DNA of 32,000 bases from an uncultured delta proteobacterium (GTDB taxonomy: Bacteria > Desulfobacterota > RBG-13-43-22), in assembly GCA_963716045.1 (NCBI GenBank), contig CAVQSS010000014.1, forward strand, positions 29,972-61,971. The letters run 5' to 3'. Below, one piece after another: positions 1 through 32,000 of this stretch. The notes under the pieces were generated by a model. The model had not been told where the DNA came from. It made no database searches and was given only the letters and a program-made list of their open reading frames with translations. Numbering within the stretch: the first letter of the stretch is position 1; each line of letters starts with the position of its first letter. The translations under genes were made by a program, and so were the position numbers.

Positions 1-713
1 GCCTCCACCACCGAACGGGCAAATCGAACCACGTTACCCCGGTTTTCCCCCAGGAAAACCTCGTTCCGGTCCGCCACATGTTGGGCCGAGCGCCCTTCCG
101 CGCCCCCGTGAAAAGAGACGATCACCAGGTCGTGGTTGGCTTTGAGTTGCCGGACGATTTCCACGGCCGGGGTAATGTCCAGAATCGAATAGGAATATTT
201 GGACGGTTTATACGAGAAGCCCGCCACCACGACTCGCTTCCCCCTGATTTCGAAAAAAGCCAGGGAGGTCCCGCCCGCGTACTTGATCCCGGCATTCTGA
301 AGGGTCTCCAGGGTGTTCCGGATGCCTTCCGGGCCGAAATCCCAGGCATGGTTATTGGCGATGTTGACCACGTTAAAACCGTTCTGCTTCAAGTGCCCGG
401 CATAGCGGGTCGGAGTCCTGAATTCAAAGCACCAGGGGCCTTTTTCTTCCCGGCATTTCCCCCCCTCTTCCCCATCCGACAGGATACCTTCCAGGTTTCC
501 GAAGACCAGATCGCCGCCCCGGAGATGCTCACTAACCTCCTGAAACAGGCCTTCCCCGTCGCCCGGCGGCAGCGCGGTCCGTTGCCCGGTGGAGCCCATC
601 ATGATGTCCCCCACGGCGGTAATGGTCAAGGGATCGCTGCCCGCCGGGAGCAAGACGGGTAGTCCGAGGAGCAGGAGACCGAGAATGATCGGTATTTTAA
701 GATTACAAGCCAT
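1..713 (-). CDS. CapA/PGA_cap-family (metallophosphatase-like, poly-gamma-glutamate synthesis CapA family) protein; C-terminus cut by the window edge
   Basis: Absent from the ORF track because no stop lies inside the window. My reverse-strand translation from the ATG at 713..711 gives MACNLKIPIILGLLLLGLPVLLPAGSDPLTITAVGDIMMGS...GDLVFGNLEG...WCFEFRTPTRYAGHLKQNGFNVVNIANNHAWDFGPEG...GIKYAGG. That is a signal peptide plus the GD-I-M, GNLE and ANNH motifs typical of the CapA family. The listed + ORF 78..662 is its antisense shadow. Confidence 0.75.
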   Translation of the reverse strand, partial: MACNLKIPIILGLLLLGLPVLLPAGSDPLTITAVGDIMMGSTGQRTALPPGDGEGLFQEVSEHLRGGDLVFGNLEGILSDGEEGGKCREEKGPWCFEFRTPTRYAGHLKQNGFNVVNIANNHAWDFGPEGIRNTLETLQNAGIKYAGGTSLAFFEIRGKRVVVAGFSYKPSKYSYSILDITPAVEIVRQLKANHDLVIVSFHGGAEGRSAQHVADRNEVFLGENRGNVVRFARSVVE

Positions 714-753
714 AATTCATCAATACCCAAATTGGATTTGCAGGCAATTCCTC

Positions 754-837
754 GTCATCCCCGAAGGCCTTTATCGGGGATCCAGTATTCCTTAAGAAAA
801 GCCTGGATTCCCACCCAGAAACGTTGCGGGAATGACG
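754..837. repeat. Two inverted copies of a ~32-nt palindromic intergenic element (cgtcatYccc...gggRatccag)
   Basis: Copy 1 (754-785) contains a perfect 8-bp stem, atccccga (757-764) / tcggggat (774-781). Copy 2 (803-837) is the reverse complement of the same consensus (ctggattccc...gggaatgacg) with its own stem, attccc / gggaat. Confidence 0.6.
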
Positions 838-999
838 CTTTATGAGGTTGTTACTGTTTTGAAAACATTTTTAATTGCTACCCTCGATCGGGGGAGGATT
901 ATAGCACAGGGAGTAATTTCATTAGGCAATAATTTTTTCTACCGCTTTTCACTAATTTTTGTTATTTTTATCTAAATTCAGGGAAGGAGAACTCTGCGG

Positions 1000-1737
1000 A
1001 TGCGCCTGATCTTCCTGGGGACCAACGGCTGGTACGATACCCCTACCGGCAACACCGTCTGTATTCTGCTGGAGACTCAAAAAGAAACCATCATCCTGGA
1101 TGCCGGCAACGGCCTTCACAAGATCGACCGTTATCTGGACCCCAGCAAACCGATTTACCTCTTTATAAGCCATTTCCATCTGGACCATGTGGTGGGTCTG
1201 CATATTCTGAACAAATTCAATTTATCCCGGGGAATTGAGGTCTACGGGCCACCAGGGACCAAAAAATTTCTGACGCAGTTAATCCGCCAACCCTTCACCG
1301 CCAACCTTAATAACCTGAATACCCCTTTGCGAATCCACGATCGGCTTTCCCTTGCGACCCTGCCTTTTTCAGTGGAATCGAAAAAATTATCCCATGTTTC
1401 TCCCTGCTACGGCTACCGCTTTACCCTGGAGAATAAGACCATCGTCTATTGCACCGATACCGGGCCTTGCCGCAATCTGGGGCTCCTGGCCCGGCAGGCC
1501 GATCTGCTGATTACCGAATGCGCCTACAAGGGAGGGGAAACCACCAAATGGCCCCACCTCAATCCCGTGTTGGCCGCCCAGGCCGCTCAAGAGGCCGGCG
1601 CCAAAAAATTGGTCCTGGTCCATTTTGACGCCAGTTTATATACCACGCTAAAGGACCGCCGGGAGGCCCAGGCCAAGGCCCGAAAGATCTTTCCCAACAC
1701 CCTGGCCGCCCGGGACGATCAGGAAATATCAATATAA
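1000..1737 (+). CDS. MBL-fold metallo-hydrolase (RNase Z / beta-lactamase superfamily)
   Basis: 245-aa ORF with an N-terminal LIFLGTNG strand and the canonical HxHxDH motif (SHFHLDHVVG). GGAGAA lies upstream of the ATG. Confidence 0.85.
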   Translation: MRLIFLGTNGWYDTPTGNTVCILLETQKETIILDAGNGLHKIDRYLDPSKPIYLFISHFHLDHVVGLHILNKFNLSRGIEVYGPPGTKKFLTQLIRQPFTANLNNLNTPLRIHDRLSLATLPFSVESKKLSHVSPCYGYRFTLENKTIVYCTDTGPCRNLGLLARQADLLITECAYKGGETTKWPHLNPVLAAQAAQEAGAKKLVLVHFDASLYTTLKDRREAQAKARKIFPNTLAARDDQEISI

Positions 1738-1754
1738 AGCAACTCCATACTAAA

Positions 1755-1865
1755 CCCCCAGGCCCGGGGGGCACCCCAAGGCATTTAAATCCCCCCCCGC
1801 CCCCCTTTTTCTAAGGGGGGAGTCAAAGTCCCCCTTTGACAAAGGGGGATTTAGGGGGATTTTAA
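1755..1865. repeat. Cluster of G/C-run palindromes just after the MBL gene stop (possible terminator or dispersed REP-like element)
   Basis: Three elements are visible: ccccc(1755-59)...ggggg(1766-70); c-run 1791-1805 followed by ttttt ctaa gggggg; and a perfect palindrome tccccctttg-a-caaaggggga (1829-1849) interleaved with gtcaaag/ctttgac. The region is followed by tttagggggatttt. Confidence 0.5.
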
Positions 1866-1981
1866 CAGGGCTGGAATAACTACCAAGCCACTGTCGAAGA
1901 CTGGATTCGGGATCGGGTCCGGACAACACCAAGAGGTGAAGAAGTCATCGGATTTTGATTCGTTCCACTTAAAGGATAGAC

Positions 1982-2563
1982 ATGAAAAAAATCATTGCCA
2001 TTTACGGCAGCCCGCGGCGGAAAGGCAACACCGCGCTCCTGCTGGACCAGGCGGTTCAAGGGGCCGAGGAAGCCGGCGCGGCAGTGGAAAAAATCGTTCT
2101 TGGGGATTTGGAGATCTCCCCCTGTCTGGAAATTTACGGCTGCAAGGAAACAGGCCGCTGCAGCCTTCAGGATGACTTTCAAAAAGTCTACGACCAGCTT
2201 CAGCAATGCCAAGGATTGATGCTGGCCTCCCCCATCTTTTTCTATACGGTCAGCGCCCAGACCAAAATCCTCATGGACCGCTGCCAATCCTTCTGGGTCA
2301 AAAAATACTGGATCGAGAAAGTCCCTTTCGGGCAAAAAAACTATCCCCGTAAGGGTCTTTTTATTTCCGTGGGAGCGACTTCCGGAAAAAAGCTTTTTGA
2401 CGGGGCGCTTCAAACCGTAACCTATTTTTTTGACGTCCTGGACATGGAATTGTGGCAGGCCCTGCTGTACCGCGGCCTGGATTTTGAGGGAGATGTCCTG
2501 AAGCACCCGGAATATCTGGAGGAAGCCTTCAACCAGGGAAAGGCCTTCGCCCAAGGGCTGTGA
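1982..2563 (+). CDS. Flavodoxin-like fold NADPH-dependent FMN reductase / iron-sulfur flavoprotein (Isf-like)
   Basis: N-terminus MKKIIAIYGSPRRKGNT (FMN phosphate-binding loop), a Cys cluster PCLEIYGCKETGRC, then ASPIFFYTVSAQTKILMDR. This is typical of the family. Confidence 0.75.
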   Translation: MKKIIAIYGSPRRKGNTALLLDQAVQGAEEAGAAVEKIVLGDLEISPCLEIYGCKETGRCSLQDDFQKVYDQLQQCQGLMLASPIFFYTVSAQTKILMDRCQSFWVKKYWIEKVPFGQKNYPRKGLFISVGATSGKKLFDGALQTVTYFFDVLDMELWQALLYRGLDFEGDVLKHPEYLEEAFNQGKAFAQGL

Positions 2564-2635
2564 ATGGACGGCTCCAATCAAAATTTCCTTATTGAGACTG
2601 ATCTTGATATATTCTCAAAAAGTCCTTCACAGAAT

Positions 2636-2915
2636 GCTTGTCATTCTGAGTACATTCGCTTCGCTCAGTATGAACTCCGCGAAGAATCTCGTTTTTTCAT
2701 CAGCTTGATAGATCCTTAGCCGAGTTTATCCTGACCAAAGGCCAAGTCCATTCGCAGAGTTTACCCTGAGCCGAAAACCGAGATCCTTCGCAGAGTTTAA
2801 CCTGAGCCGAAAACCGAGATCCTTCGCGTTGCTCAGGATGACAGTCAGGCGAAGGGCTCAGGATGACAGGCAGCCGAAGGGCTCAGGATGACAGGCGCAG
2901 AGTTCAGGATAACAG
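2636..2915. repeat. Composite MITE-like repeat block with nested inverted ends and internal tandem repeats
   Basis: The left end gtcattctgag (2640-2650) and cgcgaagaatctc (~2678-2690) are mirrored on the right by gagatccttcgcg-ttg-ctcaggatgac (2816-2842). Inside there is a 36-bp unit ttcgcagagtttaMcctgagccgaaaaccgagatcc x2 (2751-2822) and a 25-bp unit containing gctcaggatgacag at 2831, 2856 and 2881, plus a degenerate copy at 2902. Confidence 0.7.
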
Positions 2916-3008
2916 TTTGGACCTTTTTGCGAGGTTATCAATTTTTAGCTTTTTGAAAAATCACTTGGTCTATTATCAAGCAGGTGGGAATCCAGGAGGG
3001 TTCACAAT

Positions 3009-3428
3009 ATGAAATCCTATCGAAAAGAATTATGGTTCAACATCCCGGGGCGCCGGGCCTTCCTCAATATCACCGATGAGGTCGAGCGCTGTCTGAAAGA
3101 CAGCGGCATCCGGGAGGGCCTGATCCTGGTCAACGCCATGCACATCACCGCCTCGGTCTTTATCAATGACGACGAGTCCGGCCTGCACCGGGACTATGAC
3201 AAATGGCTGGAAAAACTGGCCCCCCACGAACCGGTCAGCCAGTATCTCCATAATCGCACCGGGGAGGATAACGGCGACGCCCACCTGAAACGCCAGGTCA
3301 TGGGCCGGGAGGTGGTGGTGGCCGTCACTGGGGGTAAACTCGATTTCGGCCCCTGGGAGCAGATTTTTTACGGGGAGTTTGACGGGGGAAGGAAGAAAAG
3401 GGTTTTGATGAAAATAATCGGAGAGTAA
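3009..3428 (+). CDS. yjbQ: YjbQ/UPF0047-family protein (secondary thiamine-phosphate synthase-like)
   Basis: 139 aa. It shows the family hallmarks ITDEV...GL..V...HTTA(S)...NE (here [15 protein letters not shown]), DNGDAHLK and [18 protein letters not shown]. Confidence 0.85.
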
Positions 3429-3598
3429 AGCAGTGGTATAATAACCTCGTAAAAAGGCGGATTACCCGTCATTGCTTCCCTGTAACATGATTTAATGGCA
3501 GAAGGGCATGATCCGCCACCCTCTCAAGCTGGCGAGTTTCCCAGGTTCCACCACTTTGGTCCTTCTGAAAGCGTTTGTCTGGTGGGAATCCTCACCCA

Positions 3599-6500
3599 CT
3601 AATAAAGGGTGATGGTCTTGATATTACTTTCTGCCTGGGTATTGTCCGACTCGAGGGTCTTCAATTGGACGTTGATCTGTCCGGTCCTGGTGCCCATGTT
3701 AGGCATCGTGAAGCTGACCCCGGTGTCCGTCCAATTGGTGAAAGTCGTAACCGTATAGGTTCCATTGTCAATTATGACCTGACCGGGGCGGGTTCCGAAG
3801 CCCCCGCCGTAGATCGTTACCGTAGTTCCGCCGGACTTAGGTACCGAAAGAGGCGAGACGGAGGTAATATCCGGCGTAACCAGCTCGACGTTCACCGTCG
3901 GCGTATTGGTCCCGTGATTGACCAGTACGGCCCGGTAGTTGCGGTAGGTCTGGAGGTCGCCCACCACCCCGGAAATCCAGACTTGGGTGGAGGGTGGGAG
4001 CTTGAACTCTTTTATTAGGGGCAACCCGCCGCTCGGCACCGGGGTCTGCTCGCCCAGGATGTAGAGCGTCTGGGTGGAAGGGTCGAGGTTCCGGACCCGG
4101 AGGACATAGGTCCGGGCCTTCACCGTCGGGTAGAGGGCGTCATTGGGTCCCATCTTCCAGGCGATTGAACTGTAACGCGGCGGAGCGGCGCTGGCCGTAC
4201 TGCCTGGCAAAACCGAGAACCGTTGGTCACGAACCGGCACGGCCACGCCGGACATCGGATTGAAGGACTGCCGCCAGAACCCCAGGAAAAAGTCCTTCGA
4301 CAGATCCCGGATGTCCTGCCCGGTGGCCGTCTTGAGGATGCCGTAGGTGTCGTCCCAACAGAGGGAGGTCCAGCAGGCGTCTATGGCCTCGTACATCCGG
4401 CGGACCGAGTTGGGGAAAATGTCCCCCATCCAGATCGTCAACGCGGCGGCGGAGTAAGCTTCCTCGGTGTCGTAACCGGAACCGAAGCCGGCGGGGATCG
4501 ACTTCTCGACAAACTGGATACCGCCCTCGATCACCGGCTTCATCCCGGCGACATTTTTGGTGGCCTCCCAGGCCACCCAGCCGGCAGCAGCCTCGTCGAT
4601 CCATTTGGTGGTGACGTTGGTCGTGTATTGCCTTTGGAAGGCATGCCCGACCTCGTGGGCCGTGGTGACCGCGAGGTGATCACCCCTGGTAATTTTATTG
4701 TTCAAATACACCCACGGTTGTCCGAAGACGCCCTTCGTGGTAGCCCCTCCGGTCCCCTTGGTGGGCGTCCAGGGGCCAAGATCCCGAATTGTGATGCTCT
4801 GCTGACCGGGCAGGAGTCGCCAACTTTGGCCTTTCAGCTTCTTGTAGGTGGCCACCGCGTTGTTCAGCACCTCATCTGCAAACGCCGTCGTGGCGTAGGA
4901 ACTGCTGGCCGGATCGCAGGTATACTCCACTTTGAAGAACTTATCCGGATCTTCGAGGGGCGTACAGGGCGCGGTTGCGGTCGAGACCACACCCACATGG
5001 CCGAGGGCGGTAGCGAGCGGCGCCTGGGTAGGGAAACCGCTGGTTGGTCCGGGAGCACTTAGCGCCCCCGGATTTGAGGTCAAAGCCGTACCGTAGGTAC
5101 CGGCCGGCACGGTCAGCGTAACCCGATGGTTGACGGAGTCGACCACCGCATCCGATATGACTAGATAGACCCCCGAGGTCGTGTCGAGGACACTGGCCGT
5201 CGGCGGCGAGCCCCGTCCCTGATCCGAATAGGGCAGAATCAATTGAACGGGTTTAAGGAGCTGATTTAACGGCGTGTTACCGTTTGCACCGTAACCTAAA
5301 TACACCCTGAATTCATACCCGCCATCGGTCTGTTCGGGATCGAAGAGGGAAAGGGTACGAGCCTGCCGACCCCCGAGTATCAGGTAGCACCCGTAATCAG
5401 GCAACGCACCCGGCGGGATGATCAGTCGGGCCCCGCCAAAACCGATCGTCACCCCATCCCGCACCGCTCCACAGCGGTTTGTAGTGACTCCGCCAGGAAC
5501 CCCTTCATCCTTGACCGTAACCTGAAGGATTCGCCCGTTGGTCTCGTTGGTGATCGTAAAAGTCCTTGCCTCGGAGAGTAGGGTGCAACGTCCCCAGGCC
5601 AGGTCATAGGGCGGGCTATATTTTGAACCAAAGGTCAGGGGGCCCGACCATAGGCCCTCGGCCCGAAGGGTTTGAGGGGTTTCCAGCGCCTGGTTGTGGT
5701 CCAGGCAGAGCCAGTCCCCTTTGGGAACTTCAAATGGATTCCTGGGCGTATCCAGATAGGGACTAACCTTCCAAACCGAACCCGCAACCGGCTGTCCACC
5801 GAAGGGTATGGTGATTTCATTGCTTTGCCGAGTCAAATTGGTTCCCGGTTCCAAACCGTTAAAGCGCAGTTTCACCGGAGTCCCTGCCGCCAGACCATCC
5901 AGGACAGTCTCGATCACGAAGCGGTCGGCATGGATGACGGCCCGGGTATCGGAAAGCACGGCGAGGTTGTCGGTAGTGTACACGCCCTTGGAGGTGGTCA
6001 AGGTCGCCTTCACCGCCTGTAGTTTCGAAAGATTTTTTCCCTCGATGATCCAAGTATGGCTCCCCTGCTCTCTAAATTGGGTGGGCAGTCCGGCGTCGGT
6101 GATAAAATAAGGGGCCAATAATCCCTCCGCTTCGGTGGTCGAGGACAGAAACACATCCATCGGTGAGATGATAGTGTATGATTGTGATTCTCCCCACTCG
6201 CCGGCGATCCCGTCGAGTCGGGCGGCGGATATCGGCCCGGTGCGGGCACCTTCCGGGATGGTCAGGGTGGCGATTTGATAATAGGTAGAATTGGGGATGA
6301 AGTGGACCGCGGTCACTCGGGCGGAAGCGCCGGTGGCCCCGCCAAAGTTGATGACGTTCTGGGCCGGTTCGAGGCTGAACCCGTGGCCCACTATTTCGAC
6401 CACATCTCCTATAGCCCCTAAGTAATTGTGGTCCGGATACGAGTTGTACCAAGGGTCCGGGATCGCCGGCTCCAGATCCGGGGGGCCGGCAGGAATGTTC

Positions 6501-7009
6501 CTGACTGTTAGCGAGGGTCCCTGGTTCTGGGCCATGGGACGGCCGCCGATGAATACCTCTACCGACCAACCGGCGCCGCCGCCATTATGGACTCCCAGCG
6601 AGGCATAGGGCACGACCACCGAAATCTCCCCGTTCTGAACGGAGACGACCTTCCCCTGGGCCCGTTTTCCCCAAAAGGAAAACCAGACCACGACCTGGGA
6701 GGCCTCGGTGCCGAATCCGAAGCCGCCGAGGCGCACGGTTTCGCCCACGTTCGCCTCTACCGGATAGACCCAGGCGACCCCATGCTCTCCGGGCTGGGAG
6801 GTCGGGGGGGCAAGATCGCTATTTTGCACCGTGTTGGACAAGTACAGACGATACGGCGGCTTAGGAATCGGGTCAGCCTCGAGACCCGAAGCCGCGCCGG
6901 CAACCGTGCACATGACCGCTATGACTAGAACAAGAATTGAGACCAGGTCTATCACCGCCGATATAGGTTTCCTTGCCTGCCGAGTCCGTCCGTTTCCCGA
7001 AAAATCCAT
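3599..7009 (-). CDS. Large secreted/membrane-anchored multi-IPT/TIG-domain protein with an HExxH zinc-metallopeptidase-like core
   Basis: The ORF is open to 7117, but the ATG at 7009 (MDFSGNGRT...) sits 4 nt after a strong SD (GAGGGAGGAGGCAGG ATG). A hydrophobic anchor/signal follows (VIDLVSILVLVIAVMCTVAGAASG). IPT/TIG-like segments occur near the N-terminus (VGETVRLGGFGFG; GDVVEIVGHGFS) and at the C-terminus (ITSVSPLSVPKSGGTTVTIYGGGFG). An HExxH motif lies in TTAHEVGHAFQRQY. Confidence 0.7.
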   Translation of the reverse strand: MDFSGNGRTRQARKPISAVIDLVSILVLVIAVMCTVAGAASGLEADPIPKPPYRLYLSNTVQNSDLAPPTSQPGEHGVAWVYPVEANVGETVRLGGFGFGTEASQVVVWFSFWGKRAQGKVVSVQNGEISVVVPYASLGVHNGGGAGWSVEVFIGGRPMAQNQGPSLTVRNIPAGPPDLEPAIPDPWYNSYPDHNYLGAIGDVVEIVGHGFSLEPAQNVINFGGATGASARVTAVHFIPNSTYYQIATLTIPEGARTGPISAARLDGIAGEWGESQSYTIISPMDVFLSSTTEAEGLLAPYFITDAGLPTQFREQGSHTWIIEGKNLSKLQAVKATLTTSKGVYTTDNLAVLSDTRAVIHADRFVIETVLDGLAAGTPVKLRFNGLEPGTNLTRQSNEITIPFGGQPVAGSVWKVSPYLDTPRNPFEVPKGDWLCLDHNQALETPQTLRAEGLWSGPLTFGSKYSPPYDLAWGRCTLLSEARTFTITNETNGRILQVTVKDEGVPGGVTTNRCGAVRDGVTIGFGGARLIIPPGALPDYGCYLILGGRQARTLSLFDPEQTDGGYEFRVYLGYGANGNTPLNQLLKPVQLILPYSDQGRGSPPTASVLDTTSGVYLVISDAVVDSVNHRVTLTVPAGTYGTALTSNPGALSAPGPTSGFPTQAPLATALGHVGVVSTATAPCTPLEDPDKFFKVEYTCDPASSSYATTAFADEVLNNAVATYKKLKGQSWRLLPGQQSITIRDLGPWTPTKGTGGATTKGVFGQPWVYLNNKITRGDHLAVTTAHEVGHAFQRQYTTNVTTKWIDEAAAGWVAWEATKNVAGMKPVIEGGIQFVEKSIPAGFGSGYDTEEAYSAAALTIWMGDIFPNSVRRMYEAIDACWTSLCWDDTYGILKTATGQDIRDLSKDFFLGFWRQSFNPMSGVAVPVRDQRFSVLPGSTASAAPPRYSSIAWKMGPNDALYPTVKARTYVLRVRNLDPSTQTLYILGEQTPVPSGGLPLIKEFKLPPSTQVWISGVVGDLQTYRNYRAVLVNHGTNTPTVNVELVTPDITSVSPLSVPKSGGTTVTIYGGGFGTRPGQVIIDNGTYTVTTFTNWTDTGVSFTMPNMGTRTGQINVQLKTLESDNTQAESNIKTITLY

Positions 7010-7283
7010 CCTGCCTCCTCCCTCAACCATTCCTGTTATCGGCGGATTTGTTGCCAACATGAACCACCTAAAAAAATAAACCCTTGACCGGGCCTGTGGC
7101 AATTTAATTTCGTTCATATTGCCGTTGGGGTCATAGGCAAAGTGGCTGACGCACCCCGGCGGGCTGGGTCTCGGTGAGTATCAGAACAAAGATCCGGCTC
7201 CAGTTTTGCCACCTATAACATCTTTTTATGAAGAAGGCATTAGGATTTCACTTCCTCGGTTTTTCTTGGTGGTGATTTTACCC

Positions 7284-7469
7284 GGGATTATGACCGCTGG
7301 CTGGAAAAACTGGCCCCCCACGAACCGGTCAGCCAGTATCTCCACAACCGGACCGGGGAGGACAACGGCGACGACCACCTGAAACGCCAGGTCATGGGCC
7401 GAAAGGTGGTGGTGGCCGTCTCCGGGGGAAAACTCGATTTCGGCCCCTGGGAGCATATTTTTTATGGGA
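7284..7469 (+). pseudogene. Relic of the 3' part of a second yjbQ-family gene (no N-terminal ~60 codons, no start)
   Basis: Hand translation gives [62 protein letters not shown]. By eye it is roughly nine-tenths identical at nucleotide level to 3191-3376 of the intact copy. The track ORF 7226..7534(-) is its antisense. Confidence 0.7.
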
Positions 7470-7592
7470 ATCGAAAACCCTTTCAGCCAATCAACTAACT
7501 TTGGGATAAACCCTAAAATCAAAAAGGATAGCAAAGACGGCTTTAACCCCTAAACCTCCTCTGGTGTCCAAAAAGCTAAGGAGGATTTTGAG

Positions 7593-8402
7593 ATGTCCAC
7601 GCGAAAGTTTTCTTCCCTCTTTTTATTCGGGATAATTTTATTGGCCTTGACTCCCAGGCATAGTCTATTGGCCGATTCTACAGAAGTCACCCGCCCTGAC
7701 CCTGCCCTGATTCAGACGGCTTTCCCCAGAAATGAAAAAATGATCTATGAACTCACTTGGCTGGGGATCAAAGCCGGAACGGTGTCCATTAATATTCGTC
7801 AAAAAGAAAGCGGGAACTGGTATATCCTGGGTGAAGCTCGATCCTCGCCCCTCTTCTCTATCTTCTTTCCGGTCGAAGATCGTTTCGAAACGGAAATGGG
7901 ACCGGAAATGTTTCCGGAATGGATTACGCTACAACAGCACGAAGGGTGCTACAAGGCTTTTCGACGGGTCACTTTTCAACAAGACCGCCTCAGGGTCATC
8001 AGCGAGAAAGATGGTGATCCTTCCAAAACCTATAAACTGAACAGGCCGTCACACAACGAACTTACCTCCTTTTTGGTTTTAAGGACTCTTCCGCTAAAGG
8101 AAGGGCGTTCAGTCTTTCTGGAGACCTTTGCTTCGGATAGAAGTTATACGGTGGAAGTCAAGGTCCTTAAAAAGGAACGCCTGCAAACCAATTTCGGAGA
8201 AATTAACGCAATTAAAGTTAGGCCGGAGTTGCCCTTTAAAACCGTTCAGGAACAAAAGGGAGAATTTTATGCCTGGTTTACCGACGACCAACGGCGCCTC
8301 CCGATCAAGCTCCAGGGGGGTGTCATCCTAGGCTCCATGGTCGGTATATTGGTTGAATGGCAAGTGGACGATAAACCCATATTCCGGAAACCTGACTCCT
8401 GA
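7593..8402 (+). CDS. DUF3108-family secreted protein
   Basis: Strong SD (AAGGAGG) 8 nt before the ATG and a signal peptide. The block YELTWLGIKAGTVSINI and the overall length (269 aa) fit DUF3108 as I remember the family. Confidence 0.6.
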   Translation: MSTRKFSSLFLFGIILLALTPRHSLLADSTEVTRPDPALIQTAFPRNEKMIYELTWLGIKAGTVSINIRQKESGNWYILGEARSSPLFSIFFPVEDRFETEMGPEMFPEWITLQQHEGCYKAFRRVTFQQDRLRVISEKDGDPSKTYKLNRPSHNELTSFLVLRTLPLKEGRSVFLETFASDRSYTVEVKVLKKERLQTNFGEINAIKVRPELPFKTVQEQKGEFYAWFTDDQRRLPIKLQGGVILGSMVGILVEWQVDDKPIFRKPDS

Positions 8403-8412
8403 TTTTTCCCTT

Positions 8413-8607
8413 TCACCTCTCTGGGGTGATACCAGTCAAATGACCCCCCCCGATCACCGCGTAAACTTTTTCTATCCCGGTCATCTTCTGAGCCCGTTTT
8501 ATCGTATTAACGATCCCTCTATGGGCACAGCTGGAAACCACAACCAGTCCCTTTCCTTTTCCATTTAGAATTACAGCCTGTTCTCCGACCCTTTCTGCTT
8601 CTCCATT
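8413..8607 (-). pseudogene. C-terminal relic of an MBL-fold hydrolase gene (no start codon, opens directly after a stop)
   Basis: Reverse-strand hand translation gives ...GEQAVILNGKGKGLVVVSSCAHRGIVNTIKRAQKMTGIEKVYAVIGGGHLTGITPER*. The pattern (S/T)(G/S)C(A/S)H.GI.N......... then IGG.HL is typical of one MBL subfamily. Only about 60 codons remain. Confidence 0.45.
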
Positions 8608-8669
8608 TCACGACTTTGTTCTTAAGGTGATCAGCGGCATTGTTTGCCCTTTCGGATTTTGTGGAGATT

Positions 8670-11339
8670 TTATCCTCTACGCAGGACAATACTTTTCCTA
8701 ACTTCCTCAGCCAAAAATAGCAGGAAGGCGAAAGGCAGAAGAACAAGCCAGACAGACCAAGAGAGGGGAGAAGTCGAAAATATCCGGTTGCCCCAAGGGT
8801 GATAGACGATGAAAAGCTGAAGAAGGAGTTCAAAGCCTATGCCAATGAGGATCAGCGGGTTTGTGAACAATCCCAGTCCTATCACGGATTCTTTCGATGA
8901 CCGGCAGGCAAAGACATTCCCTATCTGGGAGATGATGATCGCCGTCAGGCAGGCGGTGGTGGCCTGCCGATAGCCCACGTGGTCCGGTAGAAGTATGGTT
9001 CCCCAGGTCCAGCCCTCGCCATACAGCACATAGAAGAATCCGAACATGCAGGCCGCCGCTTCGATAGGTCCGAGGAAGAGATAGGCTCGGGAAATGACCG
9101 AAAAATCGACAAGTCGTTCATCCCGGCCTCTAGGTGGTTGCTTCATGACCGAGGGCGTCGGCTTTTCCGTGCCGAGAGCGAGCGCCGGGAGCATGTCCGT
9201 GCCGAGGTCAACGGCCAGGATCTGCAGGATCGTCAGCGGCAAGGGGATCTTCAGCAGGATATAGGCCAGATAGGGCACGGCCTCAGGTATGTTCGAGGCA
9301 AAGATATAGGTGATGAACTTCCTGATATTCGCATAGACCGCCCGGCCTTCCTCCACCGCATTGACGATGCTGGCAAAGTTATCGTCCAGCAGGATCATGT
9401 CGGAAGCCTCTTTGGCCACATCCGTCCCGGAGATCCCCATGGCTATGCCGATATCGGCCTTCTTGAGAGCGGGAGCGTCATTCACGCCGTCGCCGGTCAC
9501 GGCGACGCGCTCCCCTTCTTCCTGCAAGACGGAAACCACCCGCATCTTGTGCTTGGGGGTCATGCGCGCGAAGATGACCTCCTTGGGAGAGAGTTTTTTT
9601 CGTAATTCCCCGTCATCCATCTTCACAAACTCCGGTCCTTCGATAACCACCGGTTCCCCCCTCACCAGCCCGACTTCACGGGCAATGGCCAAGGCGGTCC
9701 GGCTTCCATCCCCGGTGATCATAATGACCTTGATGCCGGCCTCATGGCATTTCCGGATAGCCTCGGGCACTTCAGGCCGCGGCGGATCTTCGAGACCGAT
9801 CAGGCCCGCAAAGACAAGCTCTGCTTCCAGGATCGAGTCCCTGGCCGGATTTTCTTCAGATCGCTCAACTGCCGAAGACTCGTTGCGGTCTTTATAGGCA
9901 AACGCCAGCACCCTTAAACCAAAATCCATGAGCTGATGGCTGGCATTCAGCGCCTTCTGTCTGAAGGCCTCATCCATCCGCTGCTCCGCTCCGTTCACCA
10001 GAGAAAGGCCGCATAAGGGCAAAATGCTTTCCATGGCCCCTTTGGTGAAAACATATTCTTTATCTTCCATCTTGTTCAGGGTGGTCATCCTTTTCCGGTC
10101 GGAGTCAAAGGGGATTTCGGAGAGGCGTTCTGCGCTCAGGTCACCCAGGTTTTCCCTGGACAGTTTCAGCAGAGCGGTCTCGGTCGGATCGCCTTGGTAT
10201 TCATTATCGACAAAGCGGGCATTGTTGCAGAGGAGTGCTGTCCGCATAAGCATATCATCGGCCTGCGGTCTATAATCTTTGGCTTCAATGACCTGATCGC
10301 CCTTCCATATTTTTGAGGCAGTCATTCTGTTTTGAGTGAGGGTACCGGTCTTGTCCGTGCAGACCACGGTTACACAACCCAGTGTCTCGACCGAGGAAAG
10401 GTTTTTAATCAAAGCCTTCCTTTTTACCATGCGCTGGCTGGCCATAGCCAGGGAAAGAGTGACCGTCGGCAGCAACCCCTCCGGGATGAGGGCGACTGTG
10501 ATGCCGATGGTAAAGATGAAATTGTCCCAGAAGTTCCTCCCGATAAAGAAGCCGAGGCCAAAAAAGAAGAGGCCGACCCCGGCGGCGATGGTCGCTACCA
10601 GGCGGGTTGCTTTTTGGATCTCTTTCTGGAGGGGGCTCAGGGTCGGTTCAACGGAACCGGTCAGGTGGGCTATCCGGCCAAACTCGGTCCCCATGCCGGT
10701 TGCAAAGACGAGCGCTTTCCCCGAGCCGCTGGTGACGGATGTCCCGGCAAAGACAATATTGGGGCTTTCCAGCAGTTCGCCTGGCGAAGGACCATGGTCC
10801 TTCAGGCCGGCTTCCGATTCCCCCGTGAGAGCGGCACTGTTCACCTTCAGCCTGGAACTTTCTATCAGCCGGGCGTCGGCCGGTACCCGATCGCCTTCGG
10901 AAAGCAGGATGATGTCCCCCGGTACTATTTCGCGCGAATGGGCCTTCTTTTCCGTTCCTTCCCGGATAATCTGCACATAAAACGGCAGGAGTTTTTTTAA
11001 GGCCTCCAGGGCTTTCTCGGCCCGGTATTCCTGGATAAAGGTGAAGATCGCATTGATAAGAATGACCCCGACGATGGCAACGCCGAGTGTGGACATGCCT
11101 TCTCCGGGATGGAGATAGGCGGAGAGGAACGAAAGGCCGGCGCCGATCCAGAGCAATACAGCCAGAAAATGAGTGAACTGTCCCAGGAACCGCAGGAATA
11201 GCGAGGTCCTGGCTCCCTCTCTGATTTCGTTGAACCCGTTTTCCGAGAGTCTTTTGGCCGCCTCGGTCTCCGAAAGACCGCCCTCCGAACTTACCAGCGC
11301 CCTGAGGGCCTCCGCTCTCGAAAGGCTGTTAATCTTCAT
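8670..11339 (-). CDS. Cation-translocating P-type ATPase, type II (SERCA/PMCA-like, Ca2+/Mg2+ class)
   Basis: 889 aa. Motifs present: N-terminal Cation_ATPase_N-like GLSETEAAKRLSENGFNEI, TGES, PEGL in TM4 (ALIPEGLLPTV), phosphorylation motif CTDKTGTLT, and TGDGVNDAPALKKADIGIAMG. Confidence 0.9.
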   Translation of the reverse strand: MKINSLSRAEALRALVSSEGGLSETEAAKRLSENGFNEIREGARTSLFLRFLGQFTHFLAVLLWIGAGLSFLSAYLHPGEGMSTLGVAIVGVILINAIFTFIQEYRAEKALEALKKLLPFYVQIIREGTEKKAHSREIVPGDIILLSEGDRVPADARLIESSRLKVNSAALTGESEAGLKDHGPSPGELLESPNIVFAGTSVTSGSGKALVFATGMGTEFGRIAHLTGSVEPTLSPLQKEIQKATRLVATIAAGVGLFFFGLGFFIGRNFWDNFIFTIGITVALIPEGLLPTVTLSLAMASQRMVKRKALIKNLSSVETLGCVTVVCTDKTGTLTQNRMTASKIWKGDQVIEAKDYRPQADDMLMRTALLCNNARFVDNEYQGDPTETALLKLSRENLGDLSAERLSEIPFDSDRKRMTTLNKMEDKEYVFTKGAMESILPLCGLSLVNGAEQRMDEAFRQKALNASHQLMDFGLRVLAFAYKDRNESSAVERSEENPARDSILEAELVFAGLIGLEDPPRPEVPEAIRKCHEAGIKVIMITGDGSRTALAIAREVGLVRGEPVVIEGPEFVKMDDGELRKKLSPKEVIFARMTPKHKMRVVSVLQEEGERVAVTGDGVNDAPALKKADIGIAMGISGTDVAKEASDMILLDDNFASIVNAVEEGRAVYANIRKFITYIFASNIPEAVPYLAYILLKIPLPLTILQILAVDLGTDMLPALALGTEKPTPSVMKQPPRGRDERLVDFSVISRAYLFLGPIEAAACMFGFFYVLYGEGWTWGTILLPDHVGYRQATTACLTAIIISQIGNVFACRSSKESVIGLGLFTNPLILIGIGFELLLQLFIVYHPWGNRIFSTSPLSWSVWLVLLPFAFLLFLAEEVRKSIVLRRG

Positions 11340-12168
11340 GGCGCGGCTTCAGGATAATGAGGTCGCAGGGTGCTTCCTTGAGGACTTCTTCAACCGGATT
11401 GCCTTGAAGCAGGGAGGCCAAGAGACTTCTTTCGCTGGCACCCATGATGATGAGGTCATGCCGTTTGGCGAAGGCCTCGATGGTTATATTCCTGGCGGTT
11501 CGGCCCGGCAAAAGCCTTCCCTCATGCTCGATATCCTGTTGTTTGAGGTAGTCCATGAAACGGGAAATGTCGGGTGATACCCGCTCTTCCCATTCAGGGG
11601 GGGTCAGGTGTACCTCACCGCGGAGGAATTTTTCAACCGGCTTGGGCGTATGAAAGACGAAGACCTTAGAGCCGAAGGCCTTGGCCATGGAGGCGGCAAA
11701 ATGGGCTCGCTCCGCGATACGATCGATTTTGGCTTTCAGCGGGACCAGGATCTTCCGGGGATGTACTCTCCCGTAATGGACCACCCGCATGAGCGCGACC
11801 GAACAGGGCAACTTTAGGGAGAGGCGGCGTACCACTGTGTCCGAGTAAAACCTTCTTTCCAGATCCTCCCGGCGGGTGGCGGCAAAGACGATTTCTATTC
11901 CCTCGTGTCTGACTACCGCGTCAATCTCTTTAACCGCCTCACCCTTTCGGGTGATGCTCTCGACACGAACCTCAAGTTTCTCCGCCTCAACGAAGAGCCT
12001 CTTCATGGCTTCCTGAGCTCTGTTTAAGCTCTCCTCCGGGGCGCCTTTTTCGGCGATAAAGCAGGTGTAGAACTTGGCGCGGCAGGATTTGGAGAGATGC
12101 AGGGCGCAACGCCCCGTAACCTCTGAATTGATATGTTCGTTGACGGCAACAAGGATTTTCTTATACAT
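11329..12168 (-). CDS. Tandem universal stress protein (UspA-family, two Usp domains)
   Basis: It begins MYKKILVAVNEH... and ends ...DLIIMGASERSLLASLLQGNPVEEVLKEAPCDLIILKP. A second KILVPLK start motif lies mid-protein. The 3' end overlaps the ATPase start by 11 nt, so the two are probably co-transcribed. Confidence 0.8.
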   Translation of the reverse strand: MYKKILVAVNEHINSEVTGRCALHLSKSCRAKFYTCFIAEKGAPEESLNRAQEAMKRLFVEAEKLEVRVESITRKGEAVKEIDAVVRHEGIEIVFAATRREDLERRFYSDTVVRRLSLKLPCSVALMRVVHYGRVHPRKILVPLKAKIDRIAERAHFAASMAKAFGSKVFVFHTPKPVEKFLRGEVHLTPPEWEERVSPDISRFMDYLKQQDIEHEGRLLPGRTARNITIEAFAKRHDLIIMGASERSLLASLLQGNPVEEVLKEAPCDLIILKPRHED

Positions 12169-12330
12169 TATATTATTAGTGCACTAAATTAGGGTGGATA
12201 GACAACTAGGTCGGATATTTACCCTAGGGCGACTCCTGAGAGATTCTTCCGACCCATATCGACCGTTTTATTCGAAATGAAAATTTGTGGATTACAGGAA
12301 GCTACTCGTTTCCCCAACAGATTTATTTCC

Positions 12331-12360
12331 TTGATATTTCCTGAAAATCCTCAATAATAC
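12331..12360 (+). promoter_or_regulatory. Candidate sigma70-type promoter for the HU gene
   Basis: TTGATA (12331-12336), a 17-nt spacer, then ATAATA (12354-12359), about 50 nt upstream of the ATG. This is pattern only. Confidence 0.35.
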
Positions 12361-12408
12361 TCCCACCTGATCTCAAGGATTAAATAAACCAGTAAGGAGG
12401 AATTGTCA

Positions 12409-12678
12409 ATGAACAAAGAGGATCTGGTCAGTCAAGTGGCTAAATTCGTCGCAACGAAAAAGGAAGCCGAAGCGGTGGTTGATTCAGTCTTTGGGGCGAT
12501 AGCCAAGGCATTGAAGGAGGGAGACCGGGTGAATTTGGCCGGGTTTGGAACCTTCACCGTCGTCGATAAACCTCCCCGGAAGGGACGGAACCCGAAGACG
12601 GGGGAGGAAATTGATATTGCCGCCAAGAAAGTCCCAAAGTTCAACCCCGGAAAAGGCCTGAAGGATGCCGTAAAATAG
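12409..12678 (+). CDS. hup: HU-family nucleoid-associated DNA-binding protein
   Basis: MNKEDLVSQVA...AGFGTFTVVDKPPRKGRNPKTGEEIDIAAKKVPKFNPGKGLKDAV is a canonical HU/IHF fold signature. The ATG at 12409 is 8 nt after AAGGAGG and is preferred to the track start (TTG at 12403). Confidence 0.9.
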   Translation: MNKEDLVSQVAKFVATKKEAEAVVDSVFGAIAKALKEGDRVNLAGFGTFTVVDKPPRKGRNPKTGEEIDIAAKKVPKFNPGKGLKDAVK

Positions 12679-12816
12679 GGCGGTGGCCAATGGGAAGAGC
12701 CCCTGGGACTAAACGGTCCGGGAGTTTTTGCTTTCTTGGAAACTTACCAACAGGTAAAAGAATGACCAAACTGGACAGACACCTTATTCAGGACAGCCCA
12801 GTATGGCCATTTCGGT

Positions 12817-13575
12817 CTATCTTAAGGTATACCCCCGGCCATCGAGGCAGGCACTGATCGCCCGCAGATAATCCGAGTTCTTTTGGGTGGTCTGAGCATC
12901 GGGTCGGCCGGCAGGTGGCTGTGACGGATCGAAGCCTGTCTGACCAACAGCCCAATTGTGGCAGGCGTTATAATCCTTGGCCTGTTGCTCTTCGCTTTGA
13001 CTCTGGCGGGGATAGACAAACATCCGACCGCCCGATCCTTGGCTTGCTGACGGCGGTGGCGCCTGACTTCTTGCGGACGGAGGTGGAGAATAATTTGTCG
13101 GGGGTGGGGGTGCGTAGGCCGGCGCCGGCCGGCGTACAACACCGGGGATCTGGTTTCCCTTCGAATACATGCATTGCTGATAGGCTATGTCGTAGCGCCT
13201 CTGGAGCTGATACCCGGAAGCAGCGCCCTCGTTGGCTCCGATGGAGGTTCCGCCGAGAAGGCCGGCCCCGGCACCTATGGCCGCTCCGGCGCCCGCGTTG
13301 CCCGTGGCAGCACCGATCACCGCACCCAGGCCGGCCCCTACCATCGTTCCGACGACCGCTCCGGTGGCCAGGTTTTCATTGGCGGTCTGGCTTGGCGATG
13401 TACCTCCTATCTGGAACTGAGCCCACTCTCGGCAGACACCGTCATCAGCCATGAACACCTCATAGGGCTTTCCCGGGCTCGGCATAACCGAGACGGTTGG
13501 TCCTATCGGCATCGTGGCGCATCCGCTCAGGAACACGACCGTTAATAAGACAAGAAGACCGGATTTCCAGTTCAT
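12817..13575 (-). CDS. Glycine-zipper (YMGG-like) outer-membrane lipoprotein with a Pro-rich linker
   Basis: The start is moved to the ATG at 13575 (MNWKSGLLVLLTVVFLSGC, which has a lipobox LSGC), preceded by AAGGGAG. It has a Gly-zipper (GAVVGTMVGAGLGAVIGAATGNAGAGAAIGAGAGLLGG) and a proline-rich stretch (PAPAYAPPPPTNYSPPPS). Confidence 0.7.
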   Translation of the reverse strand: MNWKSGLLVLLTVVFLSGCATMPIGPTVSVMPSPGKPYEVFMADDGVCREWAQFQIGGTSPSQTANENLATGAVVGTMVGAGLGAVIGAATGNAGAGAAIGAGAGLLGGTSIGANEGAASGYQLQRRYDIAYQQCMYSKGNQIPGVVRRPAPAYAPPPPTNYSPPPSARSQAPPPSASQGSGGRMFVYPRQSQSEEQQAKDYNACHNWAVGQTGFDPSQPPAGRPDAQTTQKNSDYLRAISACLDGRGYTLR

Positions 13576-13859
13576 GTTATCTCCCTTCTTTTCCCGACTG
13601 GGGAGGAGTCGGAACCACCCTCGTCCACCCACCCGGACAGTTTGCGACATAGGGATAATACTTTTTCATCGTTTATTCTCCCCTAATGCCTGGAGCGAGC
13701 AACTGATTCAATCCTCTTTATTCTAAATAAGACTTTGAATTGACAAAAAAGTTAAAAATATTCATAACGACGCCTTGCGTGCCCGGAGAAGGATAATCAG
13801 GCAAACACAAAAGCCCAAATCATGACAGCGGGTCTCAAAAAAAGCTCGTGGTGACAGCC

Positions 13860-15056
13860 TCATCCGATCAACCCTTTTACTCCTCCATTCCACTCCGCCA
13901 ACATCCGTTCGCCGATCTCCCGGAACTCGGGGTGATTGCCTATGTATGTCGAGATCATATTCTGTGTCTCCGTTACCGCCTCGGCCGACCGCTCGAAGGT
14001 GTCGGCGATCGTTCCCACCGGCAGCGACAGATAGGACACGGCAAAGCGCTCCAGCACCCTGCGCGGCCACCACTTCTTGGATCCCCCTATCGTCAGGGCG
14101 GGAACGTCTTTTTGGATATAGGCCGTCGTGGTCACCAGGTCGTAGACCGGGGCCAGGGTCACCTTGCCGAGCGGGGAGGGGTATAACACGCCGAAGTTCT
14201 TCAGGTGGCCGTCGCCGTTTCGCAGCATGACCGACAGAACCAATGTTGAAAAAAACTGCGCCCGTGCCGACAGCAGGTTGTCGCCTGAGACAAAATCCCT
14301 GATGGTCCCGGCCAGCCGCTCATAGCTCCCGGTGTATTTCTGGGCGGTCCCCAATGCCTGGAGGCTGCACATATCCTCGAAGCCGATGAAGGCCCCCTGC
14401 GGTGTAATGTCGAAACGACGCAGGATGAAGAGGCCGCCGTTGTCCGAGAGATGGAATTCCGGAACCGGCAGGCCGGCCCGTTTCGCAGCCGTCATGCAGA
14501 AAAACTCATTGGCGGCCAACTGCGGGTAATCGGTACCCCACGACTTGACGATATGGCCCGAGGACGAAAGCGTACCGCGCTCCGTGGCCTCCAGCATGAC
14601 CTTCGGCTGGATGCCTGAAATTCCGGAGCGGAGGGCATAGCGGGCCACCAGCTCCTGGAATAGCTCCCGGCTGTCCGGGTAGGTGAGCATTTCGTCGAGG
14701 GACTCGGGAGTTTCCACCGGGTGCGGCGTTTCGTCTCCGGGAAGATAGAAACGGTTTCTCCCTACCTGGTTCCCCCCGGTCACCCGCAGGATCGCCAGGT
14801 CATCCTCCCCCACCAGCTTGGCGATGGCCCGTCGGATCGTCTCCAGCAGGGCGCCTTCCGGCAGATTCATCTGAAAAATGGGGTGCAGGTCGCGGCTCAG
14901 CCAACTCGCCAGACGCACCGGCATGGTCAGGGAGACCTGGGCGTCGGCAGCGGCCTCCGGGGAGTAAGCGAATACATATTCTCGATTCGGCTCCCGGGCC
15001 AGAAGGCCGGACCGCCGGTCCGCGGCCCAGACGGCCAGTGGTGACACACCGCTCAT
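13860..15056 (-). CDS. hipA: HipA-family type II toxin (Ser/Thr kinase)
   Basis: 398 aa with N-terminal coupling-domain features (FQMNLPEG), GISGIQPKV, and a C-terminal kinase-like region (RNGDGHLKNFGVLY). The start overlaps the stop of the upstream HTH gene by 1 nt. Confidence 0.85.
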   Translation of the reverse strand: MSGVSPLAVWAADRRSGLLAREPNREYVFAYSPEAAADAQVSLTMPVRLASWLSRDLHPIFQMNLPEGALLETIRRAIAKLVGEDDLAILRVTGGNQVGRNRFYLPGDETPHPVETPESLDEMLTYPDSRELFQELVARYALRSGISGIQPKVMLEATERGTLSSSGHIVKSWGTDYPQLAANEFFCMTAAKRAGLPVPEFHLSDNGGLFILRRFDITPQGAFIGFEDMCSLQALGTAQKYTGSYERLAGTIRDFVSGDNLLSARAQFFSTLVLSVMLRNGDGHLKNFGVLYPSPLGKVTLAPVYDLVTTTAYIQKDVPALTIGGSKKWWPRRVLERFAVSYLSLPVGTIADTFERSAEAVTETQNMISTYIGNHPEFREIGERMLAEWNGGVKGLIG

Positions 15057-15301
15057 CAGCGAAACTCCTCGTTACGCAAATCCTCCAGCGTCGGCGGTCT
15101 GCCTGCCGGACGGACCTTCAATTCCAGTCCCAGGAAATCGAGCAGCCGGATCAGTTTCCGAACTCCGATCTCCTGCACCGTACCGTTCTCGATCTGCCCG
15201 ATAGTAGTACGACTCATCCCCAGGTTTTTGGCCAGTTCCGCCTGGGTAATCTTGCGGCTTTTCCGCACCTTCCGAATTTGTTGACCGATATCGAAAAGCA
15301 T
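15056..15301 (-). CDS. hipB: XRE-family HTH antitoxin (HipB-like)
   Basis: 81 aa. IRKVRKSRKITQAELAKNLGMSRTTIGQIENG is a classic Cro/C1 HTH. It sits immediately upstream of, and overlaps, hipA. Confidence 0.8.
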   Translation of the reverse strand: MLFDIGQQIRKVRKSRKITQAELAKNLGMSRTTIGQIENGTVQEIGVRKLIRLLDFLGLELKVRPAGRPPTLEDLRNEEFR

Positions 15302-15367
15302 AGATGTATTTTATATAATGTATTATCGCCTGTAAAGAACAATATGATTCGCAAATAATGCAATTAA

Positions 15368-15613
15368 GAGGGTCTGGATATCACGGCTGCCATCAATGTC
15401 TGTTATGATATTTCCGATCAAGAGACTTATTTACGGGAACTCTCCGGATTGCATGAGGCCATGAAATATTTCGGACTTCGGGAAGCCCTGCTCATCACCG
15501 CCGAAGCCCAGCCGGAAGAGATTAAGGTGATGAACCTGCACTTAGCCGAATCCAGTTCTACCCATTATAGATTATTAAGGCCTTCTGTGTGCTTTGCAAG
15601 AAAAAAGGCATAA
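15368..15613 (+). pseudogene. C-terminal relic of an AAA-type ATPase gene (DUF4143-like tail); no start
   Basis: The frame opens right after a stop. The translation GLDITAAINVCYDISDQETYLRELSGLHEAMKYFGLREALLITAEAQPEEIKVMNLH... resembles the conserved tail of the widespread ATPase/DUF4143 family (..V.Y.......REI.GL.EA......IIT...). Confidence 0.4.
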
Positions 15614-15644
15614 GGAATTGGTCCTGTCGAACTGATGGAATATA

Positions 15645-15673
15645 TTGAGCTATACTTCTTTTTTTGATACTAT
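15645..15673 (+). promoter_or_regulatory. Candidate sigma70-type promoter upstream of the NDT/TIR-like gene
   Basis: TTGAGC (15645-50), a 17-nt spacer, then TACTAT (15668-73). It lies about 190 nt upstream of the ATG, so it is tentative. Confidence 0.3.
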
Positions 15674-15863
15674 CCGTCCGCTCTCAACCTTTTTTGAAAA
15701 CTTTTCGATAATCATCACCTTGAATTTTTTCGAACCGCCCCCCTCGGCCGATCAGGCGGTACGGGTTTCCCCGGTTGCTTGTAAGCAGGATCAACCGTTT
15801 TACCTGACGCGCAGTTATCGGCTCCGGCGGTCAGATCAATCCTGAATGAGGAGGTAATTTACC

Positions 15864-16688
15864 ATGCGCTCTAGTGAAATGGACCAACGCGGTCTGGGCA
15901 TACGGGACATGGTCCAGCATCTGACCGGAGGCCGTCCTTTTATTTTTATGATCATGGCCTATGACGACAGGTGGGAACTCTTCAAGCGGATCAGCCAGAT
16001 TGTCGCGAAGCATTTTGACCTGGCCTGCATCCGGGCCGATCATGTCAAAGGCGCCGGCTATGACCTCCTGGCCAAGATACATCTATTAATCAGCCGTTCC
16101 GAACTGGTCATAGCCGATATCAGCAAACCGAGCCCCAACGTCTATTATGAAATCGGCTACGCGGTGGGGGCCCGGAAGCAGCCCCTGCTGCTGGTTCAAA
16201 AGGGTACGGAAATCCCCACGGATTTGAAAGGCCTGGAGGTCGTGGAATACCGGTATGACCGTGACGGCAAGAAGGCCTTTGAAAAGGAATTGGTCGATCA
16301 TCTCCGACTGCGTTTGAGTTCGGAGTTGCCTCTGTTGCGGGACATGTTGGAATCGCCGGTTTCGCAACCGGCCTACATCGTCAGCAGCCCCAAATACCCA
16401 GGAAGGCATAGCCGTCTATCTGGGGCAGGTCTACGACCGGCGAACCTTTGGCGACCACCTGGGCATCCTGGGGCTGATCTCGGCCTTCGGCTCCATGTGG
16501 GGGGAAGCCAAGGGCATAGATCTAATTTCCGGGCAGCACAGCCCCCCCGACCTTCTGGACCTTCCCGCCAGCCTCTATTTAATCGGTTCCGGAAAGGTCA
16601 ACGCCCCTTCAGGGAAGATGCTGGCCCTGCTCCAGGGGGACAGAGAGCCGAACTGGCATTTTGGTCCGGCCCCGGGATATTCTTATGA
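15864..16688 (+). CDS. Nucleoside 2-deoxyribosyltransferase-like / TIR-like Rossmannoid domain protein; 5' part of a frameshifted gene
   Basis: GAGGAGG lies 9 nt before the ATG. Residues ~20-175 look coding (PFIFMIMAYDD...VIADISKPSPNVYYEIGYAVGARKQPLLLV, the NDT/TIR-clan pattern with conserved Glu). After ...AYIVSSPKYPG (about 16400) the frame becomes Arg/Gly/Pro junk while frame +1 becomes sensible. Confidence 0.55.
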   Translation: MRSSEMDQRGLGIRDMVQHLTGGRPFIFMIMAYDDRWELFKRISQIVAKHFDLACIRADHVKGAGYDLLAKIHLLISRSELVIADISKPSPNVYYEIGYAVGARKQPLLLVQKGTEIPTDLKGLEVVEYRYDRDGKKAFEKELVDHLRLRLSSELPLLRDMLESPVSQPAYIVSSPKYPGRHSRLSGAGLRPANLWRPPGHPGADLGLRLHVGGSQGHRSNFRAAQPPRPSGPSRQPLFNRFRKGQRPFREDAGPAPGGQRAELAFWSGPGIFL

Positions 16689-17070
16689 AGACAAAGATTG
16701 GCCAGTTGTTCTGTACAGGATGAAGGGCCGGAAACAGATAACAGTAAAAGGCAAACTTGAAGAAATGGGTCCGGACCGGGCCGAGGTCTGGACCCAGGAT
16801 TACGGGATTATCGTCCGGGGACCTCATCCCCGACATCCCGATCGCCTGGCGCTGATTATCGCCGGTGCCCACAGCCTGGGCACGGGAGCGGCCAGTTTGG
16901 CCGCCACCCGTTCCGTCATGATCCAAAAGATCAAGGGGAAATTACCGGAAAAAGTCCTGGAAGACAAAAAGAGGGCTTTCTGGGTACTGGTCAAAGGAAC
17001 GACCTCAGGAAAAGACCTCCTTCTCGATGAAGAGGGGGTCAGTATCGAAGAGGCCGGGGTTTATGATTGA
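16495..17070 (+). CDS. Unknown-function C-terminal domain; continuation of the preceding gene in another frame
   Basis: This frame is open from 16318 and reads sensibly from about 16400 (EGIAVYLGQVYDRRTFGDHLGILGLISAFGSMWGEAKG...). It contains ...DRLALIIAGAHSLGTGAASLAAT... and I recognise no family. Confidence 0.5.
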   Translation: MWGEAKGIDLISGQHSPPDLLDLPASLYLIGSGKVNAPSGKMLALLQGDREPNWHFGPAPGYSYEDKDWPVVLYRMKGRKQITVKGKLEEMGPDRAEVWTQDYGIIVRGPHPRHPDRLALIIAGAHSLGTGAASLAATRSVMIQKIKGKLPEKVLEDKKRAFWVLVKGTTSGKDLLLDEEGVSIEEAGVYD

Positions 17071-17460
17071 TAAATTTTTTTCGAGCCCACTGTCGTTCCT
17101 CCCCTTCAGGTTGAGTTTTCAAATAAATTTCCCTTCGTAGCTAACTCTCCCTTCCAAACTCCTAAACTCTACCTTCCTTTAAAGCCTCCTGTTTAGGTCT
17201 GATCATTTAATTAATTGAAATAAATAGGTTTTTATTGCCGGCCCTCCATGGCATGCACCTTGCTCCGAGGTATTAAAAAAGACCCCATCAAAAAAGGGGG
17301 CAGCCGCTGGACGAGCCTCCGGCACCCGACCTTCGGGAAGAACTTGACGAAATATCCCGGCAGGGCATCAAGGAACGGCTCTCCGCGGATATGCGGGAAC
17401 CTCTGATAAACAGGTTAGAGTAGCCGTTCGAACCCTCCGGGAAAATGAAAGGAGCGTCCA

Positions 17461-17916
17461 ATGAAAGTCCAATGGTCTTCCGTCTGGAAATTCGGCTGCT
17501 GGTTCTTTCTGGCCTTTACCATTGTCGTCCATACCCAGGAGCTGATCATCCGTTTCCTTCACCCGGTGGGCGGGGGGATCTTTCACGAAATTTTTGCCTA
17601 TTCCGGGGGAAGGGTCTATATGGCCAGGAAGGTTTTAAAAGAATACTTGATTGTCGATTCGGTCATCCTGGTGACCCTGATCATCTGCAATTATCCGCTC
17701 AACGGGGTGGTCCTGTCCCTGTTGGTTTCGGCGATTGGAACACTCAGTTGGTGGCTGGTCTGCACCTTTCCCTATCAGCGAAAGGGTTTTCAGGCCATGT
17801 GTTATTCCTATCTGGGCCTGGTTCCGTTAACCATCTTATCGATAGGCATGATTACCCTCTTTTTGAAAAAAAAGTGGACGCACAGAAATAACCAAAGTAA
17901 ATTCCCCAATAGTTAA
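17461..17916 (+). CDS. Hypothetical integral membrane protein (about 4 TM segments)
   Basis: AAAGGAG lies 6 nt before the ATG. Hydrophobic segments: FGCWFFLAFTIVV, VILVTLIICNYPL, VVLSLLVSAIGTLSWWLV, LGLVPLTILSIGMITLFL. The stop is 15 nt before the next gene. Confidence 0.55.
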   Translation: MKVQWSSVWKFGCWFFLAFTIVVHTQELIIRFLHPVGGGIFHEIFAYSGGRVYMARKVLKEYLIVDSVILVTLIICNYPLNGVVLSLLVSAIGTLSWWLVCTFPYQRKGFQAMCYSYLGLVPLTILSIGMITLFLKKKWTHRNNQSKFPNS

Positions 17917-17931
17917 AGATAGGAGGAGAAA

Positions 17932-18996
17932 ATGACCCGCACGAAAATAAGACCCCTTCGGTTTTTGGTCTTGGCGATCCTTTTGATCCTGATCATATCC
18001 GGTCCATCCGGGGCCGAATCCGGGAAAGCTCTTCTCGAATTTCCACTGGAATTTCTTTTAAAGGATACTCCACCAATTCGTTGTGTCGCCTTTTCCCCGT
18101 ACGTCTCGGGATACAATCCCGATACCGGGCCTCATCCGCCCGCGGCCCTGATCGATACACTCCTGGATGGGATCCGCTTCCGGGCGGGCTTTAATTGTAT
18201 CCTGACCTATGGCTTCCTGAATGGCCTGGATTATGTCATCGATGCGGCCCACGCCCGAGGGATGAAGGTGATTGCCGGCATCTGGCTCGATACCGACCCC
18301 GCCGTGAACGCTGCTTCCATAACGGCAGGGATCGCCAAGGCCAGCCAATACCCGGAGACCATCCTCCGCCTGAGCTGCGGCGTGGAACTGAGGAACCGGC
18401 GGGGGGCGACCGTATCCGAACCGATTATCCAGGATTGTCTGGCCCGGCTCCGGAATGCGGGGGTCACCCAGCCCCTGACCAGCATCGACACCTGGTGGCA
18501 GTGGTGCAACGAGGCCTGGCCCTGCCAGCCCCGGGGCCTGGCGGCCCAGATGGACTGGATCGGCATCAATGTCTATCCCTGGTGGGAGAACAAATACTCG
18601 GGGATTTTTCCCTGCACCACGGCCGCCGAGGCGGCCGCGTTCCATCTGGCCCGGGTGGGAACGGTCCAGTCGGTGTATCCTTCAAAGACCATCTGGTTGA
18701 CCGAGTTCGGCTGGCCGGCCGGGCCGGAGGGGTATTCGGAAACGAATGCCAATACCCAGCAGACCTGCGGGGTGGCCGGGGAAGCCAACCAGCGGCTGGT
18801 GATCGAACAATCCCTGCAACAACTGGAGCAGGCCGGCATCCAGTCCGTGGTATTTGAAGCGTTTCGGGAACCCTGGAAGGTCGAAGGACAGGTGGGACCC
18901 TACTGGGGTTTTTGCGAGGGAGTCCCCCCGTACCGCTGCCGTCAAGCCTACGGGTTTACCCACCGGGTTCACCTTCCCGTCCTGTTGAGAAAATGA
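17932..18996 (+). CDS. Secreted glycoside hydrolase family 17-like beta-1,3-glucanase/transglycosylase
   Basis: It has a signal peptide. INVYPWWEN corresponds to the GH17 NxYPYF block, and IWLTEFGWPAGPEG corresponds to the nucleophile block (ETGWPS). It is preceded by AGGAGGAGAAA ATG. Confidence 0.65.
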   Translation: MTRTKIRPLRFLVLAILLILIISGPSGAESGKALLEFPLEFLLKDTPPIRCVAFSPYVSGYNPDTGPHPPAALIDTLLDGIRFRAGFNCILTYGFLNGLDYVIDAAHARGMKVIAGIWLDTDPAVNAASITAGIAKASQYPETILRLSCGVELRNRRGATVSEPIIQDCLARLRNAGVTQPLTSIDTWWQWCNEAWPCQPRGLAAQMDWIGINVYPWWENKYSGIFPCTTAAEAAAFHLARVGTVQSVYPSKTIWLTEFGWPAGPEGYSETNANTQQTCGVAGEANQRLVIEQSLQQLEQAGIQSVVFEAFREPWKVEGQVGPYWGFCEGVPPYRCRQAYGFTHRVHLPVLLRK

Positions 18997-19142
18997 AATG
19001 GCCCCCAGGGGACGAGAGTAAAGCAACCCCAGCTTACAAGGCTATTCCAGCTAAAGCACTGGAAAACCCTCGGCCGCAGCGGCATTATTCAGTTTTTCAT
19101 CTTCTATTTTTTCAGTAGCCGGGTGAAGCCTAAAAGAACATA

Positions 19143-19170
19143 TTGACTTTTTAATTGGAATAACTATTAT
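19143..19170 (+). promoter_or_regulatory. Candidate sigma70-type promoter of the vapBC-like operon
   Basis: TTGACT (19143-48), a 16-nt spacer, then TATTAT (19165-70), about 30 nt upstream of the ATG at 19203, in an AT-rich stretch. Confidence 0.4.
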
Positions 19171-19202
19171 GGGAAGCATAACTTCATGCTAAGGTTAAAA
19201 AT

Positions 19203-19460
19203 ATGGAATTTATTCTAAAAGTATCACCAAAAGGACAAGTTGTACTTCCAAAAAAGCTCAGGGAAAGCCTGCAGGTCAAGGAACTGGTGGCCATCGAGAT
19301 CAAGGAACATACCGGTGTCGTAAAAAAGCCGATTCTTTCATCGGATAAGCTGGCCGGTTGTTTCAAAACCTATGCTTCCAGGAAAAATATCTCTTCCGAG
19401 GAGGCTATTGAAAAAGCCACGACGCTGGTTGCCCATGAAACGGCCAGGAAAAATCGTTGA
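19203..19460 (+). CDS. vapB: AbrB/SpoVT-family antitoxin (VapB-like)
   Basis: 85 aa. The N-terminal KVSPKGQVVLPKKLRESL is the swapped-hairpin AbrB/MazE motif. It overlaps the downstream PIN gene. Confidence 0.8.
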   Translation: MEFILKVSPKGQVVLPKKLRESLQVKELVAIEIKEHTGVVKKPILSSDKLAGCFKTYASRKNISSEEAIEKATTLVAHETARKNR

Positions 19461-19860
19461 TGCCAATGTCATCCTGCGGTTTTTCCTTCAGGATGACGAC
19501 GATCAGTTAATAAAGGCCAAGTCCTTCATCCAAAAGCTCGAACTGGGAAAGGCTGAAGCCCTTTTAACGGATATTGTTTTTGCCGAGGTGGTCTGGGTGA
19601 TGGGCAAGGTTTATGAAATCCCCCGTTCGGAGGTCTCCGAAAAGTTATCGAAACTCATCGATTATCGGGGGATGAAAACGGTCTTCCCCAAGGAGTTATA
19701 CACCGAAGCCCTGAAATTATATGCGAAACATTCAACCGATATCCAAGACATCCTGCTGGCCCTGCTCGCCCGACAAACCAACGCAACGATTGTCACTTTT
19801 GATAAAACCGACTTTAAAAAATTGCCTTGTGCCTATGAGGAGCCGGGAACTGCCGGATAA
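19435..19860 (+). CDS. vapC: PIN-domain ribonuclease toxin (VapC-like)
   Basis: The start is chosen at the ATG at 19435 (MKRPGKIVDANVILRFF...), which puts the first acidic PIN residue at the usual position (~9). Later acidic positions are present (FAEVVWV, DIQDILLA, VTFDKTDF). The track start at 19372 would overlap most of vapB. Confidence 0.8.
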   Translation: MKRPGKIVDANVILRFFLQDDDDQLIKAKSFIQKLELGKAEALLTDIVFAEVVWVMGKVYEIPRSEVSEKLSKLIDYRGMKTVFPKELYTEALKLYAKHSTDIQDILLALLARQTNATIVTFDKTDFKKLPCAYEEPGTAG

Positions 19861-19971
19861 ATCCCCGGAGAGTTGCGGGGAGATCAGTCTGGTTTGCCTG
19901 CGATTTTTTTCTCTCAGGCCTCCTGTTCGGCAAACAGTTCCTCGCACATCGTTACCGGATAGACGGGAAAA

Positions 19972-20250
19972 TCACTTCGCTTCTGGATCTCGCTGCCACC
20001 GTAAATAACCCCTCCGGTAATCTGCCGTTTGGATCCCACCGCCTTGGCAAAATGATGCAGCCCCTTGGTCTAAACCTGCTTCCCCGCTCACACCCCAGCG
20101 GAGGTCGATGGCCTGAAAGCGGCATCCGCTCGCCTCACAGAGCTTCTGCAGCTCGGGAAAGACTTTCTCCTGGAGGGCGTTTCGCTCTACCTTTAGATCG
20201 CTGAATGTGGAACTGACAAAGACACGAAAGGTTAAATTGGTTTGGGCCAT
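19972..20250 (-). pseudogene. Truncated DUF4062-like N-terminal fragment (domain usually found at the N-terminus of STAND/NLR-like proteins)
   Basis: FRVFVSSTFSDLKVERNALQEKVFPELQKLCEASGCRFQAIDLRWGVSGEAGLDQ matches the DUF4062 signature (VF.SSTF.D...ER..L......IDLRWG). After about 62 aa the sequence degenerates and terminates at 92 aa. Confidence 0.55.
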
Positions 20251-20504
20251 ACTGATTGATATAAGGGTACTGTATTAAAGCTCTATGGTATCGCCGGGCG
20301 GGGCCCCCCACGAAGCATGAAAACGCAACTGTCAGATTAAGCTTGACCTTGTTCCGACCCGATCATCGTGAGGGCCGTTTAGTGTATGGAATGATGCCCC
20401 TCTTTACCCATCACCGGAAATATCCGCCAACCTCTTCTTTATTTCCTGGATGGCCACTAAAACGGAATTGTCAGGGTTGATATTTTGGCGGGCTAAAAGG
20501 GTAT

Positions 20505-20963
20505 CTAACTCCTCTGGCCGTGGTCTTCGGCGCAAAGGTATAAAGGAGAGTGGCTCTCCTGGCTTTTTCGGACCAACAAATCAAGATGATCCCATCCGAG
20601 ATATTCATCAAAGGCGGCCTTTCCCCACTGTAAGCACTGGAGTTCGCCGGCCATACCTGCAGGAAGACTCCCTTTACAGATAGGTAGTACCGGGATGTTA
20701 TGGGCCGTTGCGAAACCAATTTCTTGTTGAACCCATCCCTTTTTGATGGATTCCGGAGTAAAAAGCGGGAGGAAAACATGGGCATGGGCAATCGACTCTT
20801 CTATTTGATCCCGGAATCTGGTGCCCGGGATGAAGCCCTTGTCCATGATCGGTTGCAGACGATCGTCCTGATCCAAATAATTGAAGATTTCTTTGGCCAG
20901 CGTTTCATCTTTTTCATTATGGGAGTAACAGATAAAGATGCGATAAGGGTTATTGGCCTTCAT
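20505..20963 (-). CDS. Stand-alone TIR-domain protein
   Basis: MKANNPYRIFICYSHNEKDETLAKEIFNYL..., then VFLPLFTPESIKKGWVQQEIGFA with the conserved Glu of the W..(E) helix. The start at 20963 is preferred to 21026 because it fits the domain boundary, but no strong SD supports either. Confidence 0.75.
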   Translation of the reverse strand: MKANNPYRIFICYSHNEKDETLAKEIFNYLDQDDRLQPIMDKGFIPGTRFRDQIEESIAHAHVFLPLFTPESIKKGWVQQEIGFATAHNIPVLPICKGSLPAGMAGELQCLQWGKAAFDEYLGWDHLDLLVRKSQESHSPLYLCAEDHGQRS

Positions 20964-21110
20964 TGTTTCGCCTGCGGATTGGTCGGGGATAAGTGAATGC
21001 GGGAATCGGTAATGGTGATTCCCCATGCTTTACCAGGGCCGTGGTCCGGATAGATCCAGAACTTGCCCACCCGGGTCAAAGTGGAGGTCGTTGTGGGGGA
21101 GAGGGTAATT

Positions 21111-21593
21111 TCATTCATAAGGATAAAGCCTTTCCAATTCGTCAATGGTAACGGGCTGATTGCCATGATAAACCTGGAGAAAGCAAACCTGGCCATTTGG
21201 CTGGGTAAGAATAGCCTGCCCGTCGGATTTCAGAAGACAGGCCTCGCATTTCGACTCTCCATGCCAGAAGACCCTTCGGGAGTACAACCCCTTAAAAATA
21301 GTCAGATATCCACCTTTTTCACTTGAATGAAATAAAGTCCGCGAAACATTTAGTTTTCCTGCAATGGCTGTGCGGAGTACCGGAAATCTGTGGAGGGCAT
21401 CCTCAAGAGTATAGGAATTGATAGCCCGTCCCTCCCGGTCCCAGAGTCGCAGCAGCGTAGCGTCATCTGACCAGGAGAGGAACCGGTCGTCTTTGGTTTC
21501 CAGGGCACATAGGACCGAGTCCGTATGTCCTTCAAGGACGGCCGGGGGCGTCCCTCCCGGTCCCACAGCCGCAGCGTATGGTCTCCTGACCAA
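21111..21593 (-). CDS. Last WD40-like unit plus a unique ~105-aa C-terminal tail of the NLR-like gene (separate ORF only because of indels)
   Basis: It reads sensibly from AVLEGHTDSVLCALETKDDRFLSWSDDATLLRLWDREGRAINSY... to the stop at 21111. The first ~17 codons of the track ORF are out-of-frame repeat sequence. Confidence 0.6.
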   Translation of the reverse strand: MVRRPYAAAVGPGGTPPAVLEGHTDSVLCALETKDDRFLSWSDDATLLRLWDREGRAINSYTLEDALHRFPVLRTAIAGKLNVSRTLFHSSEKGGYLTIFKGLYSRRVFWHGESKCEACLLKSDGQAILTQPNGQVCFLQVYHGNQPVTIDELERLYPYE

Positions 21594-23225
21594 GAGAGGA
21601 AACGGCCGTCTTTGGTTTCCAGGACACCTCGGACCGAGTGCTTATGTCCTTCAAGGACGGCCTGGGGGCGTCCCTCCCGGTCCCACAGCCGCAGCGAGTC
21701 TCCTGACCAAGAGAGGAAACGGCCGTCCTTGGTTTCCAGGGCACCTTGGACAAATAGTCCTTATGTCCTTCAAGGACGGCCTGGGGGCGTCCCTCTCGGT
21801 CCCACAGGCGCAGCGTAGGGTCTCCCCAAGAGAGGAAACGGCCGTCTTTGGTTTCCAGGGCACCTCGGACCAAGTACGTATGTCCTTCAAGGACGGCCTG
21901 GGGGCGTCCCTCCCGGTCCCACAGGCGAAGCGTATAGTCATTTGACCAGGATGACCAGGAGAGGAAACGGCCGTCTTTGGTTTCCAGGGCACCTCGGACC
22001 AAGTCCGTATGTCCTTCAAGGACGGCCTGGGGGCGTCCCTCCCGGTCCCACAGGCGAAGCGTACGGTCTCCTGACCAAGAGAGCAAACGGCCGTCTTTGA
22101 TTTCCAGGGCACCTTGGACCGAGTCCGTATGTCCTTCAAGGACGGCCTGGGGGCGTCCCTCCCGGTCCCACAGGCGAAGCGTACGGTCTCCTGACCAAGA
22201 GAGCAAACGGTCGTCTTTGGTTTCCAGGGCACCTTGGACCAAGTTCGTATGTCCTTCAAGGACGGCCTGGGGGCGTCCCTCCCGGTCCCACAGACGCAGC
22301 GTACGGTCTCCTGACCAAGAGAGGAAACAGCCGTCTTTGGCTTCCAGGGCACCTTGGACCAAGTTCGTATGTCCTTCAAGGACGGCCTGGGGGCGTCCCT
22401 CCCGGTCCCACAGGCGCAGCGTATGGTCTCCTGACCAAGAGAGGAAACGGCCGTCTTTGGTTTCCAGGGCACCTCGGACCAAGTTCGTATGTCCTTCAAG
22501 GACGGCCTGGGGGCGTCCCTCCCGGTCCCACAGGCGCAGCGTAGGTCTCCTGACCAAGAGAGGAAACGGCCGTCTTTGGTTTCCAGGGCACCTTGGACCA
22601 AGTTCGTATGTCCTTCAAGGACGGCCTGGGGGCGTCCCTCCCGGTTCCACAGGCGCAGCGTATGTCATTTGACCAGGAGAGGAAACGGCCGTCTTTGGTT
22701 TCCAGGGCACCTTGGACCAAGTTCGTATGTCCCTCAAGTACGGCCTGGGGGCGTCCCTCCCGGTCCCACAGGCGCAGCGAGTCTCCTGACCAAGATAGGA
22801 AACGGCCGTCTTTGGTTTCCAGGGCGCCAATGACCGATTTCTTATGTCCTTCAAGGACGGCCTGGGGGCGTCCCTCCCGGTCCCAGAACCGCAGCGTATG
22901 GTCTCCTGACCAAGAGAGGAAACGGCCGTCTTTGGTTTCCAGGGCGCCAATGGACCGACTTCTTATGTCCCTCAAGGACGGCCTGGGGGCGTCCCTCCCG
23001 GTCCCAGAGCCGCAGCGTAGCGTCATTTGACCAGGAGAGAAACGGCCGTCCCTGGTTTCCAGGACGCCATGGACCCGATCCGTATGTCCATTAAGTACGA
23101 CCTGGGGGCGTCCCTCCCGGTCCCACAGGCGCAGCGTATGGTCTCCTGACCAAGAGAGGAAACGGCCGTCTTTGGTTTCCAGGGCACCTTGGACCAAGTT
23201 CGTATGTCCTTCAAGGACGGCCAGA
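21424..23225 (-). repeat. Tandem array of 15 WD40-like coding units (consensus 120 bp / 40 aa: LEGHTNLVQGALETKDGRFLSWSGDHTLRLWDREGRPQAV)
   Basis: The anchor aacggccgtc recurs at 21601, 21718, 21837, 21966, 22086, 22206, 22326 (variant), 22446, 22565, 22684, 22801, 22921, 23041 and 23161, plus a divergent copy near 21481. Spacings are mostly 120 nt (also 117, 119 and 129). Confidence 0.9.
21532..22557 (-). CDS. WD40-repeat segment of the NLR-like gene (internal ORF created by frameshifts)
   Basis: It translates as 6-7 consecutive canonical units (TLRLWDREGRPQAVLEGHTNLVRGALETKDGRFLSWSGD...) before leaving frame near 21750. Confidence 0.6.
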   Translation of the reverse strand: MVRRPTLRLWDREGRPQAVLEGHTNLVRGALETKDGRFLSWSGDHTLRLWDREGRPQAVLEGHTNLVQGALEAKDGCFLSWSGDRTLRLWDREGRPQAVLEGHTNLVQGALETKDDRLLSWSGDRTLRLWDREGRPQAVLEGHTDSVQGALEIKDGRLLSWSGDRTLRLWDREGRPQAVLEGHTDLVRGALETKDGRFLSWSSWSNDYTLRLWDREGRPQAVLEGHTYLVRGALETKDGRFLSWGDPTLRLWDREGRPQAVLEGHKDYLSKVPWKPRTAVSSLGQETRCGCGTGRDAPRPSLKDISTRSEVSWKPKTAVSSLGQETIRCGCGTGRDAPGRP

Positions 23226-25369
23226 CAGGGATTTTTTCCGGCATGCGGCACTCGTTGAACTCGGCGCAGCCATGACCAGTCACATCTCCCTTCCTCGAGC
23301 CACTTTTCGGCGCCCATGGTCAGTGGGCTGTCATCGGCGTGTTCGATGGCGAGTTGAATCAGGATCATATAGGCCGGCCATTCGGGGTTGCCCCGGCTGA
23401 CGATATGGGCCTTTTCCCGAAAAAATGCAGCCTCCAGATCCAGGGTTCTATCTACATCGAACAAAGAGATCGGAAGTTCCCGTAAATCTTTTAAAAGCCT
23501 TTCGAGCATACCTCGGCGGGTCTTTTCCATCAGGTAACGAAAATCTTTCAGGAGAAGGGCCAGCCTTGGGTAATCTTCGATCACCCGCAGGTGGGACGGC
23601 AGCCACTCAATAAAATAGTCCTCCATGGTTTCCGGCCCGGCTTCGTATTGCGACCAGCCATCATCAACGAGCAGCTTATGGCCGTGGGCCGTGTCGATGT
23701 AGTAGGGATAAGCGCTCTGGTTGACCGTGATCCAATCACGGATGGTCCCGTGGAAGGGCCGGATGGTATCATTGTCACTCTCCCCGCTGGCGGGAAACAG
23801 GGAGCCGAGGCGGTTGAGCCGGCGGAACAGGTCGGTTTTGCTTTCAAGCCCCCGGGACCTTTGGAGATAGCCCAGGGTCAGGGGCTCGAAGGAGGCCAGG
23901 ATAAGGTAGAGTAAGGGGGTGATTTCCTCCTCATAGTAGGTAAGGTCAGCGGCAAACTGGCGATCAAAAAAATGTTTGTATACGTCGCCCAGGCCCCGGG
24001 GGAATTCATCCGGATGGATCAAGCGGAGGCGACCGTTCCGGACCTCCTCGTAAACATAACGAATATACAGAAAGATACCTTCACTGCGGTCGATGAGGAT
24101 TTGAGTCAGCTCCGAGGTAATATCCGGGAACTGGGACCGAAGGAATTTACGGATATCTTCCAGGTTTTCCGCCCGGGAGGCGTCCAGGACATAAGGAGAA
24201 AGGGCCTGGAAGGAGGAGCGTATTTCCGGCTCCGGCCGGGAGGTGACCAGAAAACGCAGCCAGTGAGGCGTCTTGGGGGCGCAGAAGGTCAGGAACCGAA
24301 CGATTTCGTTCTGCCGCCGGTAGGTGGCCTCATCCAGGGCATCGATCAATATGACAATAGGGCGGTCCGGCTCCGGAAAATTGGGCGCCAGAGGTTGGAC
24401 AATTAATTTGTCAAAAAGGGTATACGCCTCGTGGAATTCCTGGACGATGGTTTCAAGGGGAAGCCTGGCCAGGCAGTCTAAGTAGTCGGGAAGCTGGGTG
24501 GAAAGCTGGTAGGCGATTGAAAGGACCAGCCGGGAAGGATCCCGCTTCTCCTCGCTGTTAACGTCGCAGAAATGAAAAGCGGCGATCTCCCTTCGGTGGT
24601 CGCGGATCCAGGCGGCCATGGCGCTCTTGCCGACCCCCGGGGCCCCGGTGATCCAGAAGATCCTTTTTCCGGAGGGGTCCTTCAACCAGGCATCGACTTC
24701 CTCGAACACCCACCGGCGGCCGGTGAAGTCCCGCAGAAGTCTGATGATGTCGGCGGAAAACTGGATGGGGCTGAGCACGCTCAGGAGGCGGCTTTGGGTG
24801 CCTTCAAAGTCCAGTTGTTTATCCTCGATGGCCCGGAGCAGGCGTTCGAAGAGGGGCTTATAGAAGGCCTCATTCTCGTTGATGGGGAGGCACTCCCGCA
24901 TATCCAGCCACTGGATGCGACAGATGGAAAGCGGGGGTTCGCTCTCGACAACCATCAGCGGGATGATGGAAAGCCCACGGGATAGGGCCCGGGCCACTTC
25001 GTTGAGGCAGTAACCATCCGGGCGGCGGACGGCGTGGGGGGTGAGGAGAAGCAGGACGGCGCTATTCGGAGGATCCTGGGTCAGGTCATCCAGGCCCTGC
25101 TCGATGAAGGCCTCCCAGTCATGGCCGGGCTGGAGCCGTTCCTCATCGAACCAGACCGTATGGCCCCTATCCTTCAGGTCGTCTTTGAGTCGAACGGCCA
25201 GCAAACTGTGCTCGTCGTGACCGTAGCTGATGAATAGGCGTCTGGGGATGAAAGGCTTTCCTATGAAAAACTCATGACGGCAGTCCGCACACAGATAAAG
25301 TTCCCGCTTCCTGCTGAAAACGACACTATCCGAATTGCAATGGGGACAGAAAGGTTTGTTGACGGCCAA
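22496..25369 (-). CDS. Zn-ribbon - TIR - NACHT/STAND NTPase - WD40 NLR-like protein (5' portion in one continuous frame)
   Basis: TTG start at 25369, 4 nt after GGAGGAGGGG. Motifs in order: CPHCNSDS...CADCRHEF zinc ribbon; TIR (RRLFISYGHDEHS...YCLNEVARAL); P-loop FWITGAPGVGKSAMAAW; Walker B VILIDALDEA; then WD40-like units from LAVLEGHTNLV. The true gene evidently continues to 21111. Confidence 0.85.
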   Translation of the reverse strand: MAVNKPFCPHCNSDSVVFSRKRELYLCADCRHEFFIGKPFIPRRLFISYGHDEHSLLAVRLKDDLKDRGHTVWFDEERLQPGHDWEAFIEQGLDDLTQDPPNSAVLLLLTPHAVRRPDGYCLNEVARALSRGLSIIPLMVVESEPPLSICRIQWLDMRECLPINENEAFYKPLFERLLRAIEDKQLDFEGTQSRLLSVLSPIQFSADIIRLLRDFTGRRWVFEEVDAWLKDPSGKRIFWITGAPGVGKSAMAAWIRDHRREIAAFHFCDVNSEEKRDPSRLVLSIAYQLSTQLPDYLDCLARLPLETIVQEFHEAYTLFDKLIVQPLAPNFPEPDRPIVILIDALDEATYRRQNEIVRFLTFCAPKTPHWLRFLVTSRPEPEIRSSFQALSPYVLDASRAENLEDIRKFLRSQFPDITSELTQILIDRSEGIFLYIRYVYEEVRNGRLRLIHPDEFPRGLGDVYKHFFDRQFAADLTYYEEEITPLLYLILASFEPLTLGYLQRSRGLESKTDLFRRLNRLGSLFPASGESDNDTIRPFHGTIRDWITVNQSAYPYYIDTAHGHKLLVDDGWSQYEAGPETMEDYFIEWLPSHLRVIEDYPRLALLLKDFRYLMEKTRRGMLERLLKDLRELPISLFDVDRTLDLEAAFFREKAHIVSRGNPEWPAYMILIQLAIEHADDSPLTMGAEKWLEEGRCDWSWLRRVQRVPHAGKNPCLAVLEGHTNLVQGALETKDGRFLSWSGDHTLRLWDREGRPQVVLNGHTDRVHGVLETRDGRFSPGQMTLRCGSGTGRDAPRPSLRDIRSRSIGALETKDGRFLSWSGDHTLRFWDREGRPQAVLEGHKKSVIGALETKDGRFLSWSGDSLRLWDREGRPQAVLEGHTNLVQGALETKDGRFLSWSNDIRCACGTGRDAPRPSLKDIRTWSKVPWKPKTAVSSLGQETYAAPVGPGGTPPGRP

Positions 25370-25396
25370 ATTTCCCCTCCTCCGGTAATTTCATTT

Positions 25397-25425
25397 TTAC
25401 TACCAGGATTGCCGTTTCTTTTCAA
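25397..25425 (-). promoter_or_regulatory. Possible own promoter of the NLR-like gene
   Basis: On the minus strand: TTGAAA (25425-25420), a 17-nt spacer, then TAGTAA (25402-25397), within the 126-nt gap upstream of the TTG start. The -10 is weak and this is pattern only. Confidence 0.25.
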
Positions 25426-25495
25426 GCGGATGTTTAGCCCGAACCATCCTATCGACATAAGTTGAAATGGAACCCCCACCATGAAGATGCGGTTT

Positions 25496-25783
25496 TTAGC
25501 GGGAAGCGGGGCGATTTATATTCCGGGAGCAGGCCCTAAGGGGAAATTCAATCCTAATAACCTGTCTGGGATACCAGGAGTAGCAGCGGTGTCCCAGGTA
25601 GATCACCTCTCCGGCTAATATCTTCCAATAAAGCGGCGGGTCGAAGCCCACCGTTCCGCAGATGGTGGGGACCAGGCGGATGCCGAAGATATCCCCGGAC
25701 ACAATCCAGACCCGGGGACAAACAAAAATGATCAGGAGATAAAAGATACCGACCCGGACGAGGATTTTCCCAAAGATGTTCAT
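25496..25783 (-). CDS. Small (95 aa) hypothetical protein with an N-terminal TM helix
   Basis: The ATG at 25783 overlaps the TGA of the upstream ORF (ATGA), suggesting translational coupling. ILVRVGIFYLLIIFVCPRVWIV is a TM segment. I recognise no family. Confidence 0.45.
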   Translation of the reverse strand: MNIFGKILVRVGIFYLLIIFVCPRVWIVSGDIFGIRLVPTICGTVGFDPPLYWKILAGEVIYLGHRCYSWYPRQVIRIEFPLRACSRNINRPASR

Positions 25784-26046
25784 CGGGGCTTTTTACTCCG
25801 GGCACTCTCCGGCCGAGTAAACCCCCAAAAACCGACTTCCGTCTTTTTCGAACCTATCCCCGGTTGAGCGACATCCAGGATTCCCTGAATCACCTCCCGC
25901 GCCTCAGACTCCAATTTCCCGGCCGCTTCCCGCAGGACCTCCAGATCGTTCAGACGTTTGGCCACCAGATGGAGCCTGGAAACATTGGCCTGGATGATGT
26001 TTTTCAACGGAAGCCACAAAGACTGGCCGCCCCAGGGGACTTCCAC
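25780..26046 (-). CDS. 3' part of the orphan gene downstream of the vWA gene (different frame from its 5' part)
   Basis: This frame is open upstream to at least 26139 and reads sensibly from about 26090 (GPGSLYRRLLKAYRCFLAVEVPWGGQSLWLPLKNIIQANVSRLHLVAKRLNDLEVLREAAGKLESEAREVIQGILDVAQ...). Confidence 0.5.
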   Translation of the reverse strand: MEVPWGGQSLWLPLKNIIQANVSRLHLVAKRLNDLEVLREAAGKLESEAREVIQGILDVAQPGIGSKKTEVGFWGFTRPESARSKKPR

Positions 26047-26953
26047 GGCGAGGAAACAGCGATAGGCCTTCAGGAGGCGCCGGTACAGGGATCCGGGCCC
26101 GCTGCGGCAACTCGTTGAGTCGGTCCCCTTCCAGTTGAATCAGCAGTTCCAGGAACGCATTGATGGGAGGTTGCGGATAAACGTCTCCAAAAAAACGCAG
26201 CAGCTCCTCGTTCACGGCGTTGCGCAGGTCACACAACTTCCCGTCCAGGCATAAATAGAGCAGTTCGATGGCGTTTTGAAATTGAACCAATCCGATCTGC
26301 CCGGCTGTCTGGACCGCCAACCGTTGATCGTCATGCCAGGCGGCCTGAAAAACCCGCCGGCCCAGCTCAAAAAGCAAATCATCCATTTCCCGGATCGTCG
26401 GGGTACCCGGGGTCCCGCCCCTTTTGCCTACCTGTTCCCGAAACTGGGAAAGGCGTAGAAAATAGCCTTCGTGCCCCTGATGCATCAACTTGACAAACCG
26501 GATATCCGGGGCCGGATACCCGGAGCTTTGATAGACATCGTCCACGACCAGGCTGTATTCTGAAAAAAAGTCTTTCCGGACCCGATATAGATAATAAACG
26601 GGCAGGCCGCTGGAACGCTGGCGCACATCCAGATAGAGAAAGGGGTCCAGGTCATAGAGAACCCTTCTCAGCGTTTCCCGGTTCACCAGGCATACCTTTT
26701 CTTTTTCGAACGGGGTCTCGAGGACGATGTCTTGCGCCAGGGTCTCGGTCAGCCGCCGAAGATCCCGGATGGTCCAGAGGGATTGTTCCATCTTCACTCT
26801 CAACCGGTCGTAGTTTCGGAGGTGGTCGATAAAAGGCTCCAGTGCCCGGTACAGATCCTGATCCGTAACGTACGTCACCCGGGGAGCGACGTACGGATAG
26901 GTATCGGCGTAAAAACCGTGATAGGGAGAACCGTATTGGTAGTGGTAAGCCAT
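25904..26953 (-). CDS. Orphan protein with a Tyr-rich N-terminus (5' part; about 390 aa if joined to 25780..26046)
   Basis: The ATG at 26953 (MAYHYQYGSPYHGFYADTYPYVAPRVTYV...) lies 14 nt after the vWA stop and is preceded by AAAGGGGAAG. The sequence is sensible up to ...LIQLEGDRLNELPQ, then becomes Pro/Gly/Arg junk. I recognise no domain. Confidence 0.55.
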   Translation of the reverse strand: MAYHYQYGSPYHGFYADTYPYVAPRVTYVTDQDLYRALEPFIDHLRNYDRLRVKMEQSLWTIRDLRRLTETLAQDIVLETPFEKEKVCLVNRETLRRVLYDLDPFLYLDVRQRSSGLPVYYLYRVRKDFFSEYSLVVDDVYQSSGYPAPDIRFVKLMHQGHEGYFLRLSQFREQVGKRGGTPGTPTIREMDDLLFELGRRVFQAAWHDDQRLAVQTAGQIGLVQFQNAIELLYLCLDGKLCDLRNAVNEELLRFFGDVYPQPPINAFLELLIQLEGDRLNELPQRARIPVPAPPEGLSLFPRRGSPLGRPVFVASVEKHHPGQCFQAPSGGQTSERSGGPAGSGREIGV

Positions 26954-26969
26954 AATCTTCCCCTTTCGG

Positions 26970-29087
26970 CTATCGTTTGGCCACCAGCCGGCTTCGTTCC
27001 TTGATGCAGGAAGCCACGTACAGGCCGATCTTCTCGGCCACGGCCCCATAGTTCTCCAACTCCGGTCCGGAAACGGTGATCACCCGGTCAAGCAGATCCT
27101 CAAACCCCGTCTCCCCCGACACCCCGAGGGCCACCAGGGTCGTATGGAGCTTGTGGGATTTGGATTCATAAAGGCCGCGAAACAATTCCTGGACTTCCTG
27201 CCTGCCGTCGCGATCAGTCCGGAAACTCCGATTCCAGGCAGTATCGGATAAGACAATGAGATAGATCATGTCCCCCCGGGCCAGGCGCCCGGCCTCCTCC
27301 AGAATAAAGGCCAGGGAGAGGGCATCCGACTGCACTCCCGTCCCGCTGGCGGGCAGGGACACCAGGGCGCGGACCGCGTCCAGCCGGCTGGCCGCCGGCG
27401 TCTTTTCCGGGTGATAGAGCCACTGGACCAGGGGACCACTGAGGCCCTTCCGGATTTGCCCGCTGTGATACAGTGCCGCCAGGAATTGGATCTGAGTCCG
27501 GGAGGTGGAATTAGCCTCGGCCGCACACAATATCTTGACCATTTTCATTTGATTTTGATTCAGTGACCCGGAGCCGTCACAGGCGACGACCAGTACCGGC
27601 CGGCCCCGGGGATCGGCCCGTTCTTCGAGGCGATAGCGGCGGTAAATGGTCGAGGAGAAGCCCGCCAGGGCCAGCCGGGCCGGATCGATGGACCCACTGG
27701 TTCGGAGCCGCTGGGTTTCCGGTATCTGATCCACGCTGGGATATAAATTTCTCCTTAAGGCTTCGGTGATGGGTTGGGCGGCCCTCAAGAGATCTTCACA
27801 GGCAGCGGGATTGTGAGCCGGTTCTACGGGTCGGTCATAGATTTCCCCGGCGGCGGGCTGCCCTCCCAAAGAAATCGTTACTTCGTGGCCATCCGCCGGA
27901 TGGCCTTCAATGAGGCCTCCCTGAAAGGGAGACGCCGCCAAAGACTTCTCCACCAGATCCGAACGCATGTCCTCCCACTGGCGGTCCTGTCCGCCGGCCT
28001 GGGCCAGGGCCTCCGAAAAACGGTTCAGGGTCTTTTTGAAATCCTCCATCAGCGGATCGGCCTCGGGCTGGGCTTTCCCACCGGCTTCGAGCGGTTCCAG
28101 GGCCTTGAAAGCGGCGTTGATGAAGGCATCCTTGGCCGTGGCCGTTTCGAACAGAGCCGGCGCCTGAAGTCCTTCCAGCGGCGCGAAATCCCCGCTCTCG
28201 ATAAACCCCATGAGATTTCTATGGAAGCGGTACCCCGTTGGGTTGAATTTTTTTCCGGTATCAGCGGAGGACCCGCCGATGCTATCAGGGTCCGCTGTCG
28301 CCGGCGACGGCAAGTAGACGGCCAGCCCTCGGCAGACGACCCGCACCCAAGAGCTACCCAAGGAAAGCATCTGCGGCCCTCGGGAATGGCCGATCTTAAC
28401 CAGGAATGGAGCGGAGAGATCGTACAATTCCTGCAGCAAGATTCGGGTAAAGGGATGGAGCTCCAAATCCCGCCAGTCGGGAAGAAGGTCCCCGAAAAGG
28501 ATGACCGCCCTCAGGATCTCCGGGAGATAGCGGAATTGCAGGCTCTGCTGGGAGGCGGAAAACAGCCGGTAGGCCTCTACTGCCTTCAGGGATTCCGTCT
28601 GCACCAGGTCTTCCAACAACAGTCGCTTATGGACCAGTTCGGCCACGGTTTTACAAAGTTTTCTATAAATATCCGGATCCACCTCGACCTCATCGAAGGC
28701 CCCCGGGTTTTCCAGGTATTCTTTGAGGTCCGCGACCAGCGACTTCTGCGGCACCCGGGCTTCGTATTCCAAAAAAGCGGTTTGCCCGATGGCGGCCACG
28801 GCGGCCGGTGTGGCCGGATAGGTGGTATAACACGGCCCCAGTTGCGGTTTGACCTTGGGTTGGAAATCGGATTCCCGCTCGCCGCAGAGTCGGGCCACCT
28901 TTTTCTGGATCTTTTGCACTTCCCGGTAAAACAGGCGCAGGGCCGGCAGCCGGTCGGGGTAGTCCAGGCTGCTTTTAAAGGCATCGCCCAGACTGGTTCC
29001 GGCCCAGTTCGATTTCAACCTTTTTTCATAAGAAGGATAGGAGTACCCTTCCCAGGTTGTTTTCTTTTGACGGCTTTCTCCGTTCAT
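26970..29087 (-). CDS. vWA-domain protein of the NorD/CbbO/CobT-like class (long N-terminal region plus a C-terminal MIDAS-containing vWA)
   Basis: The ATG at 29087 (MNGESRQ...) follows GGGAGG. The C-terminal third shows SGSIDPARLALAGFSSTIYRRYRLEE...RPVLVVACDGSGSL (DxSxS MIDAS), later SGTGVQSDAL and IVLSDTAWN. This matches the layout of AAA-partner vWA proteins. Confidence 0.8.
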   Translation of the reverse strand: MNGESRQKKTTWEGYSYPSYEKRLKSNWAGTSLGDAFKSSLDYPDRLPALRLFYREVQKIQKKVARLCGERESDFQPKVKPQLGPCYTTYPATPAAVAAIGQTAFLEYEARVPQKSLVADLKEYLENPGAFDEVEVDPDIYRKLCKTVAELVHKRLLLEDLVQTESLKAVEAYRLFSASQQSLQFRYLPEILRAVILFGDLLPDWRDLELHPFTRILLQELYDLSAPFLVKIGHSRGPQMLSLGSSWVRVVCRGLAVYLPSPATADPDSIGGSSADTGKKFNPTGYRFHRNLMGFIESGDFAPLEGLQAPALFETATAKDAFINAAFKALEPLEAGGKAQPEADPLMEDFKKTLNRFSEALAQAGGQDRQWEDMRSDLVEKSLAASPFQGGLIEGHPADGHEVTISLGGQPAAGEIYDRPVEPAHNPAACEDLLRAAQPITEALRRNLYPSVDQIPETQRLRTSGSIDPARLALAGFSSTIYRRYRLEERADPRGRPVLVVACDGSGSLNQNQMKMVKILCAAEANSTSRTQIQFLAALYHSGQIRKGLSGPLVQWLYHPEKTPAASRLDAVRALVSLPASGTGVQSDALSLAFILEEAGRLARGDMIYLIVLSDTAWNRSFRTDRDGRQEVQELFRGLYESKSHKLHTTLVALGVSGETGFEDLLDRVITVSGPELENYGAVAEKIGLYVASCIKERSRLVAKR

Positions 29088-29134
29088 GTCCAGGCCTCCC
29101 ACCGGCCCGCTCCAACGAGACCGAAACGGGTCGG

Positions 29135-30139
29135 TTAAAAAAGTTCGGCAGTCAGGGCGTCTTCTTCCTCCACGTCGGCGTGAAGACCGAAAACCTCGTT
29201 GAACACGGCGGCCACGTGTTTGCGGTCTTCGTGCCCGGCATTGCCCAGGAGCGTGGTCAGGGCGATCTGCTGGAGACTCAGGTCGGGCAGGGCCCGGACC
29301 AGGCGCAGGAAGCTGAGGTATCCGTAAATCGTCGGCGGGGCCAGCGATTGCAGGTTTCCTTCCGAGCGGTGTCTGCGGATCACGTTCCCGAGTTGGACCA
29401 CCTTCACCAGCAGATCAAAATCGATCGTTTCCTGCCGGAGTATATGCTGCAGTATCTGGACCTCCTGTTCCGCCGGGAGGTAGTCCAGGGTGAGCGGGAC
29501 CGAAAACCGCCTTTTTAGGGCGTCATCCAGCGTCACCAAGGTGTGGGTGGAATCCTGCTCCGCCTGATAGTTGCTGTCCGCGATCCAGCTTATCTGCGCG
29601 CCGTCCAGGCGGGACCCGTCAGGAAGGACGATATCCCCCTTGACGATCAGGTTGAGCAATCCCCCCTGGACGCTGGAAGAATGGACCCGGCCGATCTCGC
29701 ACAGCCAGATCAACGGATAAGCCCGATCCCGGTGGGCGAACGCATCCTCCAGAAATTCCACCAGCCGGCTTTTCTCGTCATAGGTGGTTCCGTCCTTCAA
29801 GGCCCGGCGCTGATACAATTCCCCCGGCGCCTCGTAAGTTGCCATCTCCACCCGATAGAGCTTCAGGGGCCGCACCGGGTACCCCAGACCCGAGCAAAGG
29901 GCGTTGAAGTTCTCGGGGACCAGATAGAGGGTCTCCAATAAGGAGGACTTGGCTGTTCCCGAAGGCCCGGAGAGATGAACAAATTCGTGATTCACGATGG
30001 AATAGGTCAATACCAGTAAGATCCATTTAGGAATAAACAGAGGATTATAACCCGGAGCGGGCAGCAACTCGACGAGATCCGAGGCCCCGGCCTTTCGGTA
30101 TTCATTGGTCTTCCAGATTCGATACACGTTGCCGGCCAT
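29135..30139 (-). CDS. MoxR/AAA_5-like AAA+ ATPase
   Basis: AAAGGAGAA lies 6 nt before the ATG. Walker A is HLSGPSGTAKSSLLE. The Walker B region LIWLCEIGRVHSSSVQGGLLNLI parallels MoxR hhhhDEINRA...QSALLE but has Cys in place of Asp. DDALKRRF corresponds to the ..A...RF sensor/Arg-finger block. Confidence 0.8.
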   Translation of the reverse strand: MAGNVYRIWKTNEYRKAGASDLVELLPAPGYNPLFIPKWILLVLTYSIVNHEFVHLSGPSGTAKSSLLETLYLVPENFNALCSGLGYPVRPLKLYRVEMATYEAPGELYQRRALKDGTTYDEKSRLVEFLEDAFAHRDRAYPLIWLCEIGRVHSSSVQGGLLNLIVKGDIVLPDGSRLDGAQISWIADSNYQAEQDSTHTLVTLDDALKRRFSVPLTLDYLPAEQEVQILQHILRQETIDFDLLVKVVQLGNVIRRHRSEGNLQSLAPPTIYGYLSFLRLVRALPDLSLQQIALTTLLGNAGHEDRKHVAAVFNEVFGLHADVEEEDALTAELF

Positions 30140-30218
30140 GATGTTCTCCTTTCCATTGGGGTTGTTGTCCTACCAAAAACAATTTGATCTCACCCCGGTC
30201 CCGCGAGTGGAGACCGGC

Positions 30219-32000
30219 TCAGATCGGAAGTATTATCAATGCCCCCTGAGGAGACACCGATACCGTCAACTGCGTACACCCGGCAACGTCCCCCCTTTTC
30301 CTGAATTCCATTACGGACTGAGAAGCGAGTTTCCGGCCGTGTTCCAACAGGGTCCGGGCGCCCAGAGTCAGGACATTGGTCTGCATTGAATCCAAAACCT
30401 TTTGGCCCACGTCATTTTCATAGCTTATCGATTCGATAGACAAGCCGAGGCGCGCTATGGCCAGGGGGATGGCCTGCCGGATAGCGCCTTCGACAATTAC
30501 GCCCAGTGTCCGCCCCTCCAGTGGGTCGAAGAGGATGGGTGTCCCCACCCGGCTGAGAAAGGCGCTTGAAGTCATGAGCTTAACTTCCTTGATAACCTCC
30601 CGGGTCAATTCCCGGTTGCTCGGCCGGTTGTCGTACCCGATTCGCTTCCGGACCCGTTCGTCGGCGCCACCGGGAAGATTCATGGAAAAAACGAAAAGGA
30701 TGTTGGCACAAGAAAAAAGTCCTCCCTGGGCACTCTGGGCCTCGCCCTTGTCCAGGACCAAGAGAAATAGGTCCGCCAGGGCTGCCCGCAGACCGGGAAC
30801 CGCATGATCCAGGTCGGCTACCTCGCAGACCACACCGGTATGGTGTTTGGCCATCTGCTCCAGTCGGCCCGGCTGGTAGGATTGCACAATCCCCCGACCG
30901 GAGCCTAAAAGCTGGCTTCGTGCCGTGTGGGGGTCGGACAGGCTGGCGGCATCGATCACCTGGTAGGGGACCCCAATAAAATTCGCCAAGAGCCGGACGC
31001 TTTCCGATTTGGCCGTCCCCGGGGTTCCTTGAAGGGCACAGCGCAGCGGTTGATGGTCCGGCCGGGTGAGGCATTCACTCGCGAGCCGGGAAATTTCCTC
31101 TTCCAGTGCCCGATCCTGGCCGAATATCCTCGATTTTAAAAACAGCAGAAGTGCCGGATCGGTCAGGGTTTCGGTGAAGCGACGCTGAACCTGGGACGAA
31201 CGTTTACACCGGAGGGAAGGGCTCAAGCCTCCCAAGGTCTCCGATTGGGCTACGATCCTGGAACCAAATTGCCCGGAGCACGTCTTTATTCCTGCCAGCC
31301 GCAACCGTACGCAGCGAGAGGCGATGAAGGGTAAAAGCCGTTCCTGTTCTTCCGGTGGCAGGCTTTGGAGTTCGTCTTGAGTCTGTGCCACCAGTTCCTG
31401 TTCCACTTTCTGGGAAAGACCCCCTTCCGCCCGCCCGGCCGCATAGACGCAAAATCGGACCAGTGTTTCCCCGGCAACCTTGGGAACCTGCCGGACAACC
31501 GGCGCCAGGGGATCGTTTTTCGCCCCCTGGCCACCGTGGAAGACGGTCTGGAGTTCTTCCAGGCTGCCGGTAAAAACCGCCGGCCGGCGTTCATGAGACA
31601 GGGATTGTAAAAAGGCTGTCATCTCATGGCCCAGTTCATAGGGACTGGAGGACAGACTCAAACGAATGGCCGGGATGACCACCGTTCCGGGAGCCTTCCC
31701 GGACAACTCCAGGAGCCCCTTGCTCCCGATGGACGGCAGCAGCAGTCGTCCAAGAGATTGGCCGAACCCCTGAAGGATTCGGGCCAGGACTCCCAGGGCA
31801 AATTCGACAGCCACCTTCGAGGGTGCGGCGAGTGCCACACTGGCTGAACCCCAAAGGAAGTCAACGGTTTCCCCGGCCCAGGACACGATCTCCTGCGCCA
31901 AGGGAATAAAACGCTCCGGACAGGGAGGGATCGGTTCCAGGCTTTCCTTGAACTCCCCGTACCGTTCCTGGAGGGCGGCGTCGTCTTCCAGTTCCGGCAT
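30219..32000 (-). CDS. ClpA/ClpB D2-like (AAA_2) AAA+ ATPase with a long unassigned N-terminal region
   Basis: The C-terminal half is collinear with the Clp D2 module. IFGQDRALEEEISRL corresponds to (v)iGQd.A; LQGTPGTAKSESVRLLANFIG to the P-loop; IDAASLSDPHTARSQLLGSGRGIVQSYQPGRLEQ to DMSEy.e.h.vs.LiGaPPGYvGy.eGG.Lt; VVCEVADLDHAVPG...LLVLDKGE to vvLlDEiEKAh..v.n.LLQvlDdG; and ANILFVFSMNLPG to n.iiimTSN.G. The ATG is exactly the last 3 nt of the window, so the true start could lie outside it. Confidence 0.7.
   Translation of the reverse strand: MPELEDDAALQERYGEFKESLEPIPPCPERFIPLAQEIVSWAGETVDFLWGSASVALAAPSKVAVEFALGVLARILQGFGQSLGRLLLPSIGSKGLLELSGKAPGTVVIPAIRLSLSSSPYELGHEMTAFLQSLSHERRPAVFTGSLEELQTVFHGGQGAKNDPLAPVVRQVPKVAGETLVRFCVYAAGRAEGGLSQKVEQELVAQTQDELQSLPPEEQERLLPFIASRCVRLRLAGIKTCSGQFGSRIVAQSETLGGLSPSLRCKRSSQVQRRFTETLTDPALLLFLKSRIFGQDRALEEEISRLASECLTRPDHQPLRCALQGTPGTAKSESVRLLANFIGVPYQVIDAASLSDPHTARSQLLGSGRGIVQSYQPGRLEQMAKHHTGVVCEVADLDHAVPGLRAALADLFLLVLDKGEAQSAQGGLFSCANILFVFSMNLPGGADERVRKRIGYDNRPSNRELTREVIKEVKLMTSSAFLSRVGTPILFDPLEGRTLGVIVEGAIRQAIPLAIARLGLSIESISYENDVGQKVLDSMQTNVLTLGARTLLEHGRKLASQSVMEFRKRGDVAGCTQLTVSVSPQGALIILPI

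What the first reader, a model, noticed from the sequence alone, without database searches (positions are those of the whole stretch)
21111..25369. Bacterial NLR-like gene: Zn-ribbon + TIR + NACHT + 15 WD40-like units + unique C-terminal tail
The domain order is read directly from motifs:
- CPHC...CADC ribbon
- TIR with the conserved Glu in YCLNEVARAL
- GAPGVGKS P-loop
- VILIDALDEA Walker B
- 40-aa GH...WD units
- a non-repeat tail ending ...VTIDELERLYPYE

TIR-STAND-repeat proteins are established as anti-phage or cell-death sensors in bacteria (Avs/bNACHT-type) and as NLRs in eukaryotes. A Zn-ribbon in front of the TIR and a stand-alone TIR gene just downstream are less common. If repaired, the gene would encode about 1420 aa.
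Basis: partly seen in the sequence, partly recalled or inferred. Interest (0 to 1): 0.7.

Follow-up and report, generated by a model that had tools for sequence, protein, structure and literature searches.

The report
Frameshifted bacterial TIR-NACHT-WD40 immune sensor gene
This is an ordinary member of a large, untested family of bacterial NLR-like immune sensors (zinc ribbon, NAD-cleaving TIR domain, NACHT ATPase, propeller of near-identical WD40 repeats), and its reading frame is broken six times inside the repeats, possibly by assembly error.

Summary
On the minus strand, 25369..21111, there is one gene. A TTG start follows a strong ribosome-binding site. The domain order is a 4-Cys zinc ribbon, TIR_2, a NACHT-type P-loop NTPase (Pfam NPHP3_N, 99 bits), a winged-helix plus Apaf-1-like helical domain, 15 WD40 units of 40 aa, and a roughly 105-aa tail. 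Six 1-nt indels, all inside the 120-bp x 15 array, break the frame. Repairing them gives 1,420 aa with no stop codon.

It is not unusual. The N-terminal 715 aa has 1,671 cluster representatives at E<=1e-30, across many bacterial phyla and some archaea. An intact 1,430-aa counterpart with the same architecture exists in a Nitrospirae MAG. The zinc ribbon occurs in at least 59% of close relatives. The "unique" tail is conserved in the subfamily. The downstream TIR-only gene is not a conserved partner.

The repeats behave like fungal HET-E repeats: units are 77-99% identical and amino-acid changes cluster at six codons. The frameshifts are confined to the array, and four of six lie at hypervariable codons. 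The TIR-NACHT part and the tail look undamaged. So the breaks are either consensus errors or very recent inactivation; I lean slightly towards error. The likely mechanism is ligand-triggered oligomerisation that activates a TIR NADase. Verdict: new member of a known kind, modest interest.

The parts
21111..25369 (-). Whole NLR-like gene (ZnR-TIR-NACHT-WHD-helical-WD40x15-tail). It encodes 1,420 aa after six 1-nt repairs. As assembled, the first ORF is 957 aa (22496..25369).
   Evidence: P0001 is the exact 957-aa ORF in NCBI/ENA
25374..25383 (-). Shine-Dalgarno-like GGAGGAGGGG, 4 nt upstream of the TTG start codon at 25369-25367
   Evidence: read directly from the sequence; N-termini of homologues align with this start
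25268..25354 (-). N-terminal 4-Cys zinc ribbon (aa 6-34; C8, C11, C27, C30)
   Evidence: Zn_ribbon_IS1595 29.6 bits, above cut-off; Cys 90-100% conserved in A1; two beta-hairpins at pLDDT 78-93 in the AF2 model
24890..25240 (-). TIR domain (aa 44-160). The putative catalytic Glu E124 is encoded at 24998-25000.
   Evidence: TIR_2 61 bits; E124 (E123 in A2 numbering) invariant in 80 sequences; aligned to the SARM1 HKEIV glutamate
24236..24712 (-). NACHT-type P-loop NTPase (aa 220-378). Walker A GAPGVGKS is at 24623-24646, Walker B VILIDALDE at 24329-24355, and the sensor-1-like LVTSRP lies downstream.
   Evidence: NPHP3_N 97-99 bits; NACHT PF05729 21.4 bits, below its cut-off; no NB-ARC hit; G244/G246/K247 and D342 invariant in A2 numbering
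23309..23929 (-). Winged-helix (HTH_TANC1-like, aa 481-567) and Apaf-1-HD2-like helical domain (aa 572-687) linking the NTPase to the propellers
   Evidence: HTH_TANC1 26.7 bits (cut-off 27) and APAF1_C 20 bits (cut-off 22.8); family profile aligns to Apaf-1 residues 397-912; AF2 model versus Apaf-1 TMq 0.47
21417..23221 (-). Array of 15 WD40 units (120-bp period) with high internal conservation. Hypervariable codons are 7, 8, 9, 11, 26 and 28 of each unit.
   Evidence: AF2 single-sequence model gives 15 four-stranded blades at pLDDT about 80-90; top PDB matches are 2ymu and Apaf-1
21543..23038 (-). Span holding the six 1-nt frameshifts. Approximate sites: 23038 (-1, unit 2), 22952 (+1, unit 3), 22663 (-1, unit 5), 22543 (-1, unit 6), 21750 (-1, unit 13), 21543 (-1, unit 14).
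   Evidence: unit alignment and repair
21111..21416 (-). C-terminal tail (about 105 aa plus stop). It is a subfamily-conserved module with motif W-H-G..C..L..dG.aivTQ.nGqVCFLkly.Gn.r.tl.EL. The fold is not resolved.
   Evidence: tblastn hits in L003, L001, L004, L055; alignment A3; no Pfam hit; pLDDT <50; no profile similarity to the WD unit
20505..21026 (-). Downstream TIR-only gene. The true start is probably MKANN at 20963, giving about 152 aa. It is not a conserved partner of the NLR.
   Evidence: TIR_2 58 bits, weak ThsB-like hits; 27% identity to the NLR's own TIR; a single homologue, P0122
19972..20250 (-). 5' remnant (about 68 aa) of a DUF4062-STAND gene. This gene is the conserved downstream neighbour of the NLR in the syntenic locus L003.
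   Evidence: DUF4062/NPHP3 weak Pfam hits; 73.5% identity to L003 11278..; the L003 gene is at least 587 aa and starts with an ATGA overlap on the NLR stop; custom HMM 88 bits

Best explanation
The gene encodes a single-chain NLR-like (STAND) immune sensor from a large, widespread but experimentally untested prokaryotic family. The domain order is zinc ribbon, TIR, NACHT-type ATPase (NPHP3/TEP1/HET-E-like), winged helix, Apaf-1-like helical domain, a double WD40 propeller and a conserved C-terminal module.

Proposed mechanism (inferred by analogy, not shown here):
1. In the resting state the propellers hold the ATPase closed.
2. A ligand binds the top face of the propellers, where the six hypervariable positions of each repeat lie. 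The ligand is probably a phage or other non-self protein.
3. Binding permits nucleotide exchange and NACHT-driven oligomerisation.
4. Oligomerisation brings the N-terminal TIR domains together into an active NADase that uses Glu124.
5. NAD+ depletion, or a nucleotide signal, stops growth of the infected cell.

The repeats evolve like fungal HET-E repeats: concerted evolution keeps the scaffold nearly identical, while the contact positions diversify.

In this assembly six single-base indels in the array break the frame. They are either consensus or assembly errors in a near-identical tandem array (about 55%) or a very recent inactivation (about 45%). In either case the gene was under selection until very recently.
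For: **Shown by computation**
- Domain calls are well above chance.
- The AF2 model of aa 2-716 has pLDDT 88.7 and pTM 0.81. Its best structural matches are the plant TIR-NLRs RPP1 and WRR4A, MalT, Apaf-1 (TMq 0.47) and CED-4.
- TIR Glu124, Walker A and Walker B are invariant in 80 relatives.
- The window differs from consensus at only 3 of 162 strongly conserved columns, ranking 8th best of 80.
- There are 15 blades. The sensor resembles the Nostoc highly repetitive propeller 2ymu and Apaf-1.
- 38 of 56 non-synonymous differences between units, and 0 of 27 synonymous ones, fall on codons 7, 8, 9, 11, 26 and 28. The other 34 codons show 18 N against 27 S. These positions correspond to het-d/e positions 10, 11, 12, 14, 30 and 32 (PMC12222747).
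- The family is large: 1,671 representatives at E<=1e-30, and 66 loci in GTDB species genomes from many phyla and some archaea.
- Intact counterparts exist: L003 at 1,430 aa and L055 at 1,307 aa, and P0124 and P0125.
- The context is a defence or toxin island: HipA, VapBC, a TIR effector-like ORF, a TIR-only gene and a DUF4062 remnant.

**For the error-or-very-recent reading of the frameshifts**
- All six lie in the 1.8-kb array of a 4.26-kb gene (binomial p about 0.006). None lies in the four long neighbouring ORFs (about 9.5 kb), two of which show full-length Pfam domain coverage.
- Four of six lie in the hypervariable zones, which are 20% of the unit (p about 0.017).
- The repaired frame has no stop codon.
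- The tail downstream of all six shifts is still conserved.
- Units 1, 6 and 7 are 98-99% identical over 120 nt.
- None of about nine related arrays has an internal frameshift.
- PMC12222747 documents a 1-bp deletion misassembly in an HIC WD40 array from ONT R9 data, and chimeric repeats in short-read assemblies.
Against: - No member of this family has been tested. PADLOC and NCBIfam have no model for it. Ligand, oligomerisation and NADase activity are all inferred by analogy with Apaf-1, plant TIR-NLRs, SARM1, bNACHT/Avs and TEP1.
- The canonical Pfam NACHT model scores below its cut-off (21.4 against 26.7). The closest solved folds are NB-ARC-type proteins, not NACHT-type proteins.
- Some evidence favours real decay over error. 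The locus has genuinely decayed elsewhere: the DUF4062-STAND partner is cut to 68 aa. Relatives are often broken too: an IS66 insertion in L001, an isolated remnant in L068, and a gene called in pieces in JGI 3300075153.
- Only two of the six indels (units 2 and 5) are plain shortenings of a two-base run. The unit 3, 6 and 14 indels are not, and unit 13 also carries in-frame indels.
- The sequencing technology of the contig is unknown.
Confidence: 0.75

Rival explanations
1. The six frameshifts are real. The gene is a recently inactivated pseudogene in a decaying NLR cluster. As assembled, its product would be a 957-aa TIR-NACHT protein with a scrambled, truncated sensor, or nothing.
For: - The conserved neighbour, a DUF4062-STAND gene, is truncated to a 68-aa remnant, and a foreign TIR-only gene lies between the two.
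- Relatives show independent disruptions: IS66 in L001, a remnant in L068, and a fragmented gene in JGI 3300075153.
- Only two of the six indels (units 2 and 5) are plain shortenings of a two-base run; the unit 3, 6 and 14 indels are not.
- PMC12222747 also reports read-supported stop codons in a natural het-d allele.
Against: - Neutral decay should scatter lesions over the whole gene. Here it is 6 of 6 in the array (p about 0.006). The TIR-NACHT part has 3 of 162 conserved-column mismatches, better than the family median.
- There are no stop codons in the repaired frame, dN/dS is about 0.2 at scaffold codons, and the tail is conserved.
- From my own knowledge, roughly ten substitutions are expected per indel in bacteria. 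Six indels should then bring tens of substitutions and a few nonsense codons.
Confidence: 0.42
2. The TIR is a signal generator and not a terminal NAD+ depleter. On activation it makes a cyclic-ADPR-type or related nucleotide that switches on a separate effector, as in Thoeris or plant TIR-NLRs.
For: - The TIR's best NCBIfam and PADLOC similarities are to Thoeris ThsB/ThcB4-type and SAVED-TIR models, all weak.
- Structural neighbours include the plant TIR-NLRs RPP1 and WRR4A.
- A second TIR gene and other TIR-like ORFs lie nearby.
Against: - No ThsA-like, SAVED, SLOG or other nucleotide-sensor effector was found among the neighbouring genes scanned.
- No conserved partner of that type appears in the syntenic locus L003.
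- The weak sequence match to solved structures is to the NAD+-consuming SARM1 TIR.
Confidence: 0.15
3. It is a sensor for something other than phage. Candidates are kin or non-self (allorecognition-like) discrimination, or another cell-death or developmental checkpoint, as for fungal HET-E/HET-D, whose architecture and repeat evolution it mirrors.
For: - It shows the same HIC repeat behaviour and the same hypervariable positions as het-d/e (PMC12222747).
- The family is found mostly in environmental Deltaproteobacteria/Desulfobacterota, Nitrospirae, Myxococcales, Planctomycetota, Acidobacteriota and similar groups.
- NLR-like genes cluster, several per locus.
Against: - Defence-type neighbours are present (TA modules, TIR effectors).
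- Published bacterial NACHT and STAND proteins with similar architectures act against phage (10.1101/2022.07.19.500537; PMC13581612).
- Nothing in the locus points to a polymorphic self ligand.
Confidence: 0.12
4. The frameshifts are functional: contingency-type on/off switching, or programmed frameshifting within the repeats.
For: - The indels coincide with the hypervariable codons.
- Two of the three frames of the repeat unit lack stop codons, so long ORFs persist after a shift.
Against: - Six separate shifts of mixed sign cannot be read through by any known programmed mechanism.
- There are no long homopolymer or short-unit tracts at the sites.
- Related arrays are all in one frame.
Confidence: 0.03

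Closest known systems
Podospora anserina HNWD proteins (HET-E, HET-D, HET-R): HET(TIR-like)-NACHT-WD40 NLRs with high-internal-conservation repeats
   Same: - The order is the same: death or NADase-type N-domain, NACHT of the NPHP3_N/HET-E type, then WD40 units.
- Units are nearly identical at the DNA level, with variation concentrated at the same repeat positions (7, 8, 9, 11, 26, 28 here; 10, 11, 12, 14, 30, 32 there).
- The repeat number suits two propellers, and a divergent C-terminal segment follows the array.
   Different: - The N-domain is a canonical TIR_2 preceded by a zinc ribbon, not a HET domain.
- Units are 40 aa, not 42 aa.
- The host is prokaryotic and the ligand is unknown.
- The tail could not be shown to be cryptic blades.
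Human TEP1 / NWD1 / NWD2 / NPHP3 and bacterial DUF4062-STAND proteins (DUF4062 TIR-like NADase-NACHT-helical-WD40)
   Same: - It has the same NACHT subtype (Pfam NPHP3_N), an Apaf-1-like helical domain and WD40 repeats.
- A NAD-cleaving TIR-type domain sits in the N-terminal effector position.
- A DUF4062-STAND gene is the syntenic neighbour in L003, and a remnant of it lies in the window.
   Different: - The effector is TIR_2, not DUF4062.
- It has an extra zinc ribbon.
- Swarozyc, the tested bacterial DUF4062 system, has a different auxiliary domain and senses the phage portal (10.64898/2026.05.01.722283).
Bacterial NACHT (bNACHT) and Avs anti-phage STANDs
   Same: - It has the tripartite layout of effector, STAND NTPase and repeat sensor.
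- TIR effectors, beta-propeller sensors and zinc ribbons are all listed among bacterial NACHT architectures (10.1101/2022.07.19.500537).
- WD40 'Apaf1-like' sensors are noted in the 589-clade STAND survey (PMC13581612).
   Different: - There is no significant match to any PADLOC model; the best is Avs1b at 17 bits.
- None of the tested bNACHT or Avs proteins is a close relative by the searches run here.
- The clade assignment within those phylogenies was not determined.
Apaf-1 (and CED-4)
   Same: - Among solved structures it gives the best global superposition of the NOD-WHD-helical part (TMq 0.47).
- The helical domain and propellers align to Apaf-1 residues 397-912 at profile level.
- There are 15 blades, which from my own knowledge equals Apaf-1's 7+8.
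   Different: - The NTPase is NACHT-like by sequence (DALDE Walker B, NPHP3_N), not NB-ARC.
- The effector is TIR, not CARD.
Plant TIR-NLRs (RPP1, ROQ1, WRR4A) and SARM1
   Same: - It has an N-terminal TIR with the catalytic Glu in a (W/Y)CLNE(L/V) context, fused to a STAND NTPase. RPP1 and WRR4A are top Foldseek hits.
- SARM1 is the best, though weak, sequence match for the TIR.
   Different: - The sensor is WD40, not LRR.
- The NTPase clade is NACHT, not NB-ARC.
- There is no evidence for a downstream EDS1-like pathway.
Nostoc punctiforme highly repetitive WD40 propeller (PDB 2ymu)
   Same: It is the top structural and profile match for the array (Foldseek E=1.9e-42 at 34% identity; profile E=8e-48). 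It is also a bacterial tandem array of near-identical WD40 units forming two propellers.
   Different: The PDB entry covers only a repeat domain. Its N-terminal context and function are not comparable from the data here.

Membership tests
TIR-domain NADase | Match to a TIR profile above the curated cut-off | tested here: met
   TIR_2 PF13676 at 61.2 bits against a cut-off of 28, aa 46-159
TIR-domain NADase | Catalytic glutamate in the conserved position | tested here: met
   E124 in PDGYCLNEV is invariant in 80 relatives. It aligns with the Glu of SARM1 'HKEIV' (that alignment is marginal, E=0.06).
TIR-domain NADase | NAD+ hydrolase or cyclase activity | not testable with these tools
   Needs a biochemical assay of the repaired protein or an intact orthologue
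NACHT clade of STAND NTPases | Walker A GxxxxGK[ST], and Walker B hhhhD followed by [GAS]-h-D-E | tested here: met
   GAPGVGKS (242-249) and VILIDALDE (339-347), read from the sequence. G, K and D are invariant in A2. That this motif defines the clade is from my knowledge of Koonin & Aravind 2000.
NACHT clade of STAND NTPases | Match to a NACHT-type profile above the curated cut-off | tested here: inconclusive
   NPHP3_N (PF24883, the TEP1/NPHP3/HET-E-type NACHT) scores 99 bits against a cut-off of 24.8. Canonical NACHT PF05729 scores only 21.4 bits against 26.7. There is no NB-ARC hit at E<=1. Many homologues carry precomputed PF05729, and one carries PF00931.
NACHT clade of STAND NTPases | NOD followed by a winged helix and a helical domain (STAND module), seen structurally | tested here: met
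   AF2 model at pLDDT 88.7. Foldseek hits are RPP1, MalT, Apaf-1 and CED-4. The nearest solved folds are NB-ARC-type, so the structure supports STAND membership but does not discriminate the clade.
Known anti-phage STAND systems (Avs1-5, bNACHT, others in PADLOC 2.0) | Significant full-length match to the system's HMM | tested here: not met
   The only relevant hits are Avs1b at E=1.3e-4 (17 bits) and weak TIR-model hits. The strongest hit overall, HEAT-ARM_XIII (E=7.6e-24, 81 bits), covers only about 100 positions of a 1,972-position model and lies inside the WD40 array. NCBIfam gives only a sub-threshold ThcB4 TIR hit.
Known anti-phage STAND systems (Avs1-5, bNACHT, others in PADLOC 2.0) | Demonstrated protection against phage | not testable with these tools
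   No experimental data were found for this family in the literature searched
HIC (high internal conservation) WD40 NLRs, HET-E type | Tandem WD40 units nearly identical at the nucleotide level | tested here: met
   TRF reports 89% matches over 14.9 copies. Pairwise unit identity is 77-99%, with units 1, 6 and 7 at 98-99%.
HIC (high internal conservation) WD40 NLRs, HET-E type | Amino-acid variation concentrated at a few positions on the propeller's interaction face | tested here: met
   38 of 56 non-synonymous and 0 of 27 synonymous differences fall at codons 7, 8, 9, 11, 26 and 28. The register matches het-d/e positions 10, 11, 12, 14, 30 and 32. The mapping to the top face is from published WD40 work and was not measured on the model.
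HIC (high internal conservation) WD40 NLRs, HET-E type | N-terminal HET domain | tested here: not met
   The N-domain is zinc ribbon plus TIR_2; there is no HET hit. This is therefore an analogue, not a member of the fungal HNWD family.
Thoeris (ThsB TIR + ThsA effector), considered for the downstream TIR-only gene | ThsB-type TIR protein next to a ThsA-type (SIR2/SLOG, or TM/Macro) effector | tested here: not met
   ThsB models hit only weakly (E=2e-5). No ThsA-like protein is among the neighbours scanned.

The most novel reading that the evidence does not exclude
The array may be a bacterial counterpart of the fungal het-e/het-d recognition repertoire. On this reading it is a rapidly reshuffling receptor whose contact codons are diversified by inter-unit recombination. 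The single-base indels at exactly those codons would be real by-products of that process, giving frequent on/off variants in the population and not sequencing noise. A related point is that the syntenic ATGA-coupled pair in L003 (TIR-NACHT-WD40 followed by DUF4062-STAND) could be a bacterial 'paired NLR'.
Probability: 0.08. Interest if true: 0.7.

Novelty: new member of a known kind. Interest (0 to 1): 0.33.

Why it matters
If intact, the gene would be one more example of how widely the TIR-NACHT-WD40 design is used in prokaryotes: more than 1,600 distinct 50%-identity clusters, bacteria and archaea. This design links fungal HET-E, human TEP1/NWD1/NPHP3 and Apaf-1.

The family has no PADLOC or NCBIfam model and no tested member. 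An intact orthologue, such as the 1,430-aa gene in the Nitrospirae MAG (L003), would be a reasonable candidate for a phage-defence and NADase test, and for asking what a hypervariable bacterial WD40 propeller recognises.

There is also a practical lesson. Frameshifts confined to near-identical repeat arrays in MAG contigs should not be read as pseudogenes without checking the reads.

This particular copy adds little beyond that.

Tried and rejected
- **Exact look-up of the 957-aa ORF's contig.** It is not on record. Cluster look-up gave no accession or organism, so the source organism and sequencing technology remain unknown. The window's genome is not among the GTDB representatives; the best locus is 67% identical.
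- **Sequence search of the NOD against PDB.** Nothing useful came back. The family-profile search was swamped by WD40 hits and did not resolve NACHT against NB-ARC.
- **Search for a sister-strain copy of the array or tail, to judge the frameshifts.** None is closer than 43%. The only near-identical neighbour sequence is the TIR-only gene P0122, and its contig DNA could not be fetched.
- **Tail as cryptic WD blades.** hhalign against the WD unit gave probability 0.6%. The AF2 tail has pLDDT below 50. The idea is left open, neither accepted nor rejected.
- **'Paired NLR' operon.** DUF4062-STAND genes are near the TIR-NLR in 9 of 67 loci. They are tightly coupled only in L003; gaps elsewhere are 0.5-4.7 kb, or the gene lies upstream or on the other strand. 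I treat this as clustering and not as an obligate pair.
- **Thoeris reading of the TIR-only gene.** Rejected: hits are weak and there is no ThsA.
- **TIR-only gene as a duplicate of the NLR's TIR.** Rejected: 27% identity.
- **Promoter and terminator scan.** Nothing above shuffled expectation.
- **General sequencing-error explanation.** Rejected, because the four long neighbouring ORFs (about 9.5 kb) show no frameshift.

Full report
**1. What is in the sequence**

On the minus strand, a TTG at 25369 follows GGAGGAGGGG (25374-25383) after a 4-nt spacer. It opens a frame that runs cleanly for about 2.15 kb and then enters a tandem array. TRF reports period 120, 14.9 copies, 89% matches, at 21427-23222.

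Anchoring on the LEGH motif gives 15 units of 120, 119, 121, 117, 119, 119, 120, 120, 120, 120, 129, 117, 119, 119 and 120 nt. The 119- and 121-nt units shift the frame six times. As assembled, the gene therefore falls into ORFs of 957, 341 and 160 aa in three frames.

Aligning the units places the six lesions as single-base indels: five deletions and one insertion. They lie at about 23038, 22952, 22663, 22543, 21750 and 21543. Repairing them yields 4,263 nt, or 1,420 aa, with no internal stop.

**2. Domain identity**

Pfam results for the repaired protein:
- TIR_2 at aa 46-159, 61 bits.
- NPHP3_N at aa 220-378, 97-99 bits.
- HTH_TANC1 (26.7 bits) and APAF1_C (20 bits), both near their cut-offs.
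- Massive WD40 matches from aa 716.
- The first 44 residues alone pass the Zn_ribbon_IS1595 cut-off.
- Canonical NACHT (PF05729) scores 21.4 bits, below its cut-off of 26.7. NB-ARC does not hit at all.

The Walker B reads VILIDALDE. This is the D-[GAS]-h-D-E form that, from my knowledge of the original NACHT description, marks that clade.

An AF2 model of aa 2-716, built on 80 homologues, is confident (pLDDT 88.7, pTM 0.81). Foldseek finds the plant TIR-NLRs RPP1 and WRR4A, MalT, Apaf-1 (best TM, 0.47) and CED-4. The fold is therefore TIR plus a STAND module. Structure does not settle the clade; sequence favours the NPHP3/TEP1/HET-E-type NACHT.

Glu124 in PDGYCLNEV is invariant in 80 relatives. 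It aligns with the glutamate of SARM1's HKEIV (a weak alignment).

PADLOC has no model for this protein. The best STAND hit is Avs1b at 17 bits. The strongest hit overall, HEAT-ARM_XIII, matches only about 100 positions inside the WD40 array. NCBIfam gives only a sub-threshold Thoeris-III TIR match.

**3. How common it is**

The N-terminal 715 aa finds 17,672 representatives at E<=1e-3 and 1,671 at E<=1e-30, among 1.84 billion 50%-identity clusters. It is encoded in 66 loci of GTDB species genomes. These are Deltaproteobacteria/Desulfobacterota, Nitrospirae, Sumerlaeota, Victivallales, Ignavibacteria, Acidobacteriota, Planctomycetota, Bacteroidota and Alphaproteobacteria, plus methanogens and a Lokiarchaeon. 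The sensors are WD40 or TPR.

The exact 957-aa ORF is on record (P0001, a 62-kb contig) but without a name. The organism is not among the representatives, and the nearest relative is 67% identical.

Intact full-length counterparts exist:
- L003, a Nitrospirae MAG: 1,430 aa with the same domain order, an HIC array and the same tail.
- L055: 1,307 aa.
- P0124: 1,457 aa. P0125: 1,438 aa.

**4.

- *The zinc ribbon is the rule in this family.* A CxxC...Cxx[CH] precedes the TIR in at least 63 of 107 top hits. C8, C11, C27 and C30 are 90-100% conserved in the closest 13.
- *The tail is not unique.* It is found by tblastn in L003 (46% over 98 aa), L001, L004 and L055. It is also present in P0003, P0005, P0123, P0124 and P0245-P0253. 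The shared motif is W-H-G..C..L..dG.aivTQ.nGqVCFLkly.Gn.r.tl.EL. It has no Pfam match and no profile similarity to the WD unit. Its predicted structure is low-confidence: a few strands plus a terminal helix, pLDDT below 50. By analogy with the cryptic C-terminal blades proposed for HET-E (PMC12222747) it may close the second propeller, but I could not show this.
- *The TIR-only gene is not a conserved partner.* The gene at 20505-21026 probably starts at MKANN (20963). It is 27% identical to the NLR's TIR. It has one homologue in the whole protein collection (P0122, 97%). It is absent from L003.

What is conserved downstream is a DUF4062-STAND gene. In L003 its ATG overlaps the NLR stop (ATGA), and the gene runs for at least 587 aa. 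In the window only the first 68 aa survive, at 73.5% identity (19972-20250). The remnant is followed directly by the end of the convergent VapC gene of a VapBC module. DUF4062 was recently shown to be a TIR-like NADase, and DUF4062-NACHT-helical-WD40 is the architecture of human TEP1, NWD1/2 and NPHP3 (10.64898/2026.05.01.722283). DUF4062-STAND genes lie near the TIR-NLR in 9 of 67 related loci, but they are tightly coupled only in L003.

**5. The repeats**

Units are 77-99% identical at the DNA level. Units 1, 6 and 7 are 98-99% identical across the full 120 nt.

In the repaired frame, differences from the consensus codon split sharply. Codons 7, 8, 9, 11, 26 and 28 carry 38 non-synonymous and 0 synonymous differences. 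The other 34 codons carry 18 non-synonymous and 27 synonymous. Allowing for the 3-residue offset and the shorter unit, these are the positions used to classify het-d/het-e repeats for their high dN/dS: 10, 11, 12, 14, 30 and 32 (PMC12222747). In WD40 propellers those positions lie on the ligand-binding top face; this comes from published work and was not measured here.

A single-sequence AF2 model folds the 15 units into four-stranded blades at pLDDT about 80-90. Its best PDB matches are the Nostoc 'highly repetitive propeller' 2ymu (34% identity) and full-length Apaf-1. The family profile also aligns its helical domain plus propellers to Apaf-1 residues 397-912.

This is therefore a bacterial example of the known HIC-repeat phenomenon. 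PMC12222747 already notes, citing a tree-of-life survey of WD40 proteins, that HIC is most frequent in fungal and bacterial genomes.

**6. Are the frameshifts real?**

For error or very recent origin:
- All six lie in the 1.8-kb array of a 4.26-kb gene (p about 0.006).
- None occurs in the four long neighbouring ORFs (1,172, 889, 710 and 398 aa, about 9.5 kb). The P-type ATPase and HipA show full-length Pfam domain coverage.
- Four of six lie within the hypervariable zones, which are 20% of the unit (p about 0.017).
- The TIR-NACHT part departs from the family consensus at 3 of 162 strongly conserved columns, against a median of about 8.
- The repaired array has no stop codon and keeps a purifying pattern at scaffold codons.
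- The tail, downstream of every shift, is still conserved.
- About nine related arrays are each in a single frame.
- PMC12222747 reports that HIC WD40 arrays are mis-built by short-read assemblers, and that a 1-bp deletion in an ONT R9 assembly was a misassembly.

For real decay:
- The neighbouring DUF4062-STAND gene is truncated, which repeat error cannot explain.
- Relatives are often disrupted: IS66 in L001, an isolated 'one unit plus tail' remnant in L068, and a gene called in four pieces in JGI 3300075153.
- Only two of the six indels (units 2 and 5) are plain shortenings of a two-base run. The unit 3, 6 and 14 indels are not, and unit 13 combines its deletion with in-frame indels.
- The same paper also documents read-supported stop codons in a natural het-d allele.
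- The TIR-only gene differs from P0122 by a frame change outside any repeat. One of the two assemblies therefore carries an indel there too.

I put error at about 55% and genuine, very recent inactivation at about 45%. Long neutral decay is excluded by the state of the rest of the gene.

**7. Mechanism**

Shown by computation: the domain composition, conserved catalytic and nucleotide-binding residues, the STAND fold, an Apaf-1-like helical domain plus about 15 blades, hypervariable positions in the HET-E register, and a toxin/defence neighbourhood.

Inferred by analogy with Apaf-1, plant TIR-NLRs, SARM1, TEP1 and bacterial NACHT/Avs proteins:
1. A ligand binds the propellers and releases autoinhibition.
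2. The NACHT module exchanges nucleotide and oligomerises.
3. The clustered TIR domains become an active NADase, or possibly a nucleotide-signal synthase.
4. The cell arrests or dies.

The role of the zinc ribbon is unknown. It is conserved with the TIR across both WD40- and TPR-bearing relatives, so it probably serves the effector end, in TIR assembly or restraint, and not ligand sensing.

**8. Verdict**

The finding is real and, in its main claim, correctly interpreted. It is a new member of a known kind, in a very large family that survey papers already describe. Several supposedly unusual features are family norms. The copy in the window is either mis-assembled or freshly broken. Interest is modest. 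The useful follow-up is on an intact orthologue, plus a read-level check of the array.

Noticed in passing
window 19972-20250 (-); L003 11278-13033: A 92-aa ORF is the 5' remnant of a DUF4062-STAND gene. Its first 68 aa are 73.5% identical to L003. In L003 the full gene starts with an ATGA overlap on the stop of the intact NLR orthologue. In the window the rest of the gene is missing, and the convergent VapC gene (VapBC module) ends 112 bp away.
   Followed up: yes
window 20471-21026 (-): The TIR-only gene's single homologue, P0122 (97% identity, JGI sample 3300075153), switches after '...LQCLQWG' to what is the other reading frame in the window (ORF 20471-20791). The two assemblies therefore differ by a 1-nt indel outside any repeat. 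Which one is correct is unknown. P0122 also lies in a different upstream context.
   Followed up: partly
JGI 3300075153, 23-kb contig carrying P0246 (no DNA available): In the same metagenome as P0122 there is a cluster with a TIR_2-NB-ARC-APAF1_C-WD40 gene (1,332 aa). It is followed by DUF4062 (93 aa), NPHP3_N (530 aa), an 81-aa ORF and a WD-plus-tail ORF (236 aa). The last four look like one DUF4062-NACHT-WD40-tail gene called in pieces. The conserved tail module is therefore not restricted to TIR-type NLRs.
   Followed up: no
L001 8001-14514: The closest homologue (P0002, 67% identity) is split inside its WD array by an IS66 element (TnpB plus DDE transposase). The 3' remainder with the tail is at 13576-14514. 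A DUF4062 gene and a NACHT-TPR gene lie just upstream.
   Followed up: partly
L068 1373-1870: This is an isolated gene remnant consisting of one WD unit plus the conserved tail, with no NLR upstream, on a 227-kb contig. It is further evidence that these genes turn over quickly.
   Followed up: partly
P0005 (1,207 aa), residues about 990-1090: A relative carries a second TIR domain inserted between the WD array and the conserved tail. In the window a separate TIR gene follows the NLR.
   Followed up: no
window 25904-32000 (-): Four same-strand genes lie upstream of the NLR. They are a 381-aa protein with no hits; a 710-aa protein with no Pfam hit but a DGSGS stretch that resembles a vWA MIDAS motif by eye only; a weak AAA_5 (MoxR-like) protein of 334 aa; and an AAA_2/ClpA-like ATPase that reaches the window edge. 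This may be a separate NTPase-based conflict system. There are no PADLOC hits.
   Followed up: partly
window 13860-19860: Other toxin or defence-type genes lie nearby. They are HipA (13860-15056, -), an ORF with a PADLOC 'Effector TIR' hit at E=4e-10 (15864-16688, +) that overlaps a 191-aa ORF in another frame, and VapB/VapC (19203-19860, +). Two almost fully overlapping ORFs at 17445-17916 are unexplained.
   Followed up: no
P0123 (1,948 aa): A 67%-identical relative continues about 700 aa beyond the conserved tail, into a region unrelated to NLRs. It could be a gene fusion or a missed stop. It was not analysed.
   Followed up: no
window 21418-23030 (+): Several long ORFs (145-231 aa) lie antisense to the WD array, and long out-of-frame ORFs lie on the sense strand. 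They exist only because most frames of the 120-nt unit lack stop codons, and they are not genes.
   Followed up: yes

Follow-up and report, generated by a model that had tools for sequence, protein, structure and literature searches.

A 15-unit WD40 array, located on a 32,000-nt stretch of bacterial DNA (hereafter the window), probably serves as the C-terminal ligand sensor of a bacterial NLR-like protein, in which it follows a Zn-ribbon, a TIR domain, a NACHT-type NTPase, a putative winged helix and a putative helical domain, and precedes a terminal cap. The blades are WRAP-type highly repetitive WD40 units with a near-identical scaffold, formed by strands A to D and the H-S-D-W tetrad, and six positions per blade vary under a dN/dS above 1. 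In the predicted fold, three of these positions immediately precede strand A, one is the R1 bulge residue of that strand, and two lie on either side of the Asp in the B-C turn. By analogy with Apaf-1, Avs/bNACHT and the fungal HET-E/NWD proteins, the top faces of the blades would bind a foreign or altered-self ligand. Such binding would release NACHT oligomerisation, and this may in turn activate the N-terminal TIR domain, which is presumably an NADase, so that the cell stops growing or dies. Six 1-nt indels interrupt the array, so that the sequence as written encodes no full-length product.

Domain architecture of the NLR-like gene

The array is spread over three frames and is read as three overlapping ORFs (Table 1). 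Once the six indels are repaired, the gene measures 4263 nt, is in frame and is devoid of internal stop codons. Pfam matches to TIR_2, NPHP3_N and WD40 place the array in a bacterial STAND protein, a context that the sequence-only reading had named for arrays of this kind. On the second ORF, the WD40 model (PF00400) reaches 93.9 bits (cut-off 27), while the NACHT model itself reaches 19.7 on the STAND NTPase, against a cut-off of 26.7. The matches in the region linking the NTPase to the propeller both fall just below their curated cut-offs (HTH_TANC1, 25.2 versus 27; APAF1_C, 18.5 versus 22.8). Within the TIR domain, the motif GYCLNEV (residues 119-125) places Glu124 where TIR NADases are expected to have their catalytic Glu. 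The relatives P0005 and P0003 retain the C-terminal cap, as does the ORF that follows the IS66 element of contig L001 (E 1e-15, E 4e-13). PADLOC returned weak TIR and Avs1b matches only (Avs1b, 18 bits), with no family matched convincingly.

The first ORF is identical to the public protein P0001; it contains a 29-aa out-of-frame stretch (units 2 and 3) and ends in an out-of-frame tail. This 957-aa record, being a frameshift-truncated product that carries out-of-frame peptide, calls for caution at this locus.

Table 1. Features of the NLR-like gene and its array (window positions)
Feature	Position	Strand	Details
NLR-like gene, reconstructed	21111..25369	-	Zn-ribbon-TIR-NACHT-WHD-helical-15xWD40-C-terminal cap; 1420 aa after six 1-nt repairs
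ORF fragment 1	22496..25369	-	957 aa; N-terminal domains and units 1-5
ORF fragment 2	21532..22557	-	341 aa; unit 6 (part) to unit 13 (start), then out-of-frame tail
ORF fragment 3	21111..21593	-	160 aa; unit 15 and native C-terminus
Zinc ribbon	25280..25348	-	CxxC...CxxC, residues 8-30; Zn_ribbon matches below Pfam cut-offs
TIR domain	24893..25234	-	Residues 46-159; TIR_2 62 bits, cut-off 28
NACHT-type STAND NTPase	24236..24712	-	Residues 220-378; NPHP3_N 97.7 bits, cut-off 24.8
Walker A	24623-24646	-	GAPGVGKS, residues 242-249
Walker B	24326-24355	-	VILIDALDEA, residues 339-348
Winged-helix (TANC1-like) and Apaf-1-C-like helical domains	23309..23929	-	NTPase-propeller link; sub-cut-off matches
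WD40 array, 15 units	21423..23213	-	TRF, unit resolution and alignment; read from 23213 to 21423
First codons, units 1-8	23212, 23092, 22973, 22852, 22735, 22616, 22497, 22377	-	
First codons, units 9-15	22257, 22137, 22017, 21888, 21771, 21652, 21533	-	
Frameshift 1	23038..23039	-	1-nt deletion, unit 2, codon 19, TTTCCTC to TTTCTC
Frameshift 2	22952..22953	-	1-nt insertion, unit 3, hypervariable codon 8, GGTC[C]ATTGG
Frameshift 3	22663..22664	-	1-nt deletion, unit 5, hypervariable codon 25, AATGAC^ATACG
Frameshift 4	22543..22544	-	1-nt deletion, unit 6, hypervariable codon 25, GAGACC^TACG
Frameshift 5	21750..21751	-	1-nt deletion, unit 13, codon 6/7, TATTTG^TCC; adjoins a 3-nt insertion
Frameshift 6	21543..21544	-	1-nt deletion, unit 14, codon 37, CCCCC^GGCC
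C-terminal cap	21111..21422	-	Non-repetitive; ends in GQVCFLQVYHGNQPVTIDELERLYPYE and stop; conserved in relatives
Stand-alone TIR gene	20505..21026	-	173 aa; 85 nt downstream of the NLR-like gene, same strand

A highly repetitive array of 15 blades

TRF reported a single array in the window (21427-23222; period 120; 14.9 copies; 89% matches; score 2722), which resolves into 15 head-to-tail units of ~120 nt. The extreme internal identity noticed in the sequence-only reading is borne out, as the units are ~90% identical at the nucleotide level and 84.5% identical on average at the amino acid level (range 75-97.5). Successive units measure 120, 119, 121, 117, 119, 119, 120 (four times), 129, 117, 119 and 119 nt. 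The variation in unit length had been described as being in frame (117 and 129 nt); both of these lengths do occur, but the 119- and 121-nt lengths, which reflect the six 1-nt indels, and the use of three frames show that this description holds in part only.

Every one of the 15 units contains GH and WD, and the tetrad positions (H3, S20/S22, D24 and W30) are invariant, with the exception of unit 12, where S22 is deleted. The per-column alignment likewise agrees that the LRLWDREGRPQAVLEGH segment is nearly invariant. Adjacent units share a mean nucleotide identity of 91.7%, compared with 90.2% for non-adjacent units. The near-identity that had been noted for certain neighbouring units was recovered (93-97% at the nucleotide level in 22019-22498), although some non-adjacent pairs are equally close, with units 1 and 6 and units 1 and 7 both sharing 98%. 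No copy of the unit was found outside the array, which is the only one in the window.

Variation is concentrated at six positions predicted to lie at the top of the blade

Aligning the units with per-site entropy and dN/dS, as the sequence-only reading had proposed, revealed that columns 4, 5, 6, 8, 23 and 25 (six of 40 codon columns, or 15%) hold 59% of the amino acid differences. The entropy of these hot columns ranges from 0.84 to 2.12 bits, versus at most 0.70 in all others. Their Nei-Gojobori dN/dS is 3.37, as opposed to 0.23 in the other 34 columns, while dS is equal in the two classes (0.148 and 0.146, respectively), and the numbers of nonsynonymous and synonymous variant types differ between them (Fisher p = 0.006). 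Several hot codons differ by two or three nucleotides (e.g., GGA/AAT and CAA/ATT). In a hand count of singleton substitutions at the cold columns, 10 were nonsynonymous and seven synonymous, these counts being small. Furthermore, the orthologues P0012 and P0002 are hypervariable at the same columns (5, 6, 8, 23 and 25).

Two of the three clusters of substitutions that had been picked out by eye correspond to these columns: that following GH (T/K, N/D/K/Y/H, L/S/R, an invariant V, then Q/R/H/I/L) and that in the S-[G/N/D]-D-[H/R/A/Y/P]-T turn. In contrast, the third (LE-T/A/I-K/R-D-G/D-R/C-F/L) consists of singleton and doubleton changes only, with an entropy of 0.35-0.70, and lies on the other face, in the A-B loop.

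The AlphaFold model (pLDDT ~75-90 across the blades) contains four strands per unit, at columns 7-12, 18-22, 27-30 and 36-40 in 10-11 of the 11 regular units. In this model, the hot columns all map to the D-A loop, to the beginning of strand A or to the B-C turn, which share the top end of the blade since its four strands are antiparallel. The probability that the six hottest columns would all be among the 12 top-end columns by chance is 2.4e-4, where top-face placement is defined by the DSSP strand map of the model and the blade topology rather than by measured solvent exposure. The variable sites thus appear to cluster at the top end of the predicted propeller rather than being evenly scattered. 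Columns 6, 8 and 23 correspond to the WD40 hotspots R1-2, R1 and D-1, respectively, of Wu et al. 2012 (PMC3419727). The dN/dS of 3.37 versus 0.23 at equal dS, combined with this predicted location, argues for the diversification of ligand-facing positions that the sequence-only reading had put forward.

Probable concerted evolution, and genomic neighbourhood

The units group by protein and not by position, and are mosaic, which fits inter-unit recombination that both homogenises and reshuffles them. Indeed, in support of the concerted evolution suggested earlier, units within the array are far closer to each other (84.5%, see above) than to orthologue units (58-59% amino acid identity; maximum 68%), the N-termini of the orthologues being 54-67% identical. 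All four gametes were observed at 123 of 253 informative-site pairs within the array, and blade number in the relatives ranges from two to at least 10.

These relatives come from bacterial or archaeal MAGs, the closest orthologue found by N-terminal protein search being 67% identical. The genome contig scan recovered distant relatives only (53% and 72% identity), and exact-pattern scans of metagenome contigs with the unique junction 42-mer and the invariant core 42-mer gave no match. From two syntenic sister contigs, L004 and L005, the NLR-like gene is missing save its last 16 codons, the part of the cap that persists in L004. The stand-alone TIR gene has a 375-aa orthologue in L004, from which it differs by a 505-nt deletion at window position 20514/20515. 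This synteny shows that close relatives differ in whether they carry the NLR-like gene, which behaves as a presence/absence cassette, in keeping with the fast turnover that immune sensors are expected to show. Rfam and tRNA scans of the window detected no RNA genes.

Frameshifts in the array: consensus error or genuine decay

All six indels of the gene lie in the 1.79-kb array, with none in the other 2.47 kb (p = 0.0055), and four of the six hit codons that are hypervariable or variable in length (p = 0.0059). Frameshifts number 3.35 per kb in the array versus 0.066 per kb elsewhere. Each indel is unique to one unit, none of the sites contains a slippery, long homopolymer or simple-repeat tract, and frameshift 2 brings back the frame lost at frameshift 1. 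We slightly favour the view that these indels are consensus or polishing errors in a near-identical tandem array over their being real mutations. The position of four of them in variable codons is to be expected if reads from different units were mixed in the consensus. There is precedent for such errors, as read mapping exposed a 1-bp deletion in the HIC WD40 repeat of a fungus as a long-read misassembly (PMC12222747). Were this the case here, the gene would be intact in vivo. A short-read assembly chimera, which had been raised as a possible objection to the array itself, need not be invoked, since the longest exact repeat inside the array is only 89 nt and hence resolvable by ordinary 150-nt reads.

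That same resolvability, together with the rarity of invented indels in Illumina consensus sequences, counts in favour of real mutations. The gene would then be a pseudogene that lost its function very recently, within a defence island undergoing turnover, a serious contender to which we assign somewhat less than an even chance. Its array would record past diversifying selection, but the 15-blade sensor itself would be lost, and the gene would yield at most a 957-aa TIR-NACHT product with ~4 usable blades. Decay in the immediate surroundings is genuine: the 505-nt deletion that shortened the adjacent TIR gene, a 53-aa DUF4062 remnant and the absence of the whole NLR-like gene from L004 and L005 cannot be artefacts. 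Two more 1-nt frameshifts occur in unique genes of the window (16420 and 26091), where relatives are intact. A frameshift of their own that L004 and L005 have in common across two samples points in the same direction, as does the splitting of the array of the closest homologue by an IS66 element. Furthermore, WRAP-branch arrays are reported to be often frameshift-disrupted, including in finished genomes (PMC9218822).

The distribution of the indels weighs against a pseudogene, however, since six independent events would have struck only the repeat of a supposedly neutral gene, and four of them codons at which units differ. The repaired gene is free of stop codons, and the dN/dS of its scaffold is 0.23. 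In addition, tandem-repeat instability usually alters the number of units, so that single-base changes are not its usual outcome.

The frameshifts may also be both real and by-products of diversification, whereby mutagenic recombination or gene conversion between unlike blades leaves 1-nt slips at tract junctions. We consider this unlikely, even though the four indels in question affect codons 6-8 and 25, and unit 3 resembles an out-of-register hybrid of the alleles of its neighbours. If true, bacterial NLR sensors would be killed by the very mechanism that re-tunes them, and this would account for the frequent frameshifts in WRAP-like arrays. In a weaker variant of this proposal, the dead array might persist as a reserve of silent cassettes on which other NLR paralogues draw.

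The rapidly re-tunable recognition surface envisaged in the sequence-only reading is upheld as regards diversification and shuffling. Because the array is frameshifted as assembled, such a surface describes either the recent past of the gene or, if the indels are errors, its true state. Repeat-rich sensor genes from MAGs should be validated at the read level before being scored as intact or pseudogenised.

Origin of the variation between blades

The high identity of the units could also reflect a very recent amplification of a single unit, with the differences arising by neutral drift and no binding surface being under selection. Recent amplification is the published explanation of WRAP itself (PMC9218822). 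We regard the neutral reading as very improbable here: an inter-unit dS of 0.146 indicates that the units are not brand new, and nonsynonymous change is ~15-fold higher at the six columns while dS is equal. The hot codons that differ by two or three nucleotides, and the orthologues that vary at the same columns, argue likewise for selection at these positions. Targeted mutagenesis by a diversity-generating retroelement, or programmed frameshifting (phase variation or ribosomal frameshifting), is scarcely credible despite the restriction of variation to a few codons, the AAC consensus of column 5 and the coincidence of indels with variable codons, given that the scanned ORFs of the window contain no reverse transcriptase domain, that, apart from the array, the window holds no template-like copy of the unit, that synonymous divergence at hot codons is not raised, and that the indels are each confined to one unit and lie outside slippery or long homopolymer tracts.

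Relationship to known repetitive propellers

Near-identical blades with variable ligand-facing positions form a pattern that is already known. The closest solved structure is WRAP of Nostoc punctiforme (Npun_R6612, PDB 2YMU; Dunin-Horkawicz 2014; Pereira & Lupas 2022, PMC9218822), which was the top match in both sequence and fold searches (phmmer E 9e-135; Foldseek E 9.4e-42). Both arrays are composed of ~40-aa units with a GH...S-W-S-x-D-x-T-L-R-L-W-D scaffold, and in both 14-15 near-identical blades are C-terminal to a TIR-associated STAND ATPase. They differ in that TIR, NTPase and propeller are joined in one polypeptide here, while the TIR of the WRAP operon is on a partner STAND. The present array also has 15 units and a divergent cap, compared with 14 units in WRAP, and its blades have six clearly diversified positions each. 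An inter-unit dS of ~0.15 implies that it is older than WRAP. Repeat units of highly repetitive (HIC) arrays are ~80-90% mutually identical (Dyrka 2020 preprint), and the array resembles WRAP-like and HIC arrays in its unit identity, its C-terminal fusion to a STAND NTPase and its predicted top-face variability.

As in the fungal HNWD proteins HET-E and HET-D (Paoletti 2007, PMC1805685), WD units are strongly conserved internally and group by genome or protein. The positively selected pairs flank the conserved V and D on the interaction face in both cases, at codons 7/9 and 25/27 of HET-E (PMC1805685) and at columns 6/8 and 23/25 here. In contrast to the fungal proteins, the units are of 40 rather than 42 aa, a Zn-ribbon and TIR replace the HET effector, there is no RIP, and exchange occurs among paralogues in fungi whereas the window holds a single array. 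Hence, while it works alike, the protein falls outside the HNWD family on account of its Zn-ribbon and TIR N-terminus, its bacterial host and its bacterial or archaeal relatives. The array represents a clean, quantifiable bacterial case of the fungal-type NLR regime, in which a homogenised scaffold bears positively selected residues on the predicted top face. Of the NLR repeats of bacteria, Dyrka et al. (2020 preprint) stated only that they "might similarly be under" a regime of this type; in the literature searched, we found no report that gives dN/dS at the codon level for an array from bacteria.

Highly repetitive prokaryotic WD40 proteins (Hu et al. 2017, PMC5587647) are likewise described as combining repeats of very high identity with diversity that is concentrated at predicted top-face hotspots. 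That work defines a category at survey level, whereas codon-level dN/dS and synteny are provided here for one locus. Finally, Apaf-1 and the Apaf1-like propeller STANDs (PMC13581612) share the succession of NTPase, winged helix, helical domain and ~15 WD40 blades, the winged-helix and helical modules being putative here. Besides the weak APAF1_C match, the fold search placed Apaf-1 structures high in its ranking, and a sensor-then-oligomerise logic may be common to both. Apaf-1 differs in possessing an NB-ARC NTPase rather than a NACHT/NPHP3_N module, a CARD rather than a TIR domain, and blades that are diverged rather than near-identical.

Architecture of the NLR gene

Tandem Repeats Finder reported one strong array (21427-23222; period 120, 14.9 copies, 89% matches, score 2722), which is encoded on the minus strand at the end of an NLR gene that starts at 25369. 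Anchored on the EGH codons, 15 units (u1-u15) run from 23213 down to ~21423. Unit-by-unit translation gives EGH-x-x-x-V-x-GALETKDGRFLSWS-x-D-x-TLRLWDREGRPQAVL, and the in-frame part of the array scores 93.9 bits against Pfam WD40 (PF00400). Among solved structures, 2YMU, the WRAP propeller of Nostoc punctiforme, matches best (phmmer E 9e-135; Foldseek E 9.4e-42), with Apaf-1 likewise ranking high in the fold comparison. Pereira & Lupas (2022, PMC9218822) describe WRAP as forming the C-terminus of a STAND ATPase, which is coupled to a STAND that carries a TIR. The NTPase motifs of the NLR gene read GAPGVGKS (Walker A) and VILIDALDEA (Walker B). The C-terminal cap is conserved at the C-termini of the related protein P0005 (E 1e-15), of the ORF that follows an IS66 element in L001, the contig of the closest homologue (E 4e-13), and, by eye, of P0003.

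Features of the NLR gene, indels of its array and neighbouring genes (window positions)
Feature	Position	Strand	Detail
CxxC...CxxC zinc ribbon	N-terminal, first domain of NLR gene	minus	
TIR_2	second domain of NLR gene	minus	62 bits
NACHT-type NTPase (NPHP3_N)	third domain of NLR gene	minus	97.7 bits
TANC1-type winged-helix + Apaf-1-C helical	between NTPase and array	minus	weak matches
Non-repetitive cap	after last unit, end 21111	minus	~100 aa
Indel, u2	23038/9		-1, codon 19
Indel, u3	22952/3		+1, codon 8
Indel, u5	22663/4		-1, codon 25
Indel, u6	22543/4		-1, codon 25
Indel, u13	21750/1		-1, codon 6/7
Indel, u14	21543/4		-1, codon 37
Toxin-antitoxin genes	13860-15056	minus	
TIR-like gene	15864-17070	plus	CAP12/Pycsar-type TIR
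GH17-like gene	17932-18996		354 aa, intact
Toxin-antitoxin genes	19203-19860	plus	
DUF4062 ORF	19972-20250	minus	92 aa
Stand-alone TIR gene	20505-21026	minus	173 aa
Gene upstream of NLR gene	25780-27049	minus	split at 26091

Unit lengths, reading frame and the origin of the indels

From u1 to u14 the units measure 120, 119, 121, 117, 119, 119, 120, 120, 120, 120, 129, 117, 119 and 119 nt, followed by a terminal unit. The in-frame length variation pointed out in the sequence-only reading (117 and 129 nt) is a real sequence feature: u4 (117 nt) carries an in-frame 3-nt deletion common to u13, u12 (117 nt) is likewise an in-frame length variant, and an in-frame 9-nt duplication in u11 (129 nt) produces SWSSWS. 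What that reading overlooked are six single-base indels, because of which the gene as written is split into three overlapping ORFs (22496-25369, 21532-22557 and 21111-21593). The first of these is identical to a public 957-aa protein (P0001). From the u2 to the u3 indel (~29 aa), and again over its terminal ~40 aa, this protein is an out-of-frame translation of WD40 units; the deposited protein is a frameshift-truncated product. Repair of the six positions yields a 4263-nt ORF of 1420 codons with zero internal stops.

We lean slightly towards a technical origin of these indels. The 1.79-kb array contains all six and the gene's other 2.47 kb contains none (p = 0.0055), frameshift density being 3.35 per kb in the array versus 0.066 per kb elsewhere. 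Furthermore, four of the six fall in hypervariable or length-variable codons (p = 0.0059), as would be expected if reads of different units had been merged column by column into one consensus. For instance, there is a 1-nt gap at a site where certain units lack 3 nt, and a net +2 at one where a single unit has gained 3 nt; u3 reads like a hybrid of the u2 and u4 alleles in the wrong register. The stop-free repaired ORF points the same way. Real decay is only somewhat less likely, and is favoured by the hard lesions around the NLR gene (a 505-nt TIR deletion, a DUF4062 remnant, splits at 16420 and 26091, a frameshift shared by the syntenic contigs L004 and L005, and the IS66 element of L001), by the published frequency of frameshifted WRAP-like arrays (PMC9218822), and by the longest exact repeat in the array, which at only 89 nt is resolvable by 150-nt reads. 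Both outcomes have a precedent in a 2025 read-mapping study of fungal HIC NLRs, in which a 1-bp deletion was a long-read misassembly and other cases were genuine stop codons (PMC12222747). Scans of metagenome and genome contigs and a protein search found no independent assembly of the array.

Diversifying selection at the predicted top face

Variation had been described as concentrated at a few positions per unit, and per-column entropy and dN/dS on a 40-column codon alignment bear this out. Entropy reaches 0.84, 1.97, 1.23, 1.93, 1.05 and 2.12 bits at columns 4, 5, 6, 8, 23 and 25 (the hot columns), and is at most 0.70 bits at all others; these six columns hold 59% of pairwise amino-acid differences, versus 15% expected under an even spread. 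A third proposed cluster (LE-T/A/I-K/R-D-G/D-R/C-F/L) dissolves into scattered single changes. By the Nei-Gojobori method, the hot columns have a dN of 0.50 and a dS of 0.149 (omega 3.37), and the remaining 34 columns a dN of 0.034 and a dS of 0.146 (omega 0.23). Since dS is equal in both sets, a locally raised mutation rate is disfavoured and selection is favoured. Nonsynonymous and synonymous variant types stand at 17:2 in the hot columns versus 14:14 elsewhere (Fisher p = 0.006), and several hot codons are 2-3 bases apart (e.g., GGA/AAT/GAT and CAA/ATT/CGA/CTA).

AlphaFold2, run on the repaired WD region as a single sequence, gave a pLDDT of ~75-90 across the blades, with strands A (columns 7-12), B (18-22), C (27-30) and D (36-40) in 10-11 of the 11 regular units. 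These modelled strand boundaries would place columns 4-6 in the D-to-A loop, column 8 as the second residue of strand A, and columns 23 and 25 in the B-to-C turn; the predicted bottom-face A-B and C-D loops are almost invariant. In a four-strand antiparallel meander, the D-to-A and B-to-C connections share one blade end. This end is the top face in WD40 propellers (Wu et al. 2012, PMC3419727), and strand map and blade topology together thus predict the suspected top-face clustering for all six hot columns. The probability that the six hottest columns all land among the 12 top-end columns by chance is 2.4e-4. When named by the V-R1-R2 bulge and tetrad Asp rules, columns 8, 6 and 23 correspond to R1, R1-2 and D-1, the three canonical WD40 interaction hotspots (PMC3419727).

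Highly repetitive WD40s are reported to carry their diversity mostly at hotspot sites (Hu et al. 2017, PMC5587647), and Dyrka et al. (2020 preprint) suggested that the repeats of bacterial NLRs might evolve under a regime like that of fungal ones. In HET-E/HNWD, positive selection acts on codons 7, 9, 25 and 27, which form two pairs with the purifying sites 8 and 26 in between (Paoletti et al. 2007, PMC1805685), a geometry matched here by columns 6/8 around V7 and 23/25 around D24. Such a pattern has been described before in NLRs of bacteria and fungi; the present analysis adds codon-level evidence that supports diversifying selection at canonical hotspots of a bacterial array, the array's frameshift problem with the non-random placement of the frameshifts, and the cassette-like presence or absence of the NLR gene between close relatives.

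Signs of concerted evolution and a putative mechanism

The N-terminal 713 aa have hundreds of homologues in MAGs of many phyla, in which TIR-NACHT is followed by WD40 or TPR sensors; the window's own protein aside, the closest (P0002) is 67% identical. The arrays of the orthologues P0012 and P0002 have a different yet internally uniform scaffold (...LRLWDG[QR]SGACLA[VT]L[EK]GH...), with the highest entropy likewise at columns 5, 6, 8, 23 and 25. Identity between units is 84.5% within our array (minimum 75%) and at most 68% to any P0002 or P0012 unit; hence, the units group by protein, as is classically seen under concerted evolution or after independent amplification. All four allele combinations occur at 123 of 253 pairs of informative sites; each unit is thus a mosaic of others in the array. 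Relatives have differing numbers of blades: 2 (P0003), ~6 (P0005), at least 7 (P0012, partial) and at least 10 (P0002 plus its continuation). The array of the closest homologue contains an IS66-family element (accessory ORFs and a DDE transposase; L001 8772-11500), past which array and conserved cap resume (11576-12514). A neighbouring NACHT-TPR gene on that contig has a 120-nt-period tandem array of 80-85% identity (L001 4633-5581), presumably TPR units with high internal conservation.

The pattern first noticed is thus real, if incompletely described, and its interpretation as a re-tunable recognition surface is supported by the positively selected top-face residues, the grouping by protein and the mosaic units. 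The gene combines its domain order, intact NTPase motifs and TIR domain with a homogenised propeller scaffold and those selected residues. By analogy with established STAND/NLR systems (Apaf-1, Avs, bNACHT, HET-E), the propeller top faces would bind a trigger, e.g., a phage protein or modified host protein, which would lift autoinhibition and allow the NACHT module to oligomerise. Clustered TIR domains would then turn active, presumably as an NADase, and abortive infection or growth arrest might follow. Recombination between near-identical units may reshuffle and resize the array, selection retaining new hotspot combinations. PADLOC returned zero confident family assignments.

Presence or absence of the NLR gene and its neighbourhood

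Two contigs of JGI metagenomes (L004, 34.5 kb, and L005, 8.7 kb; samples 3300063055 and 3300063141) were recovered by a search from a neighbouring gene. To either side of the NLR gene they keep synteny with the window, at 90-95% nucleotide identity. In both, window 21162-25499 (the whole NLR gene plus 130 nt upstream) is replaced by 741 unrelated bases (L004 15009-15749) encoding a 129-aa ORF without known function; the gene is therefore a presence/absence cassette between close relatives. L004 keeps the recognisable last 16 codons and stop of the NLR gene. The comparison points to a cassette that was swapped or lost at a fixed site, most simply to loss in that lineage.

Directly downstream of the NLR gene, the stand-alone TIR gene (375 aa in L004) is truncated by a 505-nt deletion at 20514/20515, the segment being present at L004 13857-14361. 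The DUF4062 ORF holds only 53 aa of that domain, 57% identical to the DUF4062 protein adjoining the homologous NLR in L001, and is what remains of a DUF4062(-STAND) gene; a different truncated ORF (AAA_14) in L004 has the same tail. The TIR-like gene, a single ~400-aa protein in >200 relatives, is broken here into two overlapping ORFs owing to an extra C at 16420 (TAT[C]TGG) versus L004/L005, where the copy is truncated otherwise, having lost window 16568-17013. Upstream of the NLR gene, a 390-aa ORF of L004 is interrupted here by one additional A at 26091 (AGGG[A]TCC); the 5056-nt alignment, which shows 95% identity, contains no other gap. This gene belongs to a conserved cluster without known function (390 aa, 705-710 aa, a 334-aa AAA_5 protein and an AAA_2 protein). 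Conversely, a difference of 1 nt breaks the GH17-like gene of L004 and L005 into ORFs of 236 and 173 aa (window 18409 / L004 11659-12923), a frameshift that is real in that lineage, as it is common to two samples.

The toxin-antitoxin genes that flank the island encode a full-length HipA kinase as well as a PIN-domain toxin, whose gene is overlapped by that of a MazE/AbrB-type antitoxin; L004 and L005 are without the PIN gene. Short intergenic tandem repeats at 2710-2915, with periods of 36 nt (3.3 copies) and 25/21 nt (~3 copies), gave zero Rfam matches. Finally, YjbQ-like L004 7460-7882 and 9242-9535 match two separate places in the window (3006-3428 and 7282-7471) at 88-94% identity, which suggests that a segment was duplicated or rearranged between the two genomes.

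What the first reader, a model, noticed from the sequence alone, without database searches (positions are those of the whole stretch)
25496..32000. Candidate undescribed five-gene cassette: ClpB-D2-like AAA+, MoxR-like AAA+, NorD/CbbO-like vWA, orphan Tyr-rich protein and small TM protein, directly upstream of a TIR-NACHT-WD40 gene
Five co-directional genes are packed with gaps of 79, 47 and 14 nt and a 4-nt ATGA overlap, so they probably form one operon.

What is known: the MoxR-type ATPase plus C-terminal-vWA pair is the well-known remodelling module of NorQ/NorD, CbbQ/CbbO and RavA/ViaA. Comparative-genomic work has also predicted MoxR-vWA ternary conflict systems that recruit a third, repeat-bearing or effector protein.

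What I see here:
- The pair has no visible metabolic client (no Rubisco, NOR or chelatase genes).
- It is preceded by a second, Clp-like AAA+ protein.
- It is followed by two proteins with no family I can recognise, one of them a short membrane protein.
- It sits inside an island of TA and TIR/NLR genes.

I know of no named defence system with this gene set, so it is the best candidate for something new in this window. A function in phage defence or effector activation is inference from context only.
Basis: partly seen in the sequence, partly recalled or inferred. Interest (0 to 1): 0.85.

Follow-up and report, generated by a model that had tools for sequence, protein, structure and literature searches.

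The report
Sigma-54-gated MoxR-vWA four-gene remodelling cassette
The region holds most of a conserved, unnamed four-gene operon (two AAA+ ATPases, a vWA adaptor and a protein with no known fold) that relatives keep behind a sigma-54 promoter and a dedicated activator inside immune-gene islands; it is probably an inducible conflict system, and this copy looks broken.

Summary
The cassette is real, but it has four genes, not five.

**Genes in the window**
- A (30219-32000) is a Clp-D2-like AAA+. The window end cuts it: 593 of about 747 aa are present.
- B (29135-30139) is a MoxR/CobS-like AAA+.
- C (26970-29087) has an all-alpha N-domain plus a MIDAS vWA domain.
- D (25780-26953) has no known fold.
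- The "small TM protein" (25496-25783) has no homologues, shows no coding constraint and contains a terminator-like hairpin.
- The TIR-NACHT-WD40 gene lies in a 4.3-kb segment absent from a 95.5 %-identical relative.

**Conservation**
- A-B-C-D is colinear in 44 loci from at least 9 phyla, all MAGs.
- B-C-D is the minimal core.

**Outside the window, in relatives**
- A divergent, family-specific sigma-54 activator occurs in 25 of 44 loci.
- A -24/-12 promoter lies upstream of A in 18 of 35 loci, against about 2.8 expected.
- RelA/SpoT-RyR, NUDIX, TIR and NACHT genes are frequent neighbours.

**Databases**
- Pfam, NCBIfam and PADLOC have no model for C or D.
- The closest description is the computationally predicted MoxR-vWA ternary systems of Kaur et al. 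2020, especially the "FtsH" type. A is Clp-type, not FtsH-type.

**Verdict**
- New variant of a known, untested kind.
- A defence function is inferred from context only.

The parts
30219..32000 (-). Gene A, 3' four-fifths only (593 of about 747 codons; cut by the window end). It combines a family-specific N-terminal region with a Clp/Hsp100 D2-type AAA+ module.
   Evidence: - Pfam AAA_2 E 1.7e-7. NCBIfam ClpA D2 region E 6e-14.
- Family profile against PDB: ClpA D2 1.1e-19, followed by ClpC, Hsp104 and ClpB.
- Homologues are 747-780 aa.
- Family motifs (Walker B and pore-loop equivalences from the ClpA alignment): Walker A is GTPGTGKS (GTPGTAKS in the window). Walker B is 'SD' instead of 'DE'. 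The pore loop is GIVG instead of GYVG. The sensor-2 'GAR' is kept.
- The N-terminal roughly 440 aa has no PDB or AAA+ similarity.
29135..30139 (-). Gene B, a divergent MoxR/CobS-clade AAA+ ATPase of 334 aa.
   Evidence: - Pfam AAA_5 E 1.3e-4.
- Family profile against PDB: CobS 3.8e-7 and the MoxR-family structure 2r44 2.5e-5.
- The P-loop is GP[ST]G[ST]AKS, which fits the GXXXTAKS variant reported by Kaur et al..
- In Walker B the Asp is replaced by R, C or K, while the Glu is invariant.
- 40 synonymous versus 4 non-synonymous codon changes against L041.
- Present in every locus that is not cut by a contig end.
26970..29087 (-). Gene C, 705 aa. It has an all-alpha N-terminal domain (about residues 25-258), a disordered linker (about 259-340) and a C-terminal vWA/MIDAS domain (about 395-705).
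   Evidence: - No Pfam, NCBIfam, PADLOC or PDB sequence hit, even with a family profile.
- AF2 model: pLDDT 80.9.
- Foldseek probability 1.0 to vWA domains, including NorD in NorQD complexes and the MDN1 MIDAS domain.
- D504, S506 and S508 are invariant, and downstream T583 and D615 are conserved.
- 95 homologue clusters, all annotated 'hypothetical'.
25780..26953 (-). Gene D, the family-defining third component (390 aa when intact). In the window a 1-nt insertion at about 26091 disrupts it: the 5' part reads in frame down to a stop at 25904, and the 3' part (25780-26090) continues in another frame.
   Evidence: - The frameshift is shown by alignment to homologues and to L041.
- D follows C in all 41 loci that have enough downstream sequence.
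- Family size: 88 clusters, or 262 representatives among 1.84 billion proteins. All are stand-alone proteins of 330-400 aa.
- AF2 model: pLDDT 88.7, pTM 0.82.
- No Foldseek match in PDB (best E 0.48) or in BFVD (best E 0.13).
- The N-terminal roughly 30 residues are disordered and rich in Tyr, Gly and Asp.
25634..25653 (-). Terminator-like GC-rich hairpin followed by a T-tract, about 130 nt after the D stop. It is the probable end of the operon.
   Evidence: - Pattern scan. A single hit is no more than chance on its own.
- The stem is identical in L041, and the only change is in the loop. It lies in the best-conserved stretch of an otherwise fast-changing segment.
25496..25783 (-). It is probably not a gene and is better read as the 3' untranslated tail of the operon.
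   Evidence: - No tblastn match in 40 loci.
- Against L041: 11 synonymous versus 25 non-synonymous codon changes, with similar ratios in all three frames, and about 10 % DNA divergence against 4.5 % for the cassette.
- It contains the hairpin listed above.

Best explanation
**What is shown**
- The window holds the distal part of a conserved operon, A-B-C-D. Its core is a MoxR-vWA pair: B, a MoxR/CobS-like AAA+, and C, an all-alpha domain plus a MIDAS-bearing vWA domain.
- The pair is locked to a third, family-specific protein, D, of unknown fold.
- In 38 of 40 informative loci it is joined by a second ATPase, A, a Clp-D2-type AAA+ with a unique 440-aa N-terminal region.
- In relatives the operon lies behind a sigma-54 -24/-12 promoter and next to a dedicated enhancer-binding protein. 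It should therefore be transcriptionally silent until that activator is switched on.
- The unit is rare, phyletically scattered and embedded in variable islands of TIR, NACHT/STAND, RelA/SpoT-RyR and NUDIX genes.

**What is inferred**
- It is an inducible biological-conflict system (phage or MGE defence, or abortive response) of the MoxR-vWA 'ternary' kind.
- A signal, possibly a nucleotide made or erased by the linked RelA/SpoT-RyR, NUDIX and TIR genes, activates the enhancer-binding protein's private N-terminal domain.
- The operon is then expressed. C's MIDAS site grips an acidic or disordered segment, either D's Tyr/Asp-rich N-terminal tail or an invader protein.
- The two ring ATPases, both with non-canonical Walker B motifs and so probably slow, switch-like engines, remodel or release D as the output component.
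- The copy in this window is probably non-functional or mis-assembled, because D is frameshifted.
For: **Gene set and order**
- Conserved in 44 loci from Desulfobacterota, Acidobacteriota, Nitrospirota, Planctomycetota (Brocadiia), Lentisphaerae, Kiritimatiellae, Hydrogenedentes, Myxococcota and Bacteroidota.
- Purifying selection acts on A-D.

**Component identities**
- B is MoxR/CobS-like.
- C has a vWA fold resembling NorD and the MDN1 MIDAS domain, with an invariant DxSxS motif.
- A is Clp-D2-like.
- D is confidently folded but without structural neighbours. It is never found outside the cassette or fused to other domains.

**Regulation**
- A family-specific activator is present in 25 of 44 loci. 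It scores Sigma54_activat 1.6e-59 and carries a GAFT-xA loop. Most often it is divergent from A, but it is also found co-directional upstream (L019) or downstream of D (L044).
- A -24/-12 element lies at -45 to -95 of A in most of the 18 of 35 loci that have one on the sense strand. Only 1 of 35 has one on the antisense strand, and about 2.8 are expected from background.

**Context**
- RelA/SpoT-RyR occurs in 16-17 loci, NUDIX in 11, TIR in 10 and DUF4062/NACHT in 11 of 44 loci.
- The window itself carries TIR, TIR-NACHT-WD40 and HipA genes.
- Neighbouring content differs between genomes that are 95.5 % identical.
- No conserved metabolic client is present.

**Precedents**
- MoxR-vWA ternary conflict systems have been predicted (PMC7159879).
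- Sigma-54/RtcR-type activators have been proposed to control predicted defence operons (PMC11090510).
Against: - No experiment exists for this or any related ternary system. Defence is guilt by association only.
- Unlike the described ternary systems, neither C nor D carries variable effector domains. All four proteins are invariant in architecture, which is more typical of a dedicated machine than of a diversifying immune system.
- About 19 of 44 loci show no recognisable conflict gene within 10 kb.
- No PADLOC model hits A-D.
- The cassette is absent from plasmid, phage and IMG/VR collections.
- Both ATPases lack a canonical Walker B, so they may not hydrolyse ATP efficiently.
- The link between the RelA/SpoT-RyR module and the activator may reflect shared ancestry of a sub-clade rather than signalling.
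- The promoter and regulator are not in the window and could not be retrieved for this genome.
Confidence: 0.48

Rival explanations
1. A dedicated stress-response, proteostasis or maturation module rather than an immune system. B and C act like NorQ/NorD, CbbQ/CbbO or CobS/CobT to mature or reactivate an endogenous client, most simply D itself, for example by loading a metal site. A acts as an auxiliary unfoldase. Sigma-54 control would provide stress-induced expression, as in the Psp or Rtc systems.
For: - B's best solved relative is CobS, and C's vWA resembles NorD.
- All four proteins have fixed architecture, with no effector swapping.
- D has invariant or near-invariant His, Cys, Asp and Glu residues (GHE, WHEDQ and two Cys in LYLCLSGELC) that could form a metal or active site.
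- The layout of a divergent bEBP plus a sigma-54 operon mirrors pspF-pspABCDE and rtcR-rtcBA (established knowledge).
- 19 of 44 loci lack obvious conflict neighbours.
Against: - No conserved metabolic or structural client gene lies nearby.
- The distribution is extremely sparse and patchy: 40 of 185,579 species representatives, across at least 9 phyla.
- The flanks are hyper-variable between near-identical genomes.
- TIR, NACHT and RelA/SpoT-RyR/NUDIX genes recur in different arrangements.
Confidence: 0.3
2. It is simply a member of the already described 'FtsH-type' MoxR-vWA ternary system of Kaur et al. 2020. A would be that system's two-AAA+ third component and D its stand-alone effector (NEFF1), so nothing would be new.
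For: Shared features reported in PMC7159879:
- a MoxR P-loop of the form GXXXTAKS;
- a highly divergent vWA fused to a large all-alpha N-domain;
- an extra AAA+ protein with a non-ATPase N-terminal part;
- effectors encoded as stand-alone neighbours;
- occurrence in deltaproteobacteria and planctomycetes.
Against: - A's active module is Clp D2/HCLR-type (AAA_2, ClpA D2 1e-19, GAR sensor-2) and not FtsH/classical AAA.
- Profile comparison gives no sign that A's N-terminal region is an AAA+ domain.
- D is confined to this cassette, with 262 representatives and none fused or in other contexts, whereas NEFF1 is said to be shared with the abundant VMAP systems.
- No radical-SAM, Ubl, E1, E2 or JAB genes were seen among the annotated neighbours.
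- The paper's text mentions no sigma-54 activator.
- No Pfam model hits A's N-terminal region, C or D at E<=5. B only grazes bpMoxR (E 0.03).
Confidence: 0.15
3. Not a functional unit here. The window copy is a decaying remnant, with D frameshifted and possibly the neighbouring NLR too, so whatever the family does, this locus does nothing.
For: - There is a +1 insertion in D at about 26091, not in a long homopolymer.
- The WD40 region of the adjacent NLR continues in another frame (21532-22557 versus 22496-25369).
Against: - A, B, C and both halves of D still show strong purifying-selection signatures against L041. Any inactivation is therefore very recent, or the indel is an assembly error.
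- This concerns only this copy, not the family.
Confidence: 0.4

Closest known systems
FtsH-type MoxR-vWA ternary conflict system (Kaur, Burroughs, Iyer & Aravind, eLife 2020; PMC7159879); computational prediction only
   Same: - MoxR + vWA core with a further AAA+ protein.
- MoxR P-loop variant GXXXTAKS.
- vWA highly divergent and fused to a large all-alpha N-terminal domain.
- Effector or partner encoded as a separate small gene.
- Found in deltaproteobacteria and planctomycetes, in conflict-gene neighbourhoods.
   Different: - The extra ATPase is Clp-D2/HCLR-type, not FtsH-type, and its N-terminal half shows no AAA+ similarity.
- The constant fourth protein D is a private family of unknown fold.
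- No Ubl-ligase, radical-SAM or peptide-processing genes are present.
- There is a dedicated sigma-54 activator and promoter.
- There is recurrent linkage to RelA/SpoT-RyR + NUDIX + TIR genes.
Metabolic MoxR/vWA maturases: NorQ/NorD, CbbQ/CbbO, CobS/CobT, RavA/ViaA
   Same: - AAA+ of the MoxR/CobS clade followed by a protein with a C-terminal MIDAS vWA domain.
- C's vWA superposes on NorD in NorQD complexes.
- B's best PDB relative is CobS.
   Different: - No NOR, Rubisco, chelatase (CobN) or respiratory-complex genes lie nearby.
- The Walker B Asp is lost in B.
- There is an extra Clp-like ATPase and the orphan D.
- Control is by sigma-54.
- The cassette lies in a defence-island setting.
Clp/Hsp100 unfoldases (ClpA/ClpB/ClpC D2 ring)
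   Same: A's C-terminal 300 aa aligns over the whole D2 large and small subdomains, with Walker A, sensor-1 region, Arg-finger region and the GAR sensor-2.
   Different: - Single ATPase ring.
- Walker B DE is replaced by SD, and the pore-loop Tyr by Ile.
- No Clp_N or middle domain.
- A 440-aa family-specific N-terminal region is present instead.
bEBP-controlled stress and defence operons (PspF-pspA, RtcR-rtcBA, RtcR-like CARF activators next to CoCoNuT systems; PMC11090510)
   Same: An adjacent, usually divergent, sigma-54 activator with a private sensor domain drives a potentially harmful operon from a -24/-12 promoter.
   Different: - The N-terminal domain is not detectably CARF: PADLOC RtcR models match only the AAA+ part, and there is no PDB profile hit.
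- No Fis-type HTH is detected.

Membership tests
MoxR-vWA ternary conflict systems (Kaur et al. 2020), general | A MoxR-clade AAA+ gene adjacent to a vWA-domain gene | tested here: met
   - B matches AAA_5, CobS and 2r44.
- C has a vWA fold and MIDAS motif.
- The two are adjacent in all 44 loci.
MoxR-vWA ternary conflict systems (Kaur et al. 2020), general | A third conserved component found only in the system | tested here: met
   - D follows C in 41 of 41 loci with enough flank.
- The D family has 262 representatives, all stand-alone and of the same size.
- Locus tags of D and C hits are consecutive.
MoxR-vWA ternary conflict systems (Kaur et al. 2020), general | Highly variable effector domains or EADs fused to the vWA protein or to the third component | tested here: not met
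   - C homologues are uniformly 680-735 aa and end with the vWA domain.
- D homologues are 330-400 aa with no extra domains.
MoxR-vWA ternary conflict systems (Kaur et al. 2020), general | Statistical enrichment in multicellular or aggregating bacteria | not tested
   All carriers are uncultured MAGs and their lifestyle is unknown.
FtsH-type ternary subsystem | Third component with two FtsH-type AAA+ domains (N-terminal one inactive, C-terminal one active) | tested here: not met
   - The active domain is Clp D2-type: AAA_2, ClpA D2 1e-19, GAR sensor-2.
- N-terminal region against its own AAA+ domain by hhalign: probability 10 % or less.
- No PDB profile hit for the N-terminal region.
FtsH-type ternary subsystem | MoxR P-loop variant GXXXTAKS | tested here: met
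   The window has GPSGTAKS. The family consensus is GPTG[ST]AKS.
FtsH-type ternary subsystem | Divergent vWA fused to a large all-alpha N-terminal domain | tested here: met
   - In the AF2 model, residues 25-258 are all helical with pLDDT >90, followed by the C-terminal vWA.
- The vWA is invisible to Pfam.
FtsH-type ternary subsystem | NEFF1 or radical-SAM effectors, or a Ubl/E1/E2/E3/JAB module, in the operon | tested here: inconclusive
   - None was seen among the Pfam-annotated neighbours.
- No NEFF1 reference sequence was available to compare with D.
Metabolic MoxR/vWA maturases (NorQD, CbbQO, CobST) | Client enzyme genes (NOR, Rubisco, CobN, etc.) conserved next to the pair | tested here: not met
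   No such genes appear in the clusters shared between loci or in the annotated neighbourhoods.
Clp/Hsp100 D2 AAA+ (for protein A) | Canonical Walker A, Walker B (hhhhDE), aromatic pore loop (GYVG) and sensor-2 GAR | tested here: inconclusive
   - Walker A and GAR are present.
- Walker B is 'SD' and the pore loop is 'GIVG'.
- It is homologous to D2, but probably not a canonical threading unfoldase.
Sigma-54-dependent operon with dedicated bEBP | Adjacent activator with a Sigma54_activat AAA+ domain and a GAFTGA-type loop | tested here: met
   - Met in relatives only: Sigma54_activat 1.6e-59 and a GAFT-xA loop.
- Present in 25 of 44 loci, including the 95.5 %-identical L041.
- In this genome it lies beyond the window end.
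Sigma-54-dependent operon with dedicated bEBP | -24 GG / -12 GC promoter upstream of the first gene | tested here: met
   - 18 of 35 loci have one on the sense strand, clustered at -45 to -95. 1 of 35 has one on the antisense strand, and about 2.8 are expected.
- Not testable in the window, because the promoter is off-window.
Sigma-54-dependent operon with dedicated bEBP | C-terminal DNA-binding HTH in the activator | tested here: not met
   No HTH_8 or other HTH is found by Pfam. Instead there is a family-specific helical C-terminal domain of about 130 aa.
Named anti-phage systems (PADLOC-DB v2.0.0) | Any component matching a PADLOC model | tested here: not met
   - There are no hits for A-D or the 'E' ORF at E<=0.01.
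- Only neighbours hit: TIR and Avs-like models, PDC-S33 and PDC-S07, and RtcR-like models for the activator's AAA+ part.

The most novel reading that the evidence does not exclude
A previously unrecognised immune or programmed-dormancy pathway.
- An alarmone-like or ADPR-derived nucleotide, made by the linked RelA/SpoT-SLOG-RyR and TIR enzymes and erased by the NUDIX enzyme, is read by the private N-terminal domain of a sigma-54 activator.
- The activator then licenses transcription of a dual-AAA+/vWA machine.
- The sole job of that machine is to arm a novel-fold effector, D.

This would be transcriptional second-messenger immunity with a chaperone-gated output, and a fifth class of MoxR-vWA ternary system.
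Probability: 0.2. Interest if true: 0.85.

Novelty: new variant of a known kind. Interest (0 to 1): 0.62.

Why it matters
- MoxR-vWA 'ternary' systems are among the largest classes of predicted prokaryotic conflict systems, yet none has a demonstrated function.
- This family offers a compact, invariant version (B-C-D, usually with A) and a clean genetic switch: one sigma-54 promoter and one private activator. Induction, ATPase and MIDAS requirements would therefore be directly testable in an RpoN-containing host.
- It adds a confidently folded protein with no structural relatives.
- It adds two AAA+ ATPases with unusual Walker B motifs.
- It adds a recurrent physical link between a sigma-54 activator and a RelA/SpoT-RyR/NUDIX/TIR nucleotide module. 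That link would connect second-messenger immunity to transcriptional control, if it is real.
- If the system is instead a maturation system, D would be a new client class for MoxR/vWA chaperones.

Tried and rejected
- **Sequence-family searches.** Pfam, NCBIfam, PADLOC and PDB searches of C and D found nothing, even at permissive thresholds or with family profiles.
- **A's N-terminal region as an inactive AAA+ domain.** hhalign against A's own AAA+ module gave probability 10 % or less. A PDB profile search gave no hit. The idea is not supported but is not excluded without a structure model.
- **CARF or another known sensor in the activator's N-terminal domain.** The PADLOC RtcR models match only the AAA+ part, and the PDB profile search found nothing.
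- **A-B gene fusion in L029.** Rejected. The long ORF is an alternative-frame artefact, since the tblastn frames differ.
- **Mobile-element or viral origin.** There are no relatives of C in the PLSDB plasmid or INPHARED phage collections, and no relatives of C or D in IMG/VR.
- **Alternative conserved regulator or metabolic client in loci lacking the activator.** None was found.
- **Structured RNA or tRNA in the window.** None was found.
- **Retrieving the window's own contig beyond 32000.** The proteins are in the collection (62,226-bp contig), but the position look-ups failed. A first try was rejected for bad coordinates.
- **Whole-neighbourhood Pfam census through one large alignment.** It exceeded the residue limit and was replaced by local iterative HMM searches.
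- **Literature searches.** No named system with this gene set, and no described RelA/SpoT-RyR-NUDIX-TIR-bEBP combination, was found.

Full report
**1. What is in the window.**

Four corrections are needed.

- The first gene, A (30219-32000), runs off the window. Its homologues are 747-780 aa, and the ATG at 32000 is an internal Met at about residue 155.
- The 'Tyr-rich orphan' interval 25780-26953 is 1174 nt long. One frame reads 26953 down to a stop at 25904. A second frame (25780-26046) carries the conserved C-terminus.
- Alignment with homologues and with a 95.5 %-identical relative (L041) shows one extra T at about 26091. D is therefore frameshifted here and intact (390 aa) in L041.
- The gaps are 79, 47 and 16 nt. 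The D stop and the next ORF's start share an ATGA.

**2. The cassette is conserved, as four genes.**

- The vWA-candidate protein C has 95 homologue clusters, all full length at 36-58 % identity and all annotated 'hypothetical'.
- A scan of 185,579 species-representative genomes with a C alignment found 40 loci. All are MAGs, from Desulfobacterota, Acidobacteriota, Nitrospirota, Brocadiia, Lentisphaerae, Kiritimatiellae, Hydrogenedentes, Myxococcota and Bacteroidota. Four further annotated contigs were added.
- tblastn with the window proteins shows A-B-C-D in the same order and on the same strand wherever the contig allows:
  - B is in every locus that is not cut.
  - D is in 41 of 41 loci.
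  - A is in 38 of 40 loci. Two divergent loci, L031 and L040, have only B-C-D.
- From the D side, the family has 88 clusters, or 262 representatives among 1.84 billion proteins. All are stand-alone and 330-400 aa. NCBI locus tags of D hits are consecutive with those of C hits.
- Against L041, synonymous versus non-synonymous codon changes are 40/13 (A), 40/4 (B), 60/20 (C) and 36/20 (D). All four are under purifying selection.

**3. The fifth ORF and the NLR are not part of it.**

- ORF 25496-25783 has no match in any locus.
- It changes about twice as fast as the cassette, with 11 synonymous and 25 non-synonymous changes. The ratio is similar in all three frames.
- It contains a GC-rich hairpin plus T-tract (25653-25634). 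The stem is identical in L041 and lies in the best-conserved stretch. I read this segment as the operon's 3' tail and terminator.
- Homology to L041 ends at window 25500. The TIR-NACHT-WD40 gene (22496-25369) lies in about 4.3 kb that L041 lacks, so it is a variable neighbour.

**4. The four proteins.**

- **A.**
  - The C-terminal 300 aa is a Clp/Hsp100 D2 module. It matches Pfam AAA_2, the NCBIfam ClpA D2 region, and ClpA D2 at 1.1e-19 with a family profile, followed by ClpC, Hsp104 and ClpB.
  - Walker A and the GAR sensor-2 are kept. Walker B reads SD instead of DE, and the pore loop is GIVG instead of GYVG.
  - The N-terminal roughly 440 aa matches nothing, including A's own AAA+ module.
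- **B.**
  - It is a divergent MoxR/CobS-clade ATPase: AAA_5, CobS 3.8e-7 and the MoxR-family structure 2r44.
  - Its P-loop is GP[ST]G[ST]AKS.
  - Its Walker B Asp is replaced by Arg, Cys or Lys, while the Glu is invariant.
  - It has a conserved C-terminal GNLF.
- **C.**
  - It is invisible to sequence libraries, but its AF2 model is usable (pLDDT 80.9).
  - The model shows an all-alpha domain (25-258), a disordered linker and a vWA domain. Foldseek matches the vWA at probability 1.0 to C2a, the MDN1 MIDAS domain and NorD in NorQD complexes.
  - The DxSxS motif is invariant.
- **D.**
  - It folds confidently (pLDDT 88.7, pTM 0.82) into an alpha/beta sheet domain plus a helical bundle, preceded by a disordered Tyr/Gly/Asp-rich tail.
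  - It has no structural neighbour in PDB (best E 0.48) or BFVD (best E 0.13).

**5. Regulation, found outside the window.**

- Clustering of flanking ORFs revealed a protein of about 570 aa next to A in 21 loci, usually transcribed divergently.
- It is a sigma-54 enhancer-binding protein: Sigma54_activat 1.6e-59, AAA_lid_14 and a GAFT-xA loop. Its N-terminal domain (about 170 aa) and C-terminal domain (about 130 aa) are family-specific, and no HTH is recognisable.
- HMMs of those private domains find it in 25 of 44 loci, including L041. It sits divergent from A, co-directional upstream (L019) or downstream of D (L044).
- A -24/-12 element, matching TGGCACG-N4-TTGCW in at least 9 of 12 positions with GG and GC fixed, lies within -300 to +30 of A on the sense strand in 18 of 35 loci. 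Most are at -45 to -95.
- Only 1 of 35 loci has such an element on the antisense strand. About 2.8 are expected from the background rate of 0.245 per kb.
- The operon is therefore very probably sigma-54-dependent. For this genome that is inferred from L041, because the contig beyond 32000 could not be fetched.

**6. Context.**

- Within 10 kb of the cassette, the counts across 44 loci are:
  - a protein of about 850 aa combining RelA/SpoT, a weak SLOG-like signal and RyR, in 16-17 loci;
  - NUDIX in 11 loci;
  - TIR in 10 loci;
  - DUF4062/NACHT-TPR or -WD40 proteins in 11 loci.
- The RelA/SpoT-RyR gene is found in 16 of 25 activator-bearing loci and in at most 1 of 19 others. It lies on either side of the operon.
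- The window itself carries TIR genes, a HipA toxin and the NLR.
- No conserved metabolic client or alternative regulator was seen.
- C has no relatives in plasmid, phage or IMG/VR collections, and D has none in IMG/VR.

**7. Comparison with what is known.**

- No PADLOC, Pfam or NCBIfam model names the set.
- The nearest description is the MoxR-vWA 'ternary' conflict systems of Kaur et al. 2020 (PMC7159879), which are purely computational. Their FtsH-type subsystem shares three features:
  - the GXXXTAKS MoxR P-loop;
  - a highly divergent vWA with a large all-alpha N-domain;
  - an extra AAA+ protein.
- The present family meets those three features but fails the defining one. The extra ATPase is Clp-D2-type, not FtsH-type, and a second AAA+ domain could not be shown.
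- It also lacks the Ubl, radical-SAM and peptide modules, and it lacks variable effector fusions. Its constant third component, D, is private.
- Sigma-54/RtcR-like activators next to predicted defence operons have a precedent in the CoCoNuT systems (PMC11090510).
- I therefore file it as working like a MoxR-vWA ternary system, and as a new variant rather than a member of a described subtype.

**8. Mechanism.**

- Shown:
  - the composition, order and conservation of the cassette;
  - the folds of B, C and A's C-terminal module;
  - sigma-54 control in relatives;
  - the variable immune-gene context.
- Inferred:
  - the activator senses a signal, possibly a nucleotide from the linked RelA/SpoT-RyR, TIR and NUDIX genes, and turns the operon on;
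  - C's MIDAS engages an acidic or disordered segment, with D's tail the obvious candidate;
  - B and A, both with atypical Walker B motifs, act as slow remodelling switches that arm or release D.
- The main rival, at about 0.3, is a stress or maturation module with D as an endogenous (perhaps metal-dependent) client. The invariant architecture of all four proteins and D's conserved His, Cys and acidic residues favour it. The rarity, patchiness and hyper-variable immune flanks count against it.

**9. Verdict.**

- The find is a real, conserved and essentially uncharacterised system with several unusual features. It belongs to a kind already predicted in silico, its function is unproven, and this particular copy appears damaged.
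- Interest 0.62. Novelty: new variant of a known kind.

Noticed in passing
L041:1-4444 (also L044:18246-22121, L010, L014, L019, L020, L026, L033): A recurrent trio next to the sigma-54 activator: a protein of about 850 aa with RelA_SpoT, weak SLOG (LSDAT_prok) and RyR domains, a NUDIX hydrolase, and often a TIR protein. The RelA/SpoT part hits PADLOC candidate PDC-S33 and the NUDIX hits PDC-S07. It looks like a nucleotide-signal or toxSAS-like module in its own right.
   Followed up: partly
L001:8928-9961, L015:8902-9914, L028:8975-9990 (also L003, L004, L024): In several lineages gene B is split at the boundary between the AAA+ core and the lid into two ORFs of about 240 and 100 aa. The junction reads GGAGG-N5-ATGA, that is, an SD sequence plus overlapping stop and start. 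This is a natural, translationally coupled fission of an AAA+ ATPase rather than a sequencing error.
   Followed up: partly
window 21532-22557 and 22496-25369 (minus strand): The WD40 array of the TIR-NACHT-WD40 gene continues in a 341-aa ORF that overlaps its 3' end in another frame. The NLR may also be frameshifted, or mis-assembled, in this genome.
   Followed up: no
L031:8846-12828 and L040:8963-12816: The two most divergent loci (Myxococcota and an unclassified MAG) carry B-C-D without any A homologue. The Clp-like ATPase is therefore an add-on to a three-gene core.
   Followed up: partly
window 13860-15056, 15864-16688, 20505-21026: The rest of the window holds a HipA-family toxin kinase, a CAP12/Pycsar-type TIR-like protein and a stand-alone TIR protein. 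They sit beside housekeeping-looking genes (P-type ATPase 8670-11339, Usp 11329-12168).
   Followed up: no
L042:19497-22121: A second, unrelated MoxR (AAA_5) gene and an AAA_5-VWA fusion gene lie 7 kb downstream of the cassette in one relative. The same island also holds two DUF4062-STAND proteins.
   Followed up: no
Family alignments A7 (B) and A3 (A); window 29135-29150 for the B tail: B ends in a conserved C-terminal motif (consensus GNLF; ELF in the window), reminiscent of docking tails of ring ATPases. Both ATPases of the system have lost the canonical Walker B Asp.
   Followed up: no
L041:21890-22118 and L043:15602-20644: Very large RHS/YD-repeat (TEN_YD-shell) toxin-like genes occur in the same islands as the cassette in two relatives.
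   Followed up: no
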